Shown here: positions 1 through 64,000 of the stretch, piece after piece | How positions within the stretch are numbered: position 1 is the first letter of the stretch | Layout of the letters: every line of letters begins with the position of its first letter | Source: a virus | Taxonomy: Duplodnaviria; Caudoviricetes | Strand: one strand, 5' to 3' | Length of the DNA stretch: 64,000 nt | Virus record (IMG/VR): IMGVR_UViG_3300042691_019112 | Location: 1,197 to 65,196 of that record | The notes under the pieces: generated by a model | Databases searched by the model: none | The model's input: only the letters and a program-made list of their open reading frames with translations | Told to the model about the DNA's origin: nothing | Made by a program: the position numbers and the translations under genes

Positions 1-1
1 G

Positions 2-85
2 CATCGGCAGGTTGCGGAAGCTATACGAGGTATCTTCAATGCTAATTTTCCTGTTATCGCTAAAGCCATGAACCATGAAGGTTAA
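2..85 (+). CDS. 3' end of a gene, possibly FAD-dependent thymidylate synthase (ThyX-like C-terminus)
   Basis: Reads HRQVAEAIRGIFNANFPVIAKAMNHEG*, resembling the EH..IA....F...FP.I..A end of phage ThyX; only 27 codons visible. Confidence 0.35.
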   Translation, partial: HRQVAEAIRGIFNANFPVIAKAMNHEG

Positions 86-245
86 CATATCAAGATGTAA
101 ATCGGGGCTGAAATATGCCCCGAAATTGAATAAGGGGTGGGAGTGGGTTCGGTATTTTCTTCGCTATCATCGATTTACAAATCAAATTCACCCCAAATAC
201 CGCAAACTAAGACCGATTGAACTAAACGAGGGATTACCTTTTTGA
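75..245 (+). CDS. hypothetical protein (56 aa)
   Basis: Hand-translated MKVNISRCK...NEGLPF*; fills the gap between neighbouring genes. Confidence 0.45.
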   Translation: MKVNISRCKSGLKYAPKLNKGWEWVRYFLRYHRFTNQIHPKYRKLRPIELNEGLPF

Positions 246-246
246 G

Positions 247-429
247 ATGGAAAACAAACCCTCTGCTGACGCAAAACCCGTGTTACCTGCCGTGCATTAT
301 GCACCATACGGTGAATGGGGTGGAGAACGTGTTAATTGCAATAGGTATTTTACTACTGATGTAGCACATACAGGAAATAAAGATAAAGTGACTTGTAAAT
401 TCTGTCAGCGTCTTTTGCATGGCAGGTAA
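247..429 (+). CDS. small putative zinc-binding protein, cassette-encoded (copy 1)
   Basis: H...C...VTCxxC motif; 47 of 48 codons from LPAV onward encode the same residue as in 14822..15037. Confidence 0.8.
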   Translation: MENKPSADAKPVLPAVHYAPYGEWGGERVNCNRYFTTDVAHTGNKDKVTCKFCQRLLHGR

Positions 430-430
430 C
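282..430 (+). mobile_element. integron-like gene cassette A, copy 1
   Basis: Starts GTTACCTGCCGTGCA and ends TGCATGGCAGGTAAC (15-bp inverted repeat, 1 mismatch); second copy has the same boundaries. Confidence 0.7.
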
Positions 431-546
431 GTTTGGGGCTTTGTGCAGGTGGGGATTTTAGCACCCAGGCTGAATTGAAAAACAAATGCTCAACCTACTA
501 CAAATGTTTCATAGTAGTACGTCTGCCCCACTTGCACAAAACCGAT

Positions 547-553
<7 letters not shown>
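423..553 (+). repeat. attC-like recombination site
   Basis: GGTAAC (to 430), arm TTTGTGCAGGTGGGG (440-454), arm CCCCACTTGCACAAA (526-540), then GTTAGGC (547-553). Confidence 0.7.
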
Positions 554-1156
<603 letters not shown>

Positions 1157-1185
1157 ACCGAAATATACGCAAACCCCTTTTTGAG

Positions 1186-1335
1186 ATGTTTAAATGGTTA
1201 AGAATTTGCCGCTTTTTGCGAGCAATGCGAAAAAAGCACAACCGATACGACTTTAAAATTGTCACATCAAGCGACGTTGTTGTGATTTACGTTGAAGATA
1301 CAGAAGATGAATTACGATTAAACTGGAGAGGATAA
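1186..1335 (+). CDS. hypothetical protein (49 aa)
   Basis: Hand-translated MFKWLRICRF...LNWRG*, ending just before the YopX start. Confidence 0.45.
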   Translation: MFKWLRICRFLRAMRKKHNRYDFKIVTSSDVVVIYVEDTEDELRLNWRG

Positions 1336-1339
1336 AACA

Positions 1340-1714
1340 ATGAACAGAGAAATTAAATTTAGAGCATTTTCTGAAGGCAGAATTTGGGATTGGGAAGAAA
1401 TACGTCGGGAATTTGATACTTGGTGTTTTTCTTCTGACCCAAAAAATCAATTTACTGGTGAAAAAGATTTTGAAAACAAGGATATATATGTAGGTGATAT
1501 ACTTTCAGATAGATGGAAGGTTGAAGTTTACCAAAACAAGGAAGGAACATTTATGATTAAATTTCATACAAATCCTAAACGTAACAAACCTATGACTTTG
1601 AACAAGTATCTGAAAGCACGAGAAATAGCAGGTACGTCAATTTGCGAAGGATATAGAGATTGTATTGTTATTGGTAACATTTACGAAAACCCCGAACTAC
1701 TTTCTGGGCAGTAA
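1340..1714 (+). CDS. YopX family protein
   Basis: MNREIKFRA...QFTG.KD...IYVGDI...VIGNIYENPELL. Confidence 0.85.
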   Translation: MNREIKFRAFSEGRIWDWEEIRREFDTWCFSSDPKNQFTGEKDFENKDIYVGDILSDRWKVEVYQNKEGTFMIKFHTNPKRNKPMTLNKYLKAREIAGTSICEGYRDCIVIGNIYENPELLSGQ

Positions 1715-1751
1715 TAAGCCATTACGCATAACCCCTAAACACAAATAACCA

Positions 1752-2045
1752 ATGGATAAACGAGATTACGCAGCGATGAACGAAGGCAAGAAGGTTCACT
1801 TGCAAGGCTGGAAGCCTATTGAAGAACTAAACCATCACAACTTAGTGTGGCTCACCGATGGCCTCGACGTGTGGATAGGCAAAAAAACCGAACCCGATGC
1901 AGATGGTGAATGGTACTGGGCAACGGTGCAATATGCTTTTGACCTTGAGATAAATTATCGTTTAAGGCAAATAGTTGGCGATACCTATACAGCCGACATA
2001 AACCCTACCTTGTTTCAAGAACTACCAATAACCCCGATAATATGA
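1752..2045 (+). CDS. hypothetical protein
   Basis: ORF with A-rich start, overlaps next gene by ATGA. Confidence 0.65.
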   Translation: MDKRDYAAMNEGKKVHLQGWKPIEELNHHNLVWLTDGLDVWIGKKTEPDADGEWYWATVQYAFDLEINYRLRQIVGDTYTADINPTLFQELPITPII

Positions 2046-2383
2046 CCAACCCATTCAGAGTAATACAATACGACTTCGACGGTAAGTACGCAGTCAAAAC
2101 CGACAGCACCCCACTACACGCCCTCATTCTCACCTCCGTATGCCACGCAGCTTACGACACCGAACAGCAAGCGCAGCAAGACGCGAACCTATGCACCTAC
2201 ATCCTCACCATCATCAACAAGATGAAAGACCGTATCACCATCATAGACAACACCTCCCTACAACAGCATATCTCCGACCTCGAAGAGGAGAGAGATAGCC
2301 TCCCCTTTCCATCAGATGAACACATGGACATTGCCGGAAAGATAGCAGCCATCAAAACAGCCATACAAGGCAATAAACTATAA
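2042..2383 (+). CDS. hypothetical protein
   Basis: 113-aa ORF coupled to the previous gene. Confidence 0.65.
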   Translation: MTNPFRVIQYDFDGKYAVKTDSTPLHALILTSVCHAAYDTEQQAQQDANLCTYILTIINKMKDRITIIDNTSLQQHISDLEEERDSLPFPSDEHMDIAGKIAAIKTAIQGNKL

Positions 2384-2393
2384 CCTTACAATC

Positions 2394-3221
2394 ATGATAA
2401 AAACAGACGTAACGATTGACTTTCTGCTAAAAAACCCTCAAGTTCAACTTCGCCAAATAAGCGATAACCGAAAATTTAACCTCTATAACATCAGAGGTGA
2501 ATACTTAGATGGGTTATTAGATGGAAATGAAAAATGCGATTCCTATCACTACTCTCTCTTCAAAAGAGCCGACAGAAACACCCCTATAAACCTGTATCTA
2601 AACATCTTTGAAGATACCCCATTTGACAAGGCTTTCATCCACACCTCCGAAAGTGACGCATTGAAGCAGGTAGAAGAGTTAACCCACCTAAAACTGGAAA
2701 AAACAGTTATCATCCGCTATAATAACCATATAGCTTCAGAAAAAGCGAAGGCGATGCTAATGTTAGATTCAAACATCAGCCCACAATACATTTACTACAA
2801 AAAAGTGTTTGACGTAGAATACTGGACAATAGAAGAGTACTTCAAAAAGCACCTTATACCAACAGGTGAAGTTCTTATCCCTGCACCAGGTTCTTCATAC
2901 AGCTCCATAGGCAATCAGTGGGATTCACCTTTGCGTATGCTTGTGGATTTTGTATCCAAAAATTTCACACTTAACGACAGAGGAAAGGAAGAAAACTACT
3001 CCTTTGAAAAAGACATCTTGTATTACCGTAATTTCAACACTGAGGATATACTTATCAATCACATAGAACAGCGTAATATATGCGATAGGTTTAATATGTA
3101 CTTTTTGTACTATCAGCAGCGATTAGACGCATACCTCGAACAACAAGAGGAGCTAACGAATCCATCAGCTAATAAAACCAAAGAAGATTCTTTATTAAAC
3201 CTCTTCACTAATTTTGGTTAA
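2394..3221 (+). CDS. hypothetical protein
   Basis: 275-aa ORF, no recognised motif. Confidence 0.7.
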   Translation: MIKTDVTIDFLLKNPQVQLRQISDNRKFNLYNIRGEYLDGLLDGNEKCDSYHYSLFKRADRNTPINLYLNIFEDTPFDKAFIHTSESDALKQVEELTHLKLEKTVIIRYNNHIASEKAKAMLMLDSNISPQYIYYKKVFDVEYWTIEEYFKKHLIPTGEVLIPAPGSSYSSIGNQWDSPLRMLVDFVSKNFTLNDRGKEENYSFEKDILYYRNFNTEDILINHIEQRNICDRFNMYFLYYQQRLDAYLEQQEELTNPSANKTKEDSLLNLFTNFG

Positions 3222-3240
3222 TGCTTAACTAATCACCTCC

Positions 3241-3720
3241 TTACTTCCCCCTCCTTACACCCGTGCTAACACCACGGGTTTTTTTATACCCCTCATCCAC
3301 CAACCAAGGTCCCCTCGTCATAGCCCGCCTCGCAACCCCATCAACCCTCTCATTCTCCTTTATCCCACTATGCCCCTTAACCCTCACAACACCAACCTTC
3401 AACCTACTCATCTCCCTCCTCAACATCCCCACTATATCCCCATTCTTCTCATAAACCCTCCCCATACCAACACCCCTAACAACACTCTCCACATACACAC
3501 TATCTGTAACCACCTCAACCAACCACCCATCCCCCTTCACAGCTCTCAACCCCATAACCACAGCCATCAACTCCATCCTATTGTTAGTAGTCAACCTATA
3601 CCCTCCAGCAACCTCCTTAATCACACCCCTATAAACCAACATACACCCAAACCCTCCCCTACCCGGATTCCCCTTACAACTACCATCAGTCCACATCACA
3701 ATTTTATCACCCCTTAACAT
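3241..3720 (-). CDS. rnhA: ribonuclease HI
   Basis: WTDGSCKGNPGRGG, TTNNRMELMAV, TDSVYV, VKGHSGIKENERVD motifs. Confidence 0.92.
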   Translation of the reverse strand: MLRGDKIVMWTDGSCKGNPGRGGFGCMLVYRGVIKEVAGGYRLTTNNRMELMAVVMGLRAVKGDGWLVEVVTDSVYVESVVRGVGMGRVYEKNGDIVGMLRREMSRLKVGVVRVKGHSGIKENERVDGVARRAMTRGPWLVDEGYKKTRGVSTGVRRGK

Positions 3721-4880
3721 ACCTTGTTAATTTTAACCCAAAGATACCCTATCTTTACACCCAGACATTTCCCACCATAGAACCCTGTCCATACTTATGC
3801 CACCTAACAAAAGTCGGAAGGCGTTTGGATCAGGTAACAACAACTTACATCTTACTTCCGTAACCTTTCCCTAAGTAAGGTGTAAACCTCCGTATCCAGC
3901 CTTGTGTAGATTCACAGTAGCGACACCATACCCAAATGACGCATTCCTACTGATGATGCCCCTAACATACATCCCGCACGACCCTGACACAAGACCCCTT
4001 TATACGCAGCGTCCCAATCTTGATGTATGTAGGGCAGGGTCTACACATAGGTAATTAAAACAAACCTGTTGCTTAAGTAGATAATGACTTGTCACTTAGC
4101 TACTTAACAACACCTCCTTTATCTTTTACATGAACTTGTAAAAGTGATAAAACCCATAACATATAACCCATAACATACCATAACTATCCCCTGTCAAAAG
4201 CCAACTTTTGGCAGACGCCTTATCATTATACACCACCAGCTTACCACACAGTTCTTGTGTTTTTTTTAACGATGCAAGCATCTAAAAAAACAGATTGAGG
4301 CACAACGTAGAGCGAAATATATCCCGAACCTAAACGGATTAGCGTGTGTAAAATAAATCCTTCACGGTGAGATACACGCCCCCTTGGCCACCTCCCGTCC
4401 CCCTTCGGCCAACCCACCCCCTACTTGCTGCTTCCGGTGAGACTCCCACAAGTGGCGGACACAGTACACGCAGCATCGTCCAGGCTTCGCGGATCACCAC
4501 AGGCGATAGACCAGAGGACCAACTGGAGGAGCAGCCAGAGGTGCCACCGATGAAACGCTAACCAACCAGCGGATCAGAGGAGAGGCAGAGGTGGAAGGGC
4601 GGAGAGGTAGCAGGGGAGAGGGAGAGGGGTTATAATATAATAGGTTGCCGCCGTTGTCTATACTTGTGCCTGTTTTATAGATGTTGTTTATATCTTGTTG
4701 GTTGGTGCTTGTGGTGTGATCCTTGGGTTTGTGGTTGTGGTGATTGAAGTGTGAAGAGGTGTTAATTAGATTATAGAAAGAGGGGGATTAGGTTGTTAAC
4801 AGATGTTATGGTAGTGGGGTGTTATGGGTGATTATTGTTAAGTGAGGTTAAATAGTTTGTGTGGTTTCTGCTGATATATC
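3721..4880. other. large non-coding, compositionally skewed region (possible genome terminus or origin)
   Basis: No credible ORF; C-rich then GA-rich then GT-rich blocks; genes diverge from it. Confidence 0.5.
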
Positions 4881-4907
4881 ATGTTTGCATCAACAAAACA
4901 CACAGAC

Positions 4908-5078
4908 ATGACACAGACACAGAAAAGAACATTTCGCTTGCTTTTCGCCTCTTTGGCGGTATTTGAAGCGGTATCTATTGCCGTTGTATCAATAGCACAA
5001 AACGAGATTGTTTCAGGGGTTATACTTGGCGGTTTCTGCCTCGTTACTGCCCTTGTTGCGGCTATTCCTCAAGACTAA
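4908..5078 (+). CDS. small two-helix membrane protein (first early gene)
   Basis: Two hydrophobic stretches; start MTQTQ after an A/C-rich leader. Confidence 0.6.
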   Translation: MTQTQKRTFRLLFASLAVFEAVSIAVVSIAQNEIVSGVILGGFCLVTALVAAIPQD

Positions 5079-5103
5079 CACACAAACACTTAACACTTAA
5101 CAC

Positions 5104-5613
5104 ATGACACACACAGAAGAAGCGGCTTTAGTAGCTGCACAGATGAAAGAGGCTAAAGTTTCAGCCTTGGCACTATTACGGGAATTTGTAGCACAACGTC
5201 CCGGCCTTGAGTTTGCGGATTATGGCGATATATATTATTATCGTCAAGACTACAATTTCATACTAAAGTCTAAGCACATAGCAGAAGAGGGTATGCGCGT
5301 GTTAGCTTTATCCTTTAGTCCTGATGATGTTCAGCGCGCTTTAGTCCATAAGCTATGGAATAGCTCGGAGAGGTTACATCTTATAGACCTGAAAGAAGGT
5401 CGCTATAAATTGCAGTACCATGTAGGGCAGTACTTCCCAACCGAATACAGACGGGCGGCTGCTTCTATTGCTTATACTGCTTTGTGGCTTTTAGTTAGAG
5501 AGATGCAGGAGAGGGAAGCGGAGAATAAAGACGATGTTACGGGCGATACAATTCGGGCATGGTTCAGACGTAACACGTCTAAAGCGTTTATTAATTGGTT
5601 TGACCTGAAATAA
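5104..5613 (+). CDS. hypothetical early protein
   Basis: 169-aa ORF with YHVGQYFPTEYR motif. Confidence 0.75.
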   Translation: MTHTEEAALVAAQMKEAKVSALALLREFVAQRPGLEFADYGDIYYYRQDYNFILKSKHIAEEGMRVLALSFSPDDVQRALVHKLWNSSERLHLIDLKEGRYKLQYHVGQYFPTEYRRAAASIAYTALWLLVREMQEREAENKDDVTGDTIRAWFRRNTSKAFINWFDLK

Positions 5614-5621
5614 TATAAGCC

Positions 5622-6242
5622 ATGAGAACGGAAACAATAACACGGACATTTTACACCTTCGAGGAGTTGACAGAAGAGCAACAAAAGAAGGCAGTTGAGT
5701 TGGTAAGAGAGAGAGAAGAGGAGCACCTGAATAATTGGGGGCTTCCCTTTCAGAGGGAAGCATTGGCAAGCATTTTAGAAGGTTGTAAGTTTTTCGGATA
5801 TGAGCTGAAAAAGTACAGCTTCGATTTTAGCGGCTATTCTTCTTCTGACTGGACTTTGAAATATGAATATGACAATGAACCGGAAAACCTGAAAACTACT
5901 TTAAGGAGTGTTACAAATGCGTTTAACCTTTTCTTATTTGATTGTAAGGAGTATAAGAAAAACGGGAAAAGCAGGAAAAGCAGGATTCTATCAAAAGCTA
6001 AAGACTGTCCATTTACCGGGGTTTGTTACGATGAAGACTTTTTAGACCCTTTCAGGGAGTTTCTTAAAAAGCCATACGATACAACTTTGCGCGAGTTGGT
6101 GGACGATGGTATAAACGCCGTGCTAAAAGATACTGCTTCAGAATGGAAGTATCAGATAGGCGAAGAGGCCGCACGAGAAAGAATAGAATCAGAGGGTACA
6201 GAGTTTGAATTGGACGAGGACGGAGATATAACAATATGTTAA
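5622..6242 (+). CDS. hypothetical acidic early protein
   Basis: Y.FEEL.EEQQKKA start and CPFTGVCYD motif, a pattern common in phage early genes. Confidence 0.75.
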   Translation: MRTETITRTFYTFEELTEEQQKKAVELVREREEEHLNNWGLPFQREALASILEGCKFFGYELKKYSFDFSGYSSSDWTLKYEYDNEPENLKTTLRSVTNAFNLFLFDCKEYKKNGKSRKSRILSKAKDCPFTGVCYDEDFLDPFREFLKKPYDTTLRELVDDGINAVLKDTASEWKYQIGEEAARERIESEGTEFELDEDGDITIC

Positions 6243-6356
6243 CCATCCTGATTAACTCCTCCTTTGTCAAGGTTGCCGCATTATGCGTTATCCTTGGCAC
6301 CTGCTGCGGATTTGCAGCTACCAAAATCAAAACACCACCAAAAACCAAATAACAAC

Positions 6357-6575
6357 GTGAGCAACTACCAAGCAATTAAGCGCAATTTAACCGACTTCGC
6401 GCACCAGATTAAAGGACAATTAAAAGGGGATACACCAGCCTTTGAAATGGCGATTAATGACTATGCAGACGCATTATTAAAGGGTTTACCGTGCAGCCTT
6501 TCAGACGCAAGAAAAAACCAATATCAAGAATGGTTAAGCCTGCACGCTTGCAAACTTCACAAGTTAGCCAAGTAA
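6357..6575 (+). CDS. hypothetical protein
   Basis: Probable GTG start after an A-rich leader within ORF 6264..6575. Confidence 0.55.
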   Translation: MSNYQAIKRNLTDFAHQIKGQLKGDTPAFEMAINDYADALLKGLPCSLSDARKNQYQEWLSLHACKLHKLAK

Positions 6576-6596
6576 ACCCCACCACCTGACCACCAT

Positions 6597-6634
6597 CGCC
6601 CCGCACTGTAATAAATGCGGGGTTTTGGCAGTAC
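6597..6634 (+). promoter_or_regulatory. intergenic hairpin, repeated at 15350..15386 (-)
   Basis: CGCCCCGCACTGTAATAAATGCGGGGTTT versus CGCCCCGCACTGAAACAAATGCGGGGTTT. Confidence 0.55.
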
Positions 6635-6655
6635 AGACTAAACACATTTAACACC

Positions 6656-6850
6656 ATGACACAGAAGCAAAAAGCGGACATTTCCGCATTAAACCTGATT
6701 GTTTCAAGATTAGAGGAAATAGACGAATTATTAGCGGGAATTTCCGACTTGTCGGAAGAAAGCAAATTGAAGCTAATAGCCTGTTTGTCACCTTTGGCAG
6801 AAGCTAAAGAAGCCATATTAGAAGTAGTAAACAACGAAACGCAAAACTAA
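6656..6850 (+). CDS. hypothetical protein
   Basis: 64-aa helical ORF in the early operon. Confidence 0.6.
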   Translation: MTQKQKADISALNLIVSRLEEIDELLAGISDLSEESKLKLIACLSPLAEAKEAILEVVNNETQN

Positions 6851-6857
6851 CCACATC

Positions 6858-7238
6858 ATGAAAAACGCAACACGCGCACAAATCGCACAAATCAAAAAAC
6901 TGAACCCTTGGAGCTTGGAGAACCTGAAAAACCGTAAAAAGGTAGGTTCTATTCCTGCTCCTGAATTTGCCAACATCATGAGGAAAAAAACCGTTAGAAG
7001 CATGAACAAGAAAACGGGCAACCCAACCACAAACACGGGTAAACTCTTCCCGCTTCTTGCTCAATCGTTAGCGGCTAAAGGTACACCATACTTTAAGGTG
7101 CTGATTGAAGGAAAGACGGGCATCTATTACGCTTCTCCCGTGTTCGGGCATGATGATTATAATAAAGCGCGCGTTTTCGACAAGAACGCAAAAACGCTTA
7201 AACTCATGCGGCTATTTAACGCCATCGTAACACGATAA
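6858..7238 (+). CDS. hypothetical basic protein
   Basis: 126-aa ORF in the early operon. Confidence 0.65.
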   Translation: MKNATRAQIAQIKKLNPWSLENLKNRKKVGSIPAPEFANIMRKKTVRSMNKKTGNPTTNTGKLFPLLAQSLAAKGTPYFKVLIEGKTGIYYASPVFGHDDYNKARVFDKNAKTLKLMRLFNAIVTR

Positions 7239-7251
7239 ACTAAAAAAGATC

Positions 7252-7452
7252 ATGACAAAGTCAAATCAAAACCCGTTAATTACTATTCATTCAGTTTTAG
7301 CATTAAAAAAAAGAGAATATTCTATTGTTGTGGCCAACATACCCAACACGGATGAGAATTTAGAGAAAATCTCCAAACAATATCCAAAAGAAGACTTCTT
7401 TTTAGAATTTCACTTCACACGAAAAGACATGCGTTGGGTAATACCTTACTAA
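7252..7452 (+). CDS. hypothetical protein
   Basis: 66-aa ORF before a terminator. Confidence 0.55.
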   Translation: MTKSNQNPLITIHSVLALKKREYSIVVANIPNTDENLEKISKQYPKEDFFLEFHFTRKDMRWVIPY

Positions 7453-7469
7453 CACGAATAATCACCATT

Positions 7470-7499
7470 TAAGCCTCTGATATTTCAGGGGCTTTTTTT
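7470..7499 (+). terminator. intrinsic terminator
   Basis: AAGCCTCTGA-tatt-TCAGGGGCTT followed by a T run. Confidence 0.75.
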
Positions 7500-7562
7500 A
7501 TGCCCTTTGGGTACTGATACCTACCTTACTGCTTATCGTTCAACCTTGCGCCTAATTTGCGC

Positions 7563-8024
7563 CTAAATCGTGAAGTATTGGCGCGTGTATTTCGTCCGCT
7601 TTACCCGCTTTCTACCTTGCGGCTTTAGATGCCTCTTTTCTGCTTTCTGCTTCGCTTCTCGCCCTTCCATCGTCTCCTTTATCGCTGTGTTTGCTTGCGT
7701 TCGGTGTGGTGGTTTATTGTGGCTTATTAGCGGCTTCCCTGCTTCCTTGATTTGCCTTAGTGTGCGCTTGCTTGCCTTATTTATTCCCTTACTTGCCTTG
7801 CGTACTGGTGAGGCTTTTTTATCGAGGAATGGCCCGTTTGCTTTTCCGGTTAAGATGATCCGAACAGGTGCGGCTATGTAGTCTAATCGGCCTTTGTATG
7901 CTGCTTTGTATATCCAGGCTTCCGATATGCCTTCTTTGTAGGTGTTTATGTAGTGCAGCCTGAATTGTGCCACCGTGAGTATAGGGAGGTTTAGTAGGCG
8001 TGCAGACTTTTCATCTAAGAGCAT
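7563..8024 (-). CDS. putative DNA-binding protein with a long basic tail
   Basis: HTH-like N-terminus (LTVAQF...GISEAWIYKA), K/R-rich C-terminus; TACCTTTG 5 nt upstream. Confidence 0.55.
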   Translation of the reverse strand: MLLDEKSARLLNLPILTVAQFRLHYINTYKEGISEAWIYKAAYKGRLDYIAAPVRIILTGKANGPFLDKKASPVRKASKGINKASKRTLRQIKEAGKPLISHNKPPHRTQANTAIKETMEGREAKQKAEKRHLKPQGRKRVKRTKYTRQYFTI

Positions 8025-8125
8025 GATTACAAAGGTATGGGGTGTTAAAGAATGTTATTGTATGCGTGCATATTTTGCAGATATAGGGCAAATATGGAGA
8101 TTTGGTCAACGCAAAACACGAAGCT

Positions 8126-8350
8126 ATGAACGCACAAACCTTTGCTTCATTAGAAGCAGAAAAGCAAGAACTTATAAAAAAGTTCGACATTCTGAAAGCT
8201 AAATTTCAGAAGAAGTATTCATCCGTAAATATCGAAAGTCCTGTTAGTGACGAGGAGAAAGCCGACAAAGAAGAGCTTAATAAGATTGCTTCTCGGATGA
8301 ACCAGATTGTCATTCAAAAGAGAATGATGCTTAAAGTATCTACACTATGA
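8126..8350 (+). CDS. hypothetical coiled-coil protein
   Basis: ORF coupled to the next gene. Confidence 0.55.
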   Translation: MNAQTFASLEAEKQELIKKFDILKAKFQKKYSSVNIESPVSDEEKADKEELNKIASRMNQIVIQKRMMLKVSTL

Positions 8351-8544
8351 CCGTTAACAACACCATAGCAGACCTGCTGTCTGAAATAGATAGTAGGCTT
8401 GCAGATATGGCACACGCCCTGCAAAGGGAGCTAGGTAAGGACGTAGATGTTCGAGATGGGTATCTCGTTCACCTTATCACCTTGGAGCAGAATAAGCTCA
8501 ACACCACACGCCACAAAATCAAAACCATACTTAAAGGAGAATAA
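8347..8544 (+). CDS. hypothetical protein
   Basis: 65-aa ORF in a coupled series. Confidence 0.55.
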   Translation: MTVNNTIADLLSEIDSRLADMAHALQRELGKDVDVRDGYLVHLITLEQNKLNTTRHKIKTILKGE

Positions 8545-8545
8545 C

Positions 8546-8974
8546 ATGGAAAAGGTAACAATCACACTGGAGTTAACCCACGACGAGGTTAAATATGTTC
8601 TTGATAGCTTAAAGAAGCGAAAGGAGGTAGTCGAAAGAATAGAGTTGAGGCAAAAGCAATCACAGTCTGAACCTCGAAAAGATAAGCATGGTAACACTAT
8701 GATACCGTGTAATTCAGATTTAATATGGCCGGAAAACGCCCTATTTGATTTGAACGGCAACGCGGTATTGCCTGACCCACAACCATTTCAACTTGAGTAC
8801 GGGAAAAGGTATAAAGCGAGCAACGGAAAAATATATGGCCCTTTGGTAGAAAACAAAGGAGCAAACAGCAAAACTCATCCTTTCAAAGCTAATCATTTAA
8901 CATGGAAGCCTGATGGCATATGGGGTGTTGGCACACAAACAGATGAACTCGACCTAATCGAAGAAGTAATATGA
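8546..8974 (+). CDS. protein with a C-terminal LE.GK.Y...DLIEE repeated domain
   Basis: Start MEKVT; domain shared with the genes at 10519, 16021 and 17677. Confidence 0.7.
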   Translation: MEKVTITLELTHDEVKYVLDSLKKRKEVVERIELRQKQSQSEPRKDKHGNTMIPCNSDLIWPENALFDLNGNAVLPDPQPFQLEYGKRYKASNGKIYGPLVENKGANSKTHPFKANHLTWKPDGIWGVGTQTDELDLIEEVI

Positions 8975-9240
8975 ACCGCTTTCTACTCACCCTGCTGACC
9001 ATCTTCGCACCTTACAAGGTGACGAACATTCATAACGAAAGCACGGCCAAGACCTTCCTCGAAGGGGAGTGCTTCGGCTATCGCCTATGCTTCCGCTCTC
9101 CCTCGTTATACGGAGTGCGAATGTGGATAGTACGAAAGTGCTGCCACCTCATGTTCCCACAAGCTACCATCAAGTCTATCCATTGGCCTGACGACAAGAT
9201 GTGCTACATACTCACCGACAAATACTACCACCTGCCATGA
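8971..9240 (+). CDS. hypothetical protein
   Basis: ATGA-coupled at both ends. Confidence 0.55.
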   Translation: MNRFLLTLLTIFAPYKVTNIHNESTAKTFLEGECFGYRLCFRSPSLYGVRMWIVRKCCHLMFPQATIKSIHWPDDKMCYILTDKYYHLP

Positions 9241-9782
9241 GGTTAGTAAACAGATGCGGCCTACATATCCGCTACGAAACGCTGCAAGACCCCTCTGGGC
9301 TTACATGGCTTTTCACCTACTACACCGACACCACCTCTGATTCTGGACGATGGAATGCCCGCGTAACTTACCCATGTGGCAAGGCTAAGAAGTACACCAC
9401 CGTGCCTTATGTCAATATCAAGCTAATGATATGGTCGATTACTAAGGTGGGATGCGTTAGCTACAAAGAGGTTAACAACTACTGTATCCTCGATGCCGTG
9501 GTAAGGAATACCGAGAAGCTGACGTATAAGGAGTTTCGTGCGCAGTATGAGTGCAGTCCTACCTTTGCCCTGAATGTCTTTAGAGAGATAGAGAGATGCA
9601 GGAAGAGGGAAGGAATAACGGGGGAGATGCCGGAATCTTTAGGTTCCACGTTATCCCTATTAACGATACGCATAAACACATTATGTCGCGCAACTGCGAA
9701 TGCCAACCGCACGTCGTTATTGATGAAGAGAATGCGTTTATCTGCATCAGCCACCACTCATGGGATGGGAGAGAGGCGTTAG
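9237..9782 (+). CDS. hypothetical protein
   Basis: Start MRLVN coupled to the previous stop. Confidence 0.5.
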   Translation: MRLVNRCGLHIRYETLQDPSGLTWLFTYYTDTTSDSGRWNARVTYPCGKAKKYTTVPYVNIKLMIWSITKVGCVSYKEVNNYCILDAVVRNTEKLTYKEFRAQYECSPTFALNVFREIERCRKREGITGEMPESLGSTLSLLTIRINTLCRATANANRTSLLMKRMRLSASATTHGMGERR

Positions 9783-9850
9783 AGGAGCTGTCGGTATGTT
9801 GTAGCGGTATAACCTTCGACTACGAAGGATGGATAACAATTGAATACTAA
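9596..9850 (+). CDS. small His/Cys-rich protein overlapping the previous ORF
   Basis: HVIPIND..H....C.C.P...H.S.DGRE motif. Confidence 0.6.
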   Translation: MQEEGRNNGGDAGIFRFHVIPINDTHKHIMSRNCECQPHVVIDEENAFICISHHSWDGREALEELSVCCSGITFDYEGWITIEY

Positions 9851-9866
9851 ACCCAAAACCAATAAT

Positions 9867-10052
9867 ATGAATACATTGAATGACACTTTGAGAGTGTTGG
9901 ACGCTATGTCTAAGGATGTGGCAAGTGCTTTACAAGGGAATCAGGCTGCCCGCCTTCGCTTTGGTAAGCATGAGAGAGAGTTAAGGGCTTTGTGTAAGGA
10001 GGTACACAAGCAGTCTAAGTTAATCGCCTCCGTAAAAAAGAAAACCAAGTAA
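9867..10052 (+). CDS. histone H1-like (Hc1-type) nucleoid protein
   Basis: GNQAARLR....ELRALCKEVHKQS resembles the GNKAA..RARK...EL....KE.RK.S motif. Confidence 0.55.
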   Translation: MNTLNDTLRVLDAMSKDVASALQGNQAARLRFGKHERELRALCKEVHKQSKLIASVKKKTK

Positions 10053-10065
10053 ACCCAATAAGACA

Positions 10066-10269
10066 ATGGAAAAGTTAGCAGCCCTTTTGGGCATGGCCAC
10101 CGCGTTAGGTGGTAATCAATCAGAAGTTGTAGCCCAAGACCCAATGCTTTATGAGGCAAGCAAGGCTTCGTTCCACGGAGTGCAGTTTTCGGGCGACCCA
10201 CGGAAAGCCGCACGTAACCACCACCGCAGAATGAAGGCATCCGGCAGACATAACTGGAGGAAGGCGTAA
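10066..10269 (+). CDS. hypothetical protein
   Basis: 67-aa ORF with basic C-terminus, coupled to the next gene. Confidence 0.55.
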   Translation: MEKLAALLGMATALGGNQSEVVAQDPMLYEASKASFHGVQFSGDPRKAARNHHRRMKASGRHNWRKA

Positions 10270-10517
10270 TGAAACTGGAAAACCTTGAGAGGGCGAAAGA
10301 GCTAGTTCTTACCCTTGTTGTTTGTGAGAATGTGCTGAAAGATGCCAAAGACAAAACCCTTGAATTAAAAAAAATGGAGCTTACATACGACAACGGTATT
10401 GATATTGTGCAGAATACGGTAAGAAACAAGCGCATTTTGAGCAAACTGCACGAGCTGTATGTGATTGAACTGGAGCACGAAATCGCTGAACTTAAAGCTG
10501 AACTTGAAACGCTGTAA
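10269..10517 (+). CDS. hypothetical protein
   Basis: MKLENLERAKEL...ELETL, coupled. Confidence 0.65.
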   Translation: MKLENLERAKELVLTLVVCENVLKDAKDKTLELKKMELTYDNGIDIVQNTVRNKRILSKLHELYVIELEHEIAELKAELETL

Positions 10518-10518
10518 C

Positions 10519-10881
10519 ATGGAAAAGAATTTCACAGAACTGCACGTAGGCGGAGTGTATTTGAGGAGGGATGGGAGGGTTGATTGGATTGATATTAAAG
10601 ACGATGGAAATCGTGATTATCCTTTCAAGCCTAAAGGAGGCTACACGTATTCACCAAACGGAATTTTTATAAAAAGTCAAGAACACGATTACGACCTCGT
10701 TCAACACCTATGCGACATCGAAGACCTCAAACGCCTTCCCGAAATCATGGCCGAAAATGAACGGCTGAAAGCGGAGATGCAGAAAAATGCAGCAGATGGG
10801 CAATCCTACATGGAAGAATGTCATAATGAAATTATCAAGCTGAAAGCGGAAATAGAGCAACTTAAAGCAGAAAAGCCATGA
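10519..10881 (+). CDS. protein with an N-terminal repeated domain and a coiled coil
   Basis: LHVGGVYLRRDG...YPF...DYDLVQ. Confidence 0.7.
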   Translation: MEKNFTELHVGGVYLRRDGRVDWIDIKDDGNRDYPFKPKGGYTYSPNGIFIKSQEHDYDLVQHLCDIEDLKRLPEIMAENERLKAEMQKNAADGQSYMEECHNEIIKLKAEIEQLKAEKP

Positions 10882-11030
10882 AATACGCTATTGCTTTTGT
10901 TCTATGTTACCTCTTTTTCGCTTTTATTTTATGGGAAGTAAACCCATCTAATTGGAGCGAACAAGCAAGAGTGGGTTGCGTAATGTCTTTTTTTACGCTC
11001 ATGCTTTTAATTGAACTTAAACCAAAATAA
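10878..11030 (+). CDS. small membrane protein (50 aa)
   Basis: Hand-translated MKYAIAFVLCYLFFAFILWEVNPSNWS...; coupled at both ends. Confidence 0.55.
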   Translation: MKYAIAFVLCYLFFAFILWEVNPSNWSEQARVGCVMSFFTLMLLIELKPK

Positions 11031-11281
11031 TGAACCGCCACGGCTCACAAGCGCACAAGCTACGTCACCTCATAACAAGGGGTGGCGTAGTATCCGCAGC
11101 ATCAGCCAAAGCCCTCGGAATACCCAACATCTGGGCGAGGCTCAAAGAAATCAAAGACACCGACATAGCCGTAGCTGTCGTCACCCAACACGACCGCAAA
11201 CCCATCAAGCTGTACGCAGCACCCAAAACCTTCGACAAACTAAACCTAACCCACAAGCCCTATGTTACAAGAAGTCGTTAG
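11030..11281 (+). CDS. putative winged-helix protein
   Basis: SQ..KLRHL..GGVVS...A..LGI....ARL.EIK pattern. Confidence 0.55.
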   Translation: MNRHGSQAHKLRHLITRGGVVSAASAKALGIPNIWARLKEIKDTDIAVAVVTQHDRKPIKLYAAPKTFDKLNLTHKPYVTRSR

Positions 11282-11298
11282 CATAGGCAACTCAAGCG

Positions 11299-11330
11299 AA
11301 AGCCTCCTACTTAGGGGGCTTTTTCTTTTT
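11299..11330. terminator. terminator between convergent operons
   Basis: AAAGCCTCCT-actt-AGGGGGCTTT plus T run. Confidence 0.65.
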
Positions 11331-11747
11331 GAACTTCTCCACAAAGCCGTTATACTTCGTAGCCTTCTCCCCATAAGGAATCTTATTGCTGTCAACACCG
11401 TTACGCAGCACTCCCGTATCCCCCATAGCCAACTGCTTCAAGCTATGTAACCCCTCCATCTTCTCCGACTTAACACCAAGCCTGATAACCTCAACATTAT
11501 GCGTATGGTTGATAGTCTGGTCTATCCTCTCCGACACAAGCAAGTTAACCCACGCCTGACCTCGCGTATCAATAAACAAATCCTTCTCCTCTAAGTCGTC
11601 CAAACAAACCCTGATAAGTATCTTATCAAAGGGAGCTACGCGCCTATTACCATACCCCACAAACTTGCGCACCACGCCATTACGGACGTACTGCTGCCTG
11701 TGCTGCCCATCCCTAAAGGCTTCCTGTCTCTCCTGCTCCTTGTCCAT
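11307..11747 (-). CDS. hypothetical protein, distantly like the 15413..15775 product
   Basis: VGYGN..V, IRVCLDDL, G..WVNL.V.E pattern. Confidence 0.55.
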   Translation of the reverse strand: MDKEQERQEAFRDGQHRQQYVRNGVVRKFVGYGNRRVAPFDKILIRVCLDDLEEKDLFIDTRGQAWVNLLVSERIDQTINHTHNVEVIRLGVKSEKMEGLHSLKQLAMGDTGVLRNGVDSNKIPYGEKATKYNGFVEKFKKKKPPK

Positions 11748-12189
11748 ATACTTCGTCTTGTTTACGCATGAATCTATTCTGCTTATACGTCCGCTTGAAC
11801 TTCTGGCCAAACTTCGTCTTAGCTGTAATAAAGTTTAAGTCCGCTTGAGCCTGTCCATCTATGAGTGTGAGCTTATCCAAAGTCACAACCTTGTTGATGT
11901 TATGAGCCAACACATACGTTTGTAGTATCTTCTGGCCATCCTTCTCCGCGTAGTAGCTTTCCAACTCCCCATATATAGTCACCATATCCCCTTCTTTTAT
12001 CGTCGTCTGTAACGCCTCTGCAACCACGTTGTAGGCTTTTACATTGAAGTCAACAGGGATATAGTCCAACCCTCCCTTACCATCCTTCACCGCCTTTAGC
12101 TGTCTTATAGTCCCCCAAAACATGAGGCCATATCGTATCTCTTTGGTACGCTTCGTTATCAGCGCACCAGTTATTACTAAGACATTCAT
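11713..12189 (-). CDS. ssb: single-stranded DNA-binding protein (OB fold)
   Basis: MNVLVITG.L...FNVKAY..VAE......KEGDMVTIYGEL....EKDGQK. Confidence 0.7.
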   Translation of the reverse strand: MNVLVITGALITKRTKEIRYGLMFWGTIRQLKAVKDGKGGLDYIPVDFNVKAYNVVAEALQTTIKEGDMVTIYGELESYYAEKDGQKILQTYVLAHNINKVVTLDKLTLIDGQAQADLNFITAKTKFGQKFKRTYKQNRFMRKQDEVYGQGAGETGSL

Positions 12190-12629
12190 TTGGCCTTCTT
12201 TAGTTTCTTGCGTGGAATGCCTTGTATCAGGTCGAGAACCAACCCTATATCGGTAGCCTTGCGAGGCATATAAAAGCAAGAGCCTGAGCGATGGGTGAGT
12301 AGGTAGTGCTTGAACAACCGGATACGGATAGACGCATCTTTGGTGAGCATACCTTTGGTTTCGATGTAGTGGCTGCCTATACGAAAGTCGTAGGTGTAGC
12401 TGATGCCATCGACGACGTGTTTAGATCCGCGCAAGGTCTTGCCAAACTCAAAGGACTGGAGTAACACTACTGTTTCGGGTTTCACCTCCACGGGAAGCCC
12501 TCGCAGGAGAGCTTGCTTGTAGAAGTCCGCTTCGAGGCCGCTATCGAACTCTATGCCGTTGTATATGACTTTCTTGGCGTTGGAGTGACTTTTGCCTTTG
12601 GCTTTGAATGTTTTGCGTTTAAATGGCAT
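12186..12629 (-). CDS. PD-(D/E)XK endonuclease (DUF1064 or resolvase-like)
   Basis: GIEFDSGLEA, YTYDF, IETKG. Confidence 0.75.
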   Translation of the reverse strand: MPFKRKTFKAKGKSHSNAKKVIYNGIEFDSGLEADFYKQALLRGLPVEVKPETVVLLQSFEFGKTLRGSKHVVDGISYTYDFRIGSHYIETKGMLTKDASIRIRLFKHYLLTHRSGSCFYMPRKATDIGLVLDLIQGIPRKKLKKAK

Positions 12630-12656
12630 ACCTTTGTCGTGTAAACAAAGATAGCG

Positions 12657-12920
12657 ATGGCAATTTTATTCGTTGACAATACAACTTTTGTGACTGTTGT
12701 AGAAGATAGCACCACCCCTGATACCCCTATTTACTCTTACCCTAAGAATGGCGTGACTATGAAGGTCGCCAACACTACCGATGGGTATATCCAGATTGTG
12801 AGTAACGACAACCGGATATGGGGTTTCAGAAGGAGTGAGCTTGCGGTGTCGCAGCAGGGAGCGGACTTGCTTGCTTGCGTTAATGGCTTGATGACGCTAA
12901 GCTGTACTTCGCAGGCATAA
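12657..12920 (+). CDS. hypothetical protein, isolated on the opposite strand
   Basis: 87-aa ORF with TACCTTTG promoter-like element at 12629. Confidence 0.6.
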   Translation: MAILFVDNTTFVTVVEDSTTPDTPIYSYPKNGVTMKVANTTDGYIQIVSNDNRIWGFRRSELAVSQQGADLLACVNGLMTLSCTSQA

Positions 12921-13001
12921 AAAGCCAAAGGGCTGACATTTCTGCCAACCCTTGGACGACGCAGGAGCCACAAGCACCCGCGACAAAGGTATGCTGTGCG
13001 C

Positions 13002-13319
13002 TTATAGCTTGGAGATTATTTGCTTATAAAGTTGTGGGTTTCCCACTTCCATATCTTCCACTCTTTTGAGAGAGTTTATAACTGTTGAATGGTCGCAGCC
13101 AAGGATTGAAGCGGTGATACTTTTGCTTTTTGTTCGATTAAAGAGGAAGCACCTTAGCACGTGCTTTGCTTGTGATATGGGTGTATGCCTCGACTTGCTT
13201 AATACCTCTTCGGGTGTTAGATGGGAGAAATGAGGTATAGAAAGCACCTTCCATATTGCTTGGTTGAGTATGCTTTCGTTTGATTCTACGTTTAATCCAG
13301 GGTAGCTGTAAGGTGTCAT
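13002..13319 (-). CDS. DnaA C-terminal-like HTH protein
   Basis: SKSRHTPISQAKHV...LGCDHSTVINSLKRVE. Confidence 0.75.
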   Translation of the reverse strand: MTPYSYPGLNVESNESILNQAIWKVLSIPHFSHLTPEEVLSKSRHTPISQAKHVLRCFLFNRTKSKSITASILGCDHSTVINSLKRVEDMEVGNPQLYKQIISKL

Positions 13320-13699
13320 GGCCTAATGTCTAAGTTATCGTGAATGCGTGTGACGCTTTTTATGTAGTCACGAGGTATCCACCTACTTGAGGTGACATGG
13401 TAAGAATCATTGAACAAGTAGCATTCGTGTACCGTTTCCTGCCCGTTATGTAAACAGGTTACGCGGTACTGGTTCTTGGGGTTGAATCTTGCGTAAAAGT
13501 GCCGACATTGCTCATTTTCGAGGGTAAAACCGTGGCATTTCTGCACGTGTTCAAAGAACTGCTTTCGCTCATTTTCGGTCATGGCGTGGTAATGCTCATC
13601 TGAAAAGCTATCGAAGCAAGCAGAACGGGCTATCGGGCGAGGTGGTATAACCGCTTCGGCCAACCACATTAGGTCGAAAAAGTCTATTTTGAAGCTCAT
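13316..13699 (-). CDS. hypothetical protein
   Basis: 127-aa ORF, ATGA-coupled. Confidence 0.7.
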   Translation of the reverse strand: MSFKIDFFDLMWLAEAVIPPRPIARSACFDSFSDEHYHAMTENERKQFFEHVQKCHGFTLENEQCRHFYARFNPKNQYRVTCLHNGQETVHECYLFNDSYHVTSSRWIPRDYIKSVTRIHDNLDIRP

Positions 13700-14304
13700 A
13701 ACTCTATTGTTTTACATTCCGTAACAGGGTAAAAAATCGGCATGATAACCAAAGTATAAACCCCGCACTTGAAAATAGTCTGTCTTGTATCTACAGGCAA
13801 ATACACAAGGGTTGCTTTTTCGCCTACAAACTCCTCAAGGTCTTTAAGTTTAAGAAAGTACTTTGAATTAAAAAACAGGCCATTGTATTTAACATTAAAC
13901 AACTTAGGTACTTTTTTTTCCGTTCGCTTTTCAAAACTTCCATCGCCTTTACAAATAGGACATTTGTCTTCTATTCCGTAAATTCTTTGCGTTTTAGTTG
14001 AAAAATACTCATATTCAACTTGGCCGAAGCCGTCGCATTCATCGCACTCTTCATCTATAACCTCGTCAACAAGTGGAATACTATCCAACTTTAACCAGTC
14101 GATATTTGTAGGCTCATTGCAGCTTGTTTCGAGAATGATGGAAGCGTGACTTTCCTTTCCCTCTAGAGCTTGGATGTTAACATCTTCGTTTTTAGCGGCT
14201 ATTAAAACATAGGCATCGGTGGCGTATGTGTAACCGTTGGCCGTTAGCGGTGTTTCAAAAAAGCATACACCGCAAAATGATTGAAAAAACTCTTGTTGTG
14301 TCAT
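13696..14304 (-). CDS. protein with a CxxCxGxG zinc finger
   Basis: CDECDGFG and CPICKGDG; YATD motif near the N-terminus. Confidence 0.7.
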   Translation of the reverse strand: MTQQEFFQSFCGVCFFETPLTANGYTYATDAYVLIAAKNEDVNIQALEGKESHASIILETSCNEPTNIDWLKLDSIPLVDEVIDEECDECDGFGQVEYEYFSTKTQRIYGIEDKCPICKGDGSFEKRTEKKVPKLFNVKYNGLFFNSKYFLKLKDLEEFVGEKATLVYLPVDTRQTIFKCGVYTLVIMPIFYPVTECKTIEL

Positions 14305-14314
14305 TGGTATTGGA

Positions 14315-14803
14315 TTATAACGTAAACTCCTCTTGGTTGTGTTTTAGTATCGCTGCCCATGCGTCTAAGCCTTCGCGTTTAAATGCCCAGCCCAGCTTCT
14401 TGAGTAGGCTTCCGGAGCTTTCTACAAGATCTTTAAGAATCTTTAGTTCATGTTTGTAGAAGGGAACCTTGGTTCTGATGAGGTCGGACGCTGCTTCGTT
14501 AACTGCATTCAGGTAGATACACATCATTACATAATACTTGGTATCGTATGTAAATAGCGGCTCGGATTGTTCGACAAGCTGCTCGGATATTTCAAGTTGT
14601 AAATCGGCCACAAGGTTAAAATTCATCTCGGGGTGGAATTTTTCCACCTCGTATTTGTAAGCCCTCATAGCCTTGAATACCTTATCGGCTAAGGGGTGCT
14701 GTCTGTGATGCCGAGCGTCTTCCGCGTACACCATGCAGGAATAGGCCACAAGGTGAAGCGTCGCGTAACGCGGAATGATTATAGGAGTGATTGTGTCTTG
14801 CAT
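14315..14803 (-). CDS. hypothetical protein
   Basis: 162-aa ORF in operon. Confidence 0.65.
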   Translation of the reverse strand: MQDTITPIIIPRYATLHLVAYSCMVYAEDARHHRQHPLADKVFKAMRAYKYEVEKFHPEMNFNLVADLQLEISEQLVEQSEPLFTYDTKYYVMMCIYLNAVNEAASDLIRTKVPFYKHELKILKDLVESSGSLLKKLGWAFKREGLDAWAAILKHNQEEFTL

Positions 14804-14820
14804 TGGATTGTGTGTTTGGG

Positions 14821-14969
14821 GTTACCTGCCATGCAAAAGACGCTGACAAAACTTACACGTTACCTTGTCCTTATTGCCAGTATGTGCTACATCGGTGGCG
14901 AAATATCTATTGCAATTAACACGTTCACCGCCCCATTCGCCATAAGGCGCGTAATGCACGGCAGGTAAC
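14821..14969 (-). mobile_element. integron-like gene cassette A, copy 2
   Basis: 149 bp with the same GTT...AAC ends as 282..430. Confidence 0.7.
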
Positions 14970-15037
14970 ACTGTATTGCCGTCAATAGCGCTTTGGATAG
15001 ATTGGCCGTTTTCTTGGTTTGTTAATTTGTCTGTCAT
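14822..15037 (-). CDS. small putative zinc-binding protein (copy 2)
   Basis: Same core as 247..429 with a different N-terminus. Confidence 0.8.
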   Translation of the reverse strand: MTDKLTNQENGQSIQSAIDGNTVLPAVHYAPYGEWGGERVNCNRYFATDVAHTGNKDKVTCKFCQRLLHGR

Positions 15038-15094
15038 CGTATTGTGTTTAGTTGTGTGTTTTGGGGTTGGCGGTCAGGCTAAAAGACACCCCTG

Positions 15095-15331
15095 TTAATC
15101 TTCATATTTGGTAATTTGAACATCTAAAAATTCATCATCACTTTCGAGAACATCCATAAAATTTAAGTAGCCTTCAATAACTGAATATTGTTCTCTTTCT
15201 CTTCTTTCCTGGACATCTTCAAAATTCAAATCTTTGATTTTCTCGTAATCGCTTTCGTCCATTTCAACGCTTTGTTCAAAGTGCATTACTTGTTTACACT
15301 TAATGGTAACTGATACTTTTTTTTCTGACAT
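15095..15331 (-). CDS. hypothetical acidic protein
   Basis: 78-aa AT-rich ORF followed by GCCTGACCGCCAAC (cassette-like 3' end). Confidence 0.65.
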   Translation of the reverse strand: MSEKKVSVTIKCKQVMHFEQSVEMDESDYEKIKDLNFEDVQERREREQYSVIEGYLNFMDVLESDDEFLDVQITKYED

Positions 15332-15412
15332 TTTTTTAGGGTTTGCTTTTACGCCCCAAACCCCGCATTTGTTTCAGTGCGGGGCGGTTTAATCCCATCG
15401 ATTTCGATGGAA

Positions 15413-15775
15413 TTAGAAGGGCAGGTCGTCGTCTTGCGGTGCGCCTACCTGCTCCTGTATCCTACCATCGGGCTTCGCATTCAAGCTGCCGCGTCGTTGG
15501 TAGCCCTGCTGCTGTGGCTGCCCCTCGCCAGTGGGCTTCCACGTGTCAACAGTGATAGACACATCGTTGCCGTATTGGTCAGGCTCTTGCAAGTCGTTGA
15601 TAACGATATTCAGGATTTGCTTTCCCGACTGTAACGTCTTGATAAACGCCTCTACGTCCGCCTCTGCGATACGCGAAAGGTTCAAGCCTACCTTGCGGAA
15701 CATGATAGCTCCGTCATTTTTTCTGCGTACAATCTTGCCGTTGCCGACATAGATTTTCTTCTGCTGTTCGCTCAT
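15413..15775 (-). CDS. SSB-like protein with acidic DDLPF tail
   Basis: KIYVGNGK...DQYGNDVSITVDTWKP...QDDDLPF. Confidence 0.65.
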   Translation of the reverse strand: MSEQQKKIYVGNGKIVRRKNDGAIMFRKVGLNLSRIAEADVEAFIKTLQSGKQILNIVINDLQEPDQYGNDVSITVDTWKPTGEGQPQQQGYQRRGSLNAKPDGRIQEQVGAPQDDDLPF

Positions 15776-15778
15776 GGG

Positions 15779-16030
15779 TTATTGGTATTTGGTTTTGATG
15801 TAGTCAATGAATTGGGTTCTCGCCTCTGTTATGAACTGCGATAGTTCGCGTAGGCATCTTACGTGTTCGTCGGGGTTCTCTCGTAGGTCGTATGGCATGA
15901 GGTACTTACCGCCATCGAATGTAAAGATAAGGGTTGAGCCATCTTGGGTTGCCTTGAATACGTTAACCACGCGCTCGTCTTCTACCCACTCCATGCGGTA
16001 CACGAATTGGCTCTTGGGGATTACTTGCAT
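15779..16030 (-). CDS. hypothetical protein
   Basis: Likely start MQVIP overlapping the upstream stop. Confidence 0.55.
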   Translation of the reverse strand: MQVIPKSQFVYRMEWVEDERVVNVFKATQDGSTLIFTFDGGKYLMPYDLRENPDEHVRCLRELSQFITEARTQFIDYIKTKYQ

Positions 16031-16287
16031 ACTTCTTCGATTAAATCCCACTCGTCTGTTCGCCAAGAATAAAGCTCACCTAAACAGGTGTAATTAATAT
16101 GATTATCCAAGTCTTTGTACTTGTAAGAATCGCCATCTTTCGCAACTATCTCGCCCGAAATCTTACCATCCCGACGACGGTATCGCTTACCCGCCTCAAT
16201 GAGGATTTTTTTCTCGCCTGTTAGCCTGTTATACAGGTCAACAAGCTGTTGCGCTTGGTCTTTATCGACCGAAAAGTTTAGTATCAT
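16021..16287 (-). CDS. protein with the repeated domain
   Basis: IEAGKRYRRRDG...WDLIEEV. Confidence 0.7.
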   Translation of the reverse strand: MILNFSVDKDQAQQLVDLYNRLTGEKKILIEAGKRYRRRDGKISGEIVAKDGDSYKYKDLDNHINYTCLGELYSWRTDEWDLIEEVCK

Positions 16288-16366
16288 ATAGCTTAGTTTG
16301 CTTTCACAAACCTAACAACCTCATTTGTATCCATTTGCTAAACTATGTTAATCGTTAACTTTGGTC

Positions 16367-16567
16367 ATGTTTACCAAACTATGGAAGCGGTACACCGCAC
16401 CAACACCCCTCTTTTGGCAGCGCGTTATCATCGTCGCTAAAGCTGTTGTAGGCATCATCGTAGCTAACGAAATGCTATCAGATAACACCTTCTCAACGCA
16501 GGAACTCATGGCGATAGCTGGCGTTGTCATCGTCGAACTCTCTCAATTTACAACACCCAAACAATGA
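16367..16567 (+). CDS. putative holin
   Basis: APTP.FW motif, two hydrophobic segments, SQFT end; directly upstream of the amidase. Confidence 0.7.
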   Translation: MFTKLWKRYTAPTPLFWQRVIIVAKAVVGIIVANEMLSDNTFSTQELMAIAGVVIVELSQFTTPKQ

Positions 16568-17124
16568 AAAGAACCGTTTACCTTTCAGCAGGTCACTCCA
16601 ATGAGATAGGCCGTGACCGTGGTGCAGCAGCCACACATTCGGGCGTAATGTATATAGAAGGCAATGAAGCTGTACGTATGCGTGACCGCATATCCGCAAG
16701 CCTACGACAAGCAGGAATAACCGTCGTCACCGACGAAAACAGAAACATCTTAGCAGAAACAATCCGCTTCTTTCGCAACAAGACCACCTCTCGATGTATC
16801 GTCGTTGACATACACTTCAATGCAGCATCACCCACCGCTAACGGTACAGAAGTACTTGTGCCGGAAGTGCCTACCACCAAGGAAAGAGGTATCGCCACCG
16901 ACATCTGCAATGGTATTGTAGCTATCGGATTCAGGAATAGAGGCGTAAAGACGGAGTTGCAATCGCACCACGGAAGGCTCGGATGGATGAGGCTTACTGG
17001 AGAGAATGTGCTTATCGAAACGTGCTTTATCTCGAATAAAGACGATATGGATAGATATGTTAGGCACTTCAATCAGGTATGCGACGCTATCAGTTCGGCC
17101 TTGATTAAACACGCGACCTCATGA
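16564..17124 (+). CDS. N-acetylmuramoyl-L-alanine amidase (Amidase_3) endolysin
   Basis: LSAGH, E, DIHFNA, GTEV, VLIETCFISN. Confidence 0.9.
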   Translation: MKRTVYLSAGHSNEIGRDRGAAATHSGVMYIEGNEAVRMRDRISASLRQAGITVVTDENRNILAETIRFFRNKTTSRCIVVDIHFNAASPTANGTEVLVPEVPTTKERGIATDICNGIVAIGFRNRGVKTELQSHHGRLGWMRLTGENVLIETCFISNKDDMDRYVRHFNQVCDAISSALIKHATS

Positions 17125-17645
17125 ATGAAAGTCCGTTCCGATGGCAGGTTAGTACCTTCGTCCTCGCGGTCGTGGCAGGAGTTCTCTTGGTAGGGCTTCT
17201 GCATCAATGCGGACAGAAGCAGGATGCCGTTATCGTTTACGATAGGTCGCACGCTATGAAAGCCGATAGCCTTATGCAGGAAGCGGATAGCGTTAAGAAG
17301 GTCGTGGATAGCCTTATGTCACGTGTTACACCCACGCCTAAGATTGTGGATCGGTGGAAGGAGGTGAAGAGTATTGTTACCTCCGAGGTGTGTAGCGTCG
17401 TGTATGAGCCTGTGGTGGCTTTTGGCGATAGCTTGGTTGCGGAGATAGTGAAGAGGGATAGCGTTGTTGATGGATTGATAGCGGAGAGGGGCTTGCTTCG
17501 AGGTGCTGTTGACCAGATGCGGTTGCAGAGGAGTGTGGATAGTACGGCTCTTGATAGCTTGGGTAGGGATACAAGGCGGCTTAGGCGGTGGAATAAAGTG
17601 TGGAAGGCTGTTGCTGTTGTGGGGCTGCTTGTGCCTGTGCCATAA
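17121..17645 (+). CDS. putative spanin or lysis accessory protein
   Basis: N-terminal membrane helix with Cys, coiled coil, C-terminal hydrophobic end; follows the endolysin. Confidence 0.55.
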   Translation: MNESPFRWQVSTFVLAVVAGVLLVGLLHQCGQKQDAVIVYDRSHAMKADSLMQEADSVKKVVDSLMSRVTPTPKIVDRWKEVKSIVTSEVCSVVYEPVVAFGDSLVAEIVKRDSVVDGLIAERGLLRGAVDQMRLQRSVDSTALDSLGRDTRRLRRWNKVWKAVAVVGLLVPVP

Positions 17646-17673
17646 AAAAAGCCCAGCGGTTAACTGGGCTTTG
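17644..17673. terminator. terminator between convergent genes
   Basis: AAAAAAAGCCCAG-cggttaa-CTGGGCTTT. Confidence 0.7.
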
Positions 17674-17676
17674 GCG

Positions 17677-18354
17677 TTATTCTACCTCTTTGATTAGGTC
17701 AAATGGGTGGTTTGAATGGCCTTTTTTATCCCATTGTCCGTTTTCTTTCCATGTAAAATATCCACATCTAAATGGGTGGGTTTTTATATGTTGGCCATCA
17801 TTTTCAACTAATGGCCCATGTATTACACCACTCCTCGATTTATACTTCTTTCCATACTCAAGCCTAAAGGGTTTAGGTTTGGGTTCGATATACTCTTCGA
17901 TTAGGTCGTAATTGTGAGGCTTATATTCAAAAAGAAAAGTGCCATCAGATGCCCACGTCTTGGACCCGTCTGTAAATGGGTAATTTTCCGAATCGCTTTG
18001 TATTAACGGCTTGGTTATCTCACCATCGCGCCTTTTGTAGCATTTTCCCACCTCAAGCCTAAAGGGTTTAGGCTCTTCTTCTTTAGTCGCTTCGGCTTGC
18101 GGCTCGGCAGGAACCTTTATTGGGTCAGGGTCTTTCAGGAAGGCTAAGTAGAAAGTAAGGCACTCTCTCTTGATGTCAAAAGCATCATTCAGAATGTCAT
18201 GCTTTGCAGCAAACTCGCACACCTCTTTAATACCCACCTTGTTAGGCTTTTCGTCTATGGCGATAGCCATGTCGTAGAGGAATGCGGATAGCTGTGGCGT
18301 TAGCTGGAATCCTGCGAGGCGTTGAGCCATCAGGAAAAGGTCGTAGTTGGTCAT
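17677..18354 (-). CDS. protein with two tandem copies of the repeated domain
   Basis: Start MTNYD; PKPFRLE(V/Y)GK...DLI(E/K)E twice. Confidence 0.75.
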   Translation of the reverse strand: MTNYDLFLMAQRLAGFQLTPQLSAFLYDMAIAIDEKPNKVGIKEVCEFAAKHDILNDAFDIKRECLTFYLAFLKDPDPIKVPAEPQAEATKEEEPKPFRLEVGKCYKRRDGEITKPLIQSDSENYPFTDGSKTWASDGTFLFEYKPHNYDLIEEYIEPKPKPFRLEYGKKYKSRSGVIHGPLVENDGQHIKTHPFRCGYFTWKENGQWDKKGHSNHPFDLIKEVE

Positions 18355-18428
18355 AACTGTTTTGCTTTTACCACCAAACCCCTCCGAAGAGGGGCAAGGC
18401 AGTCGCAAAATCAGAAGCCACACGGCTG

Positions 18429-18523
18429 TGGAGAGGACAGGACTCGAACCTGTATGTAGTGAGGTAGTGAGCAGATATGATGTCAACAACACTTACTATG
18501 CGTAGCCATTCCGCCACCTCTCC
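18429..18523 (-). tRNA. tRNA-like RNA or pseudo-tRNA with a non-canonical anticodon region
   Basis: Acceptor stem GGAGAGG/CCTCTCC, TGGCGGAATGG D region, T arm ACAGG-TTCGAGT-CCTGT; no clear anticodon arm. Confidence 0.6.
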
Positions 18524-18642
18524 ATGTGCCGTCTTTCCGGCTGTCAGAAGCTATGCTTCGCATTTCACACACTTAACTCGCCGATTCGCATCGGGGACAA
18601 ACACATCGCAAATATACAAGCGCATTATCGCACACATTCGCT

Positions 18643-18888
18643 TTAACCTATTTTAACAGCCTCATGCTCCAAAGAGTAGGCATAAGACCGTGCCAACACC
18701 TTGGCATCTATATCCTTGCCTCCCTCAATAGCCTCAATAAGGCTCACAACCATCTGCCTGTAATCTACCTCCGTAAGAAGCGACTTGTCAATAGCTACGA
18801 AGTTGTTGCTAACGCTGCCGATAACAGTATCATTCAGCGTACCTTCCACAACCATAGGCTGCTTCAAGTACAGTTTCTTACCTTTCAT
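18643..18888 (-). CDS. hypothetical protein
   Basis: 81-aa ORF overlapping the upstream stop. Confidence 0.55.
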   Translation of the reverse strand: MKGKKLYLKQPMVVEGTLNDTVIGSVSNNFVAIDKSLLTEVDYRQMVVSLIEAIEGGKDIDAKVLARSYAYSLEHEAVKIG

Positions 18889-19336
18889 CGCCTAACCTCC
18901 TATGATTACACGAGAAACCCGAATGATTGTAGATGATAGGCGACACCGCGATATTGCCCACGTTGTAAGCATCTTCCACAAACCTCTCCAAGTCGAAAGG
19001 GAACGCAGCACCTTTCCCCTTCCATCCATCCTTGCTCATGAGAAACAGATACTCTTGGTGCGCCCATGCAAACTGAACAAAAGCGTTCATCTCCTCTTGT
19101 AAGGCAGCGTTGAAATCGCCCTTCTTAGGCGTGTTCATAACACGAATGCCATACAGACTACCTTGCGCCCCCTTGCGTGGTATATCAGGGCTTTTATATC
19201 CGTTGATACCGATAAACAACTGGGTGCTTAACCCACGATACAGATTACCTGACCTGTATGTAGGAAAGACGAATACCTCATTAGGTTGTAGCCCCCGAAT
19301 AACATCAGGGGCTATAATCAAACACTTATTGTCCAT
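18878..19336 (-). CDS. divergent A1S_2505-like phage protein
   Basis: I..LQPNEVFVF...G.QG..YGI...F..FA..H....F pattern. Confidence 0.55.
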   Translation of the reverse strand: MDNKCLIIAPDVIRGLQPNEVFVFPTYRSGNLYRGLSTQLFIGINGYKSPDIPRKGAQGSLYGIRVMNTPKKGDFNAALQEEMNAFVQFAWAHQEYLFLMSKDGWKGKGAAFPFDLERFVEDAYNVGNIAVSPIIYNHSGFSCNHRRLGDER

Positions 19337-20138
19337 ACTCTTTGATGGTATTTATGAAGGCATCCGCTTCCTTGGCGGTGATACCTGCTTTGATAAGCTC
19401 CAGCTTGGCAGGGGTTTCTTCACCGTACACCTTCTTCATCATGCCTGTCTTCCAGTACGACAACAGCGTTGCTCTCTGTTCTGCCGACATCATAGGCTCT
19501 CCAGCAGATGCAGGAGGTGGTGGTGTAACTGGCGTAAGTTGAATACCCGTAACAGGTGCAGGTGTTGCAGCTTGCTTAGGTGCAGGAGGAGTGGTTTTAG
19601 GCTTGCGTTGATAGCCACCTTCGTGCGGCTCTGGAGTGCGGCTATCAGGGTCTTTGCTATCTCCCTCTGGGTCTTTGGTAGGTATCTTGAACGCAGTAAG
19701 AAGCAGGTACTTGTCTGCGATAGAGGCGGTCTTATTGTAAACCTTATCGCCTGTATCTGCTGCCTCTCCCATGAGTGGTCCTACCGTGAACCTACTACCA
19801 TCTTCCGCAAAGAAGTCGGCCATATACAAGCCCAGCACGCGCATCTTAGCAGTACCGCTCTTGGTAACGCCTTCCATCTCGTCGGACATCACAAGCCTGA
19901 ATCGACAGATGATACCATTCTCGGCTAACAAAGGCTGAATGTGGTTATACACATCGTCGATACCTCGGTAGTTAAAGCCTTGGTCTTTGTTTTTCTGGTC
20001 TTTGCCGATAGCGGATATACCCTTCATGACTTTAATCATGGCAGGGATAATCATGCCTGGCTTTCCATCTGCAAGGTAGCCGCAATCTAACGGGTCTTTT
20101 GGTTGCAGGTGTGCGTAATTCTGAAACGTGGTTTCCAT
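19326..20138 (-). CDS. ERF-family single-strand annealing protein
   Basis: IGKDQKN..QGFNYRGIDDV, GEAADTGDK..NK..S.A.KY.L...F.IPT. Confidence 0.85.
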   Translation of the reverse strand: METTFQNYAHLQPKDPLDCGYLADGKPGMIIPAMIKVMKGISAIGKDQKNKDQGFNYRGIDDVYNHIQPLLAENGIICRFRLVMSDEMEGVTKSGTAKMRVLGLYMADFFAEDGSRFTVGPLMGEAADTGDKVYNKTASIADKYLLLTAFKIPTKDPEGDSKDPDSRTPEPHEGGYQRKPKTTPPAPKQAATPAPVTGIQLTPVTPPPPASAGEPMMSAEQRATLLSYWKTGMMKKVYGEETPAKLELIKAGITAKEADAFINTIKEYGQ

Positions 20139-20147
20139 ATCGTGTTA

Positions 20148-21077
20148 TTAAAAAGGATCAACATTTACTTTCTTCTTCCATGCTGGCACTTCGTAGGGTA
20201 CTGGCATGGCTATGTAGCTGGAGGGTACAGCTATATTCCCTTCGTGGTAGTCTATGATAGACTGTAACGCCACCTCGAAGTCCTGCTTGGCTTGCGCCCT
20301 TGCAGATACCGTGATGTAGTAATCTTGGATACCAAAAGGGGGCTTCTTGGACAAGGCGAGAATCTTTCTTTCCACCTCTACCGTTTCGGGTAGGATAGAC
20401 GATAAGGCCATAATCTGCGTGTAGTCCTGAATATCGTAGCGGAACTTGTCGATGTCGCGCAGGAAGGCGGAGGGGTGTGCATCGTCGGTAGTCTTGAGGT
20501 CGGTGATGATGGCTTTGATTATCTCGCCATCTTCATTGTGAACTATTTGCAGGAAGTCAAACCTGCTTTTGAAGACGTACCCACATGATAGTGGGGTGTA
20601 TAGACTCACTTCTCGGAAGGTGCTTACAAGGTCTTGGTCGTCGAAGTGTTGCGGCCATTCGGAGGCCATGTAGCAATCCATGAGCGTTTCAAAGTTGGCG
20701 TAATCCTCTTTGTCTATGAGGATTTGGCCGTTAGCTTCTGCTTCGGAGTAGATTCTCTCTTTCCACTCCTTGTTGACTTTCGCTCCAAAGGTCTGCTCTG
20801 GGCTTGGTCGTTGGTCGGGGTCAAAGACTACGTAGGTGCTGCCGAAAAGATCTGGGGTTATGATAGCGCAATGTATCATGGTTCCTAAGTCCATAGCGGA
20901 GGACTTTTTCTTCACGGCTTTGAAGAAGTGATAGTGCCGTAACGAGGTTATGGCATCTTTGATGGTGGACGATTGAAGCGCGGGCGCGTAGAGGTAAGCG
21001 TCGAAGTCGTCACCTACTAAGGCGTTTAGTGGGTACTTGTCGAGAAGCTCACCTGTCCAATTTTCTGTTTTGGTCAT
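20148..21077 (-). CDS. RecE-like PD-(D/E)XK exonuclease (DUF3799-like)
   Basis: AMDLGTMIHCAI, KSRFD, ITDLKTT, FRYDIQ. Confidence 0.85.
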   Translation of the reverse strand: MTKTENWTGELLDKYPLNALVGDDFDAYLYAPALQSSTIKDAITSLRHYHFFKAVKKKSSAMDLGTMIHCAIITPDLFGSTYVVFDPDQRPSPEQTFGAKVNKEWKERIYSEAEANGQILIDKEDYANFETLMDCYMASEWPQHFDDQDLVSTFREVSLYTPLSCGYVFKSRFDFLQIVHNEDGEIIKAIITDLKTTDDAHPSAFLRDIDKFRYDIQDYTQIMALSSILPETVEVERKILALSKKPPFGIQDYYITVSARAQAKQDFEVALQSIIDYHEGNIAVPSSYIAMPVPYEVPAWKKKVNVDPF

Positions 21078-21136
21078 GGTTCAAAGATGGTTTGTATTAA
21101 AAAACCTATTTGTTAGGCTTTGTTAATTTTGCTTGT

Positions 21137-21421
21137 ATGGGAAAGGTTACGAAGAAAGACCCTTATACGGAGCTGCTGTATTGGTCTTTGTTGAAGTGTT
21201 GCCAATCAGCGAGGGAGGCCGCGTGGTTGTGTATAAAGGAGAGGAAGTTGGACGTGGGTGCTGTTTGCGCGGAGTTGGAGTTGCCGGAGAAGAAGGTGGC
21301 GCATTGGCTGGATTGTAAGAAGAAGCTGGTTATGAGCAAAGCACCGAGGGATAGGGATATTATGATACTGCTTCGGCACTTGGGTGTCGAGGTGTCTGTG
21401 TCGGTTACGAGGAGTAGGTAG
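21137..21421 (+). CDS. putative HTH regulator
   Basis: Cro/CI-like helix pattern; divergent from the recombination operon; TAATTTTG 5 nt upstream. Confidence 0.5.
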   Translation: MGKVTKKDPYTELLYWSLLKCCQSAREAAWLCIKERKLDVGAVCAELELPEKKVAHWLDCKKKLVMSKAPRDRDIMILLRHLGVEVSVSVTRSR

Positions 21422-21435
21422 TTGCGTGTTTAGGG

Positions 21436-21721
21436 GTTAGGCGTAATTTTAAATATCCGTATTGCCAATTCCTAACAAATCGACAAGGTCAAACATTTCA
21501 CTACTACCCCACTCATTGACAATATTAAACTGCCATTCATTATCATAAAGCTGCTCTTGCATTTCAGCATCTTTTACTTTTACTCCCCACCAATTACCAT
21601 CTGATGCCAATGTTAGAATATCGCTATTCTTTTGAATAGTCAGTATCTTATCACGAAACGACATTTTATTAAATCGTTCTGCCATTTGACGATACTGCTC
21701 CAAAGAAAAACTACGCCTAAC
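21436..21721 (-). mobile_element. integron-like gene cassette C
   Basis: On the minus strand starts GTTAGGCGTAGTTTT and ends AAAATTACGCCTAAC; preceded by CTTGCCAAACCGAT like the attC arm at 531-546. Confidence 0.7.
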
Positions 21722-21787
21722 ATCGGTTTGGCAAGATTGGGATTTTTGTTCTGAATTGTTCATTTTATCTAAATTGCTAATTTTCAT
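21449..21787 (-). CDS. hypothetical protein, cassette-encoded
   Basis: AT-rich ORF whose N-terminus runs through the GTT site (QTDVRRS). Confidence 0.7.
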   Translation of the reverse strand: MKISNLDKMNNSEQKSQSCQTDVRRSFSLEQYRQMAERFNKMSFRDKILTIQKNSDILTLASDGNWWGVKVKDAEMQEQLYDNEWQFNIVNEWGSSEMFDLVDLLGIGNTDI

Positions 21788-21803
21788 ATTAAGTGTTCGT
21801 TTT

Positions 21804-22133
21804 TTAGGTAGGGTTATTTTGAGTTAGTTTCTCCCAAAGTTTATCTGTTAACGCTTCGACTGTCTCCTTCATAGCGTTATTGCTTGTAAAGACCCCGACA
21901 AAGACTGTCTTGGACTTCTTTGTAGGCTTTACCCAAATAGGTATGTTCACTTGGATAAACTGCGCTAATTGCTCCTTATCGGTAAAAAGAGGAGGGGTTA
22001 CAGGTTGGCGCAACGCTATTTCAAGCCCATCAATGACGTTTTGTGTAGTATGGGCGTATTTGTCTTCTTGCGCCCTTTTTAGCTGGTCAAGTGCTTCATC
22101 GAACAGCTTTCGGCTTATTGTTATCGTTTGCAT
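21804..22133 (-). CDS. hypothetical protein
   Basis: Likely start MQTIT. Confidence 0.55.
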   Translation of the reverse strand: MQTITISRKLFDEALDQLKRAQEDKYAHTTQNVIDGLEIALRQPVTPPLFTDKEQLAQFIQVNIPIWVKPTKKSKTVFVGVFTSNNAMKETVEALTDKLWEKLTQNNPT

Positions 22134-22146
22134 TGGAATTACGTAA

Positions 22147-22434
22147 CTACCTTTTGCACTCTTGAGGTATCGCAATACCATCGATATACCACCCAGCGTC
22201 AGGGAAGGGTAATATAGCGTGCCATAAAACCTTTCCATCAATGAACCACACATTACCATACAAATCTTCTTCCTCCTCGTCGTAGTCGAAGTCTATCTCC
22301 TTCAAGAAGTCGCTAAACTCCTTCTTGGTGTAGCCTTCCTTGAGTATGTAGGAAGCGTTGTTGTACTCAATCTTGGCGCACCTAACGTCTGGGCGACCTT
22401 CCAACGCCTCTATCAGCTCCATCTTAGCGTTCAT
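22147..22434 (-). CDS. hypothetical protein
   Basis: MNAK.EL...LKEGY...FL..IDFDYD...LYG.VWF.DG, a pattern common in phages. Confidence 0.7.
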   Translation of the reverse strand: MNAKMELIEALEGRPDVRCAKIEYNNASYILKEGYTKKEFSDFLKEIDFDYDEEEEDLYGNVWFIDGKVLWHAILPFPDAGWYIDGIAIPQECKR

Positions 22435-22691
22435 ACCTGCTGTTTTTTAATCTCCCCAATAGCTTGAAGGTGGTGTATCCTAACAAGCTCGTCGGACACT
22501 TTCAGCATGAAGCCCGAAGCAACATCGTTGTCGCAGTACTCCGAAAGCGAAATATCCTTAACCGACAAGCCTCTAACGTCAAGTTCCTCATGCAAAGCCT
22601 TAGCCTCTAAGCGGATAGCGTTGACCTCTTCTTCCAATGCAAGCAGCCTGTCTATGACAGCTACGTACCTCTGTTTTTGCGCGGTGTTCAT
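22431..22691 (-). CDS. hypothetical protein
   Basis: 86-aa ORF; TACATTTG 5 nt upstream. Confidence 0.6.
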   Translation of the reverse strand: MNTAQKQRYVAVIDRLLALEEEVNAIRLEAKALHEELDVRGLSVKDISLSEYCDNDVASGFMLKVSDELVRIHHLQAIGEIKKQQV

Positions 22692-22737
22692 GTAGGCAAA
22701 TGTAGTTTACGGCTAAATATCAGATAGTTAAACAATG

Positions 22738-23592
22738 CTAAATATCCATTAATTGGCTCAAAGCATACCTACAACCGGACAATATCTCATTCCTATATTT
22801 TGACACTAAGGCCATTTTTGCTTTAACCACAGCCTTGTGATACATCTTCTGATGAACCTCTGGCATCCTATCTATTTCCTCTTTTTTATACATCCCTCTT
22901 TCTATGATTTCATTTAAGGCTTTCTTAGCCTTGTTTTCTTCTCGGCTAAGGTCTATACCCATAGATTGCAAGATGTCTAAGCAAGCGGCCTTTTTGGCGG
23001 ATAAAATCTCATTTTCAGGCGGAGCGATATACCCACGTTTGTATGCTTCGTTGTACGTGTATAGCAAAAGCCCTTCAATACCCTCTTTCAGGGCGGAGTT
23101 GTAGAATGTTTTTCCATAGAAGTCTTGCTTCTCAAGTTCGGTCAAAGCATAGATCATCGACTTGAGGTTGGCGATAGTCCGCTCCTCTTTGCTCATAACC
23201 TGCTCTTGCTTTTGCTTAAACTCTGCTTGTACGGCTTCGTTTCTTTCGTAGCAAGTGCTGTAAGCGAGAATCCATTGCAGTAGGAGTTTCATGTTGAAGC
23301 TGATGTATTCACCAAACTTCCCAGCACGTCCTTCCTGAAAGACTATGATAAGTTCATTGGCTTTCATGTGTGGGTAGTTTCGTTTTATTTCAGGCACTAC
23401 CATCCCAACAGCAACTCTCATGGCTTCAAGTTCTGTTTCTTGACCGCAGAATAGGTTTGTTTTAGCCCATTCTTTGATGATTAGGTCTTCCATTTTGGAA
23501 GGTTCTGCTTCTCTGATGGAAGCACCGCGTCGCATTTCGGTTATCTGCTCTGTTAGCGACTTGTTTACGATTGTGGAGAGTTTATTTTCCAT
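22738..23592 (-). CDS. replication-associated protein (possible helicase loader)
   Basis: Directly downstream of the initiator; EL...F..G..GKFGEY motif. Confidence 0.55.
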   Translation of the reverse strand: MENKLSTIVNKSLTEQITEMRRGASIREAEPSKMEDLIIKEWAKTNLFCGQETELEAMRVAVGMVVPEIKRNYPHMKANELIIVFQEGRAGKFGEYISFNMKLLLQWILAYSTCYERNEAVQAEFKQKQEQVMSKEERTIANLKSMIYALTELEKQDFYGKTFYNSALKEGIEGLLLYTYNEAYKRGYIAPPENEILSAKKAACLDILQSMGIDLSREENKAKKALNEIIERGMYKKEEIDRMPEVHQKMYHKAVVKAKMALVSKYRNEILSGCRYALSQLMDI

Positions 23593-24481
23593 CTTGCTCT
23601 TTGATGATTTGTAGGTAGTTGAGGACGGCTTTGCCTTGCTTGCTTATTTTGGGCTTATCGAAGTTGATGTACTCGGATTTTTTGAGGCTTTTGCAATAGG
23701 CGGAGAAGTGGGAGTGAAGTCCAGGCCATGTGGTGTGGTAGAACTGGCAGTTGGTTATGAAAAACTTTTGAAAGGCATCAAGCACGATGTGTTCTTCAAG
23801 CCATACCTGCATCATGCAGAACTTGTGGACGTTTCGGTTTATCCACGTGTGCAGTTTCTCGTCCTCGATAGATTCAAATTTCTCACCACCAATCCAAAAG
23901 CCTTCGGGCTTAGTTCGGCTCGAATTTTTTTTCGAGGCCGTAATAGTAGAATGTTTAATTACTGGAGTAGTAGAATTATTATTAGACTGTTTATCTAATG
24001 GAGTATTATCTGCATTCTTTTTCTCTATTTCTCCCTCTCTTTCTTCTTCTATTTCTATTTCTATTTCTATTTCTTTCTTCTGCCCGAGTAGCTGGGTAGG
24101 TAGCTGGGTAGGTAGCTGGGTAGGTAGCTGGTCTTTACTCGCAGCAGCCTCTTTTGCTCCTTCGCTTCTCGTAACATATTGTTTTACAGATTCATCAAGC
24201 CATTCACTTGAAACAAAGCCTGAACGAGAAATGGTAAACATTCCACTTTCGTGTAAAATGTAATGCAGCATTTCTTCATTATCCGTGACGCATCTATAAC
24301 AAAACTTTGACAAGATTTCGACATTAGACTTAAAGCCTTCTTGTCGTGATAAAAATGCCAACATTTTCATGGTAACGCCTATCCCTTCGTTAGGATAATG
24401 AATGTCGATGGTTTGCCAAACTTGCTCTGAATCAAAGTTGCTTGACACCTTAAACCACGGTATTGCTTTCTTAGAAGCCAT
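23582..24481 (-). CDS. phage replication initiator (lambda O-like layout)
   Basis: WFK start, low-complexity QLPT and EIEIE linker, C-terminal domain. Confidence 0.7.
   Translation of the reverse strand: MASKKAIPWFKVSSNFDSEQVWQTIDIHYPNEGIGVTMKMLAFLSRQEGFKSNVEILSKFCYRCVTDNEEMLHYILHESGMFTISRSGFVSSEWLDESVKQYVTRSEGAKEAAASKDQLPTQLPTQLPTQLLGQKKEIEIEIEIEEEREGEIEKKNADNTPLDKQSNNNSTTPVIKHSTITASKKNSSRTKPEGFWIGGEKFESIEDEKLHTWINRNVHKFCMMQVWLEEHIVLDAFQKFFITNCQFYHTTWPGLHSHFSAYCKSLKKSEYINFDKPKISKQGKAVLNYLQIIKEQDGK
24088..24131. repeat. 12-bp tandem repeats (candidate iterons)
   Basis: GTAGCTGGGTAG three times plus an 8-bp partial copy, next to a TCTATT repeat. Confidence 0.75.
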
Positions 24482-24489
24482 GATTATTA

Positions 24490-24602
24490 AAAACCAAAAA
24501 CCCCGAACATAGGTGGTAGCAGTCACCTATGACGGGGTATGGTGTTTGGATTGTATCCAATTTCTTATCGCCTGCTACAACGATTTTCACGTAGCAAACT
24601 TA
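24490..24602 (-). promoter_or_regulatory. structured leader of the initiator gene
   Basis: TAAGTTTG at 24595-24602; hairpin 24501-24537 plus T run; loop complementary to 24572-24578. Confidence 0.55.
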
Positions 24603-24756
24603 TAATCTTTTTTTACTTGCGTCACGCATTGCGAAAAAAAAGTTGCGTGCCGCTTGTGTCTTACCACACCGCTAAAGTAGTTGTAGCCTACGAAGTCCTG
24701 CCACACTTAACATAGTTTTGCATTTTGCTATCAACCCACAACATAGATTTGTGGCC

Positions 24757-25020
24757 ATGAAAAATCAGCTTTTAGACGACATAGACAAGGCCAAAGCGGA
24801 AGGTAAGATTACCATCATGACGGCCACCGACATCCGTACCTACGACATAGCGGACTTCATCAAGCAGCCTACAAGCGGCATCCTGTACGACCTTAACCGC
24901 GACTACGCCACAGCAGCGCACCGCATCACACAAGGCGACGTAAGAGGCGTGAACGACTACGCCACAGCCGTAACCATCGAAGCACTCAAAGCAAGGATAG
25001 CCGAACTCGAAAAACAGTAG
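24757..25020 (+). CDS. hypothetical protein
   Basis: TAGATTTG 5 nt before the ATG. Confidence 0.65.
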   Translation: MKNQLLDDIDKAKAEGKITIMTATDIRTYDIADFIKQPTSGILYDLNRDYATAAHRITQGDVRGVNDYATAVTIEALKARIAELEKQ

Positions 25021-25022
25021 CC

Positions 25023-25394
25023 ATGAGTAACAAGCACGACTTCCCTCTATCTACTCGCTCAACACAGCGAAGCGCAATAATTGAAATAGAGCCTGTTATA
25101 CGCAAGCTATCCCAAGCGTCTTCCGTATGCTGCCTTGAATGCACTCAAAAGCCCTCACATAGGTTCATAGAGATGTACTACATGGGTATAATGGTATTCA
25201 AAGGTGAAGTCAAGCAGACAACCACCCTGCCTAACGGCAACTACCTTGTGGCCATGAAGGTCATCACCAAACCCAATATGTCCATGCACGTACACCAAGT
25301 GAGAAAGACAAGTGTAGGCACTGCACAGAAACGGTTTCTCGTATGGAATGGATTTCGCCTTGACTACACCACCTACAAAAGAGTGAAGCCATGA
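25023..25394 (+). CDS. hypothetical protein
   Basis: 123-aa ORF in operon. Confidence 0.55.
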   Translation: MSNKHDFPLSTRSTQRSAIIEIEPVIRKLSQASSVCCLECTQKPSHRFIEMYYMGIMVFKGEVKQTTTLPNGNYLVAMKVITKPNMSMHVHQVRKTSVGTAQKRFLVWNGFRLDYTTYKRVKP

Positions 25395-25648
25395 GCAACC
25401 TATTCAAGCTATTCACTACGGCCTTCTTTCAGGTGTTCTTCGTAGCAGGTAGTACCGCCTGTATCGCACACAAGCACTATGTAGGCACAGCCATAACAGG
25501 CTTCGCTATATCCTATATCTGGACATTCAACGTCCGTCGTATTGCCGCTTCTACACTTCCGGAAAGAATAGCCTACGCATCTGGTGCTGCCACAGGTAGC
25601 GTTATAGGCATGGCGTTATCCACAACCATACTAAAACTGTTAGCATGA
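25391..25648 (+). CDS. small three-helix membrane protein
   Basis: F.QVFFVA...ISYIWTFNV...YASGA..G. Confidence 0.7.
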   Translation: MSNLFKLFTTAFFQVFFVAGSTACIAHKHYVGTAITGFAISYIWTFNVRRIAASTLPERIAYASGAATGSVIGMALSTTILKLLA

Positions 25649-25860
25649 GCCTACCCATGAGAACGCGGTGCTTGCTAAAAATCCACTACCTCAAAGAAGA
25701 TAGGGTAGTCACCGTTCCCGATTACAGTTGGCATAGCAACTGCAACACCCTCAAGAAAGCCCAATCCTTAGCTAATGGCATAAGGCAGATGGCTGTCATC
25801 TACGTCACCGCTAAAGGCCACGAACCCTTCACCCTAAAAACACTATGTCAACCCAAGTAA
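25645..25860 (+). CDS. hypothetical protein
   Basis: ATGA-coupled 71-aa ORF. Confidence 0.5.
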   Translation: MSLPMRTRCLLKIHYLKEDRVVTVPDYSWHSNCNTLKKAQSLANGIRQMAVIYVTAKGHEPFTLKTLCQPK

Positions 25861-26225
25861 CCCCACACGAATTTAGAGCATGGACAGGTCAACACATGGC
25901 CTACCAAGGCGAACCCGACCTCGAAACACTATCATCCTTCATGCACCACTACTCAAACTGTCCGCTCATGCTCTTTACAGGCAGCGTTGACAGCACCGGA
26001 AGGAAAGTGTATGAAGGCGACATCGTGCGAATGTGGATAGAAGATATGACCGAAGATGCAAAAGGCTTCTGGTGGATAGCGGAAGTAGCCTACGAGAAGT
26101 CGGCATTCAGGCTTAAACAGGTAGGCTTCGACTACATCAACGAGGACGCTATGCTCGTCCATGAGCTTATCGAACATTGCGAAGTAATAGGCAACATCTA
26201 CGAACCAAACAATGAAGGTAATTAG
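25845..26225 (+). CDS. YopX family protein (second paralogue)
   Basis: FRAW, LMLFTG..D..G.KVYEGDIV, EVIGNIYE. Confidence 0.85.
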   Translation: MSTQVTPHEFRAWTGQHMAYQGEPDLETLSSFMHHYSNCPLMLFTGSVDSTGRKVYEGDIVRMWIEDMTEDAKGFWWIAEVAYEKSAFRLKQVGFDYINEDAMLVHELIEHCEVIGNIYEPNNEGN

Positions 26226-27252
26226 CCTATTCAGTGGTATAGGCGGCTTTGAAACTGCTGCCGAATGGATGGGATGGACAAACGTTGTTTCGTGCGAAAT
26301 AAACGAGTTTGGAAATCACGTACTTCAATACTACTGGCCTAACGCTTACCATCATTCGGACATTCATACTCTAACAGGAAATTTAATCAATGAGCAAGCA
26401 GAAAAAAAATTTGGTGAAAATTGGAGAGCAGGGGGGGTTATTCTCACAGGAGGCTTTCCATGCCAGCCGTTCAGCCTTGCAGGGCAAAGAAAAGGGACAG
26501 ACGATAACCGATACCTCTGGCCGGAAATGCTTAGAGTCATTCGGGAAGTTCAGCCGGATTACGTCGTGGCAGAAAATGTTTTCGGAATCCTTAATCTCGA
26601 TGGAGGGGTGGTTTTCGAGCAAGTGTGTGTTGACTTGGAAACTTCGGGCTACGAAGTTCAAACGTATGTACTTCCAGCTTGCGGTGTCAACGCTCCGCAC
26701 AGAAGGGATAGAGTTTGGTTTGTTGCCTACCGTAACATCGATGGACAGCACGGGAGCAACAGCCAACATGAAGTCAACGCAAGTGAAGGAAGGGTCAATG
26801 CACAGCGTGACACTTGCGAGAGCCTTAAGCATGAACCTACTTCCAACGCCAAGAGCGAACAAGGTCAATCAATGCGACTTAAACAGCGAGAATTTAGCAA
26901 GCCGGAACAAGGGAAATTTGGAGGAAACAATAGCGAAAATGGTTGTAAGCGGACTACTACCAACGCCAGCGACCAGGGATTACAAGGGGTCACGGTCAAC
27001 AGAAGCGTTAGAAGAAGCAGGAAGGAATCATACCAACAGCCTACCGGATTATTTCATCCAAACTGGGAAAAGTTCCCAACTCAATCCCCTGTTTGTAACG
27101 GAACTAATGGGGTTTCCTCCGAACTATCTTCTATTACCCTTTCTAAATGGCGAAGAGAAGCCATAAAGGCAATGGGTAATGCAATCGTCCCACAAGTAGC
27201 ATTTCAAATTTTCAAAGCAATACAACAAACTCATGACCAAAGACCAATTTGA
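26212..27252 (+). CDS. dcm: C5-cytosine DNA methyltransferase (motifs I-VIII and X)
   Basis: SLFSGIGG, GGFPCQPFS, ENV, HRRDRVW, GNAIVP. Confidence 0.92.
   Translation: MKVISLFSGIGGFETAAEWMGWTNVVSCEINEFGNHVLQYYWPNAYHHSDIHTLTGNLINEQAEKKFGENWRAGGVILTGGFPCQPFSLAGQRKGTDDNRYLWPEMLRVIREVQPDYVVAENVFGILNLDGGVVFEQVCVDLETSGYEVQTYVLPACGVNAPHRRDRVWFVAYRNIDGQHGSNSQHEVNASEGRVNAQRDTCESLKHEPTSNAKSEQGQSMRLKQREFSKPEQGKFGGNNSENGCKRTTTNASDQGLQGVTVNRSVRRSRKESYQQPTGLFHPNWEKFPTQSPVCNGTNGVSSELSSITLSKWRREAIKAMGNAIVPQVAFQIFKAIQQTHDQRPI
26390..27166 (+). CDS. alternative-frame polypeptide nested in the methyltransferase gene (putative second subunit)
   Basis: 258-codon open frame with three LLPT repeats and motif-IX-like QLNPLFVTELMGFP. 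Confidence 0.65.
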   Translation: MSKQKKNLVKIGEQGGLFSQEAFHASRSALQGKEKGQTITDTSGRKCLESFGKFSRITSWQKMFSESLISMEGWFSSKCVLTWKLRATKFKRMYFQLAVSTLRTEGIEFGLLPTVTSMDSTGATANMKSTQVKEGSMHSVTLARALSMNLLPTPRANKVNQCDLNSENLASRNKGNLEETIAKMVVSGLLPTPATRDYKGSRSTEALEEAGRNHTNSLPDYFIQTGKSSQLNPLFVTELMGFPPNYLLLPFLNGEEKP

Positions 27253-27973
27253 GGATTTAGTGAAAGCCCAAGACGGCAAACTCACATGGCGGTTAGCATC
27301 AGAGATAATACGCAATGTAGGCGTAAAAACCCTGCATAAAAACATCGGCATCGAAGCCATATATCTCATAAGCTACACCAACGCCTCTACATCAGTAAGC
27401 CACAACAGCTTCTACTCCCCCTTCCGTAGTGCCTTCAAGAAAGCAAGGCTATTCACCACATTCAAAAGACCTAAGCTCAACCGCTTCAAAGGCCAAAGCG
27501 ACGACGAACTACCCAAGTATGGCCTTCGCATGAGCCAAGAAGAGCTTGTGGCCTTCATTCAAAAGCACCGCGTTAACAAGGTTACATACAAGGATATTGC
27601 AGCCATGCTCAACATCTCGTCCGCCAGCCTATACCGTTATTCAGGCGGCTACTCCGACGGTATCAAGCACCTGCGTAACCAGCATTACAAGTCGCCTAAC
27701 GTACCGCGAAAGTTCGACAACTCGATTGTACGACATAGGGTGGAGAAGCCCGAATGTGAGGCTTTGCGCTTGTATAAGGATAAGTTTATGTCGGATATAC
27801 CCAACATTACGGAAGCAGATGTGGCCTTCATCAAAGCACGATACAGGGCGCATTTGACAGGCGACTTTAGGGATTTGCCACGTCACTACCAGCATCGTAG
27901 GCGCGTGGAGCTTAACTGCAATAAACTCGGTTGGACTGAACCTGTACGATACGAATGGCAGAAAGCAGTATGA
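27233..27973 (+). CDS. HTH-containing protein
   Basis: TYKDIAAMLNISSASLYRY. Confidence 0.65.
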   Translation: MTKDQFEDLVKAQDGKLTWRLASEIIRNVGVKTLHKNIGIEAIYLISYTNASTSVSHNSFYSPFRSAFKKARLFTTFKRPKLNRFKGQSDDELPKYGLRMSQEELVAFIQKHRVNKVTYKDIAAMLNISSASLYRYSGGYSDGIKHLRNQHYKSPNVPRKFDNSIVRHRVEKPECEALRLYKDKFMSDIPNITEADVAFIKARYRAHLTGDFRDLPRHYQHRRRVELNCNKLGWTEPVRYEWQKAV

Positions 27974-28647
27974 TAACAGGCTACAAGGACAAGCACGAAT
28001 ATACCGATGAGCGCGGGATTCATTCCGTTGTTTACCTCATGGACTGCATGGATTTAATGCAGCAATTGCCCGATAAATCAATCCAGCTTGCTTGCGTTGA
28101 CCCTCCTTATGGGATTGGGGTTAATATATCAATGGGAAGAAGAAAGGGTGATAAAAAAAGCGATTACCATAAATTTTACGGTAAAGATTTAAGCATACCG
28201 CCAAAAGAGTATTTTGATTTTTTAAAGAAAGTTTCTGTTAATCAGATTGTTTGGGGTGGTAATTATATGACAGAATATCTTCCACCTTCATCATGCTGGC
28301 TTTTGTGGGATAAATTATTTTCTGAAGATGTAACCTTTGCTCAATTTGAATTAGCATGGACTTCTTTTGATTCAAGCGCAAAAAAATTCGACAAGCACCC
28401 TGCAGAAGCTAACCGCATTCACCCAACCCAAAAACCGACCGGTCTTTATAATTGGATTTTTGCACGATACGCAAAAGAAGGCGATACCATCTTAGACACT
28501 CACTTAGGTAGTGGCTCCAGCCGCATTTCAGCCGCTAAGGCAGGACTTCCGTTTATAGGTTGTGAATTGGATAGCGAGTATTTCTACCAGCATTGCAAGC
28601 GATTTGACGCATTCACAGCGCAAAAAACGATACTATTCCCAAAGTAA
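27970..28647 (+). CDS. N6-adenine or N4-cytosine DNA methyltransferase (beta class)
   Basis: DPPY, HPTQKP, ILDTHLGSGS, GCELD. Confidence 0.9.
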   Translation: MITGYKDKHEYTDERGIHSVVYLMDCMDLMQQLPDKSIQLACVDPPYGIGVNISMGRRKGDKKSDYHKFYGKDLSIPPKEYFDFLKKVSVNQIVWGGNYMTEYLPPSSCWLLWDKLFSEDVTFAQFELAWTSFDSSAKKFDKHPAEANRIHPTQKPTGLYNWIFARYAKEGDTILDTHLGSGSSRISAAKAGLPFIGCELDSEYFYQHCKRFDAFTAQKTILFPK

Positions 28648-28652
28648 AAACA

Positions 28653-28686
28653 AGAAAGCCACCCCGATAAAGAGGTGGCTTCTTTG
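28653..28686. terminator. terminator between the two genome halves
   Basis: AAGCCACC-ccgataaaga-GGTGGCTT flanked by A and T runs. Confidence 0.65.
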
Positions 28687-31600
28687 TTATCGCCTCTTAC
28701 GAAGCAGCTCCATCTCGTCAATAGCGAAGTCCTCACTATCAAACCCAGCAGCCTCCGCAGCATCAGGGTTCCTATTCATGCTCACCCTAAAGTGCGCACG
28801 CTTCCTCGCATCAGCCTTAACGCCCTTCAACACCTTACCCACGTAGTTCTCCTTAATCATATCAGGCGTAATCTCAAAGTCTAAGTCAAACAGCTTCTTC
28901 TCCATCTCCGCATACTTAGCCCTACTCGCCTCATCCTTAAACACAGGGATACCATCCTCAACCCTATCCAGCTTCTTACGTAGCTTATACACCTCGCCAA
29001 AAGCCTCTATCAACTCCACATGAGGTACTAATCCCTCTCTTGTATAGTCCGCACTTAGCTTCTTATACAGCTCATACTCCGTATCGTTCATAGGGCGCGA
29101 TTCCATAGTGTTGTAGTTCACGATACCTACTTCCGGCACTTTCGGCACTCCCACGCTAACACCTGCTTCGGTAAAAGCCTTATACAACCTACCTACTACC
29201 GACGTATCTTCTTCCATCGTTTCAAACGGCAACACCGCCTGCTTCTCGGTTATAGGCATACCCAAGCTGTTATACACCACCCCATACTCACCCCTGATAA
29301 CAGGTATCGTAGTACCAACACGCATGAGGCTATTCTTCAACCCTGCCTCCAGTCCACCGTAATCCTTAGACCTCGACAGGTTGCCTCTTTTAGGCTCTTC
29401 TACCATCTCGTAGAACTGCCTCATGCCTTGCTGCCATAACCCCGAACCGACAGGCGTTAAGGTCATCACCTTGCGGATAGTGGATTCGGTAAGTTCTTGC
29501 GGTATGCTCCTGCCTTTTGTTGTAACTACCGCAGGGTTAATCAAACCTACAAGGCCGACCATATTACCCCACCATGTACCATCGTTGATATATTTGGCAA
29601 GTCGGCTTAAAACAAGCATGGCAACATTCTCACCCTCCTTAGCTCCATATCGCTTGTAATCCATAAGACCCCCATAGAAAGCTAAAATGGGAGCAATAGG
29701 CCAGTCTTTGTAGCTGATACGGGTATCGCCAATCTTCACCGAGTACTCCATATATCCCGGTATCTCCCTGTTCTTGTTGTAGTCGTAAGTACCGCCAGCC
29801 GTAATCTCCATCGTCTGCTCTTCATCCTCTCCGTTGTCGAACATCATCAAGGCCATTATCAAAGCTGTACCCATCATACCTTTGGCTAACACCTCATACC
29901 TTTCGTAGCCTGCCATCTCCTTAGAGTATTTAGCGAAGGGGCTTCCTGCATTAGCCTTCTTGCCTAAGCCACCGATAACGGACGTTTCACCCATGATACC
30001 ACGGACTAACCCCCAAGGCGTTGCGTCTATCTGTTGGTTAAGCACGTTGATAGGTATGTTAACGAAAGGAATGATATACTTGAGCAAAGGTATCTTAGCC
30101 CTCCACCTGTTAAGCCACCTTGATAGCAGCCCTAATGTGCCTTCGGGTACGTAGTTATAGGTGAGCATTGCACCTTGCCTGCTTGCGTCGGCTAACATAC
30201 CTGCATCACCCATCCTCTCCCTGAAAGCCTGCATATACTCACGTTGCAACTGCTTCATCTTAACCTTCCCAATAGTCTTACCTTGAGCTGCAAGGTCTTT
30301 TTGCGCCTCCGCTAAGAACTTGGCCATATTGGGTTGGTCGTTGAATAGGTAGTTCTCTTGGGCGTATTGCATCACCTCTTTAGATGTAACCTTACCACCG
30401 CCTTTCCTCTCTTTGACCGCTTGGTATGCAGCAATAACAGCGTCGGTGTATAAAGCACTCTCCCTGCCTGCACCAAAGAAGAGAACGTCGGTAGCGGCTA
30501 AAAGCCGTGGCATATACTTAGCGACAGGATATGTTCCTGCTGTTGCCACCCTAAGTACTGCATTACCTACCTTTTTCCACGCTTCTGCATCACCACTAAC
30601 AGGCATCATGTCCATAACCTCCTTGAAGCTCTTGCGCTCGATAAGCCTACGTGGCTCAACACCAAAGCCTCGGTCGTACTGCTTACCGCTAACAATAACA
30701 TCCTTAGCGTGTTCCAAGTTATTAGCAACACCCTGTATAAAGCCTACCAACCCTTGTGAAGCAAGTTTGAAATCCTTAGTGTTATAAAGCAGGTAGAAAA
30801 ATGCGGGAAACTGCTTAGTAAGCGTATTATACACAAGGCCAAAGGCGTTACGTGCCGACGTGCTAAAGCCTGACAGCATACTACCAAACCACACGTCCTC
30901 TAAGTACTGCATAACGGTATCGCCACCAGTACTGTTAGCCACGTAGTCGGCCATATCCTGCAAAGCCTGCGTCCGCTCACCCTCCGTCTTGGCCTCATCA
31001 ATAGCCTTCCTGTAATCCGTAACCTTAGTGTCGAAGTCGGAAGGTAACTCCGTGCCTATAACCTCACCCAAAGCATTCTTCACGGCTTTGTCAACCGGAT
31101 AACCCTTCTTGATAAGGTCTAACAGCTTGGCCGATATAGCCTCTCTCTCTTCTTTGGTTAGTGGCGTACCATCAACTCTCGCCTTGGCCAGCTTATTGAT
31201 AATCGCCTCAACCGCTTTCTTCTTGGCATCTTCGACCTTCTTGTTTACATAGTCGTCGATAGCCCTTGCGATACTGTTGGCTTGCTCTTGAGTGAGGCCA
31301 TCAATATCGGAATGTAGTTGCTGGGCTAAGGTCTTTCCGATAAGGTTGTTAGGGTTATGCTCTTGCACCACCTTACGTACCTGCACCCTCAAGTCGCTAA
31401 GCGTCCGCTTGACAAAAGCCTCTTTCTCCTTCTCCGTTAGGTTGTCGATGTTCTTAGCTTCGTCTATCTCCGCTTGCTTCACGTCAGATAGCATCTCTTC
31501 AATCTTAGCGCGGAAGTCGTCGCTTTGTTTGTCGGTGAAGGTCTTAGCTTCTTCGGGACTTAGCGTGTTTATAGCGGCTTTGTTCGCGGCTTCCATAGCC

Positions 31601-34600
31601 TTGTTTACCGCTTGAGCGAAGGAAGCACCGCCTTTAACCGCTACGATAGCTGCGTCTATACCTGCATTCCACACCAATACGAAAACGCCTCCCGAATACA
31701 TCTTACCGCTAACGTCGGCTTTCAGCTTCTCCAGCTTCTCGATAGCCTTATTACGCACTTTTTTTATCGCCTCTGCGCGTGTTTTAGCTATCGCCTTCTC
31801 GTTGCCTTCGGAAGCCCTACGACTGTTGCCTTGCATCTGATTGAAGGCTACCTCCATCGCTGCTTCTACGGGCTTGGACGTTACCGCCTCCCTACGTGCA
31901 TTCTTGACTGCCGTGTCGTATTCGGCAACCACATCTACAATGCGATTCCTTGCTTTCTCCCACCGCTTCATGACGATAGAGTGGGCTATCTGACGCATGG
32001 AAGCACTTGCGGTAGATGCAGGCATCAACTCTAAGAAGCGAAGGAAGCTAGTAGCCTGACCAAAGTCTGTACCCCTCGTTCCGATATAAGCAAGCACTTC
32101 GTCGCGCTGTTCGATGTACTTATCCTTTTTTGATGGATCTGTTTCCTGCTCCGCAAGTTGGTTGAGGTGCGACGCATACATGATGGACAAGGCCATCTTG
32201 ACTGCTGGGTGAACGCTGTTGTCGCGGCTTATCAATACCGCTACCGCGTCGGGGTTGTTAAGTTCCGCCCATATAGCCTTGGCATCAGCTATCAGTTTCT
32301 CGTCGGGGTAAGTGTCGTATAACAAGATGTCACGACCATGCTTGTCTTCAATCTTGGTTATGCTGTCCTTAACACCTTGTGGAAGGTTCTTGATGAAGCC
32401 CCTCTCTTTCTTCTTTCCAGTAGGACCAAACCTTGTAGCATCGAAGTCGTCATCGTCTGATTCAGGTTCGGGCTTAGGTTCGGGTTCAGGCTTAGGGTTG
32501 GAAGCGTCGTAGTATTCCGCAAGCATATCTTCCGTTGGATTCTCGTTGTCGTCGTCCATGAAGTGCTGCGCGGCTTTGTATATACGCCTCATAGCGTCGT
32601 TCATGCCTTTGTTCCGCTCTTTGAGGTACTGCTCAAGGTCGGATAAAGTGCGGATAGTGCCGTTCTTGATTAGGCGAATGAGGGCTTTGAGTGCGGCAAT
32701 ATCGGCTTTGGCTTGCTGGTATGGGTCGGATATGATGCCCATATTCTGAAAACCTTTGAAGTAGTCGCGCAACGCTTGCTTATCCGCTTCAATCTGCTTG
32801 TCGATAGGCATATCTAAATACTTCTGCGCCTTCATTAGATTGTCCATATAGGACTTGAAGGCAGCAACAAACTTATCATTCAGTTCGGCAATGGTATTGT
32901 TAACGATGGTTTCAGCTAACAAAGGGGTTGTACCTCTAACCTCCTCTGCTCTTTTATATGCTTCATCTAACGCTTTAGATTCATATTCTGGCATCTTACC
33001 CACCATATCAATAGCATCGAAGGTGAGTTTATCTTTAATGAAAGCCGCGTATTTATCCTTCTCCTTTTGGTCGAGTTCAATATCGGTAAAAGCACTATTG
33101 AAGTTTCGTATCGCATTACTTACGGCATCATCAAACAGCTTAATCAACTTTCCTGCTGCTTCTTGCGCCCCTTTGTCTTTGTTCGCCTTAGCCTGCTCAA
33201 GCATCTTCTTGGCCTGCTCAACGTTGGCTTTATTAGCCACAAAGTCGGCAATAACGCCTAAGTCGAAATAGGGTGCAGGGAGTGTACGTAGTGAGGTTAT
33301 GGCGGATTTGGTGCGCACACCACCCTCCACGCTTTTAGGCATGGCGTTAACCATCTTCAAGGCTTCGTTAGGGTCGGACAAGTTCAAGTCGTAAACGCTA
33401 TTGCCTACCTTAACCGTTATTAAAACACCTTTTTGATGATATTCATCAAGGTCGTCACGGAATTTGTATCCAGAAACGTATGTCTTAACTCTATCAATAG
33501 CCTTAGCGTCTAATCCTGCATCGCGTAACGCTTGGGCTGCTGCTTCGTAATCATCAATCCTTATGTAGCCATTCTCTTTCTTGCTATCAGGAAACTTCTC
33601 ATGCAGGATAGCCACCGCCTTACGCACCGCCTCCTGCACCGCCTCCGTGATAGCCTTGTTCTTAGCCTTGGCCTCCTTGGCGGTAATCTTCGCTAACGTG
33701 CCGCCTAACTCTTTGGCTGCCTCTGCTTGGGCGACCGCTTCGTCGATAAGTCGGTCTGCTCCTGCGATAACTTCATTGAGTTCAACTTCGTCTGCGCTGT
33801 CAGCCTTGCTCTCAAGGCTCTCAACAATACGTGTTCTTCCATCGGTTACTTTTTCTTTGGTTTTGCTTTTACCTTTTCCGGCAGTTTTTTTAGGTTCTGC
33901 TTGGGGTGTTCCTCCCTCCACCTTTTCGCCATCTCTGGCTTGTTGGCCTGCATCCACGCCAACTGCTTCTTGCTTCTGAACGGCATTTATATTTTTTGGT
34001 TTGGTTAAATCATCTCCTTTGAACATAGAAGAGTAAATAGAGCGCATCTCATCGTTGAGCTTAATATCTATTTCGCTATCTACGATTCCATTGTAAATAC
34101 TTGTAAGCCATTGCTTAAACTTTTCAAAAACCTTATTTAGTTCAGATATTGGAGAATTACCCTCTGATAAATACTTCTCAAATCCCCTTGCAAAGTATTC
34201 ACTTGCTTCTGTGTTCCACTCTTTCGTTCCTGCGTTTCTTAATACAACAGACTTTTCAGTATCAGTGAGGTAGTGTTCAAATACATGAGCCAACTCATGA
34301 AGAGGAGTGGAAACATTTGGACTTGTGAGTGCATAGATTGTAGCTTGTCCATCCATAGCTATCATCATTGCACCTTTAGCACTTACAGCATCTCTTTGAA
34401 ATCTTATTGCATCTTCTATGGTTACTGCATTTTCATCAAATACTACATAATTGAAGCCTTTTTTATCGCTATTCGATGCGCTTATTGCTCTTGCTACACT
34501 ATCGGTAGGATACTTTATGCCATCTATTCCTGCGCGAAGAAGAAATAGAGATGCTTCCTTTTGGCTTCCATATATGCTTTCTAATAACCTATAAACCTGC

Positions 34601-35529
34601 TTTCCTTCACTATCATAGCTATCTTCTGTTGCAGATTTAATTTGCTTATACCCAAATGAATCAACCTTGCGTTCCGCCTGTAATTGTTTTATTATTTTTT
34701 CCTGTTGGTCTTTAGAGAAAGGTTTATTCCATTCTAACCAACTGTATTGTTCAGGCGTTTTCCCTTTGTGAATTGCGACTTTATACAGATTGCGCTTAGG
34801 AGTTACTTTTACATTAGTTGCGTTACTTATCAATAAAGAATCCTCCTTAGTGATGTAACCACCATCAAGAGCTTTCTCAATAGCCCTTTCTGTAAATGCA
34901 CTTTTATTTAATGGCTGACCTGGAACATAGCTTTGGTACATAGAAATCCATCCCTTTAGCGTTCCGTCTGGTATTTCTACTCCATCTATTTCTATATCGT
35001 ACTCTCTCGCCAATTCATCAGCATAACCTTTGGCTATACTTTCTACATCTGTAAAATATAACCCCCAACCAAACATTTGTGCGCCTTCTCCGGCACCCAT
35101 GTATTTGGTTGAAAACTTATCAAACATATAAGGGCTTCCATGCCAAGCATCTACTTGCATTTTTACGCCTTTTGGTAAGTCTTGTAATGTTGATTTCTCA
35201 AACTTTAGCTTACTATATATTTCAGACTTAGGAACGCCTGCACGCTTAGCCATTGCTCCTATCATTTTATCCATAGCGATAGCTGATGCTAAAGATTCAA
35301 CCCTATTAAGTCCAAATAATACTCTATTTGCGTTATACAAATCGCGCATATTTTGAACAGAAGTAGATGTCTTAGATGCTAAAAAGGTAATATCTACCTC
35401 TTGCTTCTGAACGGCATCTTTACTCTTTTTAGCTTTCCAAAACTCTGGGTTATTCAACAAATAAAGCCGCATCTCGTCATACGATAGCGGCTTGTCACTC
35501 CCTTCAATAAAAAACTCGCAAGCCTTCAT
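28687..35529 (-). CDS. giant polyvalent virion (ejected) protein, 2280 aa, with ADP-ribosyltransferase-like and zincin domains
   Basis: AWHGSP...FGWGLYFT...GIDGIKY...YVVFD; PLHELAH...EYFARGFE; long helical C-terminal part. Confidence 0.85.
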   Translation of the reverse strand: MKACEFFIEGSDKPLSYDEMRLYLLNNPEFWKAKKSKDAVQKQEVDITFLASKTSTSVQNMRDLYNANRVLFGLNRVESLASAIAMDKMIGAMAKRAGVPKSEIYSKLKFEKSTLQDLPKGVKMQVDAWHGSPYMFDKFSTKYMGAGEGAQMFGWGLYFTDVESIAKGYADELAREYDIEIDGVEIPDGTLKGWISMYQSYVPGQPLNKSAFTERAIEKALDGGYITKEDSLLISNATNVKVTPKRNLYKVAIHKGKTPEQYSWLEWNKPFSKDQQEKIIKQLQAERKVDSFGYKQIKSATEDSYDSEGKQVYRLLESIYGSQKEASLFLLRAGIDGIKYPTDSVARAISASNSDKKGFNYVVFDENAVTIEDAIRFQRDAVSAKGAMMIAMDGQATIYALTSPNVSTPLHELAHVFEHYLTDTEKSVVLRNAGTKEWNTEASEYFARGFEKYLSEGNSPISELNKVFEKFKQWLTSIYNGIVDSEIDIKLNDEMRSIYSSMFKGDDLTKPKNINAVQKQEAVGVDAGQQARDGEKVEGGTPQAEPKKTAGKGKSKTKEKVTDGRTRIVESLESKADSADEVELNEVIAGADRLIDEAVAQAEAAKELGGTLAKITAKEAKAKNKAITEAVQEAVRKAVAILHEKFPDSKKENGYIRIDDYEAAAQALRDAGLDAKAIDRVKTYVSGYKFRDDLDEYHQKGVLITVKVGNSVYDLNLSDPNEALKMVNAMPKSVEGGVRTKSAITSLRTLPAPYFDLGVIADFVANKANVEQAKKMLEQAKANKDKGAQEAAGKLIKLFDDAVSNAIRNFNSAFTDIELDQKEKDKYAAFIKDKLTFDAIDMVGKMPEYESKALDEAYKRAEEVRGTTPLLAETIVNNTIAELNDKFVAAFKSYMDNLMKAQKYLDMPIDKQIEADKQALRDYFKGFQNMGIISDPYQQAKADIAALKALIRLIKNGTIRTLSDLEQYLKERNKGMNDAMRRIYKAAQHFMDDDNENPTEDMLAEYYDASNPKPEPEPKPEPESDDDDFDATRFGPTGKKKERGFIKNLPQGVKDSITKIEDKHGRDILLYDTYPDEKLIADAKAIWAELNNPDAVAVLISRDNSVHPAVKMALSIMYASHLNQLAEQETDPSKKDKYIEQRDEVLAYIGTRGTDFGQATSFLRFLELMPASTASASMRQIAHSIVMKRWEKARNRIVDVVAEYDTAVKNARREAVTSKPVEAAMEVAFNQMQGNSRRASEGNEKAIAKTRAEAIKKVRNKAIEKLEKLKADVSGKMYSGGVFVLVWNAGIDAAIVAVKGGASFAQAVNKAMEAANKAAINTLSPEEAKTFTDKQSDDFRAKIEEMLSDVKQAEIDEAKNIDNLTEKEKEAFVKRTLSDLRVQVRKVVQEHNPNNLIGKTLAQQLHSDIDGLTQEQANSIARAIDDYVNKKVEDAKKKAVEAIINKLAKARVDGTPLTKEEREAISAKLLDLIKKGYPVDKAVKNALGEVIGTELPSDFDTKVTDYRKAIDEAKTEGERTQALQDMADYVANSTGGDTVMQYLEDVWFGSMLSGFSTSARNAFGLVYNTLTKQFPAFFYLLYNTKDFKLASQGLVGFIQGVANNLEHAKDVIVSGKQYDRGFGVEPRRLIERKSFKEVMDMMPVSGDAEAWKKVGNAVLRVATAGTYPVAKYMPRLLAATDVLFFGAGRESALYTDAVIAAYQAVKERKGGGKVTSKEVMQYAQENYLFNDQPNMAKFLAEAQKDLAAQGKTIGKVKMKQLQREYMQAFRERMGDAGMLADASRQGAMLTYNYVPEGTLGLLSRWLNRWRAKIPLLKYIIPFVNIPINVLNQQIDATPWGLVRGIMGETSVIGGLGKKANAGSPFAKYSKEMAGYERYEVLAKGMMGTALIMALMMFDNGEDEEQTMEITAGGTYDYNKNREIPGYMEYSVKIGDTRISYKDWPIAPILAFYGGLMDYKRYGAKEGENVAMLVLSRLAKYINDGTWWGNMVGLVGLINPAVVTTKGRSIPQELTESTIRKVMTLTPVGSGLWQQGMRQFYEMVEEPKRGNLSRSKDYGGLEAGLKNSLMRVGTTIPVIRGEYGVVYNSLGMPITEKQAVLPFETMEEDTSVVGRLYKAFTEAGVSVGVPKVPEVGIVNYNTMESRPMNDTEYELYKKLSADYTREGLVPHVELIEAFGEVYKLRKKLDRVEDGIPVFKDEASRAKYAEMEKKLFDLDFEITPDMIKENYVGKVLKGVKADARKRAHFRVSMNRNPDAAEAAGFDSEDFAIDEMELLRKRR
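33846..33986 (-). CDS. overprinted small basic protein (46 aa)
   Basis: Hand-translated MPFRSKKQLAWMQANKPEMAKRWREEHPKQNLKKLPEKVKAKPKKK*, A-rich leader. Confidence 0.7.
   Translation of the reverse strand: MPFRSKKQLAWMQANKPEMAKRWREEHPKQNLKKLPEKVKAKPKKK
33968..35417 (-). mobile_element. in-frame AT-rich module bounded by 19-bp direct repeats
   Basis: TCTTGCTTCTGAACGGCAT at 33968-33986 and 35399-35417, 1431 bp apart. Confidence 0.65.
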
Positions 35530-36011
35530 TATCCTTTAAGGTATTCGTCAAACAAAATAACACCCTCCTTACCACTCGCAATACTCAACCTGCTGATAAG
35601 GTCTCCATACTCACCCACACTCTCCCTCTGCTTCTCTACAAACCACAATACAGCCTGCTTCACCGATACCGACGATTCATCCCATATCTTCTCATACAGG
35701 CGAAGTAAGTCTAACTCCATGTCGTAGGCATCTTGTAAGATACCCATAAGTTCCTCGGATTCAAACTCAACCTCTTCAATCATAGGCATCTCGGCTTCGT
35801 CGCCAAAGTCGTTCATCACGTCGCGTAACCGCTTGTAGTGGTCAATCTCCTGCGCTGCCTCTTGTTCAAAGAAGGCTTGCGCACCGAAGAGGCCGTGCTT
35901 TTGGGTACACGATGCAGCGTACAGGTAGAAGTGGGAAGCGTACAGCTCGGATTGTACGGCTCGGTTTAGGGCTTTGCGCTCCTTGTCTGTGAGTAATGAT
36001 TTTATGGACAT
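35529..36011 (-). CDS. ferritin-like protein
   Basis: LN.....ELYAS..Y, G...FF..EA.QE..H, E, WFVEKQRES. Confidence 0.85.
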   Translation of the reverse strand: MSIKSLLTDKERKALNRAVQSELYASHFYLYAASCTQKHGLFGAQAFFEQEAAQEIDHYKRLRDVMNDFGDEAEMPMIEEVEFESEELMGILQDAYDMELDLLRLYEKIWDESSVSVKQAVLWFVEKQRESVGEYGDLISRLSIASGKEGVILFDEYLKG

Positions 36012-38701
36012 TGCTTGCGTATTTTACCCTCCTTTTCCAAGGCGGTTATTATGGATTCAAATTTAGCGGTTATGCGTGTCATGTCGGCTACTACGTCTTT
36101 GCCCACCCTTTCGGATAGAGCTTGCCTCGCCTTTCGCCCTGCTTGACCTTTGGCTTCGATAGCGGCAAAGTCGGCAGCGGTTACTTGCCCTTGGGCTTCT
36201 TGGGGACGCAGTTCGGGACTTTCTTGCCGCCCTTGGTCTTGCTGCCCACCATCTCGTAACCCTTCCAACAAGGGTTCTTCGTTTGCTTTTTCATCGGTAT
36301 TTGGTTTATTCTTTTGCTTTTCAAAATTGCTTCTTATTGCTTGGTAAAATCCAGCTCTTGTACTTTCTGGAACATAAGAAATAAGCACATTTTCTAAATA
36401 AGAGTTTGCCCTTATTTCCCCTCTCTCTTCTTTGGTTTCTATCCATCCTTCAATAAGCTGACTTCTTACATCGTCATTGCTTTCAGGAAACCTCCTTTTG
36501 AAATAAGATTCTATTTCATCAATCAAGTAGTCGGCATACTCATTGCCGGTGTGCTTTTGATTAATTTGACCTGATTCCTCTTTTGTATCAATTTTTACCT
36601 CGACAGGCAACTCTACCTTTTCTGCTTTGTCTTGTTTTGATGCTTCGTAGTCATCAATACTTCTTTGTATGGCATCTCTTTCGGCAATAGCGTTTTCATA
36701 TTCTTTTTTAGCCTTTCCAACCAAACCTTTTTTGCCCATTTGCATTTTTAGGGCGTTTATAGTAAAGTCAAGAGTTGCTCTTTTTGCGTAAAGTTCTGCT
36801 ACCTCTTTAGGCATCGCTTCCGCCTTCGCCTCGGTAACAGGGGCTTCTGCTTGCGGTGTTACCACCTCAACAGGGGTTTCTGCCACGGGTGCTTCTACAA
36901 CAGGTGTTTCTACAACAGGTGTTTCTACAACAGGTGTTTCTACAACAGGCTCAACAGGTGTAACAACAGGCTCTTCTTCAACAGCAGGTAGGTCGTCCGC
37001 AATACCAAGCAAGTCGTCATCACCAACAGCTACATCTTCCTCGGTAGCCACAACAGGTGTAACAACAGTAGGCGTACTCGCTATCCGCTTCAACTCCGCC
37101 TCTATCTCCTTCTTGCGCTTCTCGATACCTTTCTTCTTAGCCGTATTCGCCTCTTTCAGCAAGCCCAACTTGTCCGCCTTAGTGACCTTATCCAACTGCG
37201 CCACCTCGTCCGCAATATCTTCCAACTGCTCGATAAGCGGCTGCATAAGCCCTAACTGCCCTTCGTCGAAAGCACCAACACTTTTGTACCCCTCCAATGT
37301 TTCCTTAGCCCTCTTCTGCGCCTCGGTAAGCGGTAACTCCTCTGTCACCTCGGTAGCCACCACATTATCCTGCGACAGGTCATCAGCTAAAGCGGTGAGC
37401 GCATCTTCCGCCTCGTCGGTAGCTTGGGTCATGGCAGCCATAGGCGTATCGTCAACAGGCGGTGTTGTAGGCGGTACATTATCCAATGGATTAGCAGGTG
37501 GTGCATCCGGCGGAACGAAAGCCGCTTGTCTTTCCTCGGTAGTGGCAATAGTAGGAACAGGGTCTATGTCGTCCCTCGTGTCTATACCTTGAATACCACC
37601 AAAGATACCACCACCGATAGCACCTCCTAAGAAAGCCTCTCCTGCACGCGAAAGCACCTCGCCAGTAACATCGTCAATAGTACCACTTGGGTCAAACGTC
37701 CTACTGCCCGTAGCGGCATCGAAAGCCAACTGCGTACCCGACTGTCCTAACGATGTAAGACCTTCTTCTGTTCCTTCTCTAACTACGCCTTGAGCGATAC
37801 CAACGCCTCTCTTAGCAGCTAAGGCAGCAATCTTGCCCATGACAGCCTTAACGCCTTGCTCTACACCTTCTTTGCCGTACTTCTTAGCCGCCTCTTTTAC
37901 CTCTCTCGAAATCCACGACTTGGGTATCTTGGTCAAAGCGTCAAGACCTAAACTTTCGGCAGCAGCCTCGATACTACCCATGATAGTACCATAAGCGGTT
38001 GCTTGGTTATCGGTAAGTCCTAACTCTCTACCCATAGCGTAATTGTCGGATAGCGAAGAAGCGAAGTATGTACCTCCTAATGCAGCAGCAGAAGCCCCAC
38101 CCGTAACAGGTGCGGTGATAGCGGCAATAGCGGTAGGTAATATCTGCGCGGTTGCAGCCGTCCATGCGTCTAAGTCGGAAGGGTCGCGAAATACGTCAGT
38201 AGCGGACTTAGCGGACAACTTGGGAAAATCTTGTTTCAATTCCTTTTGCTGCGCCCTTGTTTCGTCGGCCATGCCCATGCGTGCCACCTCTCCCATCATA
38301 CGACCTTGCTCGGTAAATGGGTTCATGTAGGTCTGCATCTGTTCAAAGCCCCTTACAGCACTTTCGCCCATTTCTTTGAGGCTTCTACCCATGTAATCCA
38401 ACCTGCCCTCCTTCTTGGTAATATCAGGCATCGTACCTGTGGGTACGGTAGAAGGCTTAGGCAAGCCCCTCTCCTCCGCTTGCGCTTCGATAGCACCCAA
38501 AGCACCACGCATCTGTGTAGGCTTAGGCGGTGCAAGGCTCACCTTGGGTTGTGGTGCGGCATCTTGAGGTTCTAATGAAAGTTCGGGGTCTTTCTTGACC
38601 GCGAAGTCAACAAACTCTCTAATGCGTGTATCGTCAAGCCCATCCGCTTTCATCTTGCGGATAGCATCAAATAACTTCTGCTGCTTAGGTGTGTAACCCA
38701 T
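36002..38701 (-). CDS. large internal virion protein, 899 aa
   Basis: Glycine-rich hydrophobic helices, EG.EE motif, VVETP repeats, ends KQCP. Confidence 0.8.
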   Translation of the reverse strand: MGYTPKQQKLFDAIRKMKADGLDDTRIREFVDFAVKKDPELSLEPQDAAPQPKVSLAPPKPTQMRGALGAIEAQAEERGLPKPSTVPTGTMPDITKKEGRLDYMGRSLKEMGESAVRGFEQMQTYMNPFTEQGRMMGEVARMGMADETRAQQKELKQDFPKLSAKSATDVFRDPSDLDAWTAATAQILPTAIAAITAPVTGGASAAALGGTYFASSLSDNYAMGRELGLTDNQATAYGTIMGSIEAAAESLGLDALTKIPKSWISREVKEAAKKYGKEGVEQGVKAVMGKIAALAAKRGVGIAQGVVREGTEEGLTSLGQSGTQLAFDAATGSRTFDPSGTIDDVTGEVLSRAGEAFLGGAIGGGIFGGIQGIDTRDDIDPVPTIATTEERQAAFVPPDAPPANPLDNVPPTTPPVDDTPMAAMTQATDEAEDALTALADDLSQDNVVATEVTEELPLTEAQKRAKETLEGYKSVGAFDEGQLGLMQPLIEQLEDIADEVAQLDKVTKADKLGLLKEANTAKKKGIEKRKKEIEAELKRIASTPTVVTPVVATEEDVAVGDDDLLGIADDLPAVEEEPVVTPVEPVVETPVVETPVVETPVVEAPVAETPVEVVTPQAEAPVTEAKAEAMPKEVAELYAKRATLDFTINALKMQMGKKGLVGKAKKEYENAIAERDAIQRSIDDYEASKQDKAEKVELPVEVKIDTKEESGQINQKHTGNEYADYLIDEIESYFKRRFPESNDDVRSQLIEGWIETKEERGEIRANSYLENVLISYVPESTRAGFYQAIRSNFEKQKNKPNTDEKANEEPLLEGLRDGGQQDQGRQESPELRPQEAQGQVTAADFAAIEAKGQAGRKARQALSERVGKDVVADMTRITAKFESIITALEKEGKIRKQCP
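36181..36294 (-). CDS. overprinted small basic protein (37 aa)
   Basis: Hand-translated MKKQTKNPCWKGYEMVGSKTKGGKKVPNCVPKKPKGK*, A-rich leader. Confidence 0.7.
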   Translation of the reverse strand: MKKQTKNPCWKGYEMVGSKTKGGKKVPNCVPKKPKGK

Positions 38702-40113
38702 TACCGTAATAAATTATCGTAAAGTTCTTGGTTGCTCATTTTGTCCAAAGGCTTATTCTTTGGTTGTGACTGCGCTTGTGGCTGCGCCTGACCCAACTGT
38801 CCATTCAAGCTATTGGCTATGTCAAACATAGACTCCAGCTTGCTATTCATGATAGTTCTCTCTGCCTTAGTGCCTCCCTTGATAAACGGATTGAAGCCAT
38901 CAGCTAACACGTCCGCCAACGGTACATAGCCCTGAACATCCTTGACCTGCGTAACACCGCCAATGCCTGACTTCTCCTTAAACGAACCAACGGCAACAGG
39001 GATATACCCTGCATTATGCCCCTCACCCCTCAATTTAGCCACATCCTTATCAGGGATAGCCCTCTTGAACTTCCCATTCTTGTCGAACAGTACAGGCACA
39101 ATAGCGATATCACTAAACGACACCTCTCTGTTACCAGTAGATACAGGCGTGTCGTACTTACCTCCCTTACCACCACTCATAGCCACAAAGTTCATCAGGT
39201 TGGTAGTAACAGGACTTGAACCGCCAACAGGGATATGGTACTTAGTGGTGAACGTGTACGGTAGCACCTTGCCATTACGTGTAGGGTAATGCCCCGTAAA
39301 CACCGCCTTCGGCTCTTGCGCCTCCATAGCAGCTACAATCTCTGGCTTTTGCACTCCGCTTGGATTTGGATTTGGGTAAACCTGTCTTGCGGTAGGCATC
39401 ACCACCTGATTGATAGGTGCTTGCAGCCTCTCCGAGAAAGCCCGCTCCACCGCTTGTGGGTCATAGCCCTGCGCCACCAAAGTACGCTTCTGCTCCTCGA
39501 TAGCCTGTCTATTCGCCTCAACCTCACGCCTCGCCTGACCGTACTCCCCACCGTAAAACTGCCTACCACCGAAAGCCCTATTCGATGCCTCCGCGATAGT
39601 GTTCTCCGGCACAAAGTCGGTAGTAAACAACTCGTTGCTCTCACCCATAATAGGTAAGCCCGTAGCAGGGTCAATAGGCATCTGCTTGGTCAACTTGTCC
39701 TTGATAAGTTGGTCGTCGTAAACCCTCTTCATGGACTTCAATCGCTGCTCCAAAGCCTTAGCTTTTTGGATCTTCTGATTGAGCATCTGATTAGCCGTAA
39801 GTGTTTCGGGTCTGCGAATATCCACCTCCCCAGGCTTATAGCCCTTATACACTAAGTCGGTAACAAAGTTGTTGATGTCGGCTACCGCGTCCATGTAATC
39901 CCTGCTTTCCTTGAAGCCTGAAATGGTTTCCATGTCGGGATTGTAGAACTGCGACATCCCTGCCTCTGCGGCTTGCTTGGGTGTTTTCGCGTCCATCATA
40001 GACGCATATTGGTCGTCGGAATAGAATACAGGGGCGACAAAGCTGTCACTACCTCCTGTATCGCCCATGATAACCTGTTCGGGGTATGTTTCTTTAGGAA
40101 AGACTACTCTCAT
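38701..40113 (-). CDS. putative internal virion protein
   Basis: 470-aa ORF in the cargo gene series. Confidence 0.7.
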   Translation of the reverse strand: MRVVFPKETYPEQVIMGDTGGSDSFVAPVFYSDDQYASMMDAKTPKQAAEAGMSQFYNPDMETISGFKESRDYMDAVADINNFVTDLVYKGYKPGEVDIRRPETLTANQMLNQKIQKAKALEQRLKSMKRVYDDQLIKDKLTKQMPIDPATGLPIMGESNELFTTDFVPENTIAEASNRAFGGRQFYGGEYGQARREVEANRQAIEEQKRTLVAQGYDPQAVERAFSERLQAPINQVVMPTARQVYPNPNPSGVQKPEIVAAMEAQEPKAVFTGHYPTRNGKVLPYTFTTKYHIPVGGSSPVTTNLMNFVAMSGGKGGKYDTPVSTGNREVSFSDIAIVPVLFDKNGKFKRAIPDKDVAKLRGEGHNAGYIPVAVGSFKEKSGIGGVTQVKDVQGYVPLADVLADGFNPFIKGGTKAERTIMNSKLESMFDIANSLNGQLGQAQPQAQSQPKNKPLDKMSNQELYDNLLR

Positions 40114-41399
40114 TTTCTTCTATTAAGTGGCGACCTTTCAAACTCTCTACGTGCTAATCCTCTCTTCTTGGAAGCCTCCGCCTCCGCTAACATCATAGCT
40201 TGCATAATTGGATTTATGCTCTTCTTCGGTTGCGCTATTGGTCGTGGTGGACCCATCAACTCCGATTCAAGCTCGCCCCTGATAGCGTTAGCATCTTTGT
40301 TCACCATCTCATTGACATACCTATCCTGCGCAATCTGATTCTTCATCTCAATATCCTTACCCAGCTTCTTGGCTGCTGCTCGCTTTTGGAAGCTTTCGAC
40401 TACCGATGGTATATTGGTCAACGCTGCCGACAAGTTGTTTGCGGCCATCTGCCTACCCATCTGTCTTTCTCGGTTCGCCTGTTGCACCGCAAGCCTGTAA
40501 TCGTTAAGGTCTTGGTCTGACCTGTGGAACGCCTGACTTTGCAGCCTATCCGTTTCTTGGTTGCGCTGACCTAAGATGTTTTGCATAAGCTGTTGGTTGG
40601 ATAACCGCATCTGCTCTGCTGCTAACAAGTCCTTTCTCTTCTCTCCTGCATTACCCAATGCGGCTTGCTGTACGTTAGAAGCGAAACTCCCTGCCTGTCC
40701 ACCACTCGCGGCTGCTGCGTTGTTTTGAGCGGCTAACAAGCGCGAAGCGGAAGCCCTGTCCATCTCGCGTAACATCTGTGGCGACATCATCTCGGAGCGG
40801 ACTTGCGCCTTAGCAAGCTCGGTATTCAACACATTGTCGCGGTCGAATACAGGTTGTCCGGGGCGATTAGGCATCTTGGTGTTAGCGAGGTTCAACCCAT
40901 ACAACCCAAGTGCCGTGTTGGCTGCAAGTGGTATAAGGTCGGGAAACTTAGACTGTGGTTTTAGTTCGGGCGTAGGTCTTGTGCTAATATCCTCTAATGC
41001 AGGCATGGAGTAGGTGTAGTCGCCAAACTTACCATCAAGACCTTCGACCGTATTTCCTTTGTAGTATGGCTGCAACCCCCTCTTAGCAAGCATGGCGTTG
41101 TACTCATTCTGCATGGCTAACACGTCGGCATCTTTGGTGAGGTCGTACTTCTTCGCCCACGGGTGACGTAGGTAGAAGTCGGCCATATCCTTGTTAGAAG
41201 TACCAAAGGTGTTACCGCCTATCGCCTCTTGCGCTTGTGCAATAGCAGGTTGGCTTTTAGAGGTTTTGACTTTGGTGTTTTTGCCAACATTGAATAGTGT
41301 CTTTACGACATCATTAAAGTTGAGGAACTTATCGTAGTTAGGGTTTTTCTTTCTTTTTTCTGCCCTAATCTTTTCTTTGTCGTCGGTTATTGTTGCCAT
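40110..41399 (-). CDS. putative ejection or internal virion protein
   Basis: Ala/Gln-rich coiled coil; DGKFGDYT motif. Confidence 0.7.
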   Translation of the reverse strand: MATITDDKEKIRAEKRKKNPNYDKFLNFNDVVKTLFNVGKNTKVKTSKSQPAIAQAQEAIGGNTFGTSNKDMADFYLRHPWAKKYDLTKDADVLAMQNEYNAMLAKRGLQPYYKGNTVEGLDGKFGDYTYSMPALEDISTRPTPELKPQSKFPDLIPLAANTALGLYGLNLANTKMPNRPGQPVFDRDNVLNTELAKAQVRSEMMSPQMLREMDRASASRLLAAQNNAAAASGGQAGSFASNVQQAALGNAGEKRKDLLAAEQMRLSNQQLMQNILGQRNQETDRLQSQAFHRSDQDLNDYRLAVQQANRERQMGRQMAANNLSAALTNIPSVVESFQKRAAAKKLGKDIEMKNQIAQDRYVNEMVNKDANAIRGELESELMGPPRPIAQPKKSINPIMQAMMLAEAEASKKRGLARREFERSPLNRRK

Positions 41400-41400
41400 G

Positions 41401-42144
41401 TTATGCTTTCATTAGACTGTTAATGGTAAAGTTTCGCGTCTGTTCGCGCTGCATTGTATCGTTGGCAGCCATCTCATTCATAAGCTGCTCAAACTGCTCG
41501 TAGCTAATCTTCGACTTGAGGTCGTCGCGCCAAATGTTATCGTAGTAGTGCCTAAGCACGGGCTTATCCAACACTCTTTTATTGTAACCTCTTGGCATCT
41601 GCTGAAAAAGCCTGTAAACATCGTTACGCGCCTCCATAATCCTTGCCCTCACCTCTTGAGGTGAAGAAAGGTAGTGGCCATGCTCGTCTTGCGCACCGCC
41701 TTCCAAAGGCTGCATCGTCCTACTTACAGTATCGTAATAATGCCCTAACTCATGCGACAAGTTACTCTCATCGTCGTAAACAAGCTGGTTGGTATTAGGG
41801 TCGTAGTAACCCTTCTCTAAGACAGTCTTATTGCCCATCTTAATCTCAACGGGCTTCTCCCTCTTGGTCATCTTAGGCGAAGATTTAGCCTTTGCCCTCG
41901 AAGCCTGAATCATGAGTTTAGCCATAAAGTCGGGCTTCCCCGCCTTTTTGAACTGCTCTTTGGTATTCTGCTCAAAGACAGGGGATTCGATGTACTTCTT
42001 ATGAAAGCCGATAGGGTTCATAGACTGCAACATAACCTGCTTCATAGGGATAAACCTATTAACAGAAGTACTTGACACCTCCGATGGAACAACCGCTAAT
42101 GGGTTGTCTATAAGCTCTCCCTTGCTGTTCTTAATCCTTGGCAT
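41401..42144 (-). CDS. zincin-like metallopeptidase
   Basis: GYYD...LSHELGHY...YL....EVRAR. Confidence 0.7.
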   Translation of the reverse strand: MPRIKNSKGELIDNPLAVVPSEVSSTSVNRFIPMKQVMLQSMNPIGFHKKYIESPVFEQNTKEQFKKAGKPDFMAKLMIQASRAKAKSSPKMTKREKPVEIKMGNKTVLEKGYYDPNTNQLVYDDESNLSHELGHYYDTVSRTMQPLEGGAQDEHGHYLSSPQEVRARIMEARNDVYRLFQQMPRGYNKRVLDKPVLRHYYDNIWRDDLKSKISYEQFEQLMNEMAANDTMQREQTRNFTINSLMKA

Positions 42145-42145
42145 A

Positions 42146-42688
42146 TCAGAAGTTCATGAAGTTGCTTAGTGTATAAGGTTGAACCTTAGCTTTCATCCTC
42201 TGCTCATTCTCTCTCTTGTAGTCGTCGAGGCTGTTCTGTTGCTGTTGCATCGCATTACGCTGTCCTGCTTCCCTGCTGTACCTACGCTCGTCGCTCATCT
42301 GCTGCATCATCTTAGCCTTAGCACCGCCATCGCCAAACAAAGCACTCACGCCCCTGCCTAAAGCATCGCCAACCGCACCGCCTACTTGCGCACCTGCTGC
42401 ACCTCCAAAGATGAAGCCTAAGCCTGTACCTATACCCGTACCTACGCCACCACCTATATCTCCCCTCCTGTCCATCTCGGCATTAGAAGCGGCTTCAGCC
42501 ATCTGCATACCTGCGGCTTCGTCGTATTGTGGCACATCCTCACCCATGCGGTAAGCACCGCCAGAAGGCATCATAGGCTTGCTCTTGGACATCATAGCCC
42601 GAAGCATGGACATAGAACTGTTAGCGACTTGCCCCCAAGGGAAATCCCCAGTCTTGGTAGTGTTATCTTGGTCTGTCGTCTGGTTCAT
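42146..42688 (-). CDS. glycine-zipper ejection protein
   Basis: GxxxG repeats then a Q-rich helix; follows the muzzle gene. Confidence 0.7.
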   Translation of the reverse strand: MNQTTDQDNTTKTGDFPWGQVANSSMSMLRAMMSKSKPMMPSGGAYRMGEDVPQYDEAAGMQMAEAASNAEMDRRGDIGGGVGTGIGTGLGFIFGGAAGAQVGGAVGDALGRGVSALFGDGGAKAKMMQQMSDERRYSREAGQRNAMQQQQNSLDDYKRENEQRMKAKVQPYTLSNFMNF

Positions 42689-42697
42689 ACATCAAAG

Positions 42698-45600
42698 TTA
42701 ACGCACCCTTTGGGATTTACGATATTTAACACTAATACCATTAACCACAATATCTTCCGATGGGTTATTGTCAATCCTGAATATCGCCCTTAGATATTTA
42801 CCTCTAAGCCTTGCCATATCCCCTGCATTACGCATCTCATTGACATAGAACAGTCCGTTACGTGGCGTTACCTCCGCGCTAACACCGTTAACACCTAATG
42901 TCACACCGTCGAACTCCGCTACAAAGTCAATAGACGTTAGCGGCTTGTTGCTGTTGATAAGCATCACATCGAACACCTTAGCGGTATATGGCTCACCCAC
43001 AAATACACACTCAAACACACTGCCTCTGATAGTGTTATCACCCAACACGTATTGCCCCTTGGTGCCTTCGTACATCTGTCCTATCTGTGTAAGCACTGAA
43101 TCGCCGGAGCGAATCTGATAGAACGTACCACCTGCACTCACCAACCACAATCGCAAGGTTTGGTCGGTATCTGCGTATCCAAACTGCGTCTTAAACGCCT
43201 TGAACCTTGTGTTGTAAACCAACCACATTCCCGACCTGTTGACCGTACCTGTGGCGTTACCTGCGACATACGTGCTGTCCTGCCATGCTCCTGCGTAGAA
43301 GTGAAGCTCCTTCAACCTGCTGTCATACCACAACTGTAACCTGTTTTCGGGTATTTTGTTATTGGTATCCAACACATTGTCGAAGATGTTTTGGTTGCCT
43401 TGCGACGAAAGTAAGTCCACACCATCGCTAAGCATCACCAAAGCCCTGTTTCTTGCATCTACTAAGCATACGCCCATCTCGGTAGATATTACTCCCCTGA
43501 TGTGCTGACTGCCGTACTGTGTGGTAATATACCTCACTACCTTATCGGGGATATAGACGTTGGTAGCCACGCTTAACGCCTCACCACCTGTTTCGGTAAT
43601 GATATTCTCGTTTACAGGTATCACCCTGATAGCGAACTCCTGCACCGCAAGCAAGGCATCGTCCACGCGCTTGACAAGCCTTGTCAACTCACCAAACTGC
43701 TCGTCTAAGTCAAAGAAGCTGTTAACGCGGTAGATGTTAAACCCTTCGATGCCCGTTTGATACACCTTTTGGTCGCTTATGAGAAAGCGAGATGGAAATC
43801 TGTTGTTTACGGGGTTTCGTAGGTCGGGGTTTGCAAAGATTTTCTGATTCTGTGAGGCGGAGAAGCCACCGTTGTAGCTGTAAAACCACGTGCGGTCGAA
43901 GTTGACAATAGAGCCTGACTGATAAGGGAAGCGGTCGTTTTCCGCGAAGTACCTGCTATCTATCTCGGATTCCATGAATAGCGTTAACACTTCTACCATG
44001 TCAAGCTGGCTTCCTGTTTTGGCTACAAGCCCTGTTTCAAAGTCAAGCCCTGTACTCGGCTGTACTGTTTGATACACTACTGGCCTGTTGATACCATTGT
44101 TGACCTTGTAGGCGTACTGGCCTATGAAGCAATCGCCACCTAAGATGTCGATGTTGTAAGAAGGCACTTCGTTGTCAACCTCTATAATTTCGGAGGCGAG
44201 TTGCCACGTCTGCTGCGCTTCTATGTCACCGTACCTATCCTCTCCTAACCCTGCTTCGATATTGAGTATCATGGCGTATGCTGCTGTTTCGGTAGATAAG
44301 GCCACGTCGGATACATTGACAGGTACTGGAAATAAATTAAAGTCAGATGTCCCCCATCTTAAAGCAAGCAATACATTCAGGAATATAGTATCAGACATAT
44401 TATTTGTAGCTGGCAACGCTGTCTTGAATAACTTGGTGAGTAGTGCCGTTTCCTGTGTAGCAATGATAGCCGATGGGTCGGGCAAGGCGATATTTAAGTG
44501 AGCAAGCAAAGCCCTCTGCACCTGCACCTCATTACCGAAACGTATCCTTTGCGCTGCTGGTATCTGATTGATACCGCTATCCACCTGCTGTTGGCTTAGG
44601 TCGGTCTGACCGCCATACCTAACAATGTTTTGGTAGTTAGTAGATAACGGAAAGATGCTAAAAGGCAGCGTCTGTAAAGCACTTCCGTTGACTACTGGCA
44701 AGGTGTTTAAGATGGTGTAAGCCGACTGTATCCCTGCTAAAGTCATTGGCTGGGTATTCAGCAATTTAGCGTAAGGAACGTCATTCCATACCCCACCGCT
44801 ATACTTCTGATACTGCAATCCATCGCCTCGGTAGTAGTAATTGTTGGCAGTGATAGCATTGTAAACATACACTTCCTTGTTAAAATTACTTCCATCTACG
44901 ATGTTAAACGAAGCGCCAATCCAATCAAACCATACGGCATCTACTGGTTTTATCATGGCATTTGCGCCTATATCAAAGCCACCAAACGGCTCTCCTGCAT
45001 TGTTGAATACGAAGTCGGGGTGCGCTAACAAAGCACCACGAGGCGAAGCAAAAAGACCTGTTTCTAAAGAAGCGTCTTGCCTTAGCCATGATATTTGCTC
45101 AATATTCTGAAATGGGGGGCCGCCACCTGCGCTTTGTAACTGCCTTGTGTATTTACCCAAGTTAGCCGCACCGCCTATCCTAAACACCTTAGGCATGATA
45201 GTGTCGTTAACCTCGTTGTAATCGTCGTTATTCACAAGGTTTTTACCTGGCGTAACCACCCCCTGCGAAGCCACCAACGGAATATGCGGTGTCTGCCCCA
45301 AGATATTCTTTATCCTCGGCCTCCTCACAATAGCGAAAGCCGTAGCCCACGTAGGAAAGTCTTTGATACCTTCAATACGCAAGCCCATATTCTGCACATT
45401 GCTACCATCTAACAAAGCCGCAAAAGGCTTATCCCTCGAAGGGTAACGCCAATCCGTATTACTACTATGGTTGTAAGCATCGCCTAAGCATACTTGTATC
45501 GTATTGCCTACAAACGATGGTGGAACAATATTCGCATGGCCTAACGACAATACCGTACTGCCCAATGCAAAAGCAACAGCAGCCACGTAATACACGTAGT

Positions 45601-46984
45601 CCGTGCCTCCATTATTAATCTTCACCAACGTGCCAACAGGATAAGAAGCTACATGATTACCCGTAATACCTACCTGTACAGTTTCACTCGCTGCCACATA
45701 TCCCGACGCTGAAATAACATTCGACGGCAAAGAAGCACCCGTAACAGGGTTAACAGTAGCCAACCGCCTCAAACTCCTACCTGCTGAATTAGCACCTAAG
45801 TCCAACGGCTTAACCTGACCCCACAAACCCCTTGCATCCCTACATACGATACCATACCGATACAACTCATCCCTAAAATGGCCGTACCGCTCAAAGACTT
45901 CTCCATCGGAGTAGTTCATCATGCTTGTAGGAAACTTCTTCGTATAAGCCGTATCAAACGTACATTCCGTATCCTGAATACGCCTGTCGTTATACACGAT
46001 ATTGCCCGGCAGCGCACGCAAGTCCTTTTGCGTCCACGTCTTAGCCGACTTGATATTCGCTGGCTCAACAACTATCTCCGATAACGGCAACTCCGTTTCT
46101 GCGTCGTTACCCGTATAGCTATAAGGCTGGGGCGACGAAGCTATCTCCTGCATGGGCAACAGGTAACACACCGTCTGCGTAACCATATCGCCTGTGTTAT
46201 TCTTGATAACCGCAAGCTGAAAGGTGTCGTAACCTGCCGATATACCCGCACCACCGTCAATACTCAAGTCAATCTTCTTGCCTGTATTCACCCCTACACC
46301 ACCGCCCAACAAAGGAGCCGACGTGTCCGCAATAGCAGGGATAGGAGGCGTAAACAACCCCCACGTGCTGTACTTGAAGTTAGTTCTATTGTAAAACCTT
46401 ACCGCAAACTGATACGTTCCCGACGTTAGATTACCCCCCTGCGACAAAGCCACAAAAGCGATATTATTAGGGATAGTGCCGCTAACAATAGATGGAAAGA
46501 TGTCCATCGTAACCAACGTGTTGGTATAAGCATCGTCAACCACCACCACCCTCAAGTTATTCACATTGTCCGTGAAGTAGAACTTAGGCGTGGTCAACTC
46601 AATGAAAGCGAAGCCGTCAACCGTACCATCAACAGGCAGGTTCAAGTTACCGCTAAACAACACCGAGTAGTACTCCGACTGCACCGAGTGAAAGACAATC
46701 AGATCCGTCGTGCTGACCCCTGCGATAAACAGGATAAAGCCCTGCTGCATAACACCGCCAACCTTCCCGTTGCATGGGAACGCGCCAATAACCTGATAGC
46801 CTGTGGTCGAAGCGATAGAGTAGATATTCTGCGTTCCGTTGAGAGGCGTGTAGCTTATCATATCGCCCAACAACGCAAAGTCCATATTCACCGCCTGTCT
46901 TACGCTATTAGCGGACTGCTGCTGTGGCGATACATCCGTCACAAGCCCCTTCTCAAAGGTGTTGTCTAAATACTCGAAACTCAT
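42698..46984 (-). CDS. tail muzzle or stabilisation protein (crAss-like), 1428 aa
   Basis: N.F.KGL.TD start, YFTD..N, GNL.SG.YQFA.R, YRYGIV, GGDCFI, RLRGKY end. Confidence 0.75.
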   Translation of the reverse strand: MSFEYLDNTFEKGLVTDVSPQQQSANSVRQAVNMDFALLGDMISYTPLNGTQNIYSIASTTGYQVIGAFPCNGKVGGVMQQGFILFIAGVSTTDLIVFHSVQSEYYSVLFSGNLNLPVDGTVDGFAFIELTTPKFYFTDNVNNLRVVVVDDAYTNTLVTMDIFPSIVSGTIPNNIAFVALSQGGNLTSGTYQFAVRFYNRTNFKYSTWGLFTPPIPAIADTSAPLLGGGVGVNTGKKIDLSIDGGAGISAGYDTFQLAVIKNNTGDMVTQTVCYLLPMQEIASSPQPYSYTGNDAETELPLSEIVVEPANIKSAKTWTQKDLRALPGNIVYNDRRIQDTECTFDTAYTKKFPTSMMNYSDGEVFERYGHFRDELYRYGIVCRDARGLWGQVKPLDLGANSAGRSLRRLATVNPVTGASLPSNVISASGYVAASETVQVGITGNHVASYPVGTLVKINNGGTDYVYYVAAVAFALGSTVLSLGHANIVPPSFVGNTIQVCLGDAYNHSSNTDWRYPSRDKPFAALLDGSNVQNMGLRIEGIKDFPTWATAFAIVRRPRIKNILGQTPHIPLVASQGVVTPGKNLVNNDDYNEVNDTIMPKVFRIGGAANLGKYTRQLQSAGGGPPFQNIEQISWLRQDASLETGLFASPRGALLAHPDFVFNNAGEPFGGFDIGANAMIKPVDAVWFDWIGASFNIVDGSNFNKEVYVYNAITANNYYYRGDGLQYQKYSGGVWNDVPYAKLLNTQPMTLAGIQSAYTILNTLPVVNGSALQTLPFSIFPLSTNYQNIVRYGGQTDLSQQQVDSGINQIPAAQRIRFGNEVQVQRALLAHLNIALPDPSAIIATQETALLTKLFKTALPATNNMSDTIFLNVLLALRWGTSDFNLFPVPVNVSDVALSTETAAYAMILNIEAGLGEDRYGDIEAQQTWQLASEIIEVDNEVPSYNIDILGGDCFIGQYAYKVNNGINRPVVYQTVQPSTGLDFETGLVAKTGSQLDMVEVLTLFMESEIDSRYFAENDRFPYQSGSIVNFDRTWFYSYNGGFSASQNQKIFANPDLRNPVNNRFPSRFLISDQKVYQTGIEGFNIYRVNSFFDLDEQFGELTRLVKRVDDALLAVQEFAIRVIPVNENIITETGGEALSVATNVYIPDKVVRYITTQYGSQHIRGVISTEMGVCLVDARNRALVMLSDGVDLLSSQGNQNIFDNVLDTNNKIPENRLQLWYDSRLKELHFYAGAWQDSTYVAGNATGTVNRSGMWLVYNTRFKAFKTQFGYADTDQTLRLWLVSAGGTFYQIRSGDSVLTQIGQMYEGTKGQYVLGDNTIRGSVFECVFVGEPYTAKVFDVMLINSNKPLTSIDFVAEFDGVTLGVNGVSAEVTPRNGLFYVNEMRNAGDMARLRGKYLRAIFRIDNNPSEDIVVNGISVKYRKSQRVR

Positions 46985-47706
46985 GGAAGGATAAAGTTAT
47001 GGCGGTGTCTGTTCTCCAGTCTTGTCATGTTCGGCAGCATGGTGATATAGTTCGCTACTGCTGCGTCTATTTCAGGCTTGCTGACCGTCTGCATCTCATT
47101 CTTAGCGGCTGTGAGTAATACTTCCCATTGCCTTCTCATAGCCTGAATATCGCCAAACGACATCTTGTAGTTCCGCCCCTCTCTGTTGTACATAGACTTG
47201 TGGTGCATATACTCGATATACGCTTCAACCGCACGTAGGTACACTTCCGGTATCATCACCTCGCCTTGTGCATCTACCGGATACGCGAAGTAGCGCACCC
47301 ACGCCTTGGTGAAGTTCTCGGCCATGCGGTCTGGCCCTATGATGAAGTTCACTCCCTGAAAGGTTATCTGAATATCGCGTTGCCACGGGAAGTTCTCGTA
47401 GTCGTTGACTGCTAAACCCCAATAGTTGGGATTCCAGAATGGCCTGACTTTATGCTTCTCGTCGTCTTTGGATATGATAATGTCGATAGGACATTGCATA
47501 TCTTCTGGGGAGGCGAAGGTGAAGTTGGCTATTGGAATAGGGGCGTTGTCGGGCGTTTGGTTGATGTAGGTTTGTGAAGGCCCGATAGTACGGCAGGCGT
47601 AGTATGCCCAATTTCGGAACTTGAGCCTGTCATCGTCTGATGTCATCCCAAGGGCTATCTGCGCCCCTGATATGGCTTCGGATATGGGAATAATCCTGTA
47701 ACTCAT
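46981..47706 (-). CDS. tail ring or adaptor protein
   Basis: Position before the muzzle; Y.AYPVD..G..MIP...AVEAYI. Confidence 0.65.
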   Translation of the reverse strand: MSYRIIPISEAISGAQIALGMTSDDDRLKFRNWAYYACRTIGPSQTYINQTPDNAPIPIANFTFASPEDMQCPIDIIISKDDEKHKVRPFWNPNYWGLAVNDYENFPWQRDIQITFQGVNFIIGPDRMAENFTKAWVRYFAYPVDAQGEVMIPEVYLRAVEAYIEYMHHKSMYNREGRNYKMSFGDIQAMRRQWEVLLTAAKNEMQTVSKPEIDAAVANYITMLPNMTRLENRHRHNFILP

Positions 47707-47772
47707 GTTGTAAAGGTATGAATAACAAAGTTTAACAGATGGTAGGTTGTAAGGATATTAGATTTGCTTGCG

Positions 47773-47958
47773 ATGGAAAAAGGCGATATTAAGTTTCTTG
47801 CTGGGTTTCCGCCTGCTGTGTGCGAGGTTGAGGCTGTTGATGGCGAATCTGTGACTATTTGTAATGCTTTCGGTGGCTGCCAAGTGGTTAGCGCAAGCGA
47901 ACTTTACGATACCGCCAAGGAGGCGTTTAATGCAGCCGTGGAGAATGATAGAAGATAA
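47773..47958 (+). CDS. hypothetical protein on the opposite strand
   Basis: TAGATTTG 6 nt before the ATG. Confidence 0.55.
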   Translation: MEKGDIKFLAGFPPAVCEVEAVDGESVTICNAFGGCQVVSASELYDTAKEAFNAAVENDRR

Positions 47959-47976
47959 ACCGATTATCTTTATCCT

Positions 47977-48231
47977 ATGTCTAAATCCGTATCGTTATCA
48001 GTAGGCCGTGGTGAGAAGCTATCCACCGCCAAAGGTGCTGGTCTCACCGCCAAAGGTCGCGCTAAGTACAACCGCGAAACAGGCTCAAACCTCAAAGCAC
48101 CCGCACCAAACCCCAAAACCAAAGCCGACGCAGGACGAAAAAAGTCCTTCTGCGCTCGCATGGGTGGTGTAGCCAAGAAAGCTAAAAACGCGGACAGAGC
48201 CAAAGCAGCCCTCAAAAGATGGAAGTGCTAA
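47977..48231 (+). CDS. small basic phage protein (DUF6321-like)
   Basis: GLTAKGR..YN..TGSNLKAP...RKKSFCARM...LKRWKC. Confidence 0.75.
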   Translation: MSKSVSLSVGRGEKLSTAKGAGLTAKGRAKYNRETGSNLKAPAPNPKTKADAGRKKSFCARMGGVAKKAKNADRAKAALKRWKC

Positions 48232-48869
48232 ACCTGTGGTGCACTCCGAACAGCAGAGCCGTCGTTAGACGCATCGTAGGGCGTTTGGTAAGACGCAAGG
48301 ATAGTCGCAACAGTCTTGTCTATCAACGTCTGTAACAACTCCGTGGCTATCGGATACTCGTCAGTCATAGCGTAAGCACTTGTATCCAAATGCACCAACC
48401 CCAAGCTAAACACATACCCCGACATATTCTTATTGCCGAAATACAGGTACACCCTGTTCAACCCCTGCCTTTGATAGCATGGGTATGAAGCCGACGGTTG
48501 GCTCCATCTCATAGTACGCATAATTCGATACTCACCCGAAGTCATGGGATTCCATATCTCCGTGCGTGCGTTATTCCACACCTCGAAAATCCCCTTGTCC
48601 CTCGGTAACACCAACACCGATACAGGCAGGTCGAAGTAATACCTTGTCTGACCGCCCACGGTTTCCGTACTGTAATTAACACCGTCATGTATCCGGATAC
48701 AGTTAGGTGGCACAACACCAAACTGCTTGATGTACTGCGTTAGCAATATCTCCCTTGCTTCATCCGCTTTAGCCTGAATATAACTCATAGGCACTTCGCT
48801 GTCGTCGGAAGGCTTGTTATTGGTAACGCCCATCTGTATAGCGGAAAAGACCTGCTCTAATGTTTTCAT
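48228..48869 (-). CDS. tail ring or tubular protein
   Basis: 213 aa, SDDS motif, YPI near the end; position in the tail module. Confidence 0.65.
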   Translation of the reverse strand: MKTLEQVFSAIQMGVTNNKPSDDSEVPMSYIQAKADEAREILLTQYIKQFGVVPPNCIRIHDGVNYSTETVGGQTRYYFDLPVSVLVLPRDKGIFEVWNNARTEIWNPMTSGEYRIMRTMRWSQPSASYPCYQRQGLNRVYLYFGNKNMSGYVFSLGLVHLDTSAYAMTDEYPIATELLQTLIDKTVATILASYQTPYDASNDGSAVRSAPQV

Positions 48870-49765
48870 GATTGTGCTATCTGTTGTATTGCCTGTTGAA
48901 ACTCACCATCCCTGATAGAAGCACCTGCCAGCTTCAACGCCTCTAAGATAATCTCGTTATGCGTAAACGGTGCTAACTCAAACCCTATGTTGTTCATAGC
49001 GTTGAAGTCCTGTGGCATCCTCAATACATTCATTTCTACTGTCATCCTCGTTGCTTCCGACGTAGGCTGTGGGTAGAATAAATACCCCTCACCATCAATA
49101 CACCTCAACGGATTGGTAGTCGAAGGCCGCTTAAAGACGTTCTGCTGGAAAGCCAAGATGTCGTTCTGTCTTACAAACCGCACCACCGTTCTCGCTGCAT
49201 TAGCCGCAATAACCCTCATGGGTAATGTAGCGGTCTGCACAATACCTACATCCACAACCTCGGCAATAGTGTCCGACGTAACGCTTTTGATAGTCCAGTT
49301 CTTGTCTTGGGTGAAGATAACGCTGCCTACTCCAAGTTGGCTTATAAAGGCCGTGCCTGTGCCTGTTACCGCTCCGTTAGCAGCTACCGTCAACGTGCCT
49401 GTGAGTGCCGTGGAAGCAACCGTGGCTGTGTTAGCAATCTGATACACTTGGGCATCAGGAATGTTGCTTAGGTAGTTCAGTTGGTTGTTGATAACGCCAA
49501 AGGTGATATGTCCAGATTGGTCAACCTGCATTCGTGTGGTGTATAAGATGTTAGCCAACGCTTGGGCGTTATACTCGGTATTCTCATAGCTACCTATGGG
49601 CGTGGAAAGGTCGTTAGGGATAGCCGACTTATTGTAGAAGTACTTATCCAAGATGGTCATCTGCGCCTGTGTTAGCAGGTCGTACTTCTCGGAAGGTAGG
49701 TAGTAGGGGCTATCGGTCTTGTCTAAGAGTATGTCGAATACCCTGATTACTTGCTGTGGGGTCAT
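48866..49765 (-). CDS. tail ring or neck protein
   Basis: F..LLDK..S......E....L..AQ start, FEL....HNEII end. Confidence 0.7.
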   Translation of the reverse strand: MTPQQVIRVFDILLDKTDSPYYLPSEKYDLLTQAQMTILDKYFYNKSAIPNDLSTPIGSYENTEYNAQALANILYTTRMQVDQSGHITFGVINNQLNYLSNIPDAQVYQIANTATVASTALTGTLTVAANGAVTGTGTAFISQLGVGSVIFTQDKNWTIKSVTSDTIAEVVDVGIVQTATLPMRVIAANAARTVVRFVRQNDILAFQQNVFKRPSTTNPLRCIDGEGYLFYPQPTSEATRMTVEMNVLRMPQDFNAMNNIGFELAPFTHNEIILEALKLAGASIRDGEFQQAIQQIAQS

Positions 49766-49965
49766 TAGTGTAGTCCTTTGATGTCTTTGATATGCTCAAC
49801 CTTGGCTATGGATAGCGGCTTGGCTTTAGCCTCTGTGATGCCTCTTGTAGCACGACGCAAGAGTTCCTTGCTTTGCTTAGCTTCTTCTAAAGGTACGCTT
49901 GTCACCACCTCTTTTGTGAAGGACGCTTTACCGTCTGTTATTGTTACACTTGCAAGGTAAATCAT
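49765..49965 (-). CDS. hypothetical protein
   Basis: 66-aa ORF; TACCTTTG 4 nt upstream. Confidence 0.55.
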   Translation of the reverse strand: MIYLASVTITDGKASFTKEVVTSVPLEEAKQSKELLRRATRGITEAKAKPLSIAKVEHIKDIKGLH

Positions 49966-50031
49966 GTATCAAAGGTAACGCAAAAGGGCTGTAAAACACA
50001 AAACCCCTCGAATGAGGGGCTGTGTAGTCGC

Positions 50032-50376
50032 TTAGTCAAGAATGACCCAATCTTCTGCAAGAATATCAGTTTGGCTTGCAAGCCAACCATTAACGATTGA
50101 CCCATCAGCAGCATACATGCACAAATATGCGCCAAACTTTACGGGAGCTCCTTCATCAAGTGGAATATCATTTCCTTCAGCATCCTTGCAGTTGAAGTAA
50201 AAGAAATCCTTTACACTTCGAGGAAGAGATTTTACTTGTTGAACTACCATTTTTATTGGTAATTCATCGGCAGGTCTTTGGAATATGAACATCCCTTTTC
50301 CGTTCCATCCTTGTCTTGCTACTCTTTTGCCTTGCTTCAAGGCTTCAATAGCTTTTCCAAAATCTACTGTTTCCAT
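50032..50376 (-). CDS. DUF2829-family protein
   Basis: [25 protein letters not shown]...[13 protein letters not shown]. Confidence 0.85.
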
Positions 50377-50397
50377 GCTTCAAATGTAAAAGTTTTT

Positions 50398-50676
50398 TTA
50401 CTGTTCGTCAGATGCTATCGAAGCCGCCTCTAACGCTAACTTCTTAGCCTCTATCTCCTTCAAGACACCCCTCTCAAGCGCATCCATAGGTATCTCACCA
50501 TTGATAAGCATCTCTGCAATAACCGTATTGGTACGCAAAGCCTTCGCAAATTCCTCTACAATACTTCCACCTGCGTTGGAACCACCTTTGCAATGAGGGT
50601 GGGTACGCATGAAGTTGATTTCGTCTTGACTATCCTCGTGGATTTTCAATGTTCCGTTTTCAAATTTCCTAAACAT
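50398..50676 (-). CDS. chimeric protein with a fragment duplicated from 51650..52411
   Basis: FENGTLKIHEDSQDEINFMRTHPHCKGGSNAGG. Confidence 0.55.
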   Translation of the reverse strand: MFRKFENGTLKIHEDSQDEINFMRTHPHCKGGSNAGGSIVEEFAKALRTNTVIAEMLINGEIPMDALERGVLKEIEAKKLALEAASIASDEQ

Positions 50677-50693
50677 TCTGTTTTCAAATTTAA

Positions 50694-51551
50694 CTACAAA
50701 TTACGGATATACGTAGCTAACGCCTCCTCTGGGGCAAAGAAGCCCGAACCTTTTAGCAACTTACTATTGCAGTAGATAGCATACTTCGTAACACCATCAA
50801 CCTCAACAGGCTCAACCTTAGCAACCTTAGCATCTAACAAGCCCGTCTCCCCTGTCAACCACTCCTGCTTGAACCTCTCGTTATACTTGTCACATTGATT
50901 CTCCGCCTCCAACCTGCTATTGGAAATCTTACTCATGTTGCTGTTATGCACAATCATATACATTCCCATAAACACCTCAACACCCCTATCCGTAGGCCAC
51001 AACACCTCGCCATCGCCAAAGTCAATAGCACCTAAGTACTCGTCAACCTTACCATTGTACCGCGACACCACCCACAAAGCCTTCTTGATGCTCACCGCAA
51101 ATATCAACCTGAATACATCGTGGTACATCTCCCTAACCCCCTCACCTAAGAACTCCTCCTTAGCCTCATGCAACACCGTCAACGCCCCTTGAGCATTCTC
51201 GATAATCTCACGTGTGCCTAAGATTTCATCTATATCAATAGGCATACCTGCATGAAGCATCGCCCCTCCAGCAAAGTAATTCATATCTACAAAAGCATCC
51301 GCGCACTCCACCGTCAACTCTAAGGGGTCGGGAGCATCTAACGGGTCATCGTGAACATCCATGCCCCTCTTGGCCAACGCAAGCATATACTCATGGTATT
51401 CCTCATTGAAGAAGCCGTAGTGCATGGCTATTGCACCTCTCCCCAACCGCTCATGCGGCTGCTGCTTGTCATAAGGAATAGTGGCTATCGGTAAGCCGTG
51501 CGACGTGCGAAAGTCGCCCATCGTCTTATTGTATAAAGTGTTGTTATCCAT
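50694..51551 (-). CDS. MazG-like nucleoside triphosphate pyrophosphohydrolase
   Basis: EEYHEY, ECADAFVDMNY, VHNSNMSK. Confidence 0.75.
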   Translation of the reverse strand: MDNNTLYNKTMGDFRTSHGLPIATIPYDKQQPHERLGRGAIAMHYGFFNEEYHEYMLALAKRGMDVHDDPLDAPDPLELTVECADAFVDMNYFAGGAMLHAGMPIDIDEILGTREIIENAQGALTVLHEAKEEFLGEGVREMYHDVFRLIFAVSIKKALWVVSRYNGKVDEYLGAIDFGDGEVLWPTDRGVEVFMGMYMIVHNSNMSKISNSRLEAENQCDKYNERFKQEWLTGETGLLDAKVAKVEPVEVDGVTKYAIYCNSKLLKGSGFFAPEEALATYIRNL

Positions 51552-51598
51552 GCCTACAAACCTAACATATACCGATAATGCGGACTGTTAAATAAAGC

Positions 51599-51630
51599 AA
51601 AAACCCCGCTTTTCTTAGGAGCGGGGCTTT
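51599..51630 (-). terminator. intrinsic terminator
   Basis: CCCCGCT...AGCGGGG preceded by an A run on the + strand. Confidence 0.7.
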
Positions 51631-51649
51631 GATGGGGAGTGGGGTCGGT

Positions 51650-52411
51650 TTAGTCTTGAGGCATAAAGGCTAACTCGGTAGTCGAAGGCTTTCCGCCTTT
51701 ACCTTTGTTCACCTGCTTAGGCGGTTCGTTATCCAGCATATCCGCAAGCTCCACCGCGCGGCTTAACTCGTCGCGGATAGTAGCGTGGTCGGACTTGTGT
51801 AAGTACTCAACAGCCGCATTCTCATTGCTGCCCAAGGTAATGTGATTCCATGATAGGAAGCCACCTTCGGTAACTTTGATAACGCCCATGCTCTTACCCT
51901 TGCGGATGATAGCACGTGTGCGCACTTCGGGCTGGTCGATGTTCTCATACTGATAAATCATCGCTTCGGGGTTCTGCTGGGCAAAGGTCACAAGCGTAGG
52001 CGTGTCTGCATTAGGGTTAAGCCCTAACATAAGAGCCACACGCTGCTTGGTAGCACCTGTGAGCCTCGCTGCGATACCGATAGCTTCTGCCATACGCATA
52101 GCTTGGTCGTGAGCGGCACGTTGCTCCTTGAACATATCATACTCCCTGAACATCACCTGTCCACCTGCGTTGGAACTACCTTCGCAATGAACGTGGTTAC
52201 GCATGAAGTTGATTTCATCTTGGTTGTCCTTGTGGATTCTCAATACGCCATCTTCAAACTGAAAGCGTTTTTTGATAACCTCACCGTCGCGCTCGTCGAT
52301 TACTACGTAGTTGGCTTTCCCATTCCTTCCGGTAAATCCGGTAGTGCTGTAAGTAGGAGTTACGTTAGGTAACGTCCTAAACTCCACAAATTCTTGTTCT
52401 AACGTCGTCAT
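51650..52411 (-). CDS. conserved capsid-module protein
   Basis: 253 aa downstream of the capsid genes; I.K....GVI...W....LG......VEYL. Confidence 0.65.
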   Translation of the reverse strand: MTTLEQEFVEFRTLPNVTPTYSTTGFTGRNGKANYVVIDERDGEVIKKRFQFEDGVLRIHKDNQDEINFMRNHVHCEGSSNAGGQVMFREYDMFKEQRAAHDQAMRMAEAIGIAARLTGATKQRVALMLGLNPNADTPTLVTFAQQNPEAMIYQYENIDQPEVRTRAIIRKGKSMGVIKVTEGGFLSWNHITLGSNENAAVEYLHKSDHATIRDELSRAVELADMLDNEPPKQVNKGKGGKPSTTELAFMPQD

Positions 52412-52427
52412 GGCTTAAAGATAGTGG

Positions 52428-53276
52428 TTAAAGTGAAAGTGCTACAACTTCGTAAGTGACAAACACATCGAGGTCGAAGTTTCCAGTAGTGAAAGAAGAT
52501 GCTGCAATAGCAACCAATGCAGCGTTGTCAACAATCTGGTCAAGCGTATTTGCACCTGTGATACTTGCGTGGTATCCACGACCAATCTTAGTAGCGGCAG
52601 AAGCGTTTGTCAGCACTTGCGAAGCAATGATAAACTGCGTTTGAGCCGCGCCTGCACATTGTACGTTGATGTTCGCCCCAGCAGCATATACAGTAGTTCC
52701 TGCACCCGAAGCCTTAGTAGCTACCGAAATCACATTGTAAGCAAACCCAGCTCCCAATGCAGGAAGCAGCGTAATGCCTGTGGTGATTTCAGTACCTAAT
52801 AACTCCGCACTACGAATAGTAACCTTAGCACGCTTGATAGGAGAACCAGCAAAGTTGCTTGAGATGCCCGCGATAGTTGTAGCAGCGGCAGTAGATGAAG
52901 TAAGCGTAATAACCTGACTAACGATATTACTGCTCATATTAGACATGTAATCCAAAGAAGTAGTGGATGTTCCACTTACATTGAGGATTCTTTCAGGGTT
53001 AAGCAACACAGTTAATCCTGCGTAATACGGGCTTGTAGCATTACATACAAAGCGCACTAACGTACTTACGGCAGCAGAAGATTGTTCTTGGATAGCCGCA
53101 AGGGTAGTAGAAGAAAGAAGTACAACCTCCTTCTGATTTACTCTATCCCATAGAGTAATCTGTCTTGAAGATGTAAGGTCGATAATCTGAACAACGTCCG
53201 ATGCCTTAAACATTACTGTTTTGTTGACATCTTGCCCGTTTTCATTAGTGATTAAAGCGGTGATAAATCTGTTCAC
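52428..53276 (-). CDS. putative capsid decoration or auxiliary protein
   Basis: S/T/A-rich beta-type sequence directly after the major capsid gene. Confidence 0.6.
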   Translation of the reverse strand: MNRFITALITNENGQDVNKTVMFKASDVVQIIDLTSSRQITLWDRVNQKEVVLLSSTTLAAIQEQSSAAVSTLVRFVCNATSPYYAGLTVLLNPERILNVSGTSTTSLDYMSNMSSNIVSQVITLTSSTAAATTIAGISSNFAGSPIKRAKVTIRSAELLGTEITTGITLLPALGAGFAYNVISVATKASGAGTTVYAAGANINVQCAGAAQTQFIIASQVLTNASAATKIGRGYHASITGANTLDQIVDNAALVAIAASSFTTGNFDLDVFVTYEVVALSL

Positions 53277-53306
53277 GGTTCGTTTATTTAAGTGGTTAAA
53301 CAGTAA

Positions 53307-53332
53307 GAAGCCCTCCTGTTACAGAGGGCTTC
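53307..53332 (-). terminator. hairpin after the major capsid gene
   Basis: GAAGCCCTC-ctgttaca-GAGGGCTTC. Confidence 0.65.
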
Positions 53333-53341
53333 CATCTAATG

Positions 53342-54748
53342 TTACGCGGCAAACTGGAAGCCGTGGGAGTTCGCAGCTCGCATCTCCAAACCTGTTGCGG
53401 TTAAGAAGAACACGCTAAATCCATCCAAACCGTTAACCGCTATGTTGTTCATAGTAGTCGCTGGTTCAGGAGCGGACATACCTGGCGCAACCTTACGGAT
53501 AAACTTGTACGCCACACCGTTAGCATCTACCTGATAACGCTCACGAAGCAATGGCACTCCTTGAGTGTCGTTACCCATGTTCAAGAACAAGGCAGCCTTA
53601 CTAAAGTTGATGTTTCCGGCAGCAGCAGGAGTTGGGAACAACGTTGGGTTATCAAAAGGCTTGTAGTGTACCAAGTGAAGCACACCACCCATGAAGTCAT
53701 AAGAGGTGAAGTTCAACTTGATGTCTTTCATCGCCTGTGTCGCTGTGTACTGCACCGCACCATTTACAATATAAAAACGTAGTGCTTGCTGTGCATCGCG
53801 TAACCATTGGCTACCGCAAAGTACTGTCCACTCGTTAGAGGTAGAACCGTTAGCTACAATCATCAAGCGGATCTGCTCTTCGATGTCGGAAGCCTGTAAA
53901 GCACCTGTGTAGGTGGTTACAGAACCACGGTTCAAGATGTTAGGCACAAGACCTAAAGACGAACCTGCTGCCGATGGTGAGGTAGCGGTAGGTGACTGCA
54001 CACCCATGAGGTACAACATCTCCTTGTCCTTCATGGTTTCTTCCATCGCAATGCTTTCGTTGATGAAAGAGTAGTACCTCTTGCCTGTCTTAGGGTCTTT
54101 AATCCACTTCATGTTGCTGTTCTCTGTGGTTGAGCAACGCGCCGTTCTACGATTGGTGGTGATGAAGTTGTTAAGCTGTTCAGGGTTCCAAGTGATAGGG
54201 TTTGGAGCGTCGCTGTATTCAATGTTGGTTGAGTACATCTGTGCAAACCTGTTGCCTGATGCAGGAACGTTGTTGTAAGCAGCACCTCCTGATGCTACCC
54301 ATGCAGATGCACCTACTGGAGTAAGCACTACATCTACGTCCGAACCGTTTTGTGTCACGGTAGAAATACGTCCTACCGAACCATTCTCAAAGCGGACAGT
54401 CATCGTAGGCACTAATACGGGAGCGGTAGTGAGCGACGTAAGGTCGGCATTGAGGATTTTCACGGTGATAGTAGCACCTGCGGACAGGGTTGAGCCTGCG
54501 CCTACGGTGTACTGCTTACGGGTGAAGCCGTATTCAAACCAGCTGAAGGTCTGCTGGGTTGCTTCCTCACTACGAGTGAGGCGGTCGAGAAGCGCACAAA
54601 TCTGATATTGCTTACCATACTTGAAGGTAGCAACCTCGGAAATGTCGGGTTTGTTCAAAGAACTCAAAACATAGTTTGAGAACGTGGGTTGGGGTGTACC
54701 TGTCTGTGCAGGGTTTACCAACGGGTTATTGACAGTAGTTACTGACAT
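53342..54748 (-). CDS. major capsid protein
   Basis: 468 aa after the scaffold gene; F.WFE, N.ITT.R, KE..YL.G, GL...I motifs; followed by a terminator. Confidence 0.8.
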   Translation of the reverse strand: MSVTTVNNPLVNPAQTGTPQPTFSNYVLSSLNKPDISEVATFKYGKQYQICALLDRLTRSEEATQQTFSWFEYGFTRKQYTVGAGSTLSAGATITVKILNADLTSLTTAPVLVPTMTVRFENGSVGRISTVTQNGSDVDVVLTPVGASAWVASGGAAYNNVPASGNRFAQMYSTNIEYSDAPNPITWNPEQLNNFITTNRRTARCSTTENSNMKWIKDPKTGKRYYSFINESIAMEETMKDKEMLYLMGVQSPTATSPSAAGSSLGLVPNILNRGSVTTYTGALQASDIEEQIRLMIVANGSTSNEWTVLCGSQWLRDAQQALRFYIVNGAVQYTATQAMKDIKLNFTSYDFMGGVLHLVHYKPFDNPTLFPTPAAAGNINFSKAALFLNMGNDTQGVPLLRERYQVDANGVAYKFIRKVAPGMSAPEPATTMNNIAVNGLDGFSVFFLTATGLEMRAANSHGFQFAA

Positions 54749-54762
54749 GGTTAGTTAATGGT

Positions 54763-55860
54763 TTAAATCAAAGAGAGAAGCCCTGTTCCTTGCTTGAGGT
54801 CTGCAATCATCTGGTCTCCTTCGGACAAGCGCGTTCCTGCTGCGGCTGGGGTTGGGTTGCTGTTTGGTTGAACATTGCTCAAATTATTCAGCACTTGCGC
54901 CTTGCCACGGCTTTCGTAGTTCTGCTTGGCCACTTTCAGGACTTTAGGAAACATCTCCAAGATGGCAGCCGCCTCAATAGCCTTCTTCACGTCAGCTTTG
55001 CTGTCGATGGAAAGACCGTAACGGTTACGCAACTCGTCGGAGTTCATGATTTTGGCTATCTGATTGCGGTCATCATTGCTGATTTTCACGCCTGCAACAG
55101 CCTTCATCTGTGATAAAGTTTCGCTAATAGCCTTCTGTCGCTTTTCAGCAAAAGCCTTAGCCTCTTGTTCGTAGGATTGTACCCTTGACTGCTGTTCCCT
55201 GATAAGTTCATTGCGTACAATCTTAGCTTGTAACTCCTTATGAACTTCCGGCAAAGATTCAAGATACTCCTCTGCTTGTTCTTGTGTCAACCCCTTTCTA
55301 TCAGGGCTTGTAAGGTCGAACATCAACAAAGTGTCGTTGTCCACCTGATTGTAGTCGAGGCTCATCAACCCCAAATACTCCAATGCCTCGGTCTTACCCA
55401 AGGTCTTGGCAATCTCATTCGCTCTCTTCAAGCTGTCATCCGCAAACACCTCCTCACTCTGCTTGCGCAAAGTTTCTACCTCGGCATTCTTGGCCTCGAT
55501 AAACTTCTCGATACCCTCCTTACCCTTGGTTTCAATGCCATACTTCTCGTAAATCTCATTGAAAGGGTCATTGGCAGGTTCTGTCGGAGCTGTCGGCTCA
55601 CTCAAATCAAGCAAGTCGTCGGCAGGCTCTATCGGCTCTTGAGGGTCTTTCGGCTCATCATCGCCATTAGGGTCTGTCGGCTCTACTGGATCTGTCGGTT
55701 CAGCAGGTTGCGGTTGCGGCTGTGGTTCTACCGCACCACCGTTAGGCGCACTTATAGGCTCGCTATTACTAAAAATAGGTAAGCCTTGGGCGATTGCCAA
55801 CTCGGCTGCGTCACCGTTGTCTGGCAAATCTTGGGCTGAAATAGGTTGTCCTGTACTCAT
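54763..55860 (-). CDS. scaffold-like protein
   Basis: Acidic P/E/D-rich N-terminus then helices; between portal and capsid genes. Confidence 0.7.
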   Translation of the reverse strand: MSTGQPISAQDLPDNGDAAELAIAQGLPIFSNSEPISAPNGGAVEPQPQPQPAEPTDPVEPTDPNGDDEPKDPQEPIEPADDLLDLSEPTAPTEPANDPFNEIYEKYGIETKGKEGIEKFIEAKNAEVETLRKQSEEVFADDSLKRANEIAKTLGKTEALEYLGLMSLDYNQVDNDTLLMFDLTSPDRKGLTQEQAEEYLESLPEVHKELQAKIVRNELIREQQSRVQSYEQEAKAFAEKRQKAISETLSQMKAVAGVKISNDDRNQIAKIMNSDELRNRYGLSIDSKADVKKAIEAAAILEMFPKVLKVAKQNYESRGKAQVLNNLSNVQPNSNPTPAAAGTRLSEGDQMIADLKQGTGLLSLI

Positions 55861-55905
55861 CGTACTACAAAACTAACAACAAACCAAATGAAATCACAAA
55901 TAATG

Positions 55906-58125
55906 TTAATTGCCCTTGTTTATGTTAGCGTTAGCCTTCTGCTCTGCTTGCATCGCTTTTATCTGTAACTCCATGCGTCGAAGCTGGGTATCTATCTCCG
56001 CCTGTGTAGCTTTCAGCCTGATGTCGTTAGCGGAACGCTGCCCTTGTGCCTCAATCCTTTCACGCTGCATCTCTTTCTTGGTGTTGTCCTGCATCTCGGC
56101 AATCTGTGCCTTCTGACTGATAGCCTCCTGCTCCATAGCTGTCTGCTCTTGTGCCGCCTGTGCCGCCATAGCTTCTTTCCGCTCCATAAGCACCATATAC
56201 TTCTTTACACCCTCTCTTACGTCGTTGGTGTTGATAAGCATCATGTACTCTGGACCCGTCAACTGCCCTGACTGCCATGCAGATGCAAGCACCCCTTGGA
56301 ACTGCTGCATATTCCATGCGAACTCCGGCCTTGTTTCCACATAGATAGCGTAATCCTGTAAGCGCATATCTTCATCCGCAAACAGTATGTCCACGCCCAT
56401 ATTGCCTATGATATTCGCGTACTTCTCTTTATTGAAAGGCCACGTAACCTTGATAGCCTCCGCGTGCCGTTGCCACATCGCATTCTCGAACTCATTGAAG
56501 GTTATCATCAAGCCTTCTGTCATAAACGAACTTTGGCTTATAGCCGCTTGTGTCACACCTACCAAACTCGATGCCTTCTGAAAGCCCGAACGTGCATTGT
56601 TTATACCCGTAATCTCTTGCGCCTGACCATCTACGTAGTTGGCAAGCTCGATATACGTGTTGATAGCCGACGTTAGCGACGTGTCAAAAGGTGTAAACAT
56701 ATTGCTGCCAACAGGCGCATCGTTACCCTCCGCAGCCGTGGAGTTGATAAAGGCGATACCTGCCGTCTTAAGGTAGTACAACACATCATCCAAAGCAAGG
56801 TTGCTGGGCTTGTATCTTAGGTCATAGGTAAATCCCTTACGTCCTGCCGTAGAAATCTCCACCTCAATGCGGTACATGAGCAAGTCCTTAAACTCCTGCA
56901 ATGATTCAATCTCTTGTGACTTAGATACCGTCTTGAAGTTGATATACGCATGGCTCACCACGGTATAGCTAAAGCGCGAAGCGGAAGGATTGTCAATACT
57001 GCGAGGTTGGTTAGGCACTTCGCCCCAATTCTTGACTATACCGCCACCGATAAGTGTGCCACGACGTATGTTCTCGATATGCACCTCTTTAATCTTGGCT
57101 GTGCCATCTTCCAACTGACGCTTGCGCACCTTATCCTCCTCATTAAGCATCTTGATATGCTTGTTGCCGTACTTGTCGGTACTCTCCATGACCCTCACCT
57201 GCTTGGTGTCGCGCCACTCCGCATTCACCACCAACACGTGCTGCACGTTGTTGATAAGGTTGAAAGGCTCTAAGTACAGTAAGTTGTTGTAGTTAGCACC
57301 GAACCACACCTGCATAGGCGCACCTGCCCTCGCCACCTCCTGTATCTCCTCGGTCGTAAGCCCGTACATCTCCGCAGCCTTAGCAACCGGATAATACTGC
57401 CAATCGCCAATGAATTGCGCATTGGACATCATATCGTCGAAGCTGATAGGGTCGATGATAGTCTGTCGTGGGTCTATAACCCTCGTTTCAGGTATGCCAT
57501 TGATAACGTCACACTTAGTCACTATCCTTCCCGAAATAAACAGGTCGCGAAGCATACGCATACGCATCATCTTGTAACGCATACGCAAGGCATCACTCTT
57601 CAAACAAGCCAACATCACTTCTTCCAAGTTCTCCTTGTACTTGTTCTTCATGTAGTAGTTCAGCTCCTCTTCATCCCTCGGAAGGTCTTTAGGGAAGGTG
57701 ACATTCATAGCCTCGGCATCCAAAGTACCCTCTTCGTACAGGTCGCGCATATACATGGCTGCCGCTACTTGCGCCCTCGCCATCATCTTGCGCGTTACCG
57801 CATCCCTGCCCACCGTTTGGCAGCTAAAGTCATAACCCCTCGTCATGGCCTCCCCTACCAACAGTTCCACCTTGTTGCGAATCATGTTGTAGTTGCGCCA
57901 CTTAGCAGGTAACGACTTGCCGTCATTAGTGCCTTGCAGATACGGGTACTTGTCCGCTATGCTGTAATCGCTGTTGTAGAAGTCATACGACGCAGACATA
58001 GCCGTATAAGAGTTGGGAATGTAACCCGTGACTATCGCCCGATACAATATGGCATTGAGCCAGTTCTTGTGGTACGTTTCGTCCTTTTGGTTTTCGGGTA
58101 TAAGTATATTGGGTACAACCTGCAT
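55906..58125 (-). CDS. portal protein (crAss-like)
   Basis: 739 aa; IPE..KD..Y, N.IRNKVELLVGE, EITGI..AR.G; follows the terminase. Confidence 0.85.
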   Translation of the reverse strand: MQVVPNILIPENQKDETYHKNWLNAILYRAIVTGYIPNSYTAMSASYDFYNSDYSIADKYPYLQGTNDGKSLPAKWRNYNMIRNKVELLVGEAMTRGYDFSCQTVGRDAVTRKMMARAQVAAAMYMRDLYEEGTLDAEAMNVTFPKDLPRDEEELNYYMKNKYKENLEEVMLACLKSDALRMRYKMMRMRMLRDLFISGRIVTKCDVINGIPETRVIDPRQTIIDPISFDDMMSNAQFIGDWQYYPVAKAAEMYGLTTEEIQEVARAGAPMQVWFGANYNNLLYLEPFNLINNVQHVLVVNAEWRDTKQVRVMESTDKYGNKHIKMLNEEDKVRKRQLEDGTAKIKEVHIENIRRGTLIGGGIVKNWGEVPNQPRSIDNPSASRFSYTVVSHAYINFKTVSKSQEIESLQEFKDLLMYRIEVEISTAGRKGFTYDLRYKPSNLALDDVLYYLKTAGIAFINSTAAEGNDAPVGSNMFTPFDTSLTSAINTYIELANYVDGQAQEITGINNARSGFQKASSLVGVTQAAISQSSFMTEGLMITFNEFENAMWQRHAEAIKVTWPFNKEKYANIIGNMGVDILFADEDMRLQDYAIYVETRPEFAWNMQQFQGVLASAWQSGQLTGPEYMMLINTNDVREGVKKYMVLMERKEAMAAQAAQEQTAMEQEAISQKAQIAEMQDNTKKEMQRERIEAQGQRSANDIRLKATQAEIDTQLRRMELQIKAMQAEQKANANINKGN

Positions 58126-58149
58126 GGCTATCTGTTAACTATTGCAAAA

Positions 58150-60075
58150 CTAAATGATTTTACCATTGCTTATGTTGGTAACTTGTGGACGCTGCGTCCT
58201 ATATGTTATCGCCTCAAACTCTTTTTTGAGCTTTTCATCCGATTTATCGTCCGCCTTCTTATTAACCCTATTCAATACCCTCACATGATAAAGCGTAGCC
58301 ATATAGGCATCCACCCTATCATACTTGCGCTTTTTGTCTTTAGGGTCGTAGTGTAGGCAGTCCACCAACAATTCAGGGTAGTAGTTCTCGTTGATGTTGT
58401 AGTCTATATCCTGCTCCACCAAGTCCATCTGCTCATTCATGATACCATCATCGCGGTAAAAGCCGTACTCCACCACGGTAGTAGTCCTAACAACCTTTAA
58501 AACCCCTGCCTTCTGTGGCTTCGTCTTCATAAGATGCAGCAACCCCTGCGCCTGAAACCAGCTTATCATGCCTCGCCTGTTACTCTCAATAAGCGTCTTA
58601 GCCTTGTTGTAGTACACGCACATCATGGCACATTGAGCATAAGCCTCCTCTATCACTTCGGGCTTACCGTAAAACTCGCATACGATACCGTTACCCACCT
58701 CGCTCTCCCTGCCAAACTCATTGCCTACCTTTCTCATGTACTGCACGAGTTTAGACGACCGCTTGAGGTCTGCCGAACCGTCGGTAGGGTCGGCACCTGC
58801 CACATAGTGACTACCATTCTTTACAGGTTCTAACATGAGTATAGAGCCTCGGTCGTCGGGAATAAAGCGAACGCTTTCGCCCGGTATCACCCACTCGAAC
58901 TTACCTCGCACCCTCCTATCGTTAGACTGCTCCAAGTCGCGCAACCTCGCATTGATAGCCACGGTATCCCACCTGCTGCCTGTACCTCGGATAAACGCTT
59001 CGTCGGGTGTTAGTGGGTACTGAATGATGAAGTCGTAATACGCCTTAGACGAAATACGCATCTTCTTCTCTCGCTCATTGAGGATATACTTCAACGCCTC
59101 TACGATATTCTCATTGCCTAACTCGTCAACCCTAAAGCCTGACCATCCAGCAGCGAAGTACCGCACAAAGTCGTAGGCATCTGCGTTATCCCAAATGTTC
59201 TTGTAATCCTCGCCCACCGCGTCCATATCTCCGGCAGTACCTTCTAACAACGGCACGCCCACCCTCGTCAAACCATCTTGGCCGTTGCAAGCAGGAAGGA
59301 TATAGTTGAGTAGCTGCTCTAACTTCTGCGTCTTCCCTGCCTCGTTCACCACAAACAGCTTCAAGCCCGTTCCTTCCAATGCAGCAGGTACGGGTGCTCT
59401 AGCTAAGATGATAGACGTGTTACCCTTCTTGATGGTGTTGCCATCTTTGTCTTTGACCTTCCTTCCGAAAGCAAGGACGTTCTCCGCATTGCTGATACCC
59501 GACCGTAATCGTAAGAACTGTGGCAAACCACTATATCCAAACTTGAGTTTGTCGGAAAGAAAGCTGACGGCATCATCTTCCGTCTTAGAGGTGAGACCAA
59601 TCTCGCAATGTGGGTTTCTTGCAGCCGTGTTGTACGCAAGGTTGCACATGATATAGGTCTTACCCCAACGTCTCCTTCCCATAAGCACTAAGCCTTTGCC
59701 TGTGTTGTCGGGGTAGAAGTCGTTAGCACCGTACATACACGATTCAAACAAAGCGTAGAAGTCGTTGTGCGCCCTCCTGTATTCGGGCATGATACGACCG
59801 CCTTGCACCGACTTGATAGGCCAGTAGTTGTAGTATTGGTACATACTACCCACCATACCATTAAAGCCTTCGCTGCACCTTCTTACCTCTTCATCTTCCC
59901 ACCTACGCCTCTCCGTTTCCGTCTTAAAGACAGGCATACTCTTCATGCGCATAGGCTTCACCGTGTTCATGGTGACATGGCCTATCGCCTTGAGGTACTT
60001 GTTTATTTCGGGGTCTGTCTCTATCGTGTTGGATAATATAGCCTCCGATAAAGTCTCTTTCTTGGTTTTAGCCAT
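58150..60075 (-). CDS. terL: terminase large subunit
   Basis: GRRRWGKT Walker A, VVNEAG, GTAG, QYP..P.EAF, AGADP, IESN, DRVDA. Confidence 0.9.
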   Translation of the reverse strand: MAKTKKETLSEAILSNTIETDPEINKYLKAIGHVTMNTVKPMRMKSMPVFKTETERRRWEDEEVRRCSEGFNGMVGSMYQYYNYWPIKSVQGGRIMPEYRRAHNDFYALFESCMYGANDFYPDNTGKGLVLMGRRRWGKTYIMCNLAYNTAARNPHCEIGLTSKTEDDAVSFLSDKLKFGYSGLPQFLRLRSGISNAENVLAFGRKVKDKDGNTIKKGNTSIILARAPVPAALEGTGLKLFVVNEAGKTQKLEQLLNYILPACNGQDGLTRVGVPLLEGTAGDMDAVGEDYKNIWDNADAYDFVRYFAAGWSGFRVDELGNENIVEALKYILNEREKKMRISSKAYYDFIIQYPLTPDEAFIRGTGSRWDTVAINARLRDLEQSNDRRVRGKFEWVIPGESVRFIPDDRGSILMLEPVKNGSHYVAGADPTDGSADLKRSSKLVQYMRKVGNEFGRESEVGNGIVCEFYGKPEVIEEAYAQCAMMCVYYNKAKTLIESNRRGMISWFQAQGLLHLMKTKPQKAGVLKVVRTTTVVEYGFYRDDGIMNEQMDLVEQDIDYNINENYYPELLVDCLHYDPKDKKRKYDRVDAYMATLYHVRVLNRVNKKADDKSDEKLKKEFEAITYRTQRPQVTNISNGKII

Positions 60076-60619
60076 TGCGTTTGTTTGACCTCTCCCATGC
60101 AGATTCTTCCTCGGCATCTTCATCTGCCGACATACCACCGCTAAATTCCACGCCTAACTTCTCGTCGATAAGGTCTTCTAACACCCTTCTCTCTTTAGCA
60201 AGCATGGTTAATGACTTGGCTAAGTCGCCTATATCCTTAGCGGAGGTCGTTTCGTCGAGGTTGTTAAGCCTATCCCTGATAACCCCTTCGCCCGACTTGA
60301 TAGCCGATAAAGAAGCCTCTTCCGATTCGATGCCTTGCAAGCCTTTGTACTTCTCTATGTAGTCTTCGACCTTAGAAGCCCTACCGTTAAGTATGGCCTC
60401 CCCTTCTTTGGTGAATAGTCCACCTTTGGGTGCGAAGCCTGCTGCCATGAGTGCGCGTTCCCGCCTTTCGTAGTTGTCGAGCTTGCGGTATGGGCTGCGC
60501 CAGTCCGAATACAGAGCCACAAACTTCATCGTAGCGGACGAAGCCCCTGCAAACTCCTTCATGATACGCGCATGAGGGTTGTCTTCAAAGAAGTCCCTGT
60601 CCGATACCACAAACAGCAT
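60068..60619 (-). CDS. putative terminase small subunit
   Basis: Immediately upstream of terL; D..SPY motif, helical C-terminus. Confidence 0.5.
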   Translation of the reverse strand: MLFVVSDRDFFEDNPHARIMKEFAGASSATMKFVALYSDWRSPYRKLDNYERRERALMAAGFAPKGGLFTKEGEAILNGRASKVEDYIEKYKGLQGIESEEASLSAIKSGEGVIRDRLNNLDETTSAKDIGDLAKSLTMLAKERRVLEDLIDEKLGVEFSGGMSADEDAEEESAWERSNKRNG

Positions 60620-60828
60620 TATTCGGCTTGTTTAAGTATTTCTTCCGATATGGTAGGTGTGTCCACCTCGTCGCCTTGGATAGTGTTTAGCTTGGTTAAA
60701 GTGCTTGTGAGGACAAGGAGAAGTTCTGTGCCTTGGTCTGCACCCACCATCTTGATAGTAGCGTTGAGGGCGTTGAGGATAGCCACGTGTTCCTGTTCGG
60801 AAAGTGGCGGGTAATGGTACTGTTTCAT
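60619..60828 (-). CDS. hypothetical protein
   Basis: 69-aa coupled ORF. Confidence 0.55.
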   Translation of the reverse strand: MKQYHYPPLSEQEHVAILNALNATIKMVGADQGTELLLVLTSTLTKLNTIQGDEVDTPTISEEILKQAE

Positions 60829-61328
60829 ATTCTACGTCGTGTTGTATTCTTTGCTTCTATGGCCGCTAATATGGCCTTTACGTCGGCTTTAACCTCGTAG
60901 GTAGCCTCTTGTATGCGGTTTATAGCCTCCCCCTGTCGAAGTATGGCTTCTTCATTCTTTTCCATCCTGTCTTCCAACGCCATAAACTTCTCCACGAATA
61001 CCGCATTCTTATTCGCATATTCCTTGATGTTGTTGTTGGTATGCTCTACGTTCTTGTTGAGGTTGTCGATAGCGGCATCAAGTCTTCGACTGTCGCTCTT
61101 GATAAGCTCCATTTGAGCGGTAGCCCTCTCATGACCTAACATAGCCTCGTTTAGCTTGTTTGTAAGCATCTCTGTCTTCTTTTCAAATTCTTCCTTGGGA
61201 ACAAACTTGGAGCGAATAACAAAAAGAATGATAGCAAACACCCCACTTATAAAGCCCCCTATGGCCATGATAGACCCTGTGAGCTTTTCTAACTGGTATA
61301 GCTGTTCCCCCAAGTTCTGCTGTGGCAT
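60825..61328 (-). CDS. membrane-anchored coiled-coil protein
   Basis: One N-terminal hydrophobic helix then heptad repeats. Confidence 0.65.
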   Translation of the reverse strand: MPQQNLGEQLYQLEKLTGSIMAIGGFISGVFAIILFVIRSKFVPKEEFEKKTEMLTNKLNEAMLGHERATAQMELIKSDSRRLDAAIDNLNKNVEHTNNNIKEYANKNAVFVEKFMALEDRMEKNEEAILRQGEAINRIQEATYEVKADVKAILAAIEAKNTTRRRI

Positions 61329-61331
61329 CCA

Positions 61332-61682
61332 TCATTCGTTAAGGTCAACTATACTAAATTCGGCATTAGGGTTAAGCTGCTTGAGGTACAGTATAGCCGA
61401 ATCATGGCAAGCCCTCAATAACAAAGGATTGTCGATAGCCATAGGTATATCCGCAACCCAAAATGAAACCTCTTGCGTCAGGTCATCTCTTACAGGTGTC
61501 ATAGAAGCCTTAAACAAACGCTTCTCTATTACCGCCCCTGTAATAAGAAAGTACTTACAGTCGGTGATACGCCCTTCTTCGAGGCGCGTAAAGTCAGATG
61601 TGGTGATTATCGCCATCAGATGTGTATTAAATAGTTGAAGGTTATCTGTATCTGTAATCCTGTACTTGTCAGGTCTGCCCAC
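61332..61682 (-). CDS. hypothetical protein
   Basis: Likely start MAIIT within this ORF. Confidence 0.55.
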   Translation of the reverse strand: MGRPDKYRITDTDNLQLFNTHLMAIITTSDFTRLEEGRITDCKYFLITGAVIEKRLFKASMTPVRDDLTQEVSFWVADIPMAIDNPLLLRACHDSAILYLKQLNPNAEFSIVDLNE

Positions 61683-62029
61683 GTTAAGATATTACCATTA
61701 GACTTACACGGTATTATCCTGTTGGTATTGTCAAACATGAACTTATCTGCTTGTAAGCTGTCATTAACCAAGCACATTCCAGCCATAGCTTGCGTGTTGG
61801 TGTTTCCTGCAACAGGCGTAAACCCTCCTGCGATAACAGGGGCAGATAACAACACATTGCCTGTGCCTGCTGTCCATCCTGTGTTAACAACCATATACAA
61901 GTTGACTGCAAGTAGGTTTTGGCCTATACGTATTACCCTACCCACCCTCTGAAAATACGATACCGTAGGGTTTGTCGTTGAACCTAACAAATCAGGTGTC
62001 CATGTTAAAACGCTTCCTATCTCTCTCAT
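61616..62029 (-). CDS. tail-fibre-associated beta-sandwich protein
   Basis: G.WTP...GR..RIG pattern of fibre tip domains. Confidence 0.6.
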   Translation of the reverse strand: MREIGSVLTWTPDLLGSTTNPTVSYFQRVGRVIRIGQNLLAVNLYMVVNTGWTAGTGNVLLSAPVIAGGFTPVAGNTNTQAMAGMCLVNDSLQADKFMFDNTNRIIPCKSNGNILTWADLTSTGLQIQITFNYLIHI

Positions 62030-62030
62030 T

Positions 62031-63761
62031 TTATATCGTCCTCCATGTTGCTCCTACGTTATCCCACTCTAACCACACGCTCATGCTTCCAAACAGGCTG
62101 TAATTCAAAACACCATCAATAGTGCCGGATATAGTTACCGTATTAGTGCTTGTGTCAATCCTCTTGATGACATACACCCTACTTACCGTAGCGGTCAACG
62201 TAGGTAATGTAATCGTGATATTACCCGACGTAGCATCTACATTCACAATGCTATCGGTGCTATCCAACGTCCTGTTAGCTGTAATGTTCCTTCTTGCCCA
62301 GTCTTGGCTGCCATTGAAGATAACCCTACCACTTTCAACCTCTATCGCCCTAAAATCTCCATTGGTAACAGTAGGGTTAACACGTAGTCCCCACACCGTG
62401 TTAGTACCATTGGTGACAACAGTACCACCAAGCCTAAGTATAGCATAAGCACGGTTGAAAGAAGCGTTAGTGAACGATGGACTTATTAGCATCATCCCTT
62501 GGTTATCGCTATCTACTGCCGTAACTGCAACAGAGTTGAACAAGAAGTCGGCAGCAGCCTGACCACCAATCTGCCTTTTTTGGAAGTTTAACACCATCCC
62601 TGCCGATGGGCTGATAGCACCAGCAGCAGTAACAGGTCTTATAGAACCGCCAAATCCAGTAGGACCAAAAATAACCTCACCATCATTCCTGACAGAGAAA
62701 ATCCTGTTTGTACTGTTGTTTGCCGCAAAACAGAAGGCCGAACTTGCGGTGTTTATACCAAAAGTGTTAAGTGCTATATTGGTAGTTGGAACACCTCCGA
62801 TGCCCACACCACCGTCGTTACCTATCTGTATCCTTGCAATGTTGTTAGTAAGGATATTGAGCTGATGGAAGTCCGTAAGTCCAATGCTTGCCGTCCCTCC
62901 AAAAGCGTTACCGCCATTCCTGAAATACCTCGCATCGTATGTGGTATTACCGTTAGTCCACACCACCGTAGGGTTAGGATAAGAGCCACTCAAGTCGCCA
63001 CCAGCAGCACCACTCGGTGGTAATGATGTAGGAAAAGTCGCTAATGAGCCATCGCCCCTGATATACTGCGAGATAGTACCCGTAGGGCTGTTAAACTTAG
63101 CATTTAAAGCGTTCTGTAAGTCCGTTTGGTCACTCAAAGTACCCGTTATACTCCCCCAAGTAGTAGGCAACACCGTAGGAAAAGTCGCCAACGAACCATC
63201 GCCTCTAACATATTCTAAGTTAGTACCTGCAAAGCCGATGTTAACACCGCTCCCTATAACCGCCCCTATACCACCCGTGATATTCAAAGCAGCAGCAAGA
63301 GAGCCGATATTGCCAAAAGTCAACGCATTCTGCTTGTTGTTAAACGTAGTCCAGTCCGCACTTGTAAGAAGCCCTCTGTTAACACCCGAAGCACTTGGGA
63401 TATTGAAAGTATGCACCGACCCAACGGAACTGATACCGAAATCTGTACCTCCAGTTCCCGTAGCAAAGGACTGAACGACGGCAGTAAGGCCGTTAAGCGA
63501 GTTGATACCTCCGCCCACCAAAGTAATAGGAACCCATTGACTGCCATTCCATACAGGCACTTGGTTTACCGACGCTCCCGACTGCGTAATCTGCGCAAGC
63601 GAAATGACATAAGGAAAGGGCGCGGACATCTGGTCTATAAGGTTCTGATTGAACCGAATAGAAAAGCCCGGCTGTACAGGACTGCGAGGTATAACGGGGT
63701 TAGGTACGTTAACCTGCGTTTCGGTGCTGTCTAAGCGGATAGGGAAGGTCGGTGATGCCAT
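62031..63761 (-). CDS. tail fibre protein
   Basis: WNGSQWVP, DWTTFNNKQNAL, repeated RGDGSLATFPT, AGGDLSGSYPNPTV, ITITLP. Confidence 0.85.
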   Translation of the reverse strand: MASPTFPIRLDSTETQVNVPNPVIPRSPVQPGFSIRFNQNLIDQMSAPFPYVISLAQITQSGASVNQVPVWNGSQWVPITLVGGGINSLNGLTAVVQSFATGTGGTDFGISSVGSVHTFNIPSASGVNRGLLTSADWTTFNNKQNALTFGNIGSLAAALNITGGIGAVIGSGVNIGFAGTNLEYVRGDGSLATFPTVLPTTWGSITGTLSDQTDLQNALNAKFNSPTGTISQYIRGDGSLATFPTSLPPSGAAGGDLSGSYPNPTVVWTNGNTTYDARYFRNGGNAFGGTASIGLTDFHQLNILTNNIARIQIGNDGGVGIGGVPTTNIALNTFGINTASSAFCFAANNSTNRIFSVRNDGEVIFGPTGFGGSIRPVTAAGAISPSAGMVLNFQKRQIGGQAAADFLFNSVAVTAVDSDNQGMMLISPSFTNASFNRAYAILRLGGTVVTNGTNTVWGLRVNPTVTNGDFRAIEVESGRVIFNGSQDWARRNITANRTLDSTDSIVNVDATSGNITITLPTLTATVSRVYVIKRIDTSTNTVTISGTIDGVLNYSLFGSMSVWLEWDNVGATWRTI

Positions 63762-64000
63762 TACTTAAAGTCTAATACAAAGCCTAAGTCCTTCCATTGT
63801 ACGAAATCCCTTGTAGGAGAGAATACAGGTGGTGGCGTAAGCGTATCTGTGAGGCTGATGATAACCCTACACGTCAACTGCCCTTTCGGCCATGAAGCCG
63901 TTTGTGCTGCGGTAGGGTTCACAAAGCACTCATTGGCTTCCGTTCCTGCATTTATTAACCCATACGTTCCTGCGGTATTCTTACCCCACGAACCTTGTAA
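63761..64000 (-). CDS. 3' part of a structural protein (runs off the window)
   Basis: Open frame from 64000 to TAA at 63761, coupled to the fibre gene start. Confidence 0.6.
   Translation of the reverse strand, partial: LQGSWGKNTAGTYGLINAGTEANECFVNPTAAQTASWPKGQLTCRVIISLTDTLTPPPVFSPTRDFVQWKDLGFVLDFK

What the first reader, a model, noticed from the sequence alone, without database searches (positions are those of the whole stretch)
14821..15037. The same 149-bp cassette occurs twice, with exact ends and different N-termini
Seen: 282-430 (+) and 14821-14969 (-) are both 149 bp and similarity fades just outside GTT and AAC. By hand alignment they differ at 21 positions, 20 of them third-codon positions, giving one amino-acid change (T/A). 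The first 18 and last 28 nt are identical. The N-termini (MENKPSADAKP and MTDKLTNQENGQSIQSAIDGNT) come from unrelated flanks. Inference: two independent captures of a mobile unit under strong purifying selection, encoding a real zinc-binding microprotein of unknown function. This is the best internal evidence that the cassette ends are real breakpoints.
Basis: seen in the sequence. Interest (0 to 1): 0.75.

Follow-up and report, generated by a model that had tools for sequence, protein, structure and literature searches.

The report
Twice-present gene cassette in phage
A tiny, strongly conserved zinc-finger-like gene occurs twice in this phage as a 149-base unit with matching inverted ends, and those ends are the hallmark of a widespread integron-like system by which phages appear to swap small accessory genes.

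Summary
282-430 (+) and 14821-14969 (-) are 149 nt each and differ at 21 sites, 20 of them third codon positions, with one T/A residue change. dS is 1.34 and dN/dS 0.0065.

The sharp fade of similarity proves nothing by itself. At that dS, neutral DNA would be only about 37% identical.

The ends are still real. Each copy is bracketed by a 15-bp inverted repeat: GTTA+N6, a fixed G.T at pair 11, then TAAC. This repeat covaries in homologues from other viral contigs (84 of 84 cells paired; 24-36 of 84 when slid).

The same bracket flanks unrelated genes in the window (547-1156, 21436-21721). It was found 279 times in 120 other viral loci, against 10 in shuffles. There, cassettes alternate with hairpin spacers, mostly 50-124 nt.

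A Xer/IntI-like tyrosine recombinase sits just downstream of such arrays in 17 of 18 testable loci. This phage has none.

Best reading: two old paralogues of an HCCC zinc-binding microprotein, each a cassette of an integron-like phage system. Copy A lies in an array; copy B stands alone without a spacer. "Independent capture" cannot be decided.

Earlier notes of this scan describe similar arrays on other DNA. I found no paper on this variant.

The parts
247..429 (+). Copy A gene: 60-aa protein with an 11-aa variable tail and a 49-aa conserved HCCC core
   Evidence: ORF and translation. 21 homologues of 48-87 aa. Alignments A2 and A3.
282..430 (+). Cassette A as bounded by the inverted repeat. 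5' arm 282-296, 3' arm 416-430. The stop codon TAA is part of the terminal TAAC.
   Evidence: Stem of 15 pairs, 0 of 200 shuffles reach its score. Covariation table.
272..281 (+). Remnant of the spacer 3' box (CAAAACC..T) just upstream of GTT, here read as the end of the N-terminal tail
   Evidence: Two mismatches to the box at 537-550. The same box lies before other 5' arms and in the consensus of 94 spacers.
431..546 (+). 116-nt hairpin spacer between cassette A and the next cassette. Stem arms 440-454 and 526-540.
   Evidence: Fold of -40.5 kcal/mol. Homologous spacers in L006 and L010. Contigs at depth 48-68 share the stem but not the loop.
547..1156 (+). Neighbouring cassette with the same bracket (arms 547-561 and 1142-1156). 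It encloses the 3'-5' exonuclease ORF 601..1143.
   Evidence: Scans. Pfam PF16473 and phrog_2259. In run X6 the homology ends at 1156 and a spacer-like sequence follows.
14822..15037 (-). Copy B gene: 71-aa protein with a 22-aa variable tail and the same 49-aa core (one residue differs)
14821..14969 (-). Cassette B. 5' arm 14955-14969, 3' arm 14821-14835. No hairpin spacer follows it.
14808..14821 (-). Motif CCCCAAACACACAA abutting the AAC of cassette B. Near copies lie at 15052-15065 (-) and 21422-21435 (-), the latter abutting the cassette at 21436-21721.
   Evidence: 3 matches against 0.62 expected.
21436..21721 (-). Third kind of cassette with the same bracket. Its ORF starts upstream of GTT and reads through the 5' arm.

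Best explanation
The 149-nt block is a gene cassette of an integron-like, phage-borne gene-exchange system, and this phage carries two old paralogous copies of it.

The cargo is a 49-residue domain with conserved His-x13-Cys-x18-Cys-x2-Cys. It is most likely a small zinc-binding accessory protein; its target is unknown.

Each cassette begins with T|GTTA and ends with TAAC|G. Its first and last 15 nt are complementary to each other, with a fixed G.T at pair 11. In arrays, cassettes alternate with hairpin spacers, mostly 50-124 nt long, that start right after AAC and end right before GTT.

This layout is what is left when a circular cassette is inserted by a crossover at G|TT. Joined in the circle, the two arms plus the spacer would form one long folded site. 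That is the logic of integron attC sites, but here the R stem has 15 bp instead of 7.

The enzyme would be a 263-265-aa Xer/IntI-like tyrosine recombinase. Related phages encode it directly downstream of their arrays. This phage has none, so its cassettes would be moved only in trans, or are fossils.

Shown: the bracket, its covariation, its recurrence, the arrays, and the linkage to the recombinase.

Inferred: the crossover point, folding as single-stranded DNA, present-day mobility, zinc binding, and how copy B lost or never had its spacer.
For: 1. Purifying selection: dS 1.34, dN 0.0087.

2. The terminal stem is present in 9 of 13 homologue loci, with 0 of 200 shuffles reaching the score in each of the 9. 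It is absent in L007, L012, L013 and L014.

3. There are four stem variants, and 8 of 14 pairs changed on both sides. 84 of 84 cells pair, against 24-36 of 84 when the partner is slid. The 3' arm lies in different reading frames or after the stop codon, so it is conserved as nucleic acid and not as codons.

4. The same architecture surrounds unrelated genes in the window: 547-1156 and 21436-21721.

5. In 120 viral loci fished with the box motif, there are 279 elements against 10 in shuffled loci, with 196 distinct 5' arms. The cargo frame is on the sense strand in 265 of 279. Base -1 is T in 267 of 279 and base +1 is G in 212 of 279.

6. Arrays: 96 of 152 consecutive gaps are 50-124 nt. Of the 98 spacers of 40-200 nt that were folded, 96% have an MFE z-score below -2.

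7. Arms pair within a cassette, not across a spacer. Across a spacer the uninterrupted run is 6 bp or fewer in 96 of 98 cases.

8. Gene order is shuffled at these junctions in the window, L006 and L010.

9. Logan contigs of other runs lose homology exactly at 431, 550 and 1156.

10. Recombinase linkage: PF00589 occurs in 2 of 30 array-rich records, and both ORFs start 42-50 nt after the last cassette. Starting from the recombinase, 17 of 18 loci with at least 1,900 nt upstream carry co-oriented elements upstream. None of 26 has one downstream on that strand.

11. The cultured Polaribacter phage P12002L has the bracket at 30952-31120. That lies inside its cluster of DNA-methyltransferase genes. 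Qi et al. 2023 report a CALIN holding two predicted methyltransferase genes in this phage, and one of its two tested sites recombined with IntI1 (PMC9892861; I read the abstract, section 3.4 and passages). I could not see their site coordinates, so I did not confirm that their sites are these.
Against: - No recombination was observed. No laid contig lacks or inverts either copy.
- Copy B and the cassette at 21436-21721 have no hairpin spacer after AAC. A canonical integron cassette would carry one. AAC|C junctions are rare elsewhere (4 of 279).
- This phage has no tyrosine or serine recombinase. Only 1 of 11 near-complete array-bearing records has a tyrosine recombinase.
- The recombinases score below every curated cut-off, including integron integrase (150 bits against 265). 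They lie downstream of the array and co-oriented with it, unlike intI.
- Several features would equally fit a role of the arms in mRNA: the fixed G.T on the sense strand, the stop codon at fixed offsets (13 nt or 1 nt), and start codons in spacer loops (97 of 279 ORFs start upstream of GTT).
- The test of whether a spacer travels with its upstream cassette had too few informative pairs (0 and 4).
- The 120 loci were chosen by a motif taken from this window, so their counts describe that subfamily only.
Confidence: 0.62

Rival explanations
1. The arms are an RNA device. In the transcript, the 5' and 3' arms pair and enclose each cistron, for example as a processing site for a double-strand RNase or as a stability or translation switch. 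The spacers are expression modules that supply a start codon. Cassette shuffling would then be a by-product.
For: - The G.T (G.U) is always on the sense strand of the cargo, in all four window elements and all homologue variants.
- Among other non-Watson-Crick pairs, TG plus GT number 23, against CA plus AC at 11.
- The stop codon ends 13 nt (70 cases) or 1 nt (61 cases) before the element end.
- 82 ORFs start 41-70 nt upstream of GTT, inside the spacer.
Against: - A plain RNA stem gives no reason for GTT/AAC to be invariant at the inner end of the stem in unrelated cassettes.
- It also does not explain a conserved T.T mismatch at pair 10 (62 of 279).
- It does not explain the tight, oriented linkage to a tyrosine recombinase.
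- Spacers fold as well on the antisense strand.
- No RNase III gene is in the phage, though the host's enzyme could serve.
- No Rfam family matches.
Confidence: 0.17
2. This is modular shuffling by ordinary homologous recombination at repeated regulatory hairpins, like the PeSL promoter-terminator cassettes of T4-type phages. No dedicated site-specific enzyme is involved.
For: - The spacers are a repeated, conserved element between variable genes. In two runs they appear at depth 48-68 with different loops.
- A block holding both window cassettes is replaced by 226 other letters between two exact 13-nt direct repeats, at 237-249 and 1176-1188.
- Most array-bearing phages have no recombinase.
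- PeSLs are described in PMC2839356 and PMC4122927. I saw the search-listing abstract start of the first and the abstract and outline of the second.
Against: Homologous exchange in shared spacers does not explain why the two ends of each cassette are complementary to each other with cassette-specific sequence. It also does not explain the recombinase linkage.
Confidence: 0.1
3. This is an ordinary ancient tandem-free duplication. The block ends only where selective constraint ends (the domain start and the stop codon), and the inverted repeat is incidental.
For: - dS is saturated, so sharp ends are expected anyway.
- N-terminal tails vary in all 21 homologues.
- dN between A and B (0.009) is lower than between A and its orthologue L010 (0.054).
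Against: - The inverted repeat covaries and sits in different reading frames in different homologues.
- The same bracket surrounds unrelated genes.
- The first 18 and last 28 nt show no synonymous change, while the interior is saturated.
Confidence: 0.06
4. It is a miniature transposon (MITE-like) with terminal inverted repeats, moved by a transposase.
For: It has terminal inverted repeats of 15 bp and occurs twice, in opposite orientations.
Against: - There is no consistent target-site duplication.
- Arm sequences differ between elements apart from GTTA and pair 11 (196 distinct 5' arms). That fits recognition of a structure, not of transposase binding sites.
- The cargo is always a sense-oriented gene (265 of 279).
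Confidence: 0.03

Closest known systems
Integron gene cassettes and attC sites, including clusters of attC sites lacking an integrase (CALINs) reported in virulent phages (Qi et al. 2023, PMC9892861; abstract, section 3.4 and passages read)
   Same: - Gene-sized, mostly promoterless, co-oriented cassettes are separated by imperfect hairpins that run from ...AAC to GTT....
- The 5' end of each cassette is complementary to the start of its own 3' site.
- The stop codon often lies in TAAC.
- Arrays often lack a recombinase.
- The linked enzyme belongs to the Xer/IntI branch of tyrosine recombinases.
- Polaribacter phage P12002L, one of their CALIN phages, carries the bracket described here.
   Different: - The complementary ends are 15 bp with a fixed G.T at pair 11, not a 7-bp R box.
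- RYYYAAC/GTTRRRY is met by some arms only.
- The recombinase is small (263-265 aa) and scores below the integron-integrase cut-off.
- It lies downstream of the array and co-oriented with it, rather than upstream and divergent.
- About a third of cargo ORFs start inside the preceding hairpin.
- The box motif was not found as an element in 301 Bacteroidota genomes.
- Copy B has no hairpin at all.
PeSL regulatory cassettes of T4-type phages (PMC2839356, PMC4122927; search-listing abstract start of the first, abstract and outline of the second)
   Same: Short repeated stem-loop elements lie between small accessory genes in plastic regions of lytic phages, and gene content is shuffled at them.
   Different: PeSLs are promoter-terminator units thought to act through homologous recombination. 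As far as I read, they have no cassette-specific inverted ends, no invariant GTT/AAC and no linked recombinase.
Solitary integron cassettes inserted outside att sites (attG/SALIN; bioRxiv 10.1101/2022.09.11.507474; search listing and start of abstract only)
   Same: Copy B is a lone cassette away from the array, as a cassette inserted at a secondary site would be.
   Different: By my recall of that work, such insertions keep the cassette's attC. Copy B ends at AAC with no hairpin.

Membership tests
Integron cassette / attC (canonical) | Hairpin site running from an inverse core ending in AAC to a core starting with GTT, placed 3' of the cargo gene | tested here: met
   Copy A: spacer 431-546 between AAC(430) and GTT(547). 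96 of 152 inter-element gaps are 50-124 nt, and 96% of the 98 folded spacers (40-200 nt) fold with z below -2. Not met for copy B, which has no spacer.
Integron cassette / attC (canonical) | Core consensus RYYYAAC / GTTRRRY (recalled consensus; also quoted as G|TTRRRY in PMC9892861 section 3.4) | tested here: inconclusive
   The cassettes at 547-1156 and 21436-21721 read GTTAGGC / GCCTAAC and fit. The zinc-protein cassette reads GTTACCT / AGGTAAC, and two positions fail on each side.
Integron cassette / attC (canonical) | 5' end of the cassette complementary to the start of its own 3' site (a consequence of the G|TT crossover), over about 7 bp | tested here: met
   Complementarity lies within the cassette, not across the spacer. 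It extends 14-15 bp, longer than the canonical box.
Integron cassette / attC (canonical) | Recognised by the attC covariance model (IntegronFinder/HattCI) with extrahelical bases on the bottom strand | not testable with these tools
   No attC model is on hand. Rfam has no matching family.
Integron (complete) | IntI integrase with its specific extra domain, upstream of and divergent from the array, with attI | tested here: not met
   There is no PF00589 in this genome. Array-linked recombinases in related phages score 150 bits against the cut-off of 265 for TIGR02249. They are 263-265 aa and lie downstream and co-oriented.
CALIN (two or more attC sites without an integrase) | Two or more attC-type sites, with no integrase nearby | tested here: inconclusive
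   The window has one clear spacer (431-546) plus a degenerate one upstream of 247, and four bracketed cassettes. There is no recombinase. Whether the spacers count as attC was not testable.
Small HCCC zinc-binding protein family (unnamed) | Conserved core HYAPxGEWG..C..TTDV..VTCKxC, 46-128 aa, standing alone | tested here: met
   21 hits in the 90%-identity clusters. 34 representatives in 1.84 billion proteins. H17, C31, C50 and C53 are conserved. No Pfam, PHROG, PDB or Foldseek match.
MITE / insertion sequence | Conserved terminal repeats bound by a transposase, plus a target-site duplication | tested here: not met
   No consistent duplication. 196 different 5' arms.
Invertible DNA segment (inverton) | Both orientations of the segment found between its inverted repeats | tested here: not met
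   The cargo is on the sense strand in 265 of 279 elements. All 9 stem-bearing zinc-protein loci are in frame with an upstream start. No strand-changing joint appears at the copies.

The most novel reading that the evidence does not exclude
Tailed phages, probably of Bacteroidota given one MAG hit and the Polaribacter phage, share a cassette-exchange system of their own that is distinct from bacterial integrons. A small Xer/IntI-like recombinase sits at the downstream end of the array. The sites have a 15-bp cassette-specific stem carrying a fixed G.T mark one helical turn from the GTT/AAC crossover. The hairpin loops supply start codons to start-less cargo. Lytic phages without the enzyme, like this one, would receive and lose cassettes in trans during co-infection. 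The twice-present zinc-protein cassette would be a direct trace of that traffic.
Probability: 0.45. Interest if true: 0.85.

Novelty: new variant of a known kind. Interest (0 to 1): 0.68.

Why it matters
Phage accessory genes (anti-defence, host take-over, DNA modification) turn over very fast, and the mechanism is mostly put down to illegitimate or homologous recombination.

A site-specific, integron-like cassette system carried by phages themselves would give a defined mechanism for that turnover. It would also give a sequence signature (T|GTTA..G..  ..T..TAAC|G plus a hairpin spacer) for finding mobile accessory genes in viromes, and a recombinase family to test.

For this finding, it turns a curious internal repeat into a bounded, portable gene whose product is conserved at 48 of 49 residues across saturated synonymous divergence. 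That makes the product a good candidate for functional study.

Tried and rejected
**Protein function**
- No Pfam or PHROG hit at E<=10.
- A profile search of PDB sequences gave nothing better than E 0.56.
- The ESM Atlas gave only unnamed viral clusters.
- Two AlphaFold models had pLDDT 63.2 and 69.9. The first gave 5 Foldseek matches against PDB, all at E of 7.5 or worse; the second gave none at E<=10.
- The function stays open.

**Related isolated phages**
- megablast of window 1-20000, tblastn of copy B and blastn of 400-620 against 50,697 phage records found no match.

**Synteny test for an empty site at copy B**
- The two neighbouring proteins gave no match in three related viral records.
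- They gave none in viral contigs either.
- So no genome with the neighbours but without copy B was found.

**Does the spacer travel with the upstream cassette?**
- There were 0 and 4 informative pairs, too few to decide.

**Sequencing runs**
- No RNA holder was listed, so nothing can be said on expression.
- The laid runs are Logan contigs only. Parts without cover are not evidence.

**Other rejected leads**
- Rfam: no family matched at the gathering threshold on the whole window or at E<=1 on 1-2000.
- The hit of the box motif at 63230-63243 lies inside a large structural gene and is chance.
- The 8-mer CCCCAAAC abutting both copies in opposite orientation is not significant by count (4 matches against 2.03 expected; 16 of 100 shuffles reach 4).
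- The antisense ORF 283..420 is not conserved in the other stem variants, judged by reading the sequences.
- An attC-like orientation test by strand stability was inconclusive.
- Supplementary tables of PMC9892861 (attC coordinates and sequences) are closed. I could not confirm that their P12002L sites are the spacers I describe.

Full report
**What is there**

The window is bases 1197-65196 of a 65,196-bp virus record with direct terminal repeats. ORF 247..429 (+) encodes 60 aa and ORF 14822..15037 (-) encodes 71 aa.

Their last 49 residues differ once (Thr/Ala). At the DNA level the ungapped identity block is 280-430 against 14971-14821. It has 21 differences, 20 of them at third codon positions. 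The record holds only these two copies.

**How much the sharp ends say**

Nei-Gojobori counts are S 32.0, Sd 20, N 115.0, Nd 1. This gives dS 1.34, dN 0.0087 and dN/dS 0.0065. At that dS, neutral DNA is expected to be about 37% identical, which is close to unrelated sequence. The flanks show 16 of 40 and 11 of 40 matches.

So the fading of similarity between the two copies cannot show breakpoints on its own. It would look the same after an ordinary old duplication. All pairwise synonymous distances among copy A, copy B and the orthologue L010 are saturated. The order of events therefore cannot be read from them.

**The protein**

- A search of 5.8 billion clustered proteins gave 21 relatives of 48-87 aa.
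- A profile search of 1.84 billion representatives gave 34.
- All share the core (V/I)HYAPxGEWG..VxC..Y.TTDV.H....VTCKxC. N-terminal tails vary from none to 40 or more residues.
- C50 and C53 are invariant. H17 and C31 are nearly so.
- No Pfam, PHROG, PDB-sequence or Foldseek match was found.
- The models are of middling confidence (pLDDT 63 and 70).
- A zinc site of His plus three Cys is a reasonable inference and nothing more.

**The ends are an inverted repeat that covaries**

The first 15 nt of the unit pair with the last 15 nt: ten Watson-Crick pairs, a G.T at pair 11, then four more pairs.

The best helix between the two ends was tested in 13 loci. In 9 it is this one, and 0 of 200 shuffles reach its score. 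The 9 are window A and B, L009, L010, L003-L005, L006 and L011. In L007, L012, L013 and L014, which hold more distant relatives, no such helix exists.

The nine loci give four different stem sequences:

- 8 of 14 pairs changed on both sides.
- All 84 cells pair, against 24-36 of 84 when the 3' arm is slid by 1-3 nt.
- Arms of different variants cross-pair at only 8-11 of 14 positions, except the near-identical L003/L006 pair (13-14 of 14).

The 3' arm holds the stop codon in one frame in two variants. It overlaps a TGA in another frame in a third variant, and lies 8 nt after the stop in the fourth. The 5' arm also sits 8 nt nearer the His codon in the window's variant. The pairing is therefore conserved as nucleic acid and not as codons. 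That also explains why the ends of the window copies carry no synonymous change.

**The bracket is generic**

I confirmed that one and a third:

- 547-1156 (+) encloses a 3'-5' exonuclease gene.
- 21436-21721 (-) encloses another ORF.
- Both have GTTA+N6, G.T at pair 11 and three or four further pairs.

Further examples lie beside the zinc-protein gene in L006 and L010.

Between cassettes lie hairpin spacers that begin right after AAC and end right before GTT. They are at window 431-546, L006 828-943, and two in L010. Their ends are conserved, and the 3' end reads ..GCACAAAACCG.T|GTTA.

The last codons of the N-terminal tails of copies A and B are remnants of that 3' box. This is why a faint similarity runs about 13 nt past GTT.

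Gene order differs between phages at exactly these junctions:

| Locus | Order |
|---|---|
| Window | thyX-like gene, zinc cassette, spacer, exonuclease cassette |
| L006 | another cassette, spacer, zinc cassette |
| L010 | zinc cassette, spacer, cassette X, spacer, a further cassette |

**Wider sampling**

Of 126 motif hits, 83 have a partner arm at 13 of 14 pairs or better within 3.5 kb.

A strict scan of these 1.01 Mb gave the following:

- 279 elements, against 10 in shuffled loci
- 196 distinct 5' arms
- median length 452 nt
- cargo frame on the sense strand in 265 of 279
- T before GTT in 267 of 279
- G after AAC in 212 of 279
- stop codon ending 13 nt (70 cases) or 1 nt (61 cases) before the end

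Of 152 consecutive pairs, 96 are 50-124 nt apart. Of the 98 spacers of 40-200 nt that were folded, 96% fold with z below -2. Across a spacer the uninterrupted run of pairs is 6 bp or fewer in 96 of 98 cases, so the complementarity belongs to each cassette.

In 97 of 279 elements the ORF starts upstream of GTT. In 82 of those it starts 41-70 nt upstream, inside the spacer. Copies A and B do the same.

These loci were chosen with a motif from this window. The numbers therefore describe that subfamily, not all phages.

**Population evidence**

Logan contigs of four runs were laid on window 1-20000.

- Contigs in two runs replace 256-1178 (tail, zinc cassette, spacer and exonuclease cassette) with 226 other letters. 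The replaced block lies between two exact 13-nt direct repeats at 237-249 and 1176-1188.
- Contigs at depth 48-68 share the spacer stem but not its loop.
- Loose ends fall exactly at 431 (another cassette ending ..ATAAC before the spacer), at 550 (other arms after GTTA) and at 1156 (the exonuclease cassette followed by a spacer-like start).
- No contig lacking or inverting either zinc cassette was seen.

**Mechanism**

The layout has cassette-specific complementary ends, invariant GTT/AAC next to an unpaired region, and then a long hairpin. That is what a crossover at G|TT between a folded site on a circular cassette and a target would leave. It is the logic of integron attC sites.

I first weighed an mRNA-stem reading, because the G.T is always on the sense strand. 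Other non-Watson-Crick pairs lean only mildly that way (23 against 11).

The recombinase linkage moved me. This phage has no PF00589, PF00239 or RNase III gene. Among 30 array-rich viral records, 2 carry a tyrosine recombinase. In both, its ORF starts 42-50 nt after the last cassette, on the same strand.

The enzymes are 263-265 aa and carry PF00589 plus PF13495. Their best matches are XerA/'integron integrase', integron integrase and XerC/D models, all below the curated cut-offs.

Starting instead from the recombinase gave 26 homologous loci, down to about 30% identity:

- Of the 18 with at least 1,900 nt upstream, 17 have co-oriented elements upstream.
- In 11 of those, the nearest element ends 42-82 nt before the gene.
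- None of the 26 has an element downstream on that strand.
- Only one element in all lies on the other strand.

The box motif is not a host feature in the sample searched. It gave 2 hits in 301 Bacteroidota genomes, both in ordinary coding DNA without the architecture.

**Comparison with what is known**

Qi et al. 2023 (PMC9892861; abstract, section 3.4 and passages read) report attC clusters without an integrase in virulent phages. One is Polaribacter phage P12002L, and one of its two tested sites recombined with IntI1.

That phage has the bracket described here at 30952-31120, among its methyltransferase genes, followed by spacer-like hairpins. I could not see their coordinates because the supplements are closed.

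Differences from integrons:

- 15-bp ends instead of 7-bp ends
- a fixed mismatch at pair 11
- a small Xer-like enzyme downstream of the array and co-oriented with it
- start codons supplied by the hairpins
- copy B lacks any hairpin

My searches found no paper on this variant.

Earlier notes of this scan describe similar arrays and a Xer-like recombinase on other DNA. I took that as a lead and tested it here.

**Verdict**

The repeat is real and the gene is real. Its limits are true cassette boundaries, but for reasons the window alone could not show. Whether the two copies were captured separately remains open.

Noticed in passing
window 237-249 and 1176-1188: Exact 13-nt direct repeat (leader plus ATG) flanking the block of zinc cassette, spacer and exonuclease cassette. 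Contigs in runs X2 and X4 join 255 to 1179 with 226 other letters between them, so the whole block is replaced.
   Followed up: partly
window 14808-14821 (-), 15052-15065 (-), 21422-21435 (-), about 1729-1742 (+): The motif CCC(C/T)AAACAC follows directly after an AAC at four places, two of them the ends of spacer-less cassettes. AAC|C junctions are rare in other loci (4 of 279). It could be a secondary target or a common gene leader.
   Followed up: partly
window 505-550 and spacers of L015-L134: Spacer loops often carry an ATG in an A-rich context. In 82 cassettes the ORF starts 41-70 nt upstream of GTT. Before the exonuclease cassette, a short leader frame ends inside the 5' arm.
   Followed up: partly
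window 6597-6633 (+) and 15350-15386 (-): A 37-nt terminator-like G+C-rich hairpin is present twice at 86% complementarity, one copy just upstream of the gene cluster that holds copy B.
   Followed up: no
window 15083-15345: One contig of run X4 skips 263 nt, which removes the 78-aa gene 15095..15331 next to copy B. This is a gene-sized presence/absence variant without the cassette bracket.
   Followed up: no
L002 about 700-1280 (record bases upstream of the window) and window 75-245: A thymidylate-synthase-ThyX-like reading frame ends just before the window's first cassette; the name is recalled from motifs and was not searched. The 56-aa ORF 75..245 lies over a degenerate spacer-like hairpin and is probably not a gene.
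   Followed up: no
L135 (NC_028924) 14622-15197 (+), 39242-39518 (-), 40552-40764 (-): Further bracket-like elements in Polaribacter phage P12002L lie outside its methyltransferase region. The background of chance matches is high in this AT-rich genome (about 37 in shuffles at the loose threshold).
   Followed up: no
window 282-430 versus 14821-14969, interior codons 7-44: 20 of about 23 synonymous sites differ (pS 0.86). Copy A tends to A/T and copy B to G/C at third positions, while 48 of 49 residues are kept. This may be no more than saturation at two-fold sites.
   Followed up: partly

Follow-up and report, generated by a model that had tools for sequence, protein, structure and literature searches.

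Where does translation of a small phage gene begin when the repeat-bounded segment that carries it lacks the ATG of its relatives, and does the DNA in front of that segment supply the start? The question arises at cassette C in the window, by which we mean the whole 64,000-nt stretch of DNA analysed here. The window covers almost the whole of a complete virus genome, a 65-kb record that has terminal repeats. It encodes ThyX, an Erf-type annealing protein, an exonuclease, methylases and structural genes; short tandem repeats at 24020-24131 lie inside an ORF at 23582-24526, whose protein has PTQL and EI repeats. With the exonuclease gene as query, no relatives of the window phage were found in IMG/VR. 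Among 50,697 phage records, no named phage matched positions 20000-24000 (blastn) or the C protein (tblastn).

Ends, flank and reading frame of cassette C

Cassette C (21436-21721, minus strand) is a segment bounded by repeats, GTTAGGCGTAGTTTT...AAAATTACGCCTAAC, with inverted ends of the form GTTA...TAAC. Read on the minus strand, its left arm (GTTAGGCGTAGTTTT, 21721-21707) and right arm (AAAATTACGCCTAAC, 21450-21436) are 15 nt long and pair with one mismatch. The whole 65,196-bp genome holds 86 GTTA...TAAC pairs with arms of at least 9 nt, one mismatch allowed, compared with 40-65 such pairs in 20 shuffles. Arms of 15 nt occur only in C and in the cassettes that we call A, A' and B; the next best pair has 13 nt.

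An earlier note on this DNA had claimed that the flank before C is nearly identical to positions 531-554, and this proved correct. The left flank of C, CTTGCCAAACCGAT followed by GTTAGGCG, matches CTTGCACAAAACCGAT followed by GTTAGGCG at 531-554, and the 16 bases at the left edge, AAACCGAT and GTTAGGCG, have a second copy at 539-554. This 16-mer, AAACCGATGTTAGGCG, has exactly two copies, at 539-554 on the plus strand and at 21714-21729 on the minus strand. Likeness between the left edges of C and B extends over 30 nt (87%), of which 22 lie within the cassettes. An exact 16-mer repeat within 64 kb is not rare by itself; this one carries weight because it is placed at two cassette edges and is part of the 30-nt extension.

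The claim that the ORF of C starts upstream and reads through the site also holds. From its first upstream ATG the ORF encodes 112 amino acids (21449-21787, minus strand) and reads ...SCQTDVRRSFSL... through the left end. In-frame ATGs lie upstream at -42 and -66. The more distant one (21785-21787), an alternative start that would give the 112-residue form, stands 16 nt past the TAA of the upstream gene (21806-21804). The nearer one (21763-21761) gives a form of 104 residues and opens a leader of 14 codons (21722-21763) that runs to the GAT preceding GTT. Inside the cassette, at 21716-21718, there is an AGG codon where 70 of 120 homologue clusters have an ATG start (GTT ATG CG), and the right arm has CCT, not CAT. 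C thus lacks the core ATG and has in-frame ATGs upstream, but a TTG at L29 and an ATG at M35 within it are possible starts as well. In the numbering of the 112-residue form, the folded domain of the product spans approximately residues 24-112. The C and A proteins have no Pfam or PHROGs match, and the C model has no PDB match at E<=0.001 in Foldseek.

One attC-like site and the cassettes beside it

The sole complete attC-like site of the genome (431-546, plus strand) runs from the TAAC of A to the GTTA of B, with stem arms at 437-454 and 526-543. It consists of TAAC, 6 nt, an 18-nt stem at 89%, a loop, the returning stem, 3 nt and GTTA, folds as a long stem, and has a palindrome score of 13 against a shuffle maximum of 9.5. 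The site aligns with 20 sites from other contigs. From aligned sites of other contigs we built a covariance model, R1, which is our own and not the curated attC model; it finds about 40 sites in the loci fetched, at up to 120 bits, and gives site 431-546 74.3 bits. R1 detects no second site in the window and has no match upstream of C at E<=1, where the right arm only is found and the left arm is absent. An imperfect palindrome of about 57-141 nt between ...AAC and GTT..., as expected of attC, is accordingly present at 431-546 and not upstream of C. The earlier reading would have failed if the upstream segments did not resemble attC arms in a wider alignment, and they do: the site family numbers about 40, and the last 20 nt of the C leader (21722-21741, CCCAATCTTGCCAAACCGAT) repeat the right arm (526-546) of site 431-546. 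The cores RYYYAAC and GTTRRRY fit B and C (GTTAGGC / GCCTAAC) but not A (GTTACCT) or many sites of a second phage contig, G001 (GTTATGT, GTTATAA, GTTAACC); T-GTTA is the sole invariant core part across the sites compared. A 21-codon ORF (486-551, plus strand; MLNLLQMFHSSTSAPLAQNRC) starts in the loop of the site, crosses the core and stops at a TAG formed by bases 3-5 of B's GTTAGG, an arrangement of the ORF-11 type.

Cassette A (282-430, plus strand; arms GTTACCTGCCGTGCA and TGCATGGCAGGTAAC) and cassette A' (14821-14969, minus strand), 84% identical to it, are both read through from outside and contain GTG but no internal ATG, as had been noted before. The A ORF (247-429) has its ATG at -35 to the G of GTTA, stops at the TAA of TAAC and yields the junction peptide KPVLPAV; the A' ORF (15037-14822) has its ATG at -68, an unrelated 22-residue leader and the junction peptide NTVLPAV. 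Neither has a Met besides the first residue, and in both a GTG stands directly before TTACC, ending in the G of GTTA. Among the seven members of the window's MLP/VLP type of the A family, the codon ending in this G is ATG in four and GTG in three; the other type has the core GTT ATG CC and a matching right arm, GAGGCATAAC. Judged by sequence, A would start at either the edge GTG or the upstream ATG, which are equally good candidates. This upstream ATG lies within an exact 13-mer, CCTTTTTGAGATG (237-249), that has a second copy at 1176-1188. Each copy ends in the ATG of an ORF, that of the A leader and that of a 49-residue ORF (1186-1335), and likeness around the copies continues upstream (..CGCAAAC..). 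The 13-mer might serve as an initiation module common to both ORFs, or be a scar left by recombination on either side of the A-site-B block.

Cassette B (547-1156, plus strand; GTTAGGCGATGCTTT...AAAGTATCGCCTAAC) has its own ATG, at 601, and encodes an Rv2179c-like 3'-5' exonuclease. The 5' untranslated region of B opens with 22 nt (547-568) that show homology to the beginning of the C coding sequence. Behind a YopX gene there is an orphan C-type right end, ATTACGCATAAC followed by CCCTAAACAC (1721-1742, plus strand), which matches the right end of C at 95% and is of the ATG type. Because the left end of B is like that of C and this orphan end stands at 1721-1732, the block 547-1732 is framed by C-type ends.

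Loss of the core ATG in family C

For family C we found 166 homologues in metagenomes; 185,579 cellular species genomes yielded none. We classed the 120 listed homologue clusters of C by the residue at the junction. Seventy begin at M-R-x-F, one codon past GTT, and 11 have the junction M but are called longer. Another 32 lack the junction M and are N-terminally extended (22 with V/RR, the slash marking the junction, and 10 others), and seven are called from M35 or later (six in the 78-residue M35 form, one in a 71-residue form). The DNA at the junction reads GTT ATG CGT in loci L010 and L028, and GTT AGG CGT, with the right arm CGCCTAAC, in the window and in L005. In the ATG-type arms, those of L028 and of the orphan end at 1721-1732, T/A still stands at the paired position. 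AGG in the left arm together with CCT in the right arm therefore means that the start codon was lost and the pairing of the ends was kept.

The N-terminal extension of most V/RR clusters has one length: 17 of the 22 have a leader of 15 residues counting V (for example, MNNLEQNPQSCQTDV and MKQEIQKPQSNIAAV), which a start at the window's ATG at 21763-21761 would give as well. Cluster P0007, which appears to be the protein of L005, starts with GTG where near relatives have ATG, and in L005 this GTG and the stop TGA of the upstream gene overlap as GTGA. Shared ancestry could partly explain why the leader frame is open across the 22 clusters, which are not independent of one another. Comparison of the window with L005 revealed that 20 of 42 nt differ across leader codons 1-14, with 10 non-synonymous changes, so the leader is nearly unconstrained as protein. 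From the junction to M35 (codons 15-26) there are two synonymous changes and no non-synonymous ones, a weak count because codons 15-19 are also under repeat constraint; the rest of the gene has 17 synonymous and two non-synonymous changes.

Behind the lost ATG, Q31 and Y32 of the C protein are nearly invariant among homologues. The AlphaFold model has pLDDT below 50 for residues 1-21, and its first helix spans residues 29-40. The conserved N-terminal residues behind the lost ATG indicate that C requires a start upstream. The host phages probably do without Shine-Dalgarno-led initiation, as is known for Bacteroidota. ACAC, found within 25 nt upstream of 10 of 56 long ORFs compared with a 7% background, is too weak an initiation motif to choose among the candidate starts. 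Going by the sequence, the most likely product of C is the 104-residue form from the ATG at 21763-21761, with a start at 21787 being possible. None of the 21 runs listed for this sequence is an RNA run.

Cassette arrays and site-borne starts in other phages

A small-cassette array of approximately 20 or more sites is present in G001, a 143-kb viral contig rated 100% complete that belongs to an unrelated phage; family C and an amidase are the only genes that it has in common with the window genome (G000). About 23 attC-like sites of G001 (loci L002, L037, L038, L043 and L044) lie across the contig ends, at 134.8-143.4 kb and 1-829, and three more lie at 23.4-25.1 kb. Each of its cassettes has its own GTTA...TAAC ends of 10-18 nt, several of the cassette ORFs stop at the TAA of TAAC, and in 7 of 19 cassettes the reading frame opens at an ATG of the preceding site, 42-62 nt before GTTA. 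Two segments of L002 (941-1200 and 4815-5039) have the same terminal repeats, GTTATCACTTCGGCTT...GCTGAGTGATAAC, with unrelated ORFs and different flanking hairpins. As the same ends enclose unrelated cargo, the ends behave as a module of their own.

Site-borne starts recur in this family. We examined 31 R1-detected sites with recognisable ends, 8 of 39 having been dropped by the end rule, and counted an ORF if its ATG lay in the site and it ran at least 40 codons past GTTA. Eleven of the 31 sites hold an ATG whose ORF enters the next cassette, compared with 1 of 31 on the opposite strand. When the upstream 70 nt were shuffled (n = 300), the mean was 3.1 and the maximum 7, and none of the 300 shuffles reached 11. 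Three start architectures recur: an own start 19-39 nt inside the cassette, a core ATG (GTTATG) and an ATG in the preceding site.

Other loci showed further features of the cassettes and sites. In L024, cassettes between attC-like sites (168-851 and 989-1960) encode N6/N4 and C5 DNA methyltransferases, and both kinds are also encoded in the window, at 26212-27252 and 27955-28647. The hairpin before family C in the marine loci L011 (2930-2970) and L023 contains GGTTCAAGTCCCGCCC, which resembles a tRNA T-arm.

The leader and the cassette as one unit

A 369-nt stretch (21430-21798, minus strand) comprising a spacer, both upstream ATGs, the leader, cassette C and CCCTAA is present or absent as a unit. 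It is missing from a related contig of 1953 nt from a public run (X3), in which 23328-21799 is followed directly by 21429-21007; this joint was seen in assembled contigs matched at 85% likeness, not in reads, and X3 differs from the window at 60 of 1530 nt on the first side and 9 of 423 nt on the second. Because the loss takes leader and cassette together, the leader travels with the gene. Compared with an integron unit, which is an ORF plus its own 3' attC exchanged at G/TT, the X3 unit covers the leader, the segment and 6 nt and has no 3' hairpin. Contigs of two other runs, X1 and X2, match the window to 21765, two bases before the leader ATG, and then diverge.

Breakpoints also fall close to the cassette ends. 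The motif (T)AAC followed by CCC(T/A)AAACAC stands behind four cassette-type right ends (1730-1742, 14809-14821, 15056-15068 and 21426-21438), and in the relatives X3 and X5 the variable unit ends inside it, at 21427-21429. We considered whether CCCWAAACAC behind TAAC marks gene starts in general and rejected this, as only three exact copies and one variant exist, all beside cassette ends. We likewise rejected a TA-duplicating transposon in GTTAAC: the flanks are mutually inverted only since neighbouring sites are alike, and the arrays show TAAC-hairpin-GTTA spacers. Elsewhere, X2 skips 15083-15345 (263 nt, with a small ORF at 15094-15331), X3 and X5 skip 8124-8344 (221 nt), and X5 replaces 10779-11028 (250 nt) by 30 nt. 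These skipped and replaced stretches indicate that small-gene indels are common among the relatives of this phage.

Origin of the start and alternative explanations

We think it probable that C is a decayed solo cassette that has lost its core ATG, that the leader start, an attC-like fossil, now serves instead, and that leader and cassette form one heritable unit. C would be one solitary and decayed member of a family of integron-like, attC-type cassettes in circulation among uncultured phages. Ancestrally, the gene would have begun at an ATG within the left repeat (GTT ATG CG); in the window lineage this ATG would have become AGG and the paired base of the right repeat would have changed too, so that complementarity was kept. 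We infer that the protein is now made from the ATG 14 codons upstream (21763-21761, 104 residues), possibly from 21787, and that the leader is what remains of an attC-like hairpin, namely its loop and right arm, and adds a disordered tail of about 15 residues. Because leader and cassette are inherited and lost as a 369-nt unit, the arrangement would be a fixed N-terminal extension and a fossil of a site-encoded start, not a fusion newly made by recombination in this phage. As to how the unit moved, we infer, and favour, homologous or illegitimate recombination by the phage Erf protein and exonuclease, or the action of a host enzyme. The proposal in the earlier note that the preceding attC-like arm supplies start and leader is thus partly supported: in C the core ATG is gone and the arm is copied, and 11 of 31 sites of the family carry such a start. 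B, however, has its own ATG at 601, and for A the edge GTG is an equally good start.

Site-specific recombination at GTTA (G/TT, as in integrons), in which the preceding arm gives a start and an in-register leader and turns a start-less cassette on, is an unlikely alternative, although several observations agree with it. Site-family ATGs at -38 to -63 are in frame with the next cassette at 11 of 31 sites against 3.1 expected, and the four G001 cassettes without an early ATG (sites 10, 12, 15 and 19) all have an ATG in the preceding site; survivorship alone, however, could explain why start-less cassettes are found only behind ATG-bearing sites. The window and L005 are about 91% identical from GTTA through TAAC but unrelated in the 12 nt that precede GTTA and in the flank behind TAAC, and this break within 12 nt of GTTA fits a crossover at the site better than it fits a fixed unit. 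Marine family-C loci likewise share one flank only of the same cassette (two pairs the upstream flank, one pair the downstream flank). Phage attC sites are, moreover, recombinable by IntI1 (Qi et al. 2023, PMC9892861). By contrast, searches for an enzyme were negative. The tyrosine recombinase profile PF00589 had no match in the window genome at E<=1, with the control positive in 14 of 14 genomes, and none in G001-G004, which include the 143-kb array-bearing contig, at E<=0.01; the serine recombinase profile PF00239 had none in the window genome, its control also being positive. The larger ORFs of the array-bearing loci encode methylases, Rad52 and SHOCT, with no recombinase among them, and the integrase that, with attI and a promoter, stands beside the array of a complete integron was accordingly not found in the window genome. 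There is one full site in the window and C has a half site; the leader is homologous among the V/RR members and co-occurs with the cassette, and the X3 indel removes both. For the claim that recombination builds fusion proteins and switches expression on we therefore saw no sign, given that there is no recombinase gene, that C has only a half site and that leader and cassette are co-inherited. Equally doubtful is the idea that the preceding site is a translational adapter, its ATG 38-63 nt before GTTA and in frame, such that start-less cassettes, in which coding sequence fills the segment from GTTA to the TAA of TAAC, would be expressed as leader fusions wherever they land behind such a site; if true, the shuffling of genes would itself activate them, with no integron platform involved.

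It is still less likely that translation starts inside the cassettes, at TTG-L29 or ATG-M35 in C and at the edge GTG in A and A', with the upstream frames untranslated or acting as hairpin-melting uORFs like ORF-11. That the A-family junction codon is ATG in 4 of 7 and GTG in 3 of 7 speaks for it, as do the A and A' leaders, unrelated in length and sequence, the almost free evolution of leaders, the ORF of site 431-546, which simply ends at the TAG in GTTAGG ahead of the start of B, and the 78-residue gene calls of family C. However, a start at M35 would drop 11 conserved residues of C and cut its first helix (29-40) in half. The TTG at L29 (21703-21701), which is present in both AGG-type DNAs and would give an 84-residue product with helix 1 intact, is absent from the ATG-type L010, which has TTA there. 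Leader length and an ATG or GTG start are conserved in 17 of 22 clusters, and the GTGA overlap in L005 also argues against an internal start in C. Internal starts are possible, above all for A. Very improbably, the GTTA...TAAC repeats are RNA or DNA structure elements that pair gene ends, for example in mRNA stability or processing, with cassette edges merely being gene edges: the arms do covary with pairing kept (GGCTTA/TAAGCC, GGGTTA/TAACCC and GGCACA/TGTGCC) and some L002 arm pairs use G-T pairs on the sense strand, but homology between contexts breaks off at the repeats or close to them, on either side, different cargo lies between identical ends and the inter-cassette sites have attC geometry.

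In this site family, a phage-borne relative of the integron system, about one-third of the sites between cassettes would provide the following gene with its start codon. Family C shows a transition in which the start in the repeat is lost, a compensating change keeps the repeat and a leader start would take over, as if end pairing were under stronger selection than the gene's own start. For annotators, the family may be a guide to the true beginnings of tiny phage genes, and leader versus core starts offer a testable handle on the shuffling and expression of accessory genes in recombinase-less phages.

Comparison with known systems

CALINs, clusters of attC sites lacking an integrase, have been published in virulent phages, including a Polaribacter phage, and IntI1 recombines their attC sites (Qi et al. 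2023, Front Microbiol, PMC9892861). As described there, these phage CALINs share with the loci studied here small, mostly single-gene units in one orientation, the absence of an integrase from the phage, and DNA methyltransferase cargo, which here is found in related loci. Like integron cassettes in general, they also share imperfect palindromes of about 65-130 nt, ...TAAC to GTTA..., between units, outer boxes that covary per cassette, and stops that are often in or at the TAAC box (PMC9892861). A phage CALIN in the sense of that paper needs at least two attC sites; G001 satisfies this definition, whereas the window genome has one full site. Integron boxes are 7 nt long, whereas the terminal repeats here are longer (10-18 nt); integron cores are GTTRRRY, whereas here only (T)GTTA/TAAC is conserved, with misfits such as GTTACCT and GTTATGT. 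Classical G/TT exchange would not give the co-inheritance of leader and cassette found here. The G001 array is far larger than the phage arrays in the main text of PMC9892861 (at least two attC sites per CALIN, three in phage TJE1). Searches of the literature on phage cassettes, together with the main text of PMC9892861, turned up no site-borne starts in phage arrays and no arrays of this size.

PeSL modules mediate the shuffling of small genes in T4-type phages (PMC2839356, PMC4122927). They have in common with these loci that small accessory genes, in hyperplastic regions of lytic phages, are flanked by short conserved motifs of a regulatory or structured kind, and that the motifs seem to act as recombination substrates without a dedicated integrase. 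PeSLs (promoter-early stem-loops) are promoter-terminator composites without cassette-specific inverted ends, and we know of none with GTTA/TAAC cores or site-borne start codons.

Integron cassettes are regarded as promoter-less, mostly self-contained genes, and site-borne starts as a peculiarity of attI1. The earlier note held that classical cassettes usually carry their own start, but outside starts have precedents in class 1 integrons, namely ORF-11 and ORF-18 of attI1 and the TIR-deficient and fused cassettes (reviewed in PMC8876359). According to that review, about 20% of cassettes lack their own initiation region, and AAC(6')-Ib with the N terminus of OXA-1 is an example of an N-terminal fusion (PMC8876359). 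ORF-11 of attI1, as the review presents it, is similarly a short ORF with its own start in a recombination site, spanning the crossover, and it shares with the ORF at 486-551 a stop TAG at bases 3-5 of the cassette GTTRRRY core. ORF-11 lies in the platform attI1 and acts mostly by translational coupling, whereas here the start lies in attC-like sites or their remnants, the ORF continues as the cassette protein, and site-borne starts recur in about one-third of the phage sites.

What the first reader, a model, noticed from the sequence alone, without database searches (positions are those of the whole stretch)
36181..36294. Second overprinted basic peptide with a CWKGY...VPNCVP motif
Seen: inside the 899-aa gene another frame reads MKKQTKNPCWKGYEMVGSKTKGGKKVPNCVPKKPKGK* after an A-rich leader. 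It again falls in a linker, just after an AT-rich stretch (about 36300-36800). From memory, CWKGY..VG.K.K.GK.VPNCVP occurs in head-associated proteins of T4-like cyanophages and in small phage ORFs. Two nested genes in neighbouring giant genes suggest a design principle more than chance.
Basis: partly seen in the sequence, partly recalled or inferred. Interest (0 to 1): 0.75.

Follow-up and report, generated by a model that had tools for sequence, protein, structure and literature searches.

The report
Small conserved gene hidden inside a phage giant gene
A 37-residue basic protein of a widespread but unnamed phage family is encoded in a second reading frame inside a linker of a large virion-module gene, and the pattern of mutations shows that the hidden frame, not the big gene's frame, is the one that selection protects there.

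Summary
On the minus strand, 36181..36294 is an ATG-to-TAA ORF of 37 codons. It lies in the +1 frame of the 899-codon ORF 36002..38701.

The peptide is not a chance ORF:
- It matches 8 PHROG families (best E 1.5e-8).
- It hits 3179 protein clusters.
- It keeps all 11 invariant residues of the family.

The same family occurs in three forms. In a sample of 121 instances, 97 are in-frame modules of long phage proteins, 21 are free-standing genes of about 35-60 aa, and 1 is nested. That nested case lies in the 4253-aa polyvalent protein gene of an unrelated phage.

In that second lineage, 3 of 3 substitutions inside the nested ORF are silent in the nested frame and change the host frame.

In the window, the nested ATG has the best start context of 655 internal ATGs. 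It also sits in one of the least structured spots.

My best reading is a separately initiated small gene that a giant ORF's linker has engulfed. Translation has not been shown, and the peptide's function is unknown; I infer a basic beta-hairpin.

The neighbouring nested ORF (33846..33986) belongs to a second family, which was nested in 62 of 120 sampled loci.

Earlier notes of this scan record the motif on other DNA, but not this nested arrangement.

The parts
36181..36294 (-). Nested ORF, 37 codons plus TAA: MKKQTKNPCWKGYEMVGSKTKGGKKVPNCVPKKPKGK. It belongs to the CW.GY...G.K.K....VPNC.P mini-protein family.
   Evidence: ORF; family matches; 11 of 11 invariant residues; AF2 beta-hairpin, residues 13-21 and 24-31, mean pLDDT 82.
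36295..36324 (-). A/C-rich, G-poor, unstructured leader of the nested ORF (…aaagaataaaccaaataccg ATG). It is the putative internal translation initiation region.
   Evidence: the PWM built from 48 gene starts scores it 8.32, rank 1 of 655 internal ATGs, above 94% of true starts (leave-one-out); the 60-nt MFE is -2.2 kcal/mol; only 3 of 655 internal ATGs are as open, and true starts average -4.9.
36002..38701 (-). Host ORF, 899 codons, in the structural gene block. It has no Pfam, PHROG or NCBIfam family. Its N-terminal part and its last 60 aa are conserved in P0004 and P0005.
36002..36180 (-). Conserved C-terminal domain of the host protein (VTAADFAAIEAKG…KIRKQCP). It shows that the host frame is read through and beyond the nested ORF.
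   Evidence: identical in P0004 and largely conserved in P0005 (many invariant columns from V840 to P899).
36300..36800 (-). AT-rich variable module of the host gene, directly upstream (5') of the nested ORF. P0004 has unrelated sequence in its place.
   Evidence: GC 0.29-0.40. (the alignment breaks between TEAKAEA and KPNTDEK). (X4 contig record 12 matches 36241-36307 and then diverges).
33846..33986 (-). The other nested ORF (46 codons, MPFRSKKQLAWMQANKPEMAKRW…), in the +1 frame of the 2280-codon gene. It is the sister case that supports the general pattern.
   Evidence: 47-aa free-standing homologue P0156, E 1.8e-6; 62 of 120 family instances nested; pN/pS 0.07 in the nested frame against 1.99 in the host frame.
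28687..35529 (-). 2280-codon neighbouring giant gene. It has a weak ART-PolyVal match below the Pfam cut-off and an HELAH motif.
35399..35417 (-). Second copy of the first 19 nt of the other nested ORF. The first copy is at 33968-33986, and the two flank an AT-rich module of the 2280-codon gene.
   Evidence: 2 exact matches in the window, 0 expected in 100 shuffles.

Best explanation
36181..36294 (-) is a functional small gene. It encodes a 37-residue, very basic protein of a widespread, unnamed phage mini-protein family (C-W-x-G-Y … G-x-K-x-K … V-P-N-C-x-P), predicted to form a single beta-hairpin carrying two conserved cysteines.

The gene has the architecture of the family's free-standing members: Met, a Lys-rich leader, the motif, a Lys-rich tail and a stop. 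It lies inside a larger ORF that reads through it in the -1 register, so the nested gene is at +1 to the host. In that register the Lys and Gly codons read as a polar Glu/Gln/Gly linker.

Shown:
- The motif is real and complete.
- The same out-of-frame arrangement exists in related and in unrelated phages.
- Within the overlap, selection acts on the nested frame and not on the host frame.

Inferred: ribosomes start independently at the internal AUG. In this phage, which lacks Shine-Dalgarno sites and whose start contexts look like those of Bacteroidota, that AUG has the A/C-rich, unstructured context of true starts. The large protein would be made from the same late mRNA.

Inferred with low confidence: the peptide binds nucleic acid or travels with the virion's internal proteins.

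Evolutionary reading (inferred): an older small gene was engulfed by a growing modular ORF. Its conserved DNA sits at a junction where modules are exchanged.
For: Family membership:
- PHROG E 1.5e-8; 3179 hits; 11 of 11 invariant residues.
- The motif is in frame in annotated cyanophage proteins, with 84% nucleotide identity over 75 nt to S-TIM54.

Not an assembly error: the host frame over the motif is kept in P0004. P0005, with the motif at another position in the gene, is compatible with all 11 invariant residues in the +1 frame. No compatible window occurs in 45,070 control residues.

Independent recurrence: L043/G001 carries MKKSAKKDPCWKGY…KKK* at +1 inside a 4253-aa polyvalent protein gene. 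No blastp similarity links the ORFs of the two phages.

Selection:
- Window against L043, 26 core codons: nested frame pS 0.73 and pN 0.16; host frame pS 0.30 and pN 0.26; differences by nested codon position 4, 4, 13.
- In situ, L043 against L148 (same host gene, 40 mismatches in 1185 nt): 3 of 3 substitutions inside the nested ORF are nested-synonymous and host-nonsynonymous. Outside it, 22 of 37 are host-synonymous. Only 18% of possible substitutions are nested-synonymous, so 3 of 3 has a probability of about 0.006.
- The single host-frame difference between the window and P0004 (Q>K) is, by the one-base path, GGC>GGA, silent in the nested frame (inferred, no DNA).

Start site:
- PWM rank 1 of 655 internal ATGs.
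- Local MFE -2.2; 3 of 655 internal ATGs are as open.
- The G001 nested ATG ranks 14 of 678.
- All 7 other contexts I examined from the 27 loci with the same ATGAAAAAR leader have the upstream gene's stop overlapping this ATG (ATGA). That shows the ATG serves as a start elsewhere.

Small form is common: 21 of 121 sampled instances are short free-standing ORFs. The nearest Atlas clusters are 35-39 aa with 50-116 members.
Against: - There is no RNA, ribosome or peptide evidence of any kind.
- The in-situ selection test rests on 3 substitutions in another phage lineage, plus 1 inferred substitution in the window's own lineage.
- The large window-L043 divergence could have built up while the copies were free-standing genes.
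- The PWM and MFE scores both largely measure A-richness. That is partly forced by the Lys codons of the leader and by the neighbouring AT-rich module, so the two scores are not independent.
- Elongating ribosomes on the host frame would compete with internal initiation.
- For this family nesting is rare (1 of 121 sampled instances).
- No function can be assigned: no Pfam or NCBIfam family, and no Foldseek PDB match better than E 1.8.
Confidence: 0.6

Rival explanations
1. Programmed +1 ribosomal frameshift. Ribosomes translating the 899-codon ORF slip at GAA AAA G, moving Lys-tRNA from AAA to AAG. They then finish in the nested frame. The product would be an ~800-aa protein that ends in the CWKGY mini-domain and lacks the C-terminal 60-aa domain, so it would resemble the many family members where the motif is in frame within a long protein.
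For: In 97 of 121 sampled instances the motif is an in-frame module of a long protein. A run of A (A5 in the window, A6 in L043) lies at the entry to the nested frame in both nested cases. The selection evidence does not separate this reading from internal initiation.
Against: - The same ATGAAAAAR is present in free-standing genes, where it is simply Met-Lys-Lys, so it is not specific to nested copies.
- No rare or stop codon follows the A run, and no upstream stimulator is evident.
- The ATG, the Lys-rich leader and the stop right after the Lys-rich tail match the free-standing gene architecture.
- The ATG has the best start context of 655 internal ATGs.
- The nested frame is closed 6-14 codons upstream of the ATG, which leaves a very narrow window for slippage.
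Confidence: 0.1
2. Untranslated passenger. The motif-coding DNA is a recently acquired or recombination-joint segment that landed out of frame in a tolerant linker. It looks conserved only because it is young, or because its DNA serves as a homology patch for module exchange.
For: - The ~94-nt segment 36196-36289 occurs at 80-90% nucleotide identity in many other contigs with unrelated flanks. Depth there is 8-44, against about 4-5 in neighbouring bins.
- It sits exactly at the border of a swapped AT-rich module.
- The sister nested ORF's first 19 nt are duplicated exactly at both ends of another AT-rich module.
- GC of the segment is 0.60, against about 0.46 for the genome.
Against: - In situ, 3 of 3 substitutions are silent in the nested frame.
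- Nested synonymous sites are saturated between the two nested lineages (pS 0.73), yet the ORF, ATG, stop and all invariant residues are intact.
- The start context is the best of 655 internal ATGs.
- In the sister family, 25 related pairs give pN/pS 0.07 in the nested frame and 1.99 in the host frame.
- A recombination-joint role is compatible with the segment also being a gene.
Confidence: 0.15
3. Sequencing or assembly artefact. The motif is really in frame in the 899-aa protein, and two compensating indel errors moved it out of frame.
For: The window is a metagenome-assembled virus record. Homopolymer runs flank the segment.
Against: - Independent assemblies give the same host-frame reading (P0004, P0005).
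- Three separate IMG/VR contigs of another phage show the same arrangement (L043, L133, L148).
- Logan contigs from other studies cover the junctions without indels (X9 records 27-28; table 4 lists no indel in 36100-36400).
Confidence: 0.01

Closest known systems
Lambda Rz/Rz1 spanin genes (Rz1 wholly embedded in the +1 frame of Rz); recalled, not checked in a call
   Same: A small phage ORF lies entirely inside a larger phage ORF, in the +1 frame. It has its own start codon, and both products are thought to be made from one late transcript.
   Different: - Rz1 is a secreted lipoprotein that works with the product of its host gene.
- Here the nested product is a basic two-Cys hairpin with no signal peptide.
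- Here the overlapped part of the host is an unconstrained linker.
- The nested family also exists as free-standing genes and as in-frame domains.
- No functional link to the host protein is shown.
Classical viral overprinting (phiX174 B in A, E in D; surveyed in PMC3494269, seen only as a search listing)
   Same: Two proteins are read from one DNA stretch in different frames, in a compact viral genome.
   Different: In overprinting, the nested frame is the young, de novo one. Here the nested frame is the old and widely conserved one (3179 clusters), and the host frame over it is the novel one, evolving neutrally (host pN/pS about 0.9). The large ORF has in effect overprinted the small gene.
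Polyvalent proteins of phages and conjugative elements (Iyer et al. 2017, PMC5512222; abstract start, two passages)
   Same: The second nested copy sits in a 4253-aa protein with LPD38, ART-PolyVal, ResIII, LPD23 and DUF6782 domains. The window's neighbouring 2280-aa gene has a weak ART-PolyVal match. These are modular giant genes with swappable modules.
   Different: The 899-aa host has no polyvalent-protein domain. In the paper's main text the words 'frameshift', 'overlapping', 'cysteine' and 'linker' occur 0 times, so hidden out-of-frame genes in linkers are not part of that description. Its supplements were not seen.
Programmed frameshift products of phage structural genes (lambda G/GT, T7 10A/10B); recalled
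   Same: An alternative C-terminus is read from a second frame of a virion-module gene.
   Different: Those are -1 shifts at defined slippery heptamers and give extended fusion proteins. Here there is no canonical signal, and the nested ORF has a complete gene architecture.
T4 internal head proteins and the 'cargo' modules noted earlier in this scan (e1-5961520, e1-5632935, e1-5341344; unchecked AI notes)
   Same: Small, very basic modules are associated with phage late and virion genes. Those notes list the same CWKGY…PNCVP module inside long modular proteins.
   Different: The nested peptide shows no capsid-targeting sequence and no protease sites. Neither packaging nor cleavage was tested.

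Membership tests
CW.GY…VPNC.P phage mini-protein / mini-domain family (unnamed; PHROGs 9737, 4359, 22379, 727 and others) | Significant profile match to the family | tested here: met
   8 PHROG families at E<=0.1, best at 1.5e-8 over residues 4-33; 3179 representatives at E<=1e-3.
CW.GY…VPNC.P phage mini-protein / mini-domain family | Invariant residues C, W, Y, G, K, K, V, P, N, C, P at fixed spacing | tested here: met
   all 11 invariant columns (C9 W10 Y13 G17 K19 K21 V26 P27 N28 C29 P31) and 5 nearly invariant ones are present in the window peptide.
CW.GY…VPNC.P phage mini-protein / mini-domain family | Free-standing small-gene architecture (Met, Lys-rich leader, motif, Lys-rich tail, stop) | tested here: met
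   the window peptide resembles L036 (39 aa), L067, L074, P0083 and others. In all 7 contexts examined, the upstream gene's stop overlaps the ATG.
Embedded (same-strand, out-of-frame) functional gene | ORF wholly inside a longer ORF that is itself a real gene | tested here: met
   the 899-codon host has conserved domains on both sides of the nested ORF in P0004 and P0005.
Embedded (same-strand, out-of-frame) functional gene | Purifying selection on the nested frame while it is nested | tested here: met
   3 of 3 in-situ substitutions (L043 against L148) are nested-synonymous and host-nonsynonymous, p about 0.006. One search gives pN/pS 0.22 for the nested frame and 0.88 for the host frame. The sample is small, and in the window's own lineage only one inferred substitution is available.
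Embedded (same-strand, out-of-frame) functional gene | Initiation-competent start site | tested here: met
   PWM rank 1 of 655, and only 3 of 655 internal ATGs are as unstructured. This is computational only.
Embedded (same-strand, out-of-frame) functional gene | Detected protein product or ribosome initiation | not testable with these tools
   No RNA holder was usable. Reads were laid on DNA contigs.
Programmed +1 frameshift site | Slippery P-site codon followed by a slow or stop codon, with a stimulator, conserved specifically in nested copies | tested here: inconclusive
   An A5/A6 run is present but is also in free-standing genes. The following codon is GCA or ATC, with no obvious pause signal.
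Polyvalent protein (Iyer et al. 2017), applied to the host gene | Presence of LPD or other polyvalent-protein domains | tested here: not met
   the 899-aa protein has no Pfam family at E<=0.1. Met for the G001 4253-aa host. The 2280-aa neighbour is below the cut-off (25.3 against 31.2 bits).

The most novel reading that the evidence does not exclude
Tailed phages carry a hidden layer of old, conserved small-protein genes in the +1 frame of linkers in giant virion or polyvalent protein genes and in other structural-module genes. There are at least two families: CWKGY…VPNCVP and MPFKS…WM.AN.PEMA..W. The big ORFs grew by reading through these small genes, because Lys-rich coding reads as a harmless acidic or polar linker one base over. 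The highly conserved DNA of the small genes also serves as the homology patch at which foreign modules are swapped in and out. One stretch of DNA would then be a gene, a linker and a recombination joint at once.
Probability: 0.35. Interest if true: 0.8.

Novelty: new variant of a known kind. Interest (0 to 1): 0.65.

Why it matters
Gene callers discard ORFs embedded in longer ORFs, so proteins of this kind are missing from phage annotation. The 37-aa ORF is absent from any family library with a name.

Here a well-conserved small-protein family can be followed through three states: free gene, in-frame domain and out-of-frame nested gene. This reverses the usual picture of overprinting, because the old gene is inside and the new reading frame is outside.

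The result also gives a concrete sequence rule for why such engulfment is tolerated: Lys and Gly codons read as Glu, Gln and Gly one base over. It places the nested genes at the junctions where modules of giant injected proteins are exchanged.

If the peptides are made, phage late operons encode more virion-associated or early-acting small proteins than are counted. Linkers of polyvalent proteins would then need to be searched in all frames. The sister family, nested in about half of the sampled loci, would be one of the most widespread overlapping gene pairs in tailed phages.

Tried and rejected
Chance ORF: rejected.

Sequencing error: rejected.

ATGA read-through origin: I first thought the host frame equals the frame of the upstream gene in the free-standing relative L036, so that loss of its TGA would create the fusion. 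Re-reading one search showed that L036's upstream gene is in the other frame (offset +1, not +2), so I dropped the idea.

Flanking direct repeats around the 36300-36800 module: none found. There is only a degenerate 19-nt copy of the nested leader, 31 nt upstream.

Bacteroidota -7 promoter (TAnnTTTG) just upstream of the nested ATG: not seen by eye in the sequence. No tool scan was made.

Relatives of the host gene in IMG/VR and JGI metagenome contigs: none found. tblastn of the 899-aa protein against phage records: no match. The last homologue search with residues 795-899 returned only P0004.

Expression: no RNA holder is listed as such.

Parts of the stretch without contig cover are not evidence of anything.

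Structure search: Foldseek against PDB gave 0 matches at E<=0.001. The best matches were defensin-like hairpins at E 1.8, and I treat them as meaningless.

Domain context: a Pfam scan of 10 long family members gave no family, apart from one hit below the cut-off.

tblastn of the peptide against phage records gave only partial hits at E 0.2-6. The haloarchaeal virus 'portal' and 'protease' rows there are too weak to use.

Literature: motif-string searches found nothing relevant. A concept search gave general overprinting papers only. These searches cover only the held library. Supplements are closed. The domain tables of PMC5512222 and any virion proteomics tables for S-TIM5-like phages, which I did not see, could bear on whether the mini-domain was already named or found in virions.

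Complex prediction, build_rna_model and Rfam were not used, because no question needed them.
Full report
**1. The observation**

On the minus strand, ATG 36294 to TAA 36181 reads MKKQTKNPCWKGYEMVGSKTKGGKKVPNCVPKKPKGK*. The ORF lies wholly inside the 899-codon ORF 36002..38701 (-), one base downstream of its frame: the host reads GAT GAA AAA GCA and the nested ORF reads ATG AAA AAG CAA. The segment is GC-rich (0.53-0.60 over 36100-36300). It follows a 450-nt AT-rich stretch with GC 0.29-0.40.

The window is nearly all of a 65,196-bp IMG/VR virus record with direct terminal repeats. The ORF sits in the structural block:
- terminase at 58150-60138;
- portal at 55906-58125;
- a 1428-aa virion protein;
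- then genes of 470, 899, 160 (ferritin-like) and 2280 codons.

**2. The peptide is a member of a real, large family**

- hmmscan against PHROGs gives 8 families at E<=0.1. The best is phrog_9737 at 1.5e-8. All have unknown function, and the match lies at internal positions of 190-490-residue profiles.
- Pfam and NCBIfam give nothing.
- phmmer against 1.84 billion cluster representatives gives 3179 proteins at E<=1e-3 and 25 at E<=1e-10. Lengths run from 44 to over 900 aa, often with 2-3 copies per protein.
- In a 44-sequence alignment of short members, the window peptide has all 11 invariant residues: C9 W10 Y13 G17 K19 K21 V26 P27 N28 C29 P31.
- The motif is in frame in annotated cyanophage proteins: S-TIM54 UYE97330 (104 aa) and S-CREM1_219 (783 aa). 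blastn finds 84% identity over 75 nt between window 36199-36273 and S-TIM54, the only relevant DNA match of the 4.5-kb query.
- AlphaFold2 with that alignment predicts one beta-hairpin (13-21, 24-31), with mean pLDDT 82 and 92-93 in the core. Foldseek finds nothing significant in the PDB.
- String searches of the paper library found no description of the motif.

**3. How the family is arranged elsewhere**

The 121 instances divide as follows:

| Arrangement | Instances |
|---|---|
| In frame, in open frames over 80 codons | 97 |
| Short open frame (up to 80 codons), no long frame over it | 21 |
| Short, cut by a contig end | 2 |
| Short and nested in a giant frame (L043) | 1 |

The short forms look like the window's ORF: Met, Lys-rich leader, motif, Lys-rich tail, stop. 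A second pattern for the ATGAAAAAR leader gave 27 loci. In all 7 contexts I examined, the upstream gene's TGA overlaps this ATG (ATGA), which is the usual mark of a coupled real start. The nearest relative of the window peptide, L036 (MKKQSKPTACWKGYEMVGTKKKNGKSVPNCVPKKPTKKK*), is such a free-standing gene. It shares sequence with the window even just past the stop codon. The ESM Atlas places the peptide next to clusters of 35-39-aa hypothetical proteins with 50-116 members (a lead only).

**4. The nested arrangement is not an error, and it recurs**

The 899-aa protein has two homologues.
- P0004 (958 aa) is nearly identical at both ends but carries an unrelated middle module in place of the AT-rich one. 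Its host-frame reading over the nested ORF differs by one residue (Q>K).
- P0005 (1180 aa) shares the N-terminal region and the last 60 aa. It carries VLEGLPSRRDESEGGQESPELRTQEAKQEE at a different place, before its own middle module. Decoding shows that this peptide can encode all 11 invariant residues in the +1 frame. No window in 45,070 residues of other stored proteins can do so.

L043 comes from a complete 57,671-bp phage (G001) with no blastp similarity to the window's ORFs. It has MKKSAKKDPCWKGYQAIGMKDKGGRKVPNCVPKKGTKKK* in the +1 frame of a 4253-codon ORF. That protein has LPD38, ART-PolyVal, ResIII, LPD23 and DUF6782 domains, so it is a polyvalent protein. Two further contigs, L133 and L148, carry the same arrangement.

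Logan contigs from four runs cover the window's junctions without indels. They also show the ~94-nt motif segment in many other contexts: depth is 8-44 there, against about 4-5 beside it.

**5. Which frame is under selection**

| Comparison | Nested frame | Host frame |
|---|---|---|
| Window vs L043, 26 core codons | pS 0.73, pN 0.16 | pS 0.30, pN 0.26 |
| L043 vs L148, inside the nested ORF | 3 of 3 substitutions silent | 3 of 3 change the residue (R>G, P>S, T>P) |

In the first comparison, 13 of the 21 differences fall at nested third positions. That divergence may predate nesting, so the second comparison carries more weight. L043 and L148 share the same giant gene at 96.6% identity (40 mismatches in 1185 nt). 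Outside the nested ORF, 22 of 37 differences are silent in the host frame. Only 18% of possible substitutions that do not create a host-frame stop are nested-silent, so 3 of 3 has a probability of about 0.006.

The window-P0004 difference, by the one-base path CAA>AAA, is GGC>GGA, silent in the nested frame (inferred; no DNA).

The host linker is therefore free to vary as long as it stays open, while the nested protein is conserved.

**6. How it is probably expressed**

Genes of this phage lack Shine-Dalgarno sequences and have A/C-rich leaders. G001 looks the same. This resembles Bacteroidota-type initiation, which is my inference; an earlier unchecked note, e1-6243251, says the same.
- A weight matrix built from 48 starts scores the nested ATG 8.32. 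That is rank 1 of 655 internal ATGs in 17 long genes, and above 94% of true starts.
- The 60-nt window around the nested ATG folds at -2.2 kcal/mol. True starts average -4.9 and internal ATGs average -11.7; only 3 of 655 internal ATGs are as open.
- The G001 nested ATG ranks 14 of 678.

The two measures are correlated, because both reflect A-richness. I therefore favour independent internal initiation. A +1 slip at GAA AAA G cannot be excluded. However, the same A run occurs in free-standing genes, and no pause signal is visible.

**7. Why a linker, and why here**

Read one base upstream, the AAR, GGN and CCN codons of the basic peptide become Glu, Gln, Gly and Arg. That composition is hydrophilic and typical of a linker.

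In most free-standing members this frame has stops within 7-28 codons. Openness is therefore specific to the nested copies and their nearest free relative.

The nested ORF abuts the border of the swapped AT-rich module. X4 contig record 12 diverges from the window at 36307.

In the 2280-codon neighbour, the first 19 nt of the other nested ORF occur twice exactly, 1431 bp apart, and bracket an AT-rich module. This was a lead from note e1-6243257, confirmed. Conserved small-gene DNA may therefore also serve as a recombination joint. This is inference.

**8. The sister case**

ORF 33846..33986 (MPFRSKKQLAWMQANKPEMAKRW…) has a 47-aa free-standing homologue at E 1.8e-6. A pattern for its family again hit the 120-locus limit.

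| Arrangement | Instances |
|---|---|
| Small ORF wholly inside an open frame of 300 codons or more, in the same +1 relation | 62 |
| Small ORF beside or overlapping a long open frame in the other (+1) offset | 1 |
| Other short ORFs | 37 |
| In frame, in long ORFs | 20 |

Of the 62 nested cases, 59 lie in frames of 345-445 codons, many of them related contigs. Three lie in giant frames of 1663, 1689 and 2339 codons.

Over 25 related pairs, which are not independent, pN/pS in the overlap is 0.07 for the nested frame and 1.99 for the host frame. The host flanks give 0.30. The nested peptide of one such locus matches phrog_1375 (E 5e-6), while its ~410-aa host matches nothing. Its start in the window ranks 30 of 655 by matrix and 9 of 655 by openness.

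**9. Verdict**

The finding is real, and its core interpretation holds. It is a conserved small gene embedded out of frame in a linker of a giant phage gene, and the arrangement recurs.

Embedded phage genes are known (Rz/Rz1, phiX174; recalled). The new points are:
- the polarity, with an old gene inside a newer unconstrained frame;
- the setting, in giant virion and polyvalent genes at module borders;
- the family, which is unnamed and is seen in free, fused and nested states.

Still unproven are translation, the mode of initiation and the function of the peptide. Supplements of papers were closed and not consulted.

Noticed in passing
window 33846-33986 (-); loci L157-L276: The other nested ORF (MPFRSKKQ…WMQANKPEMAKRW) belongs to a family that is nested at +1 in 62 of 120 sampled IMG/VR instances. 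Most sit about 80 residues into ORFs of about 400-445 codons with no PHROG match; three sit in giant ORFs. In the overlap, pN/pS is 0.07 for the nested frame and 1.99 for the host frame. This may be a very widespread unannotated overlapping gene pair.
   Followed up: partly
window 33968-33986 and 35399-35417 (-): An exact 19-nt direct repeat, equal to the first 19 nt of that nested ORF, brackets a 1431-bp AT-rich module of the 2280-codon gene that includes the HELAH motif (lead from note e1-6243257). It looks like a scar of module insertion at the nested gene.
   Followed up: partly
window 36300-36800 (-): This AT-rich module of the 899-codon gene is replaced by unrelated sequence in homologue P0004, and the break points lie next to the nested ORF. 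No flanking repeat was found.
   Followed up: partly
window 36272-36290 and 36303-36321: A degenerate 19-nt direct repeat (84% identity, 31 nt apart) copies the nested ORF's Lys-rich leader just upstream of its ATG. It may be a junction scar.
   Followed up: no
window 35529-36011 (-): A 160-aa ferritin-like / rubrerythrin-like protein (Pfam Ferritin, E 9.5e-13) is encoded between the two giant genes and overlaps the end of the 899-codon ORF by 10 nt. This is an unusual gene for a virion block.
   Followed up: no
window 36868-36949: 15-nt tandem repeats encode the (E)TPVV repeats of the 899-aa protein. Copy number differs in P0004 and in Logan contigs.
   Followed up: no
whole window; G001: Gene starts lack Shine-Dalgarno sites and lie in weakly structured A/C-rich pockets. 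The mean 60-nt MFE is -4.9 for 33 true starts and -11.7 for 655 internal ATGs. G001 has similar leaders.
   Followed up: yes
window 33705-33842 (-): An ATG at 33842, right after the stop of the other nested ORF and in the same +1 frame, has the second-best start score of 655 internal ATGs. It opens a 45-codon ORF (MEEHVLLRAL…) of unknown standing.
   Followed up: no
L130 (G001:19001-38000), ORF 592-13350 (-): A 4253-aa polyvalent protein (LPD38, ART-PolyVal, ResIII helicase, LPD23, DUF6782) in a complete 57.7-kb phage carries the second nested CWKGY gene. A 152-codon same-strand alternative-frame ORF also lies inside it, at record positions 27898-28356.
   Followed up: partly
Logan run X4, contig record 10: The loose ends of a 654-nt contig suggest one more small CWKGY ORF. 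It has an ATG, an in-frame stop three codons upstream and an open host-like frame upstream. This was read only from 23-30-nt loose-end strings.
   Followed up: no
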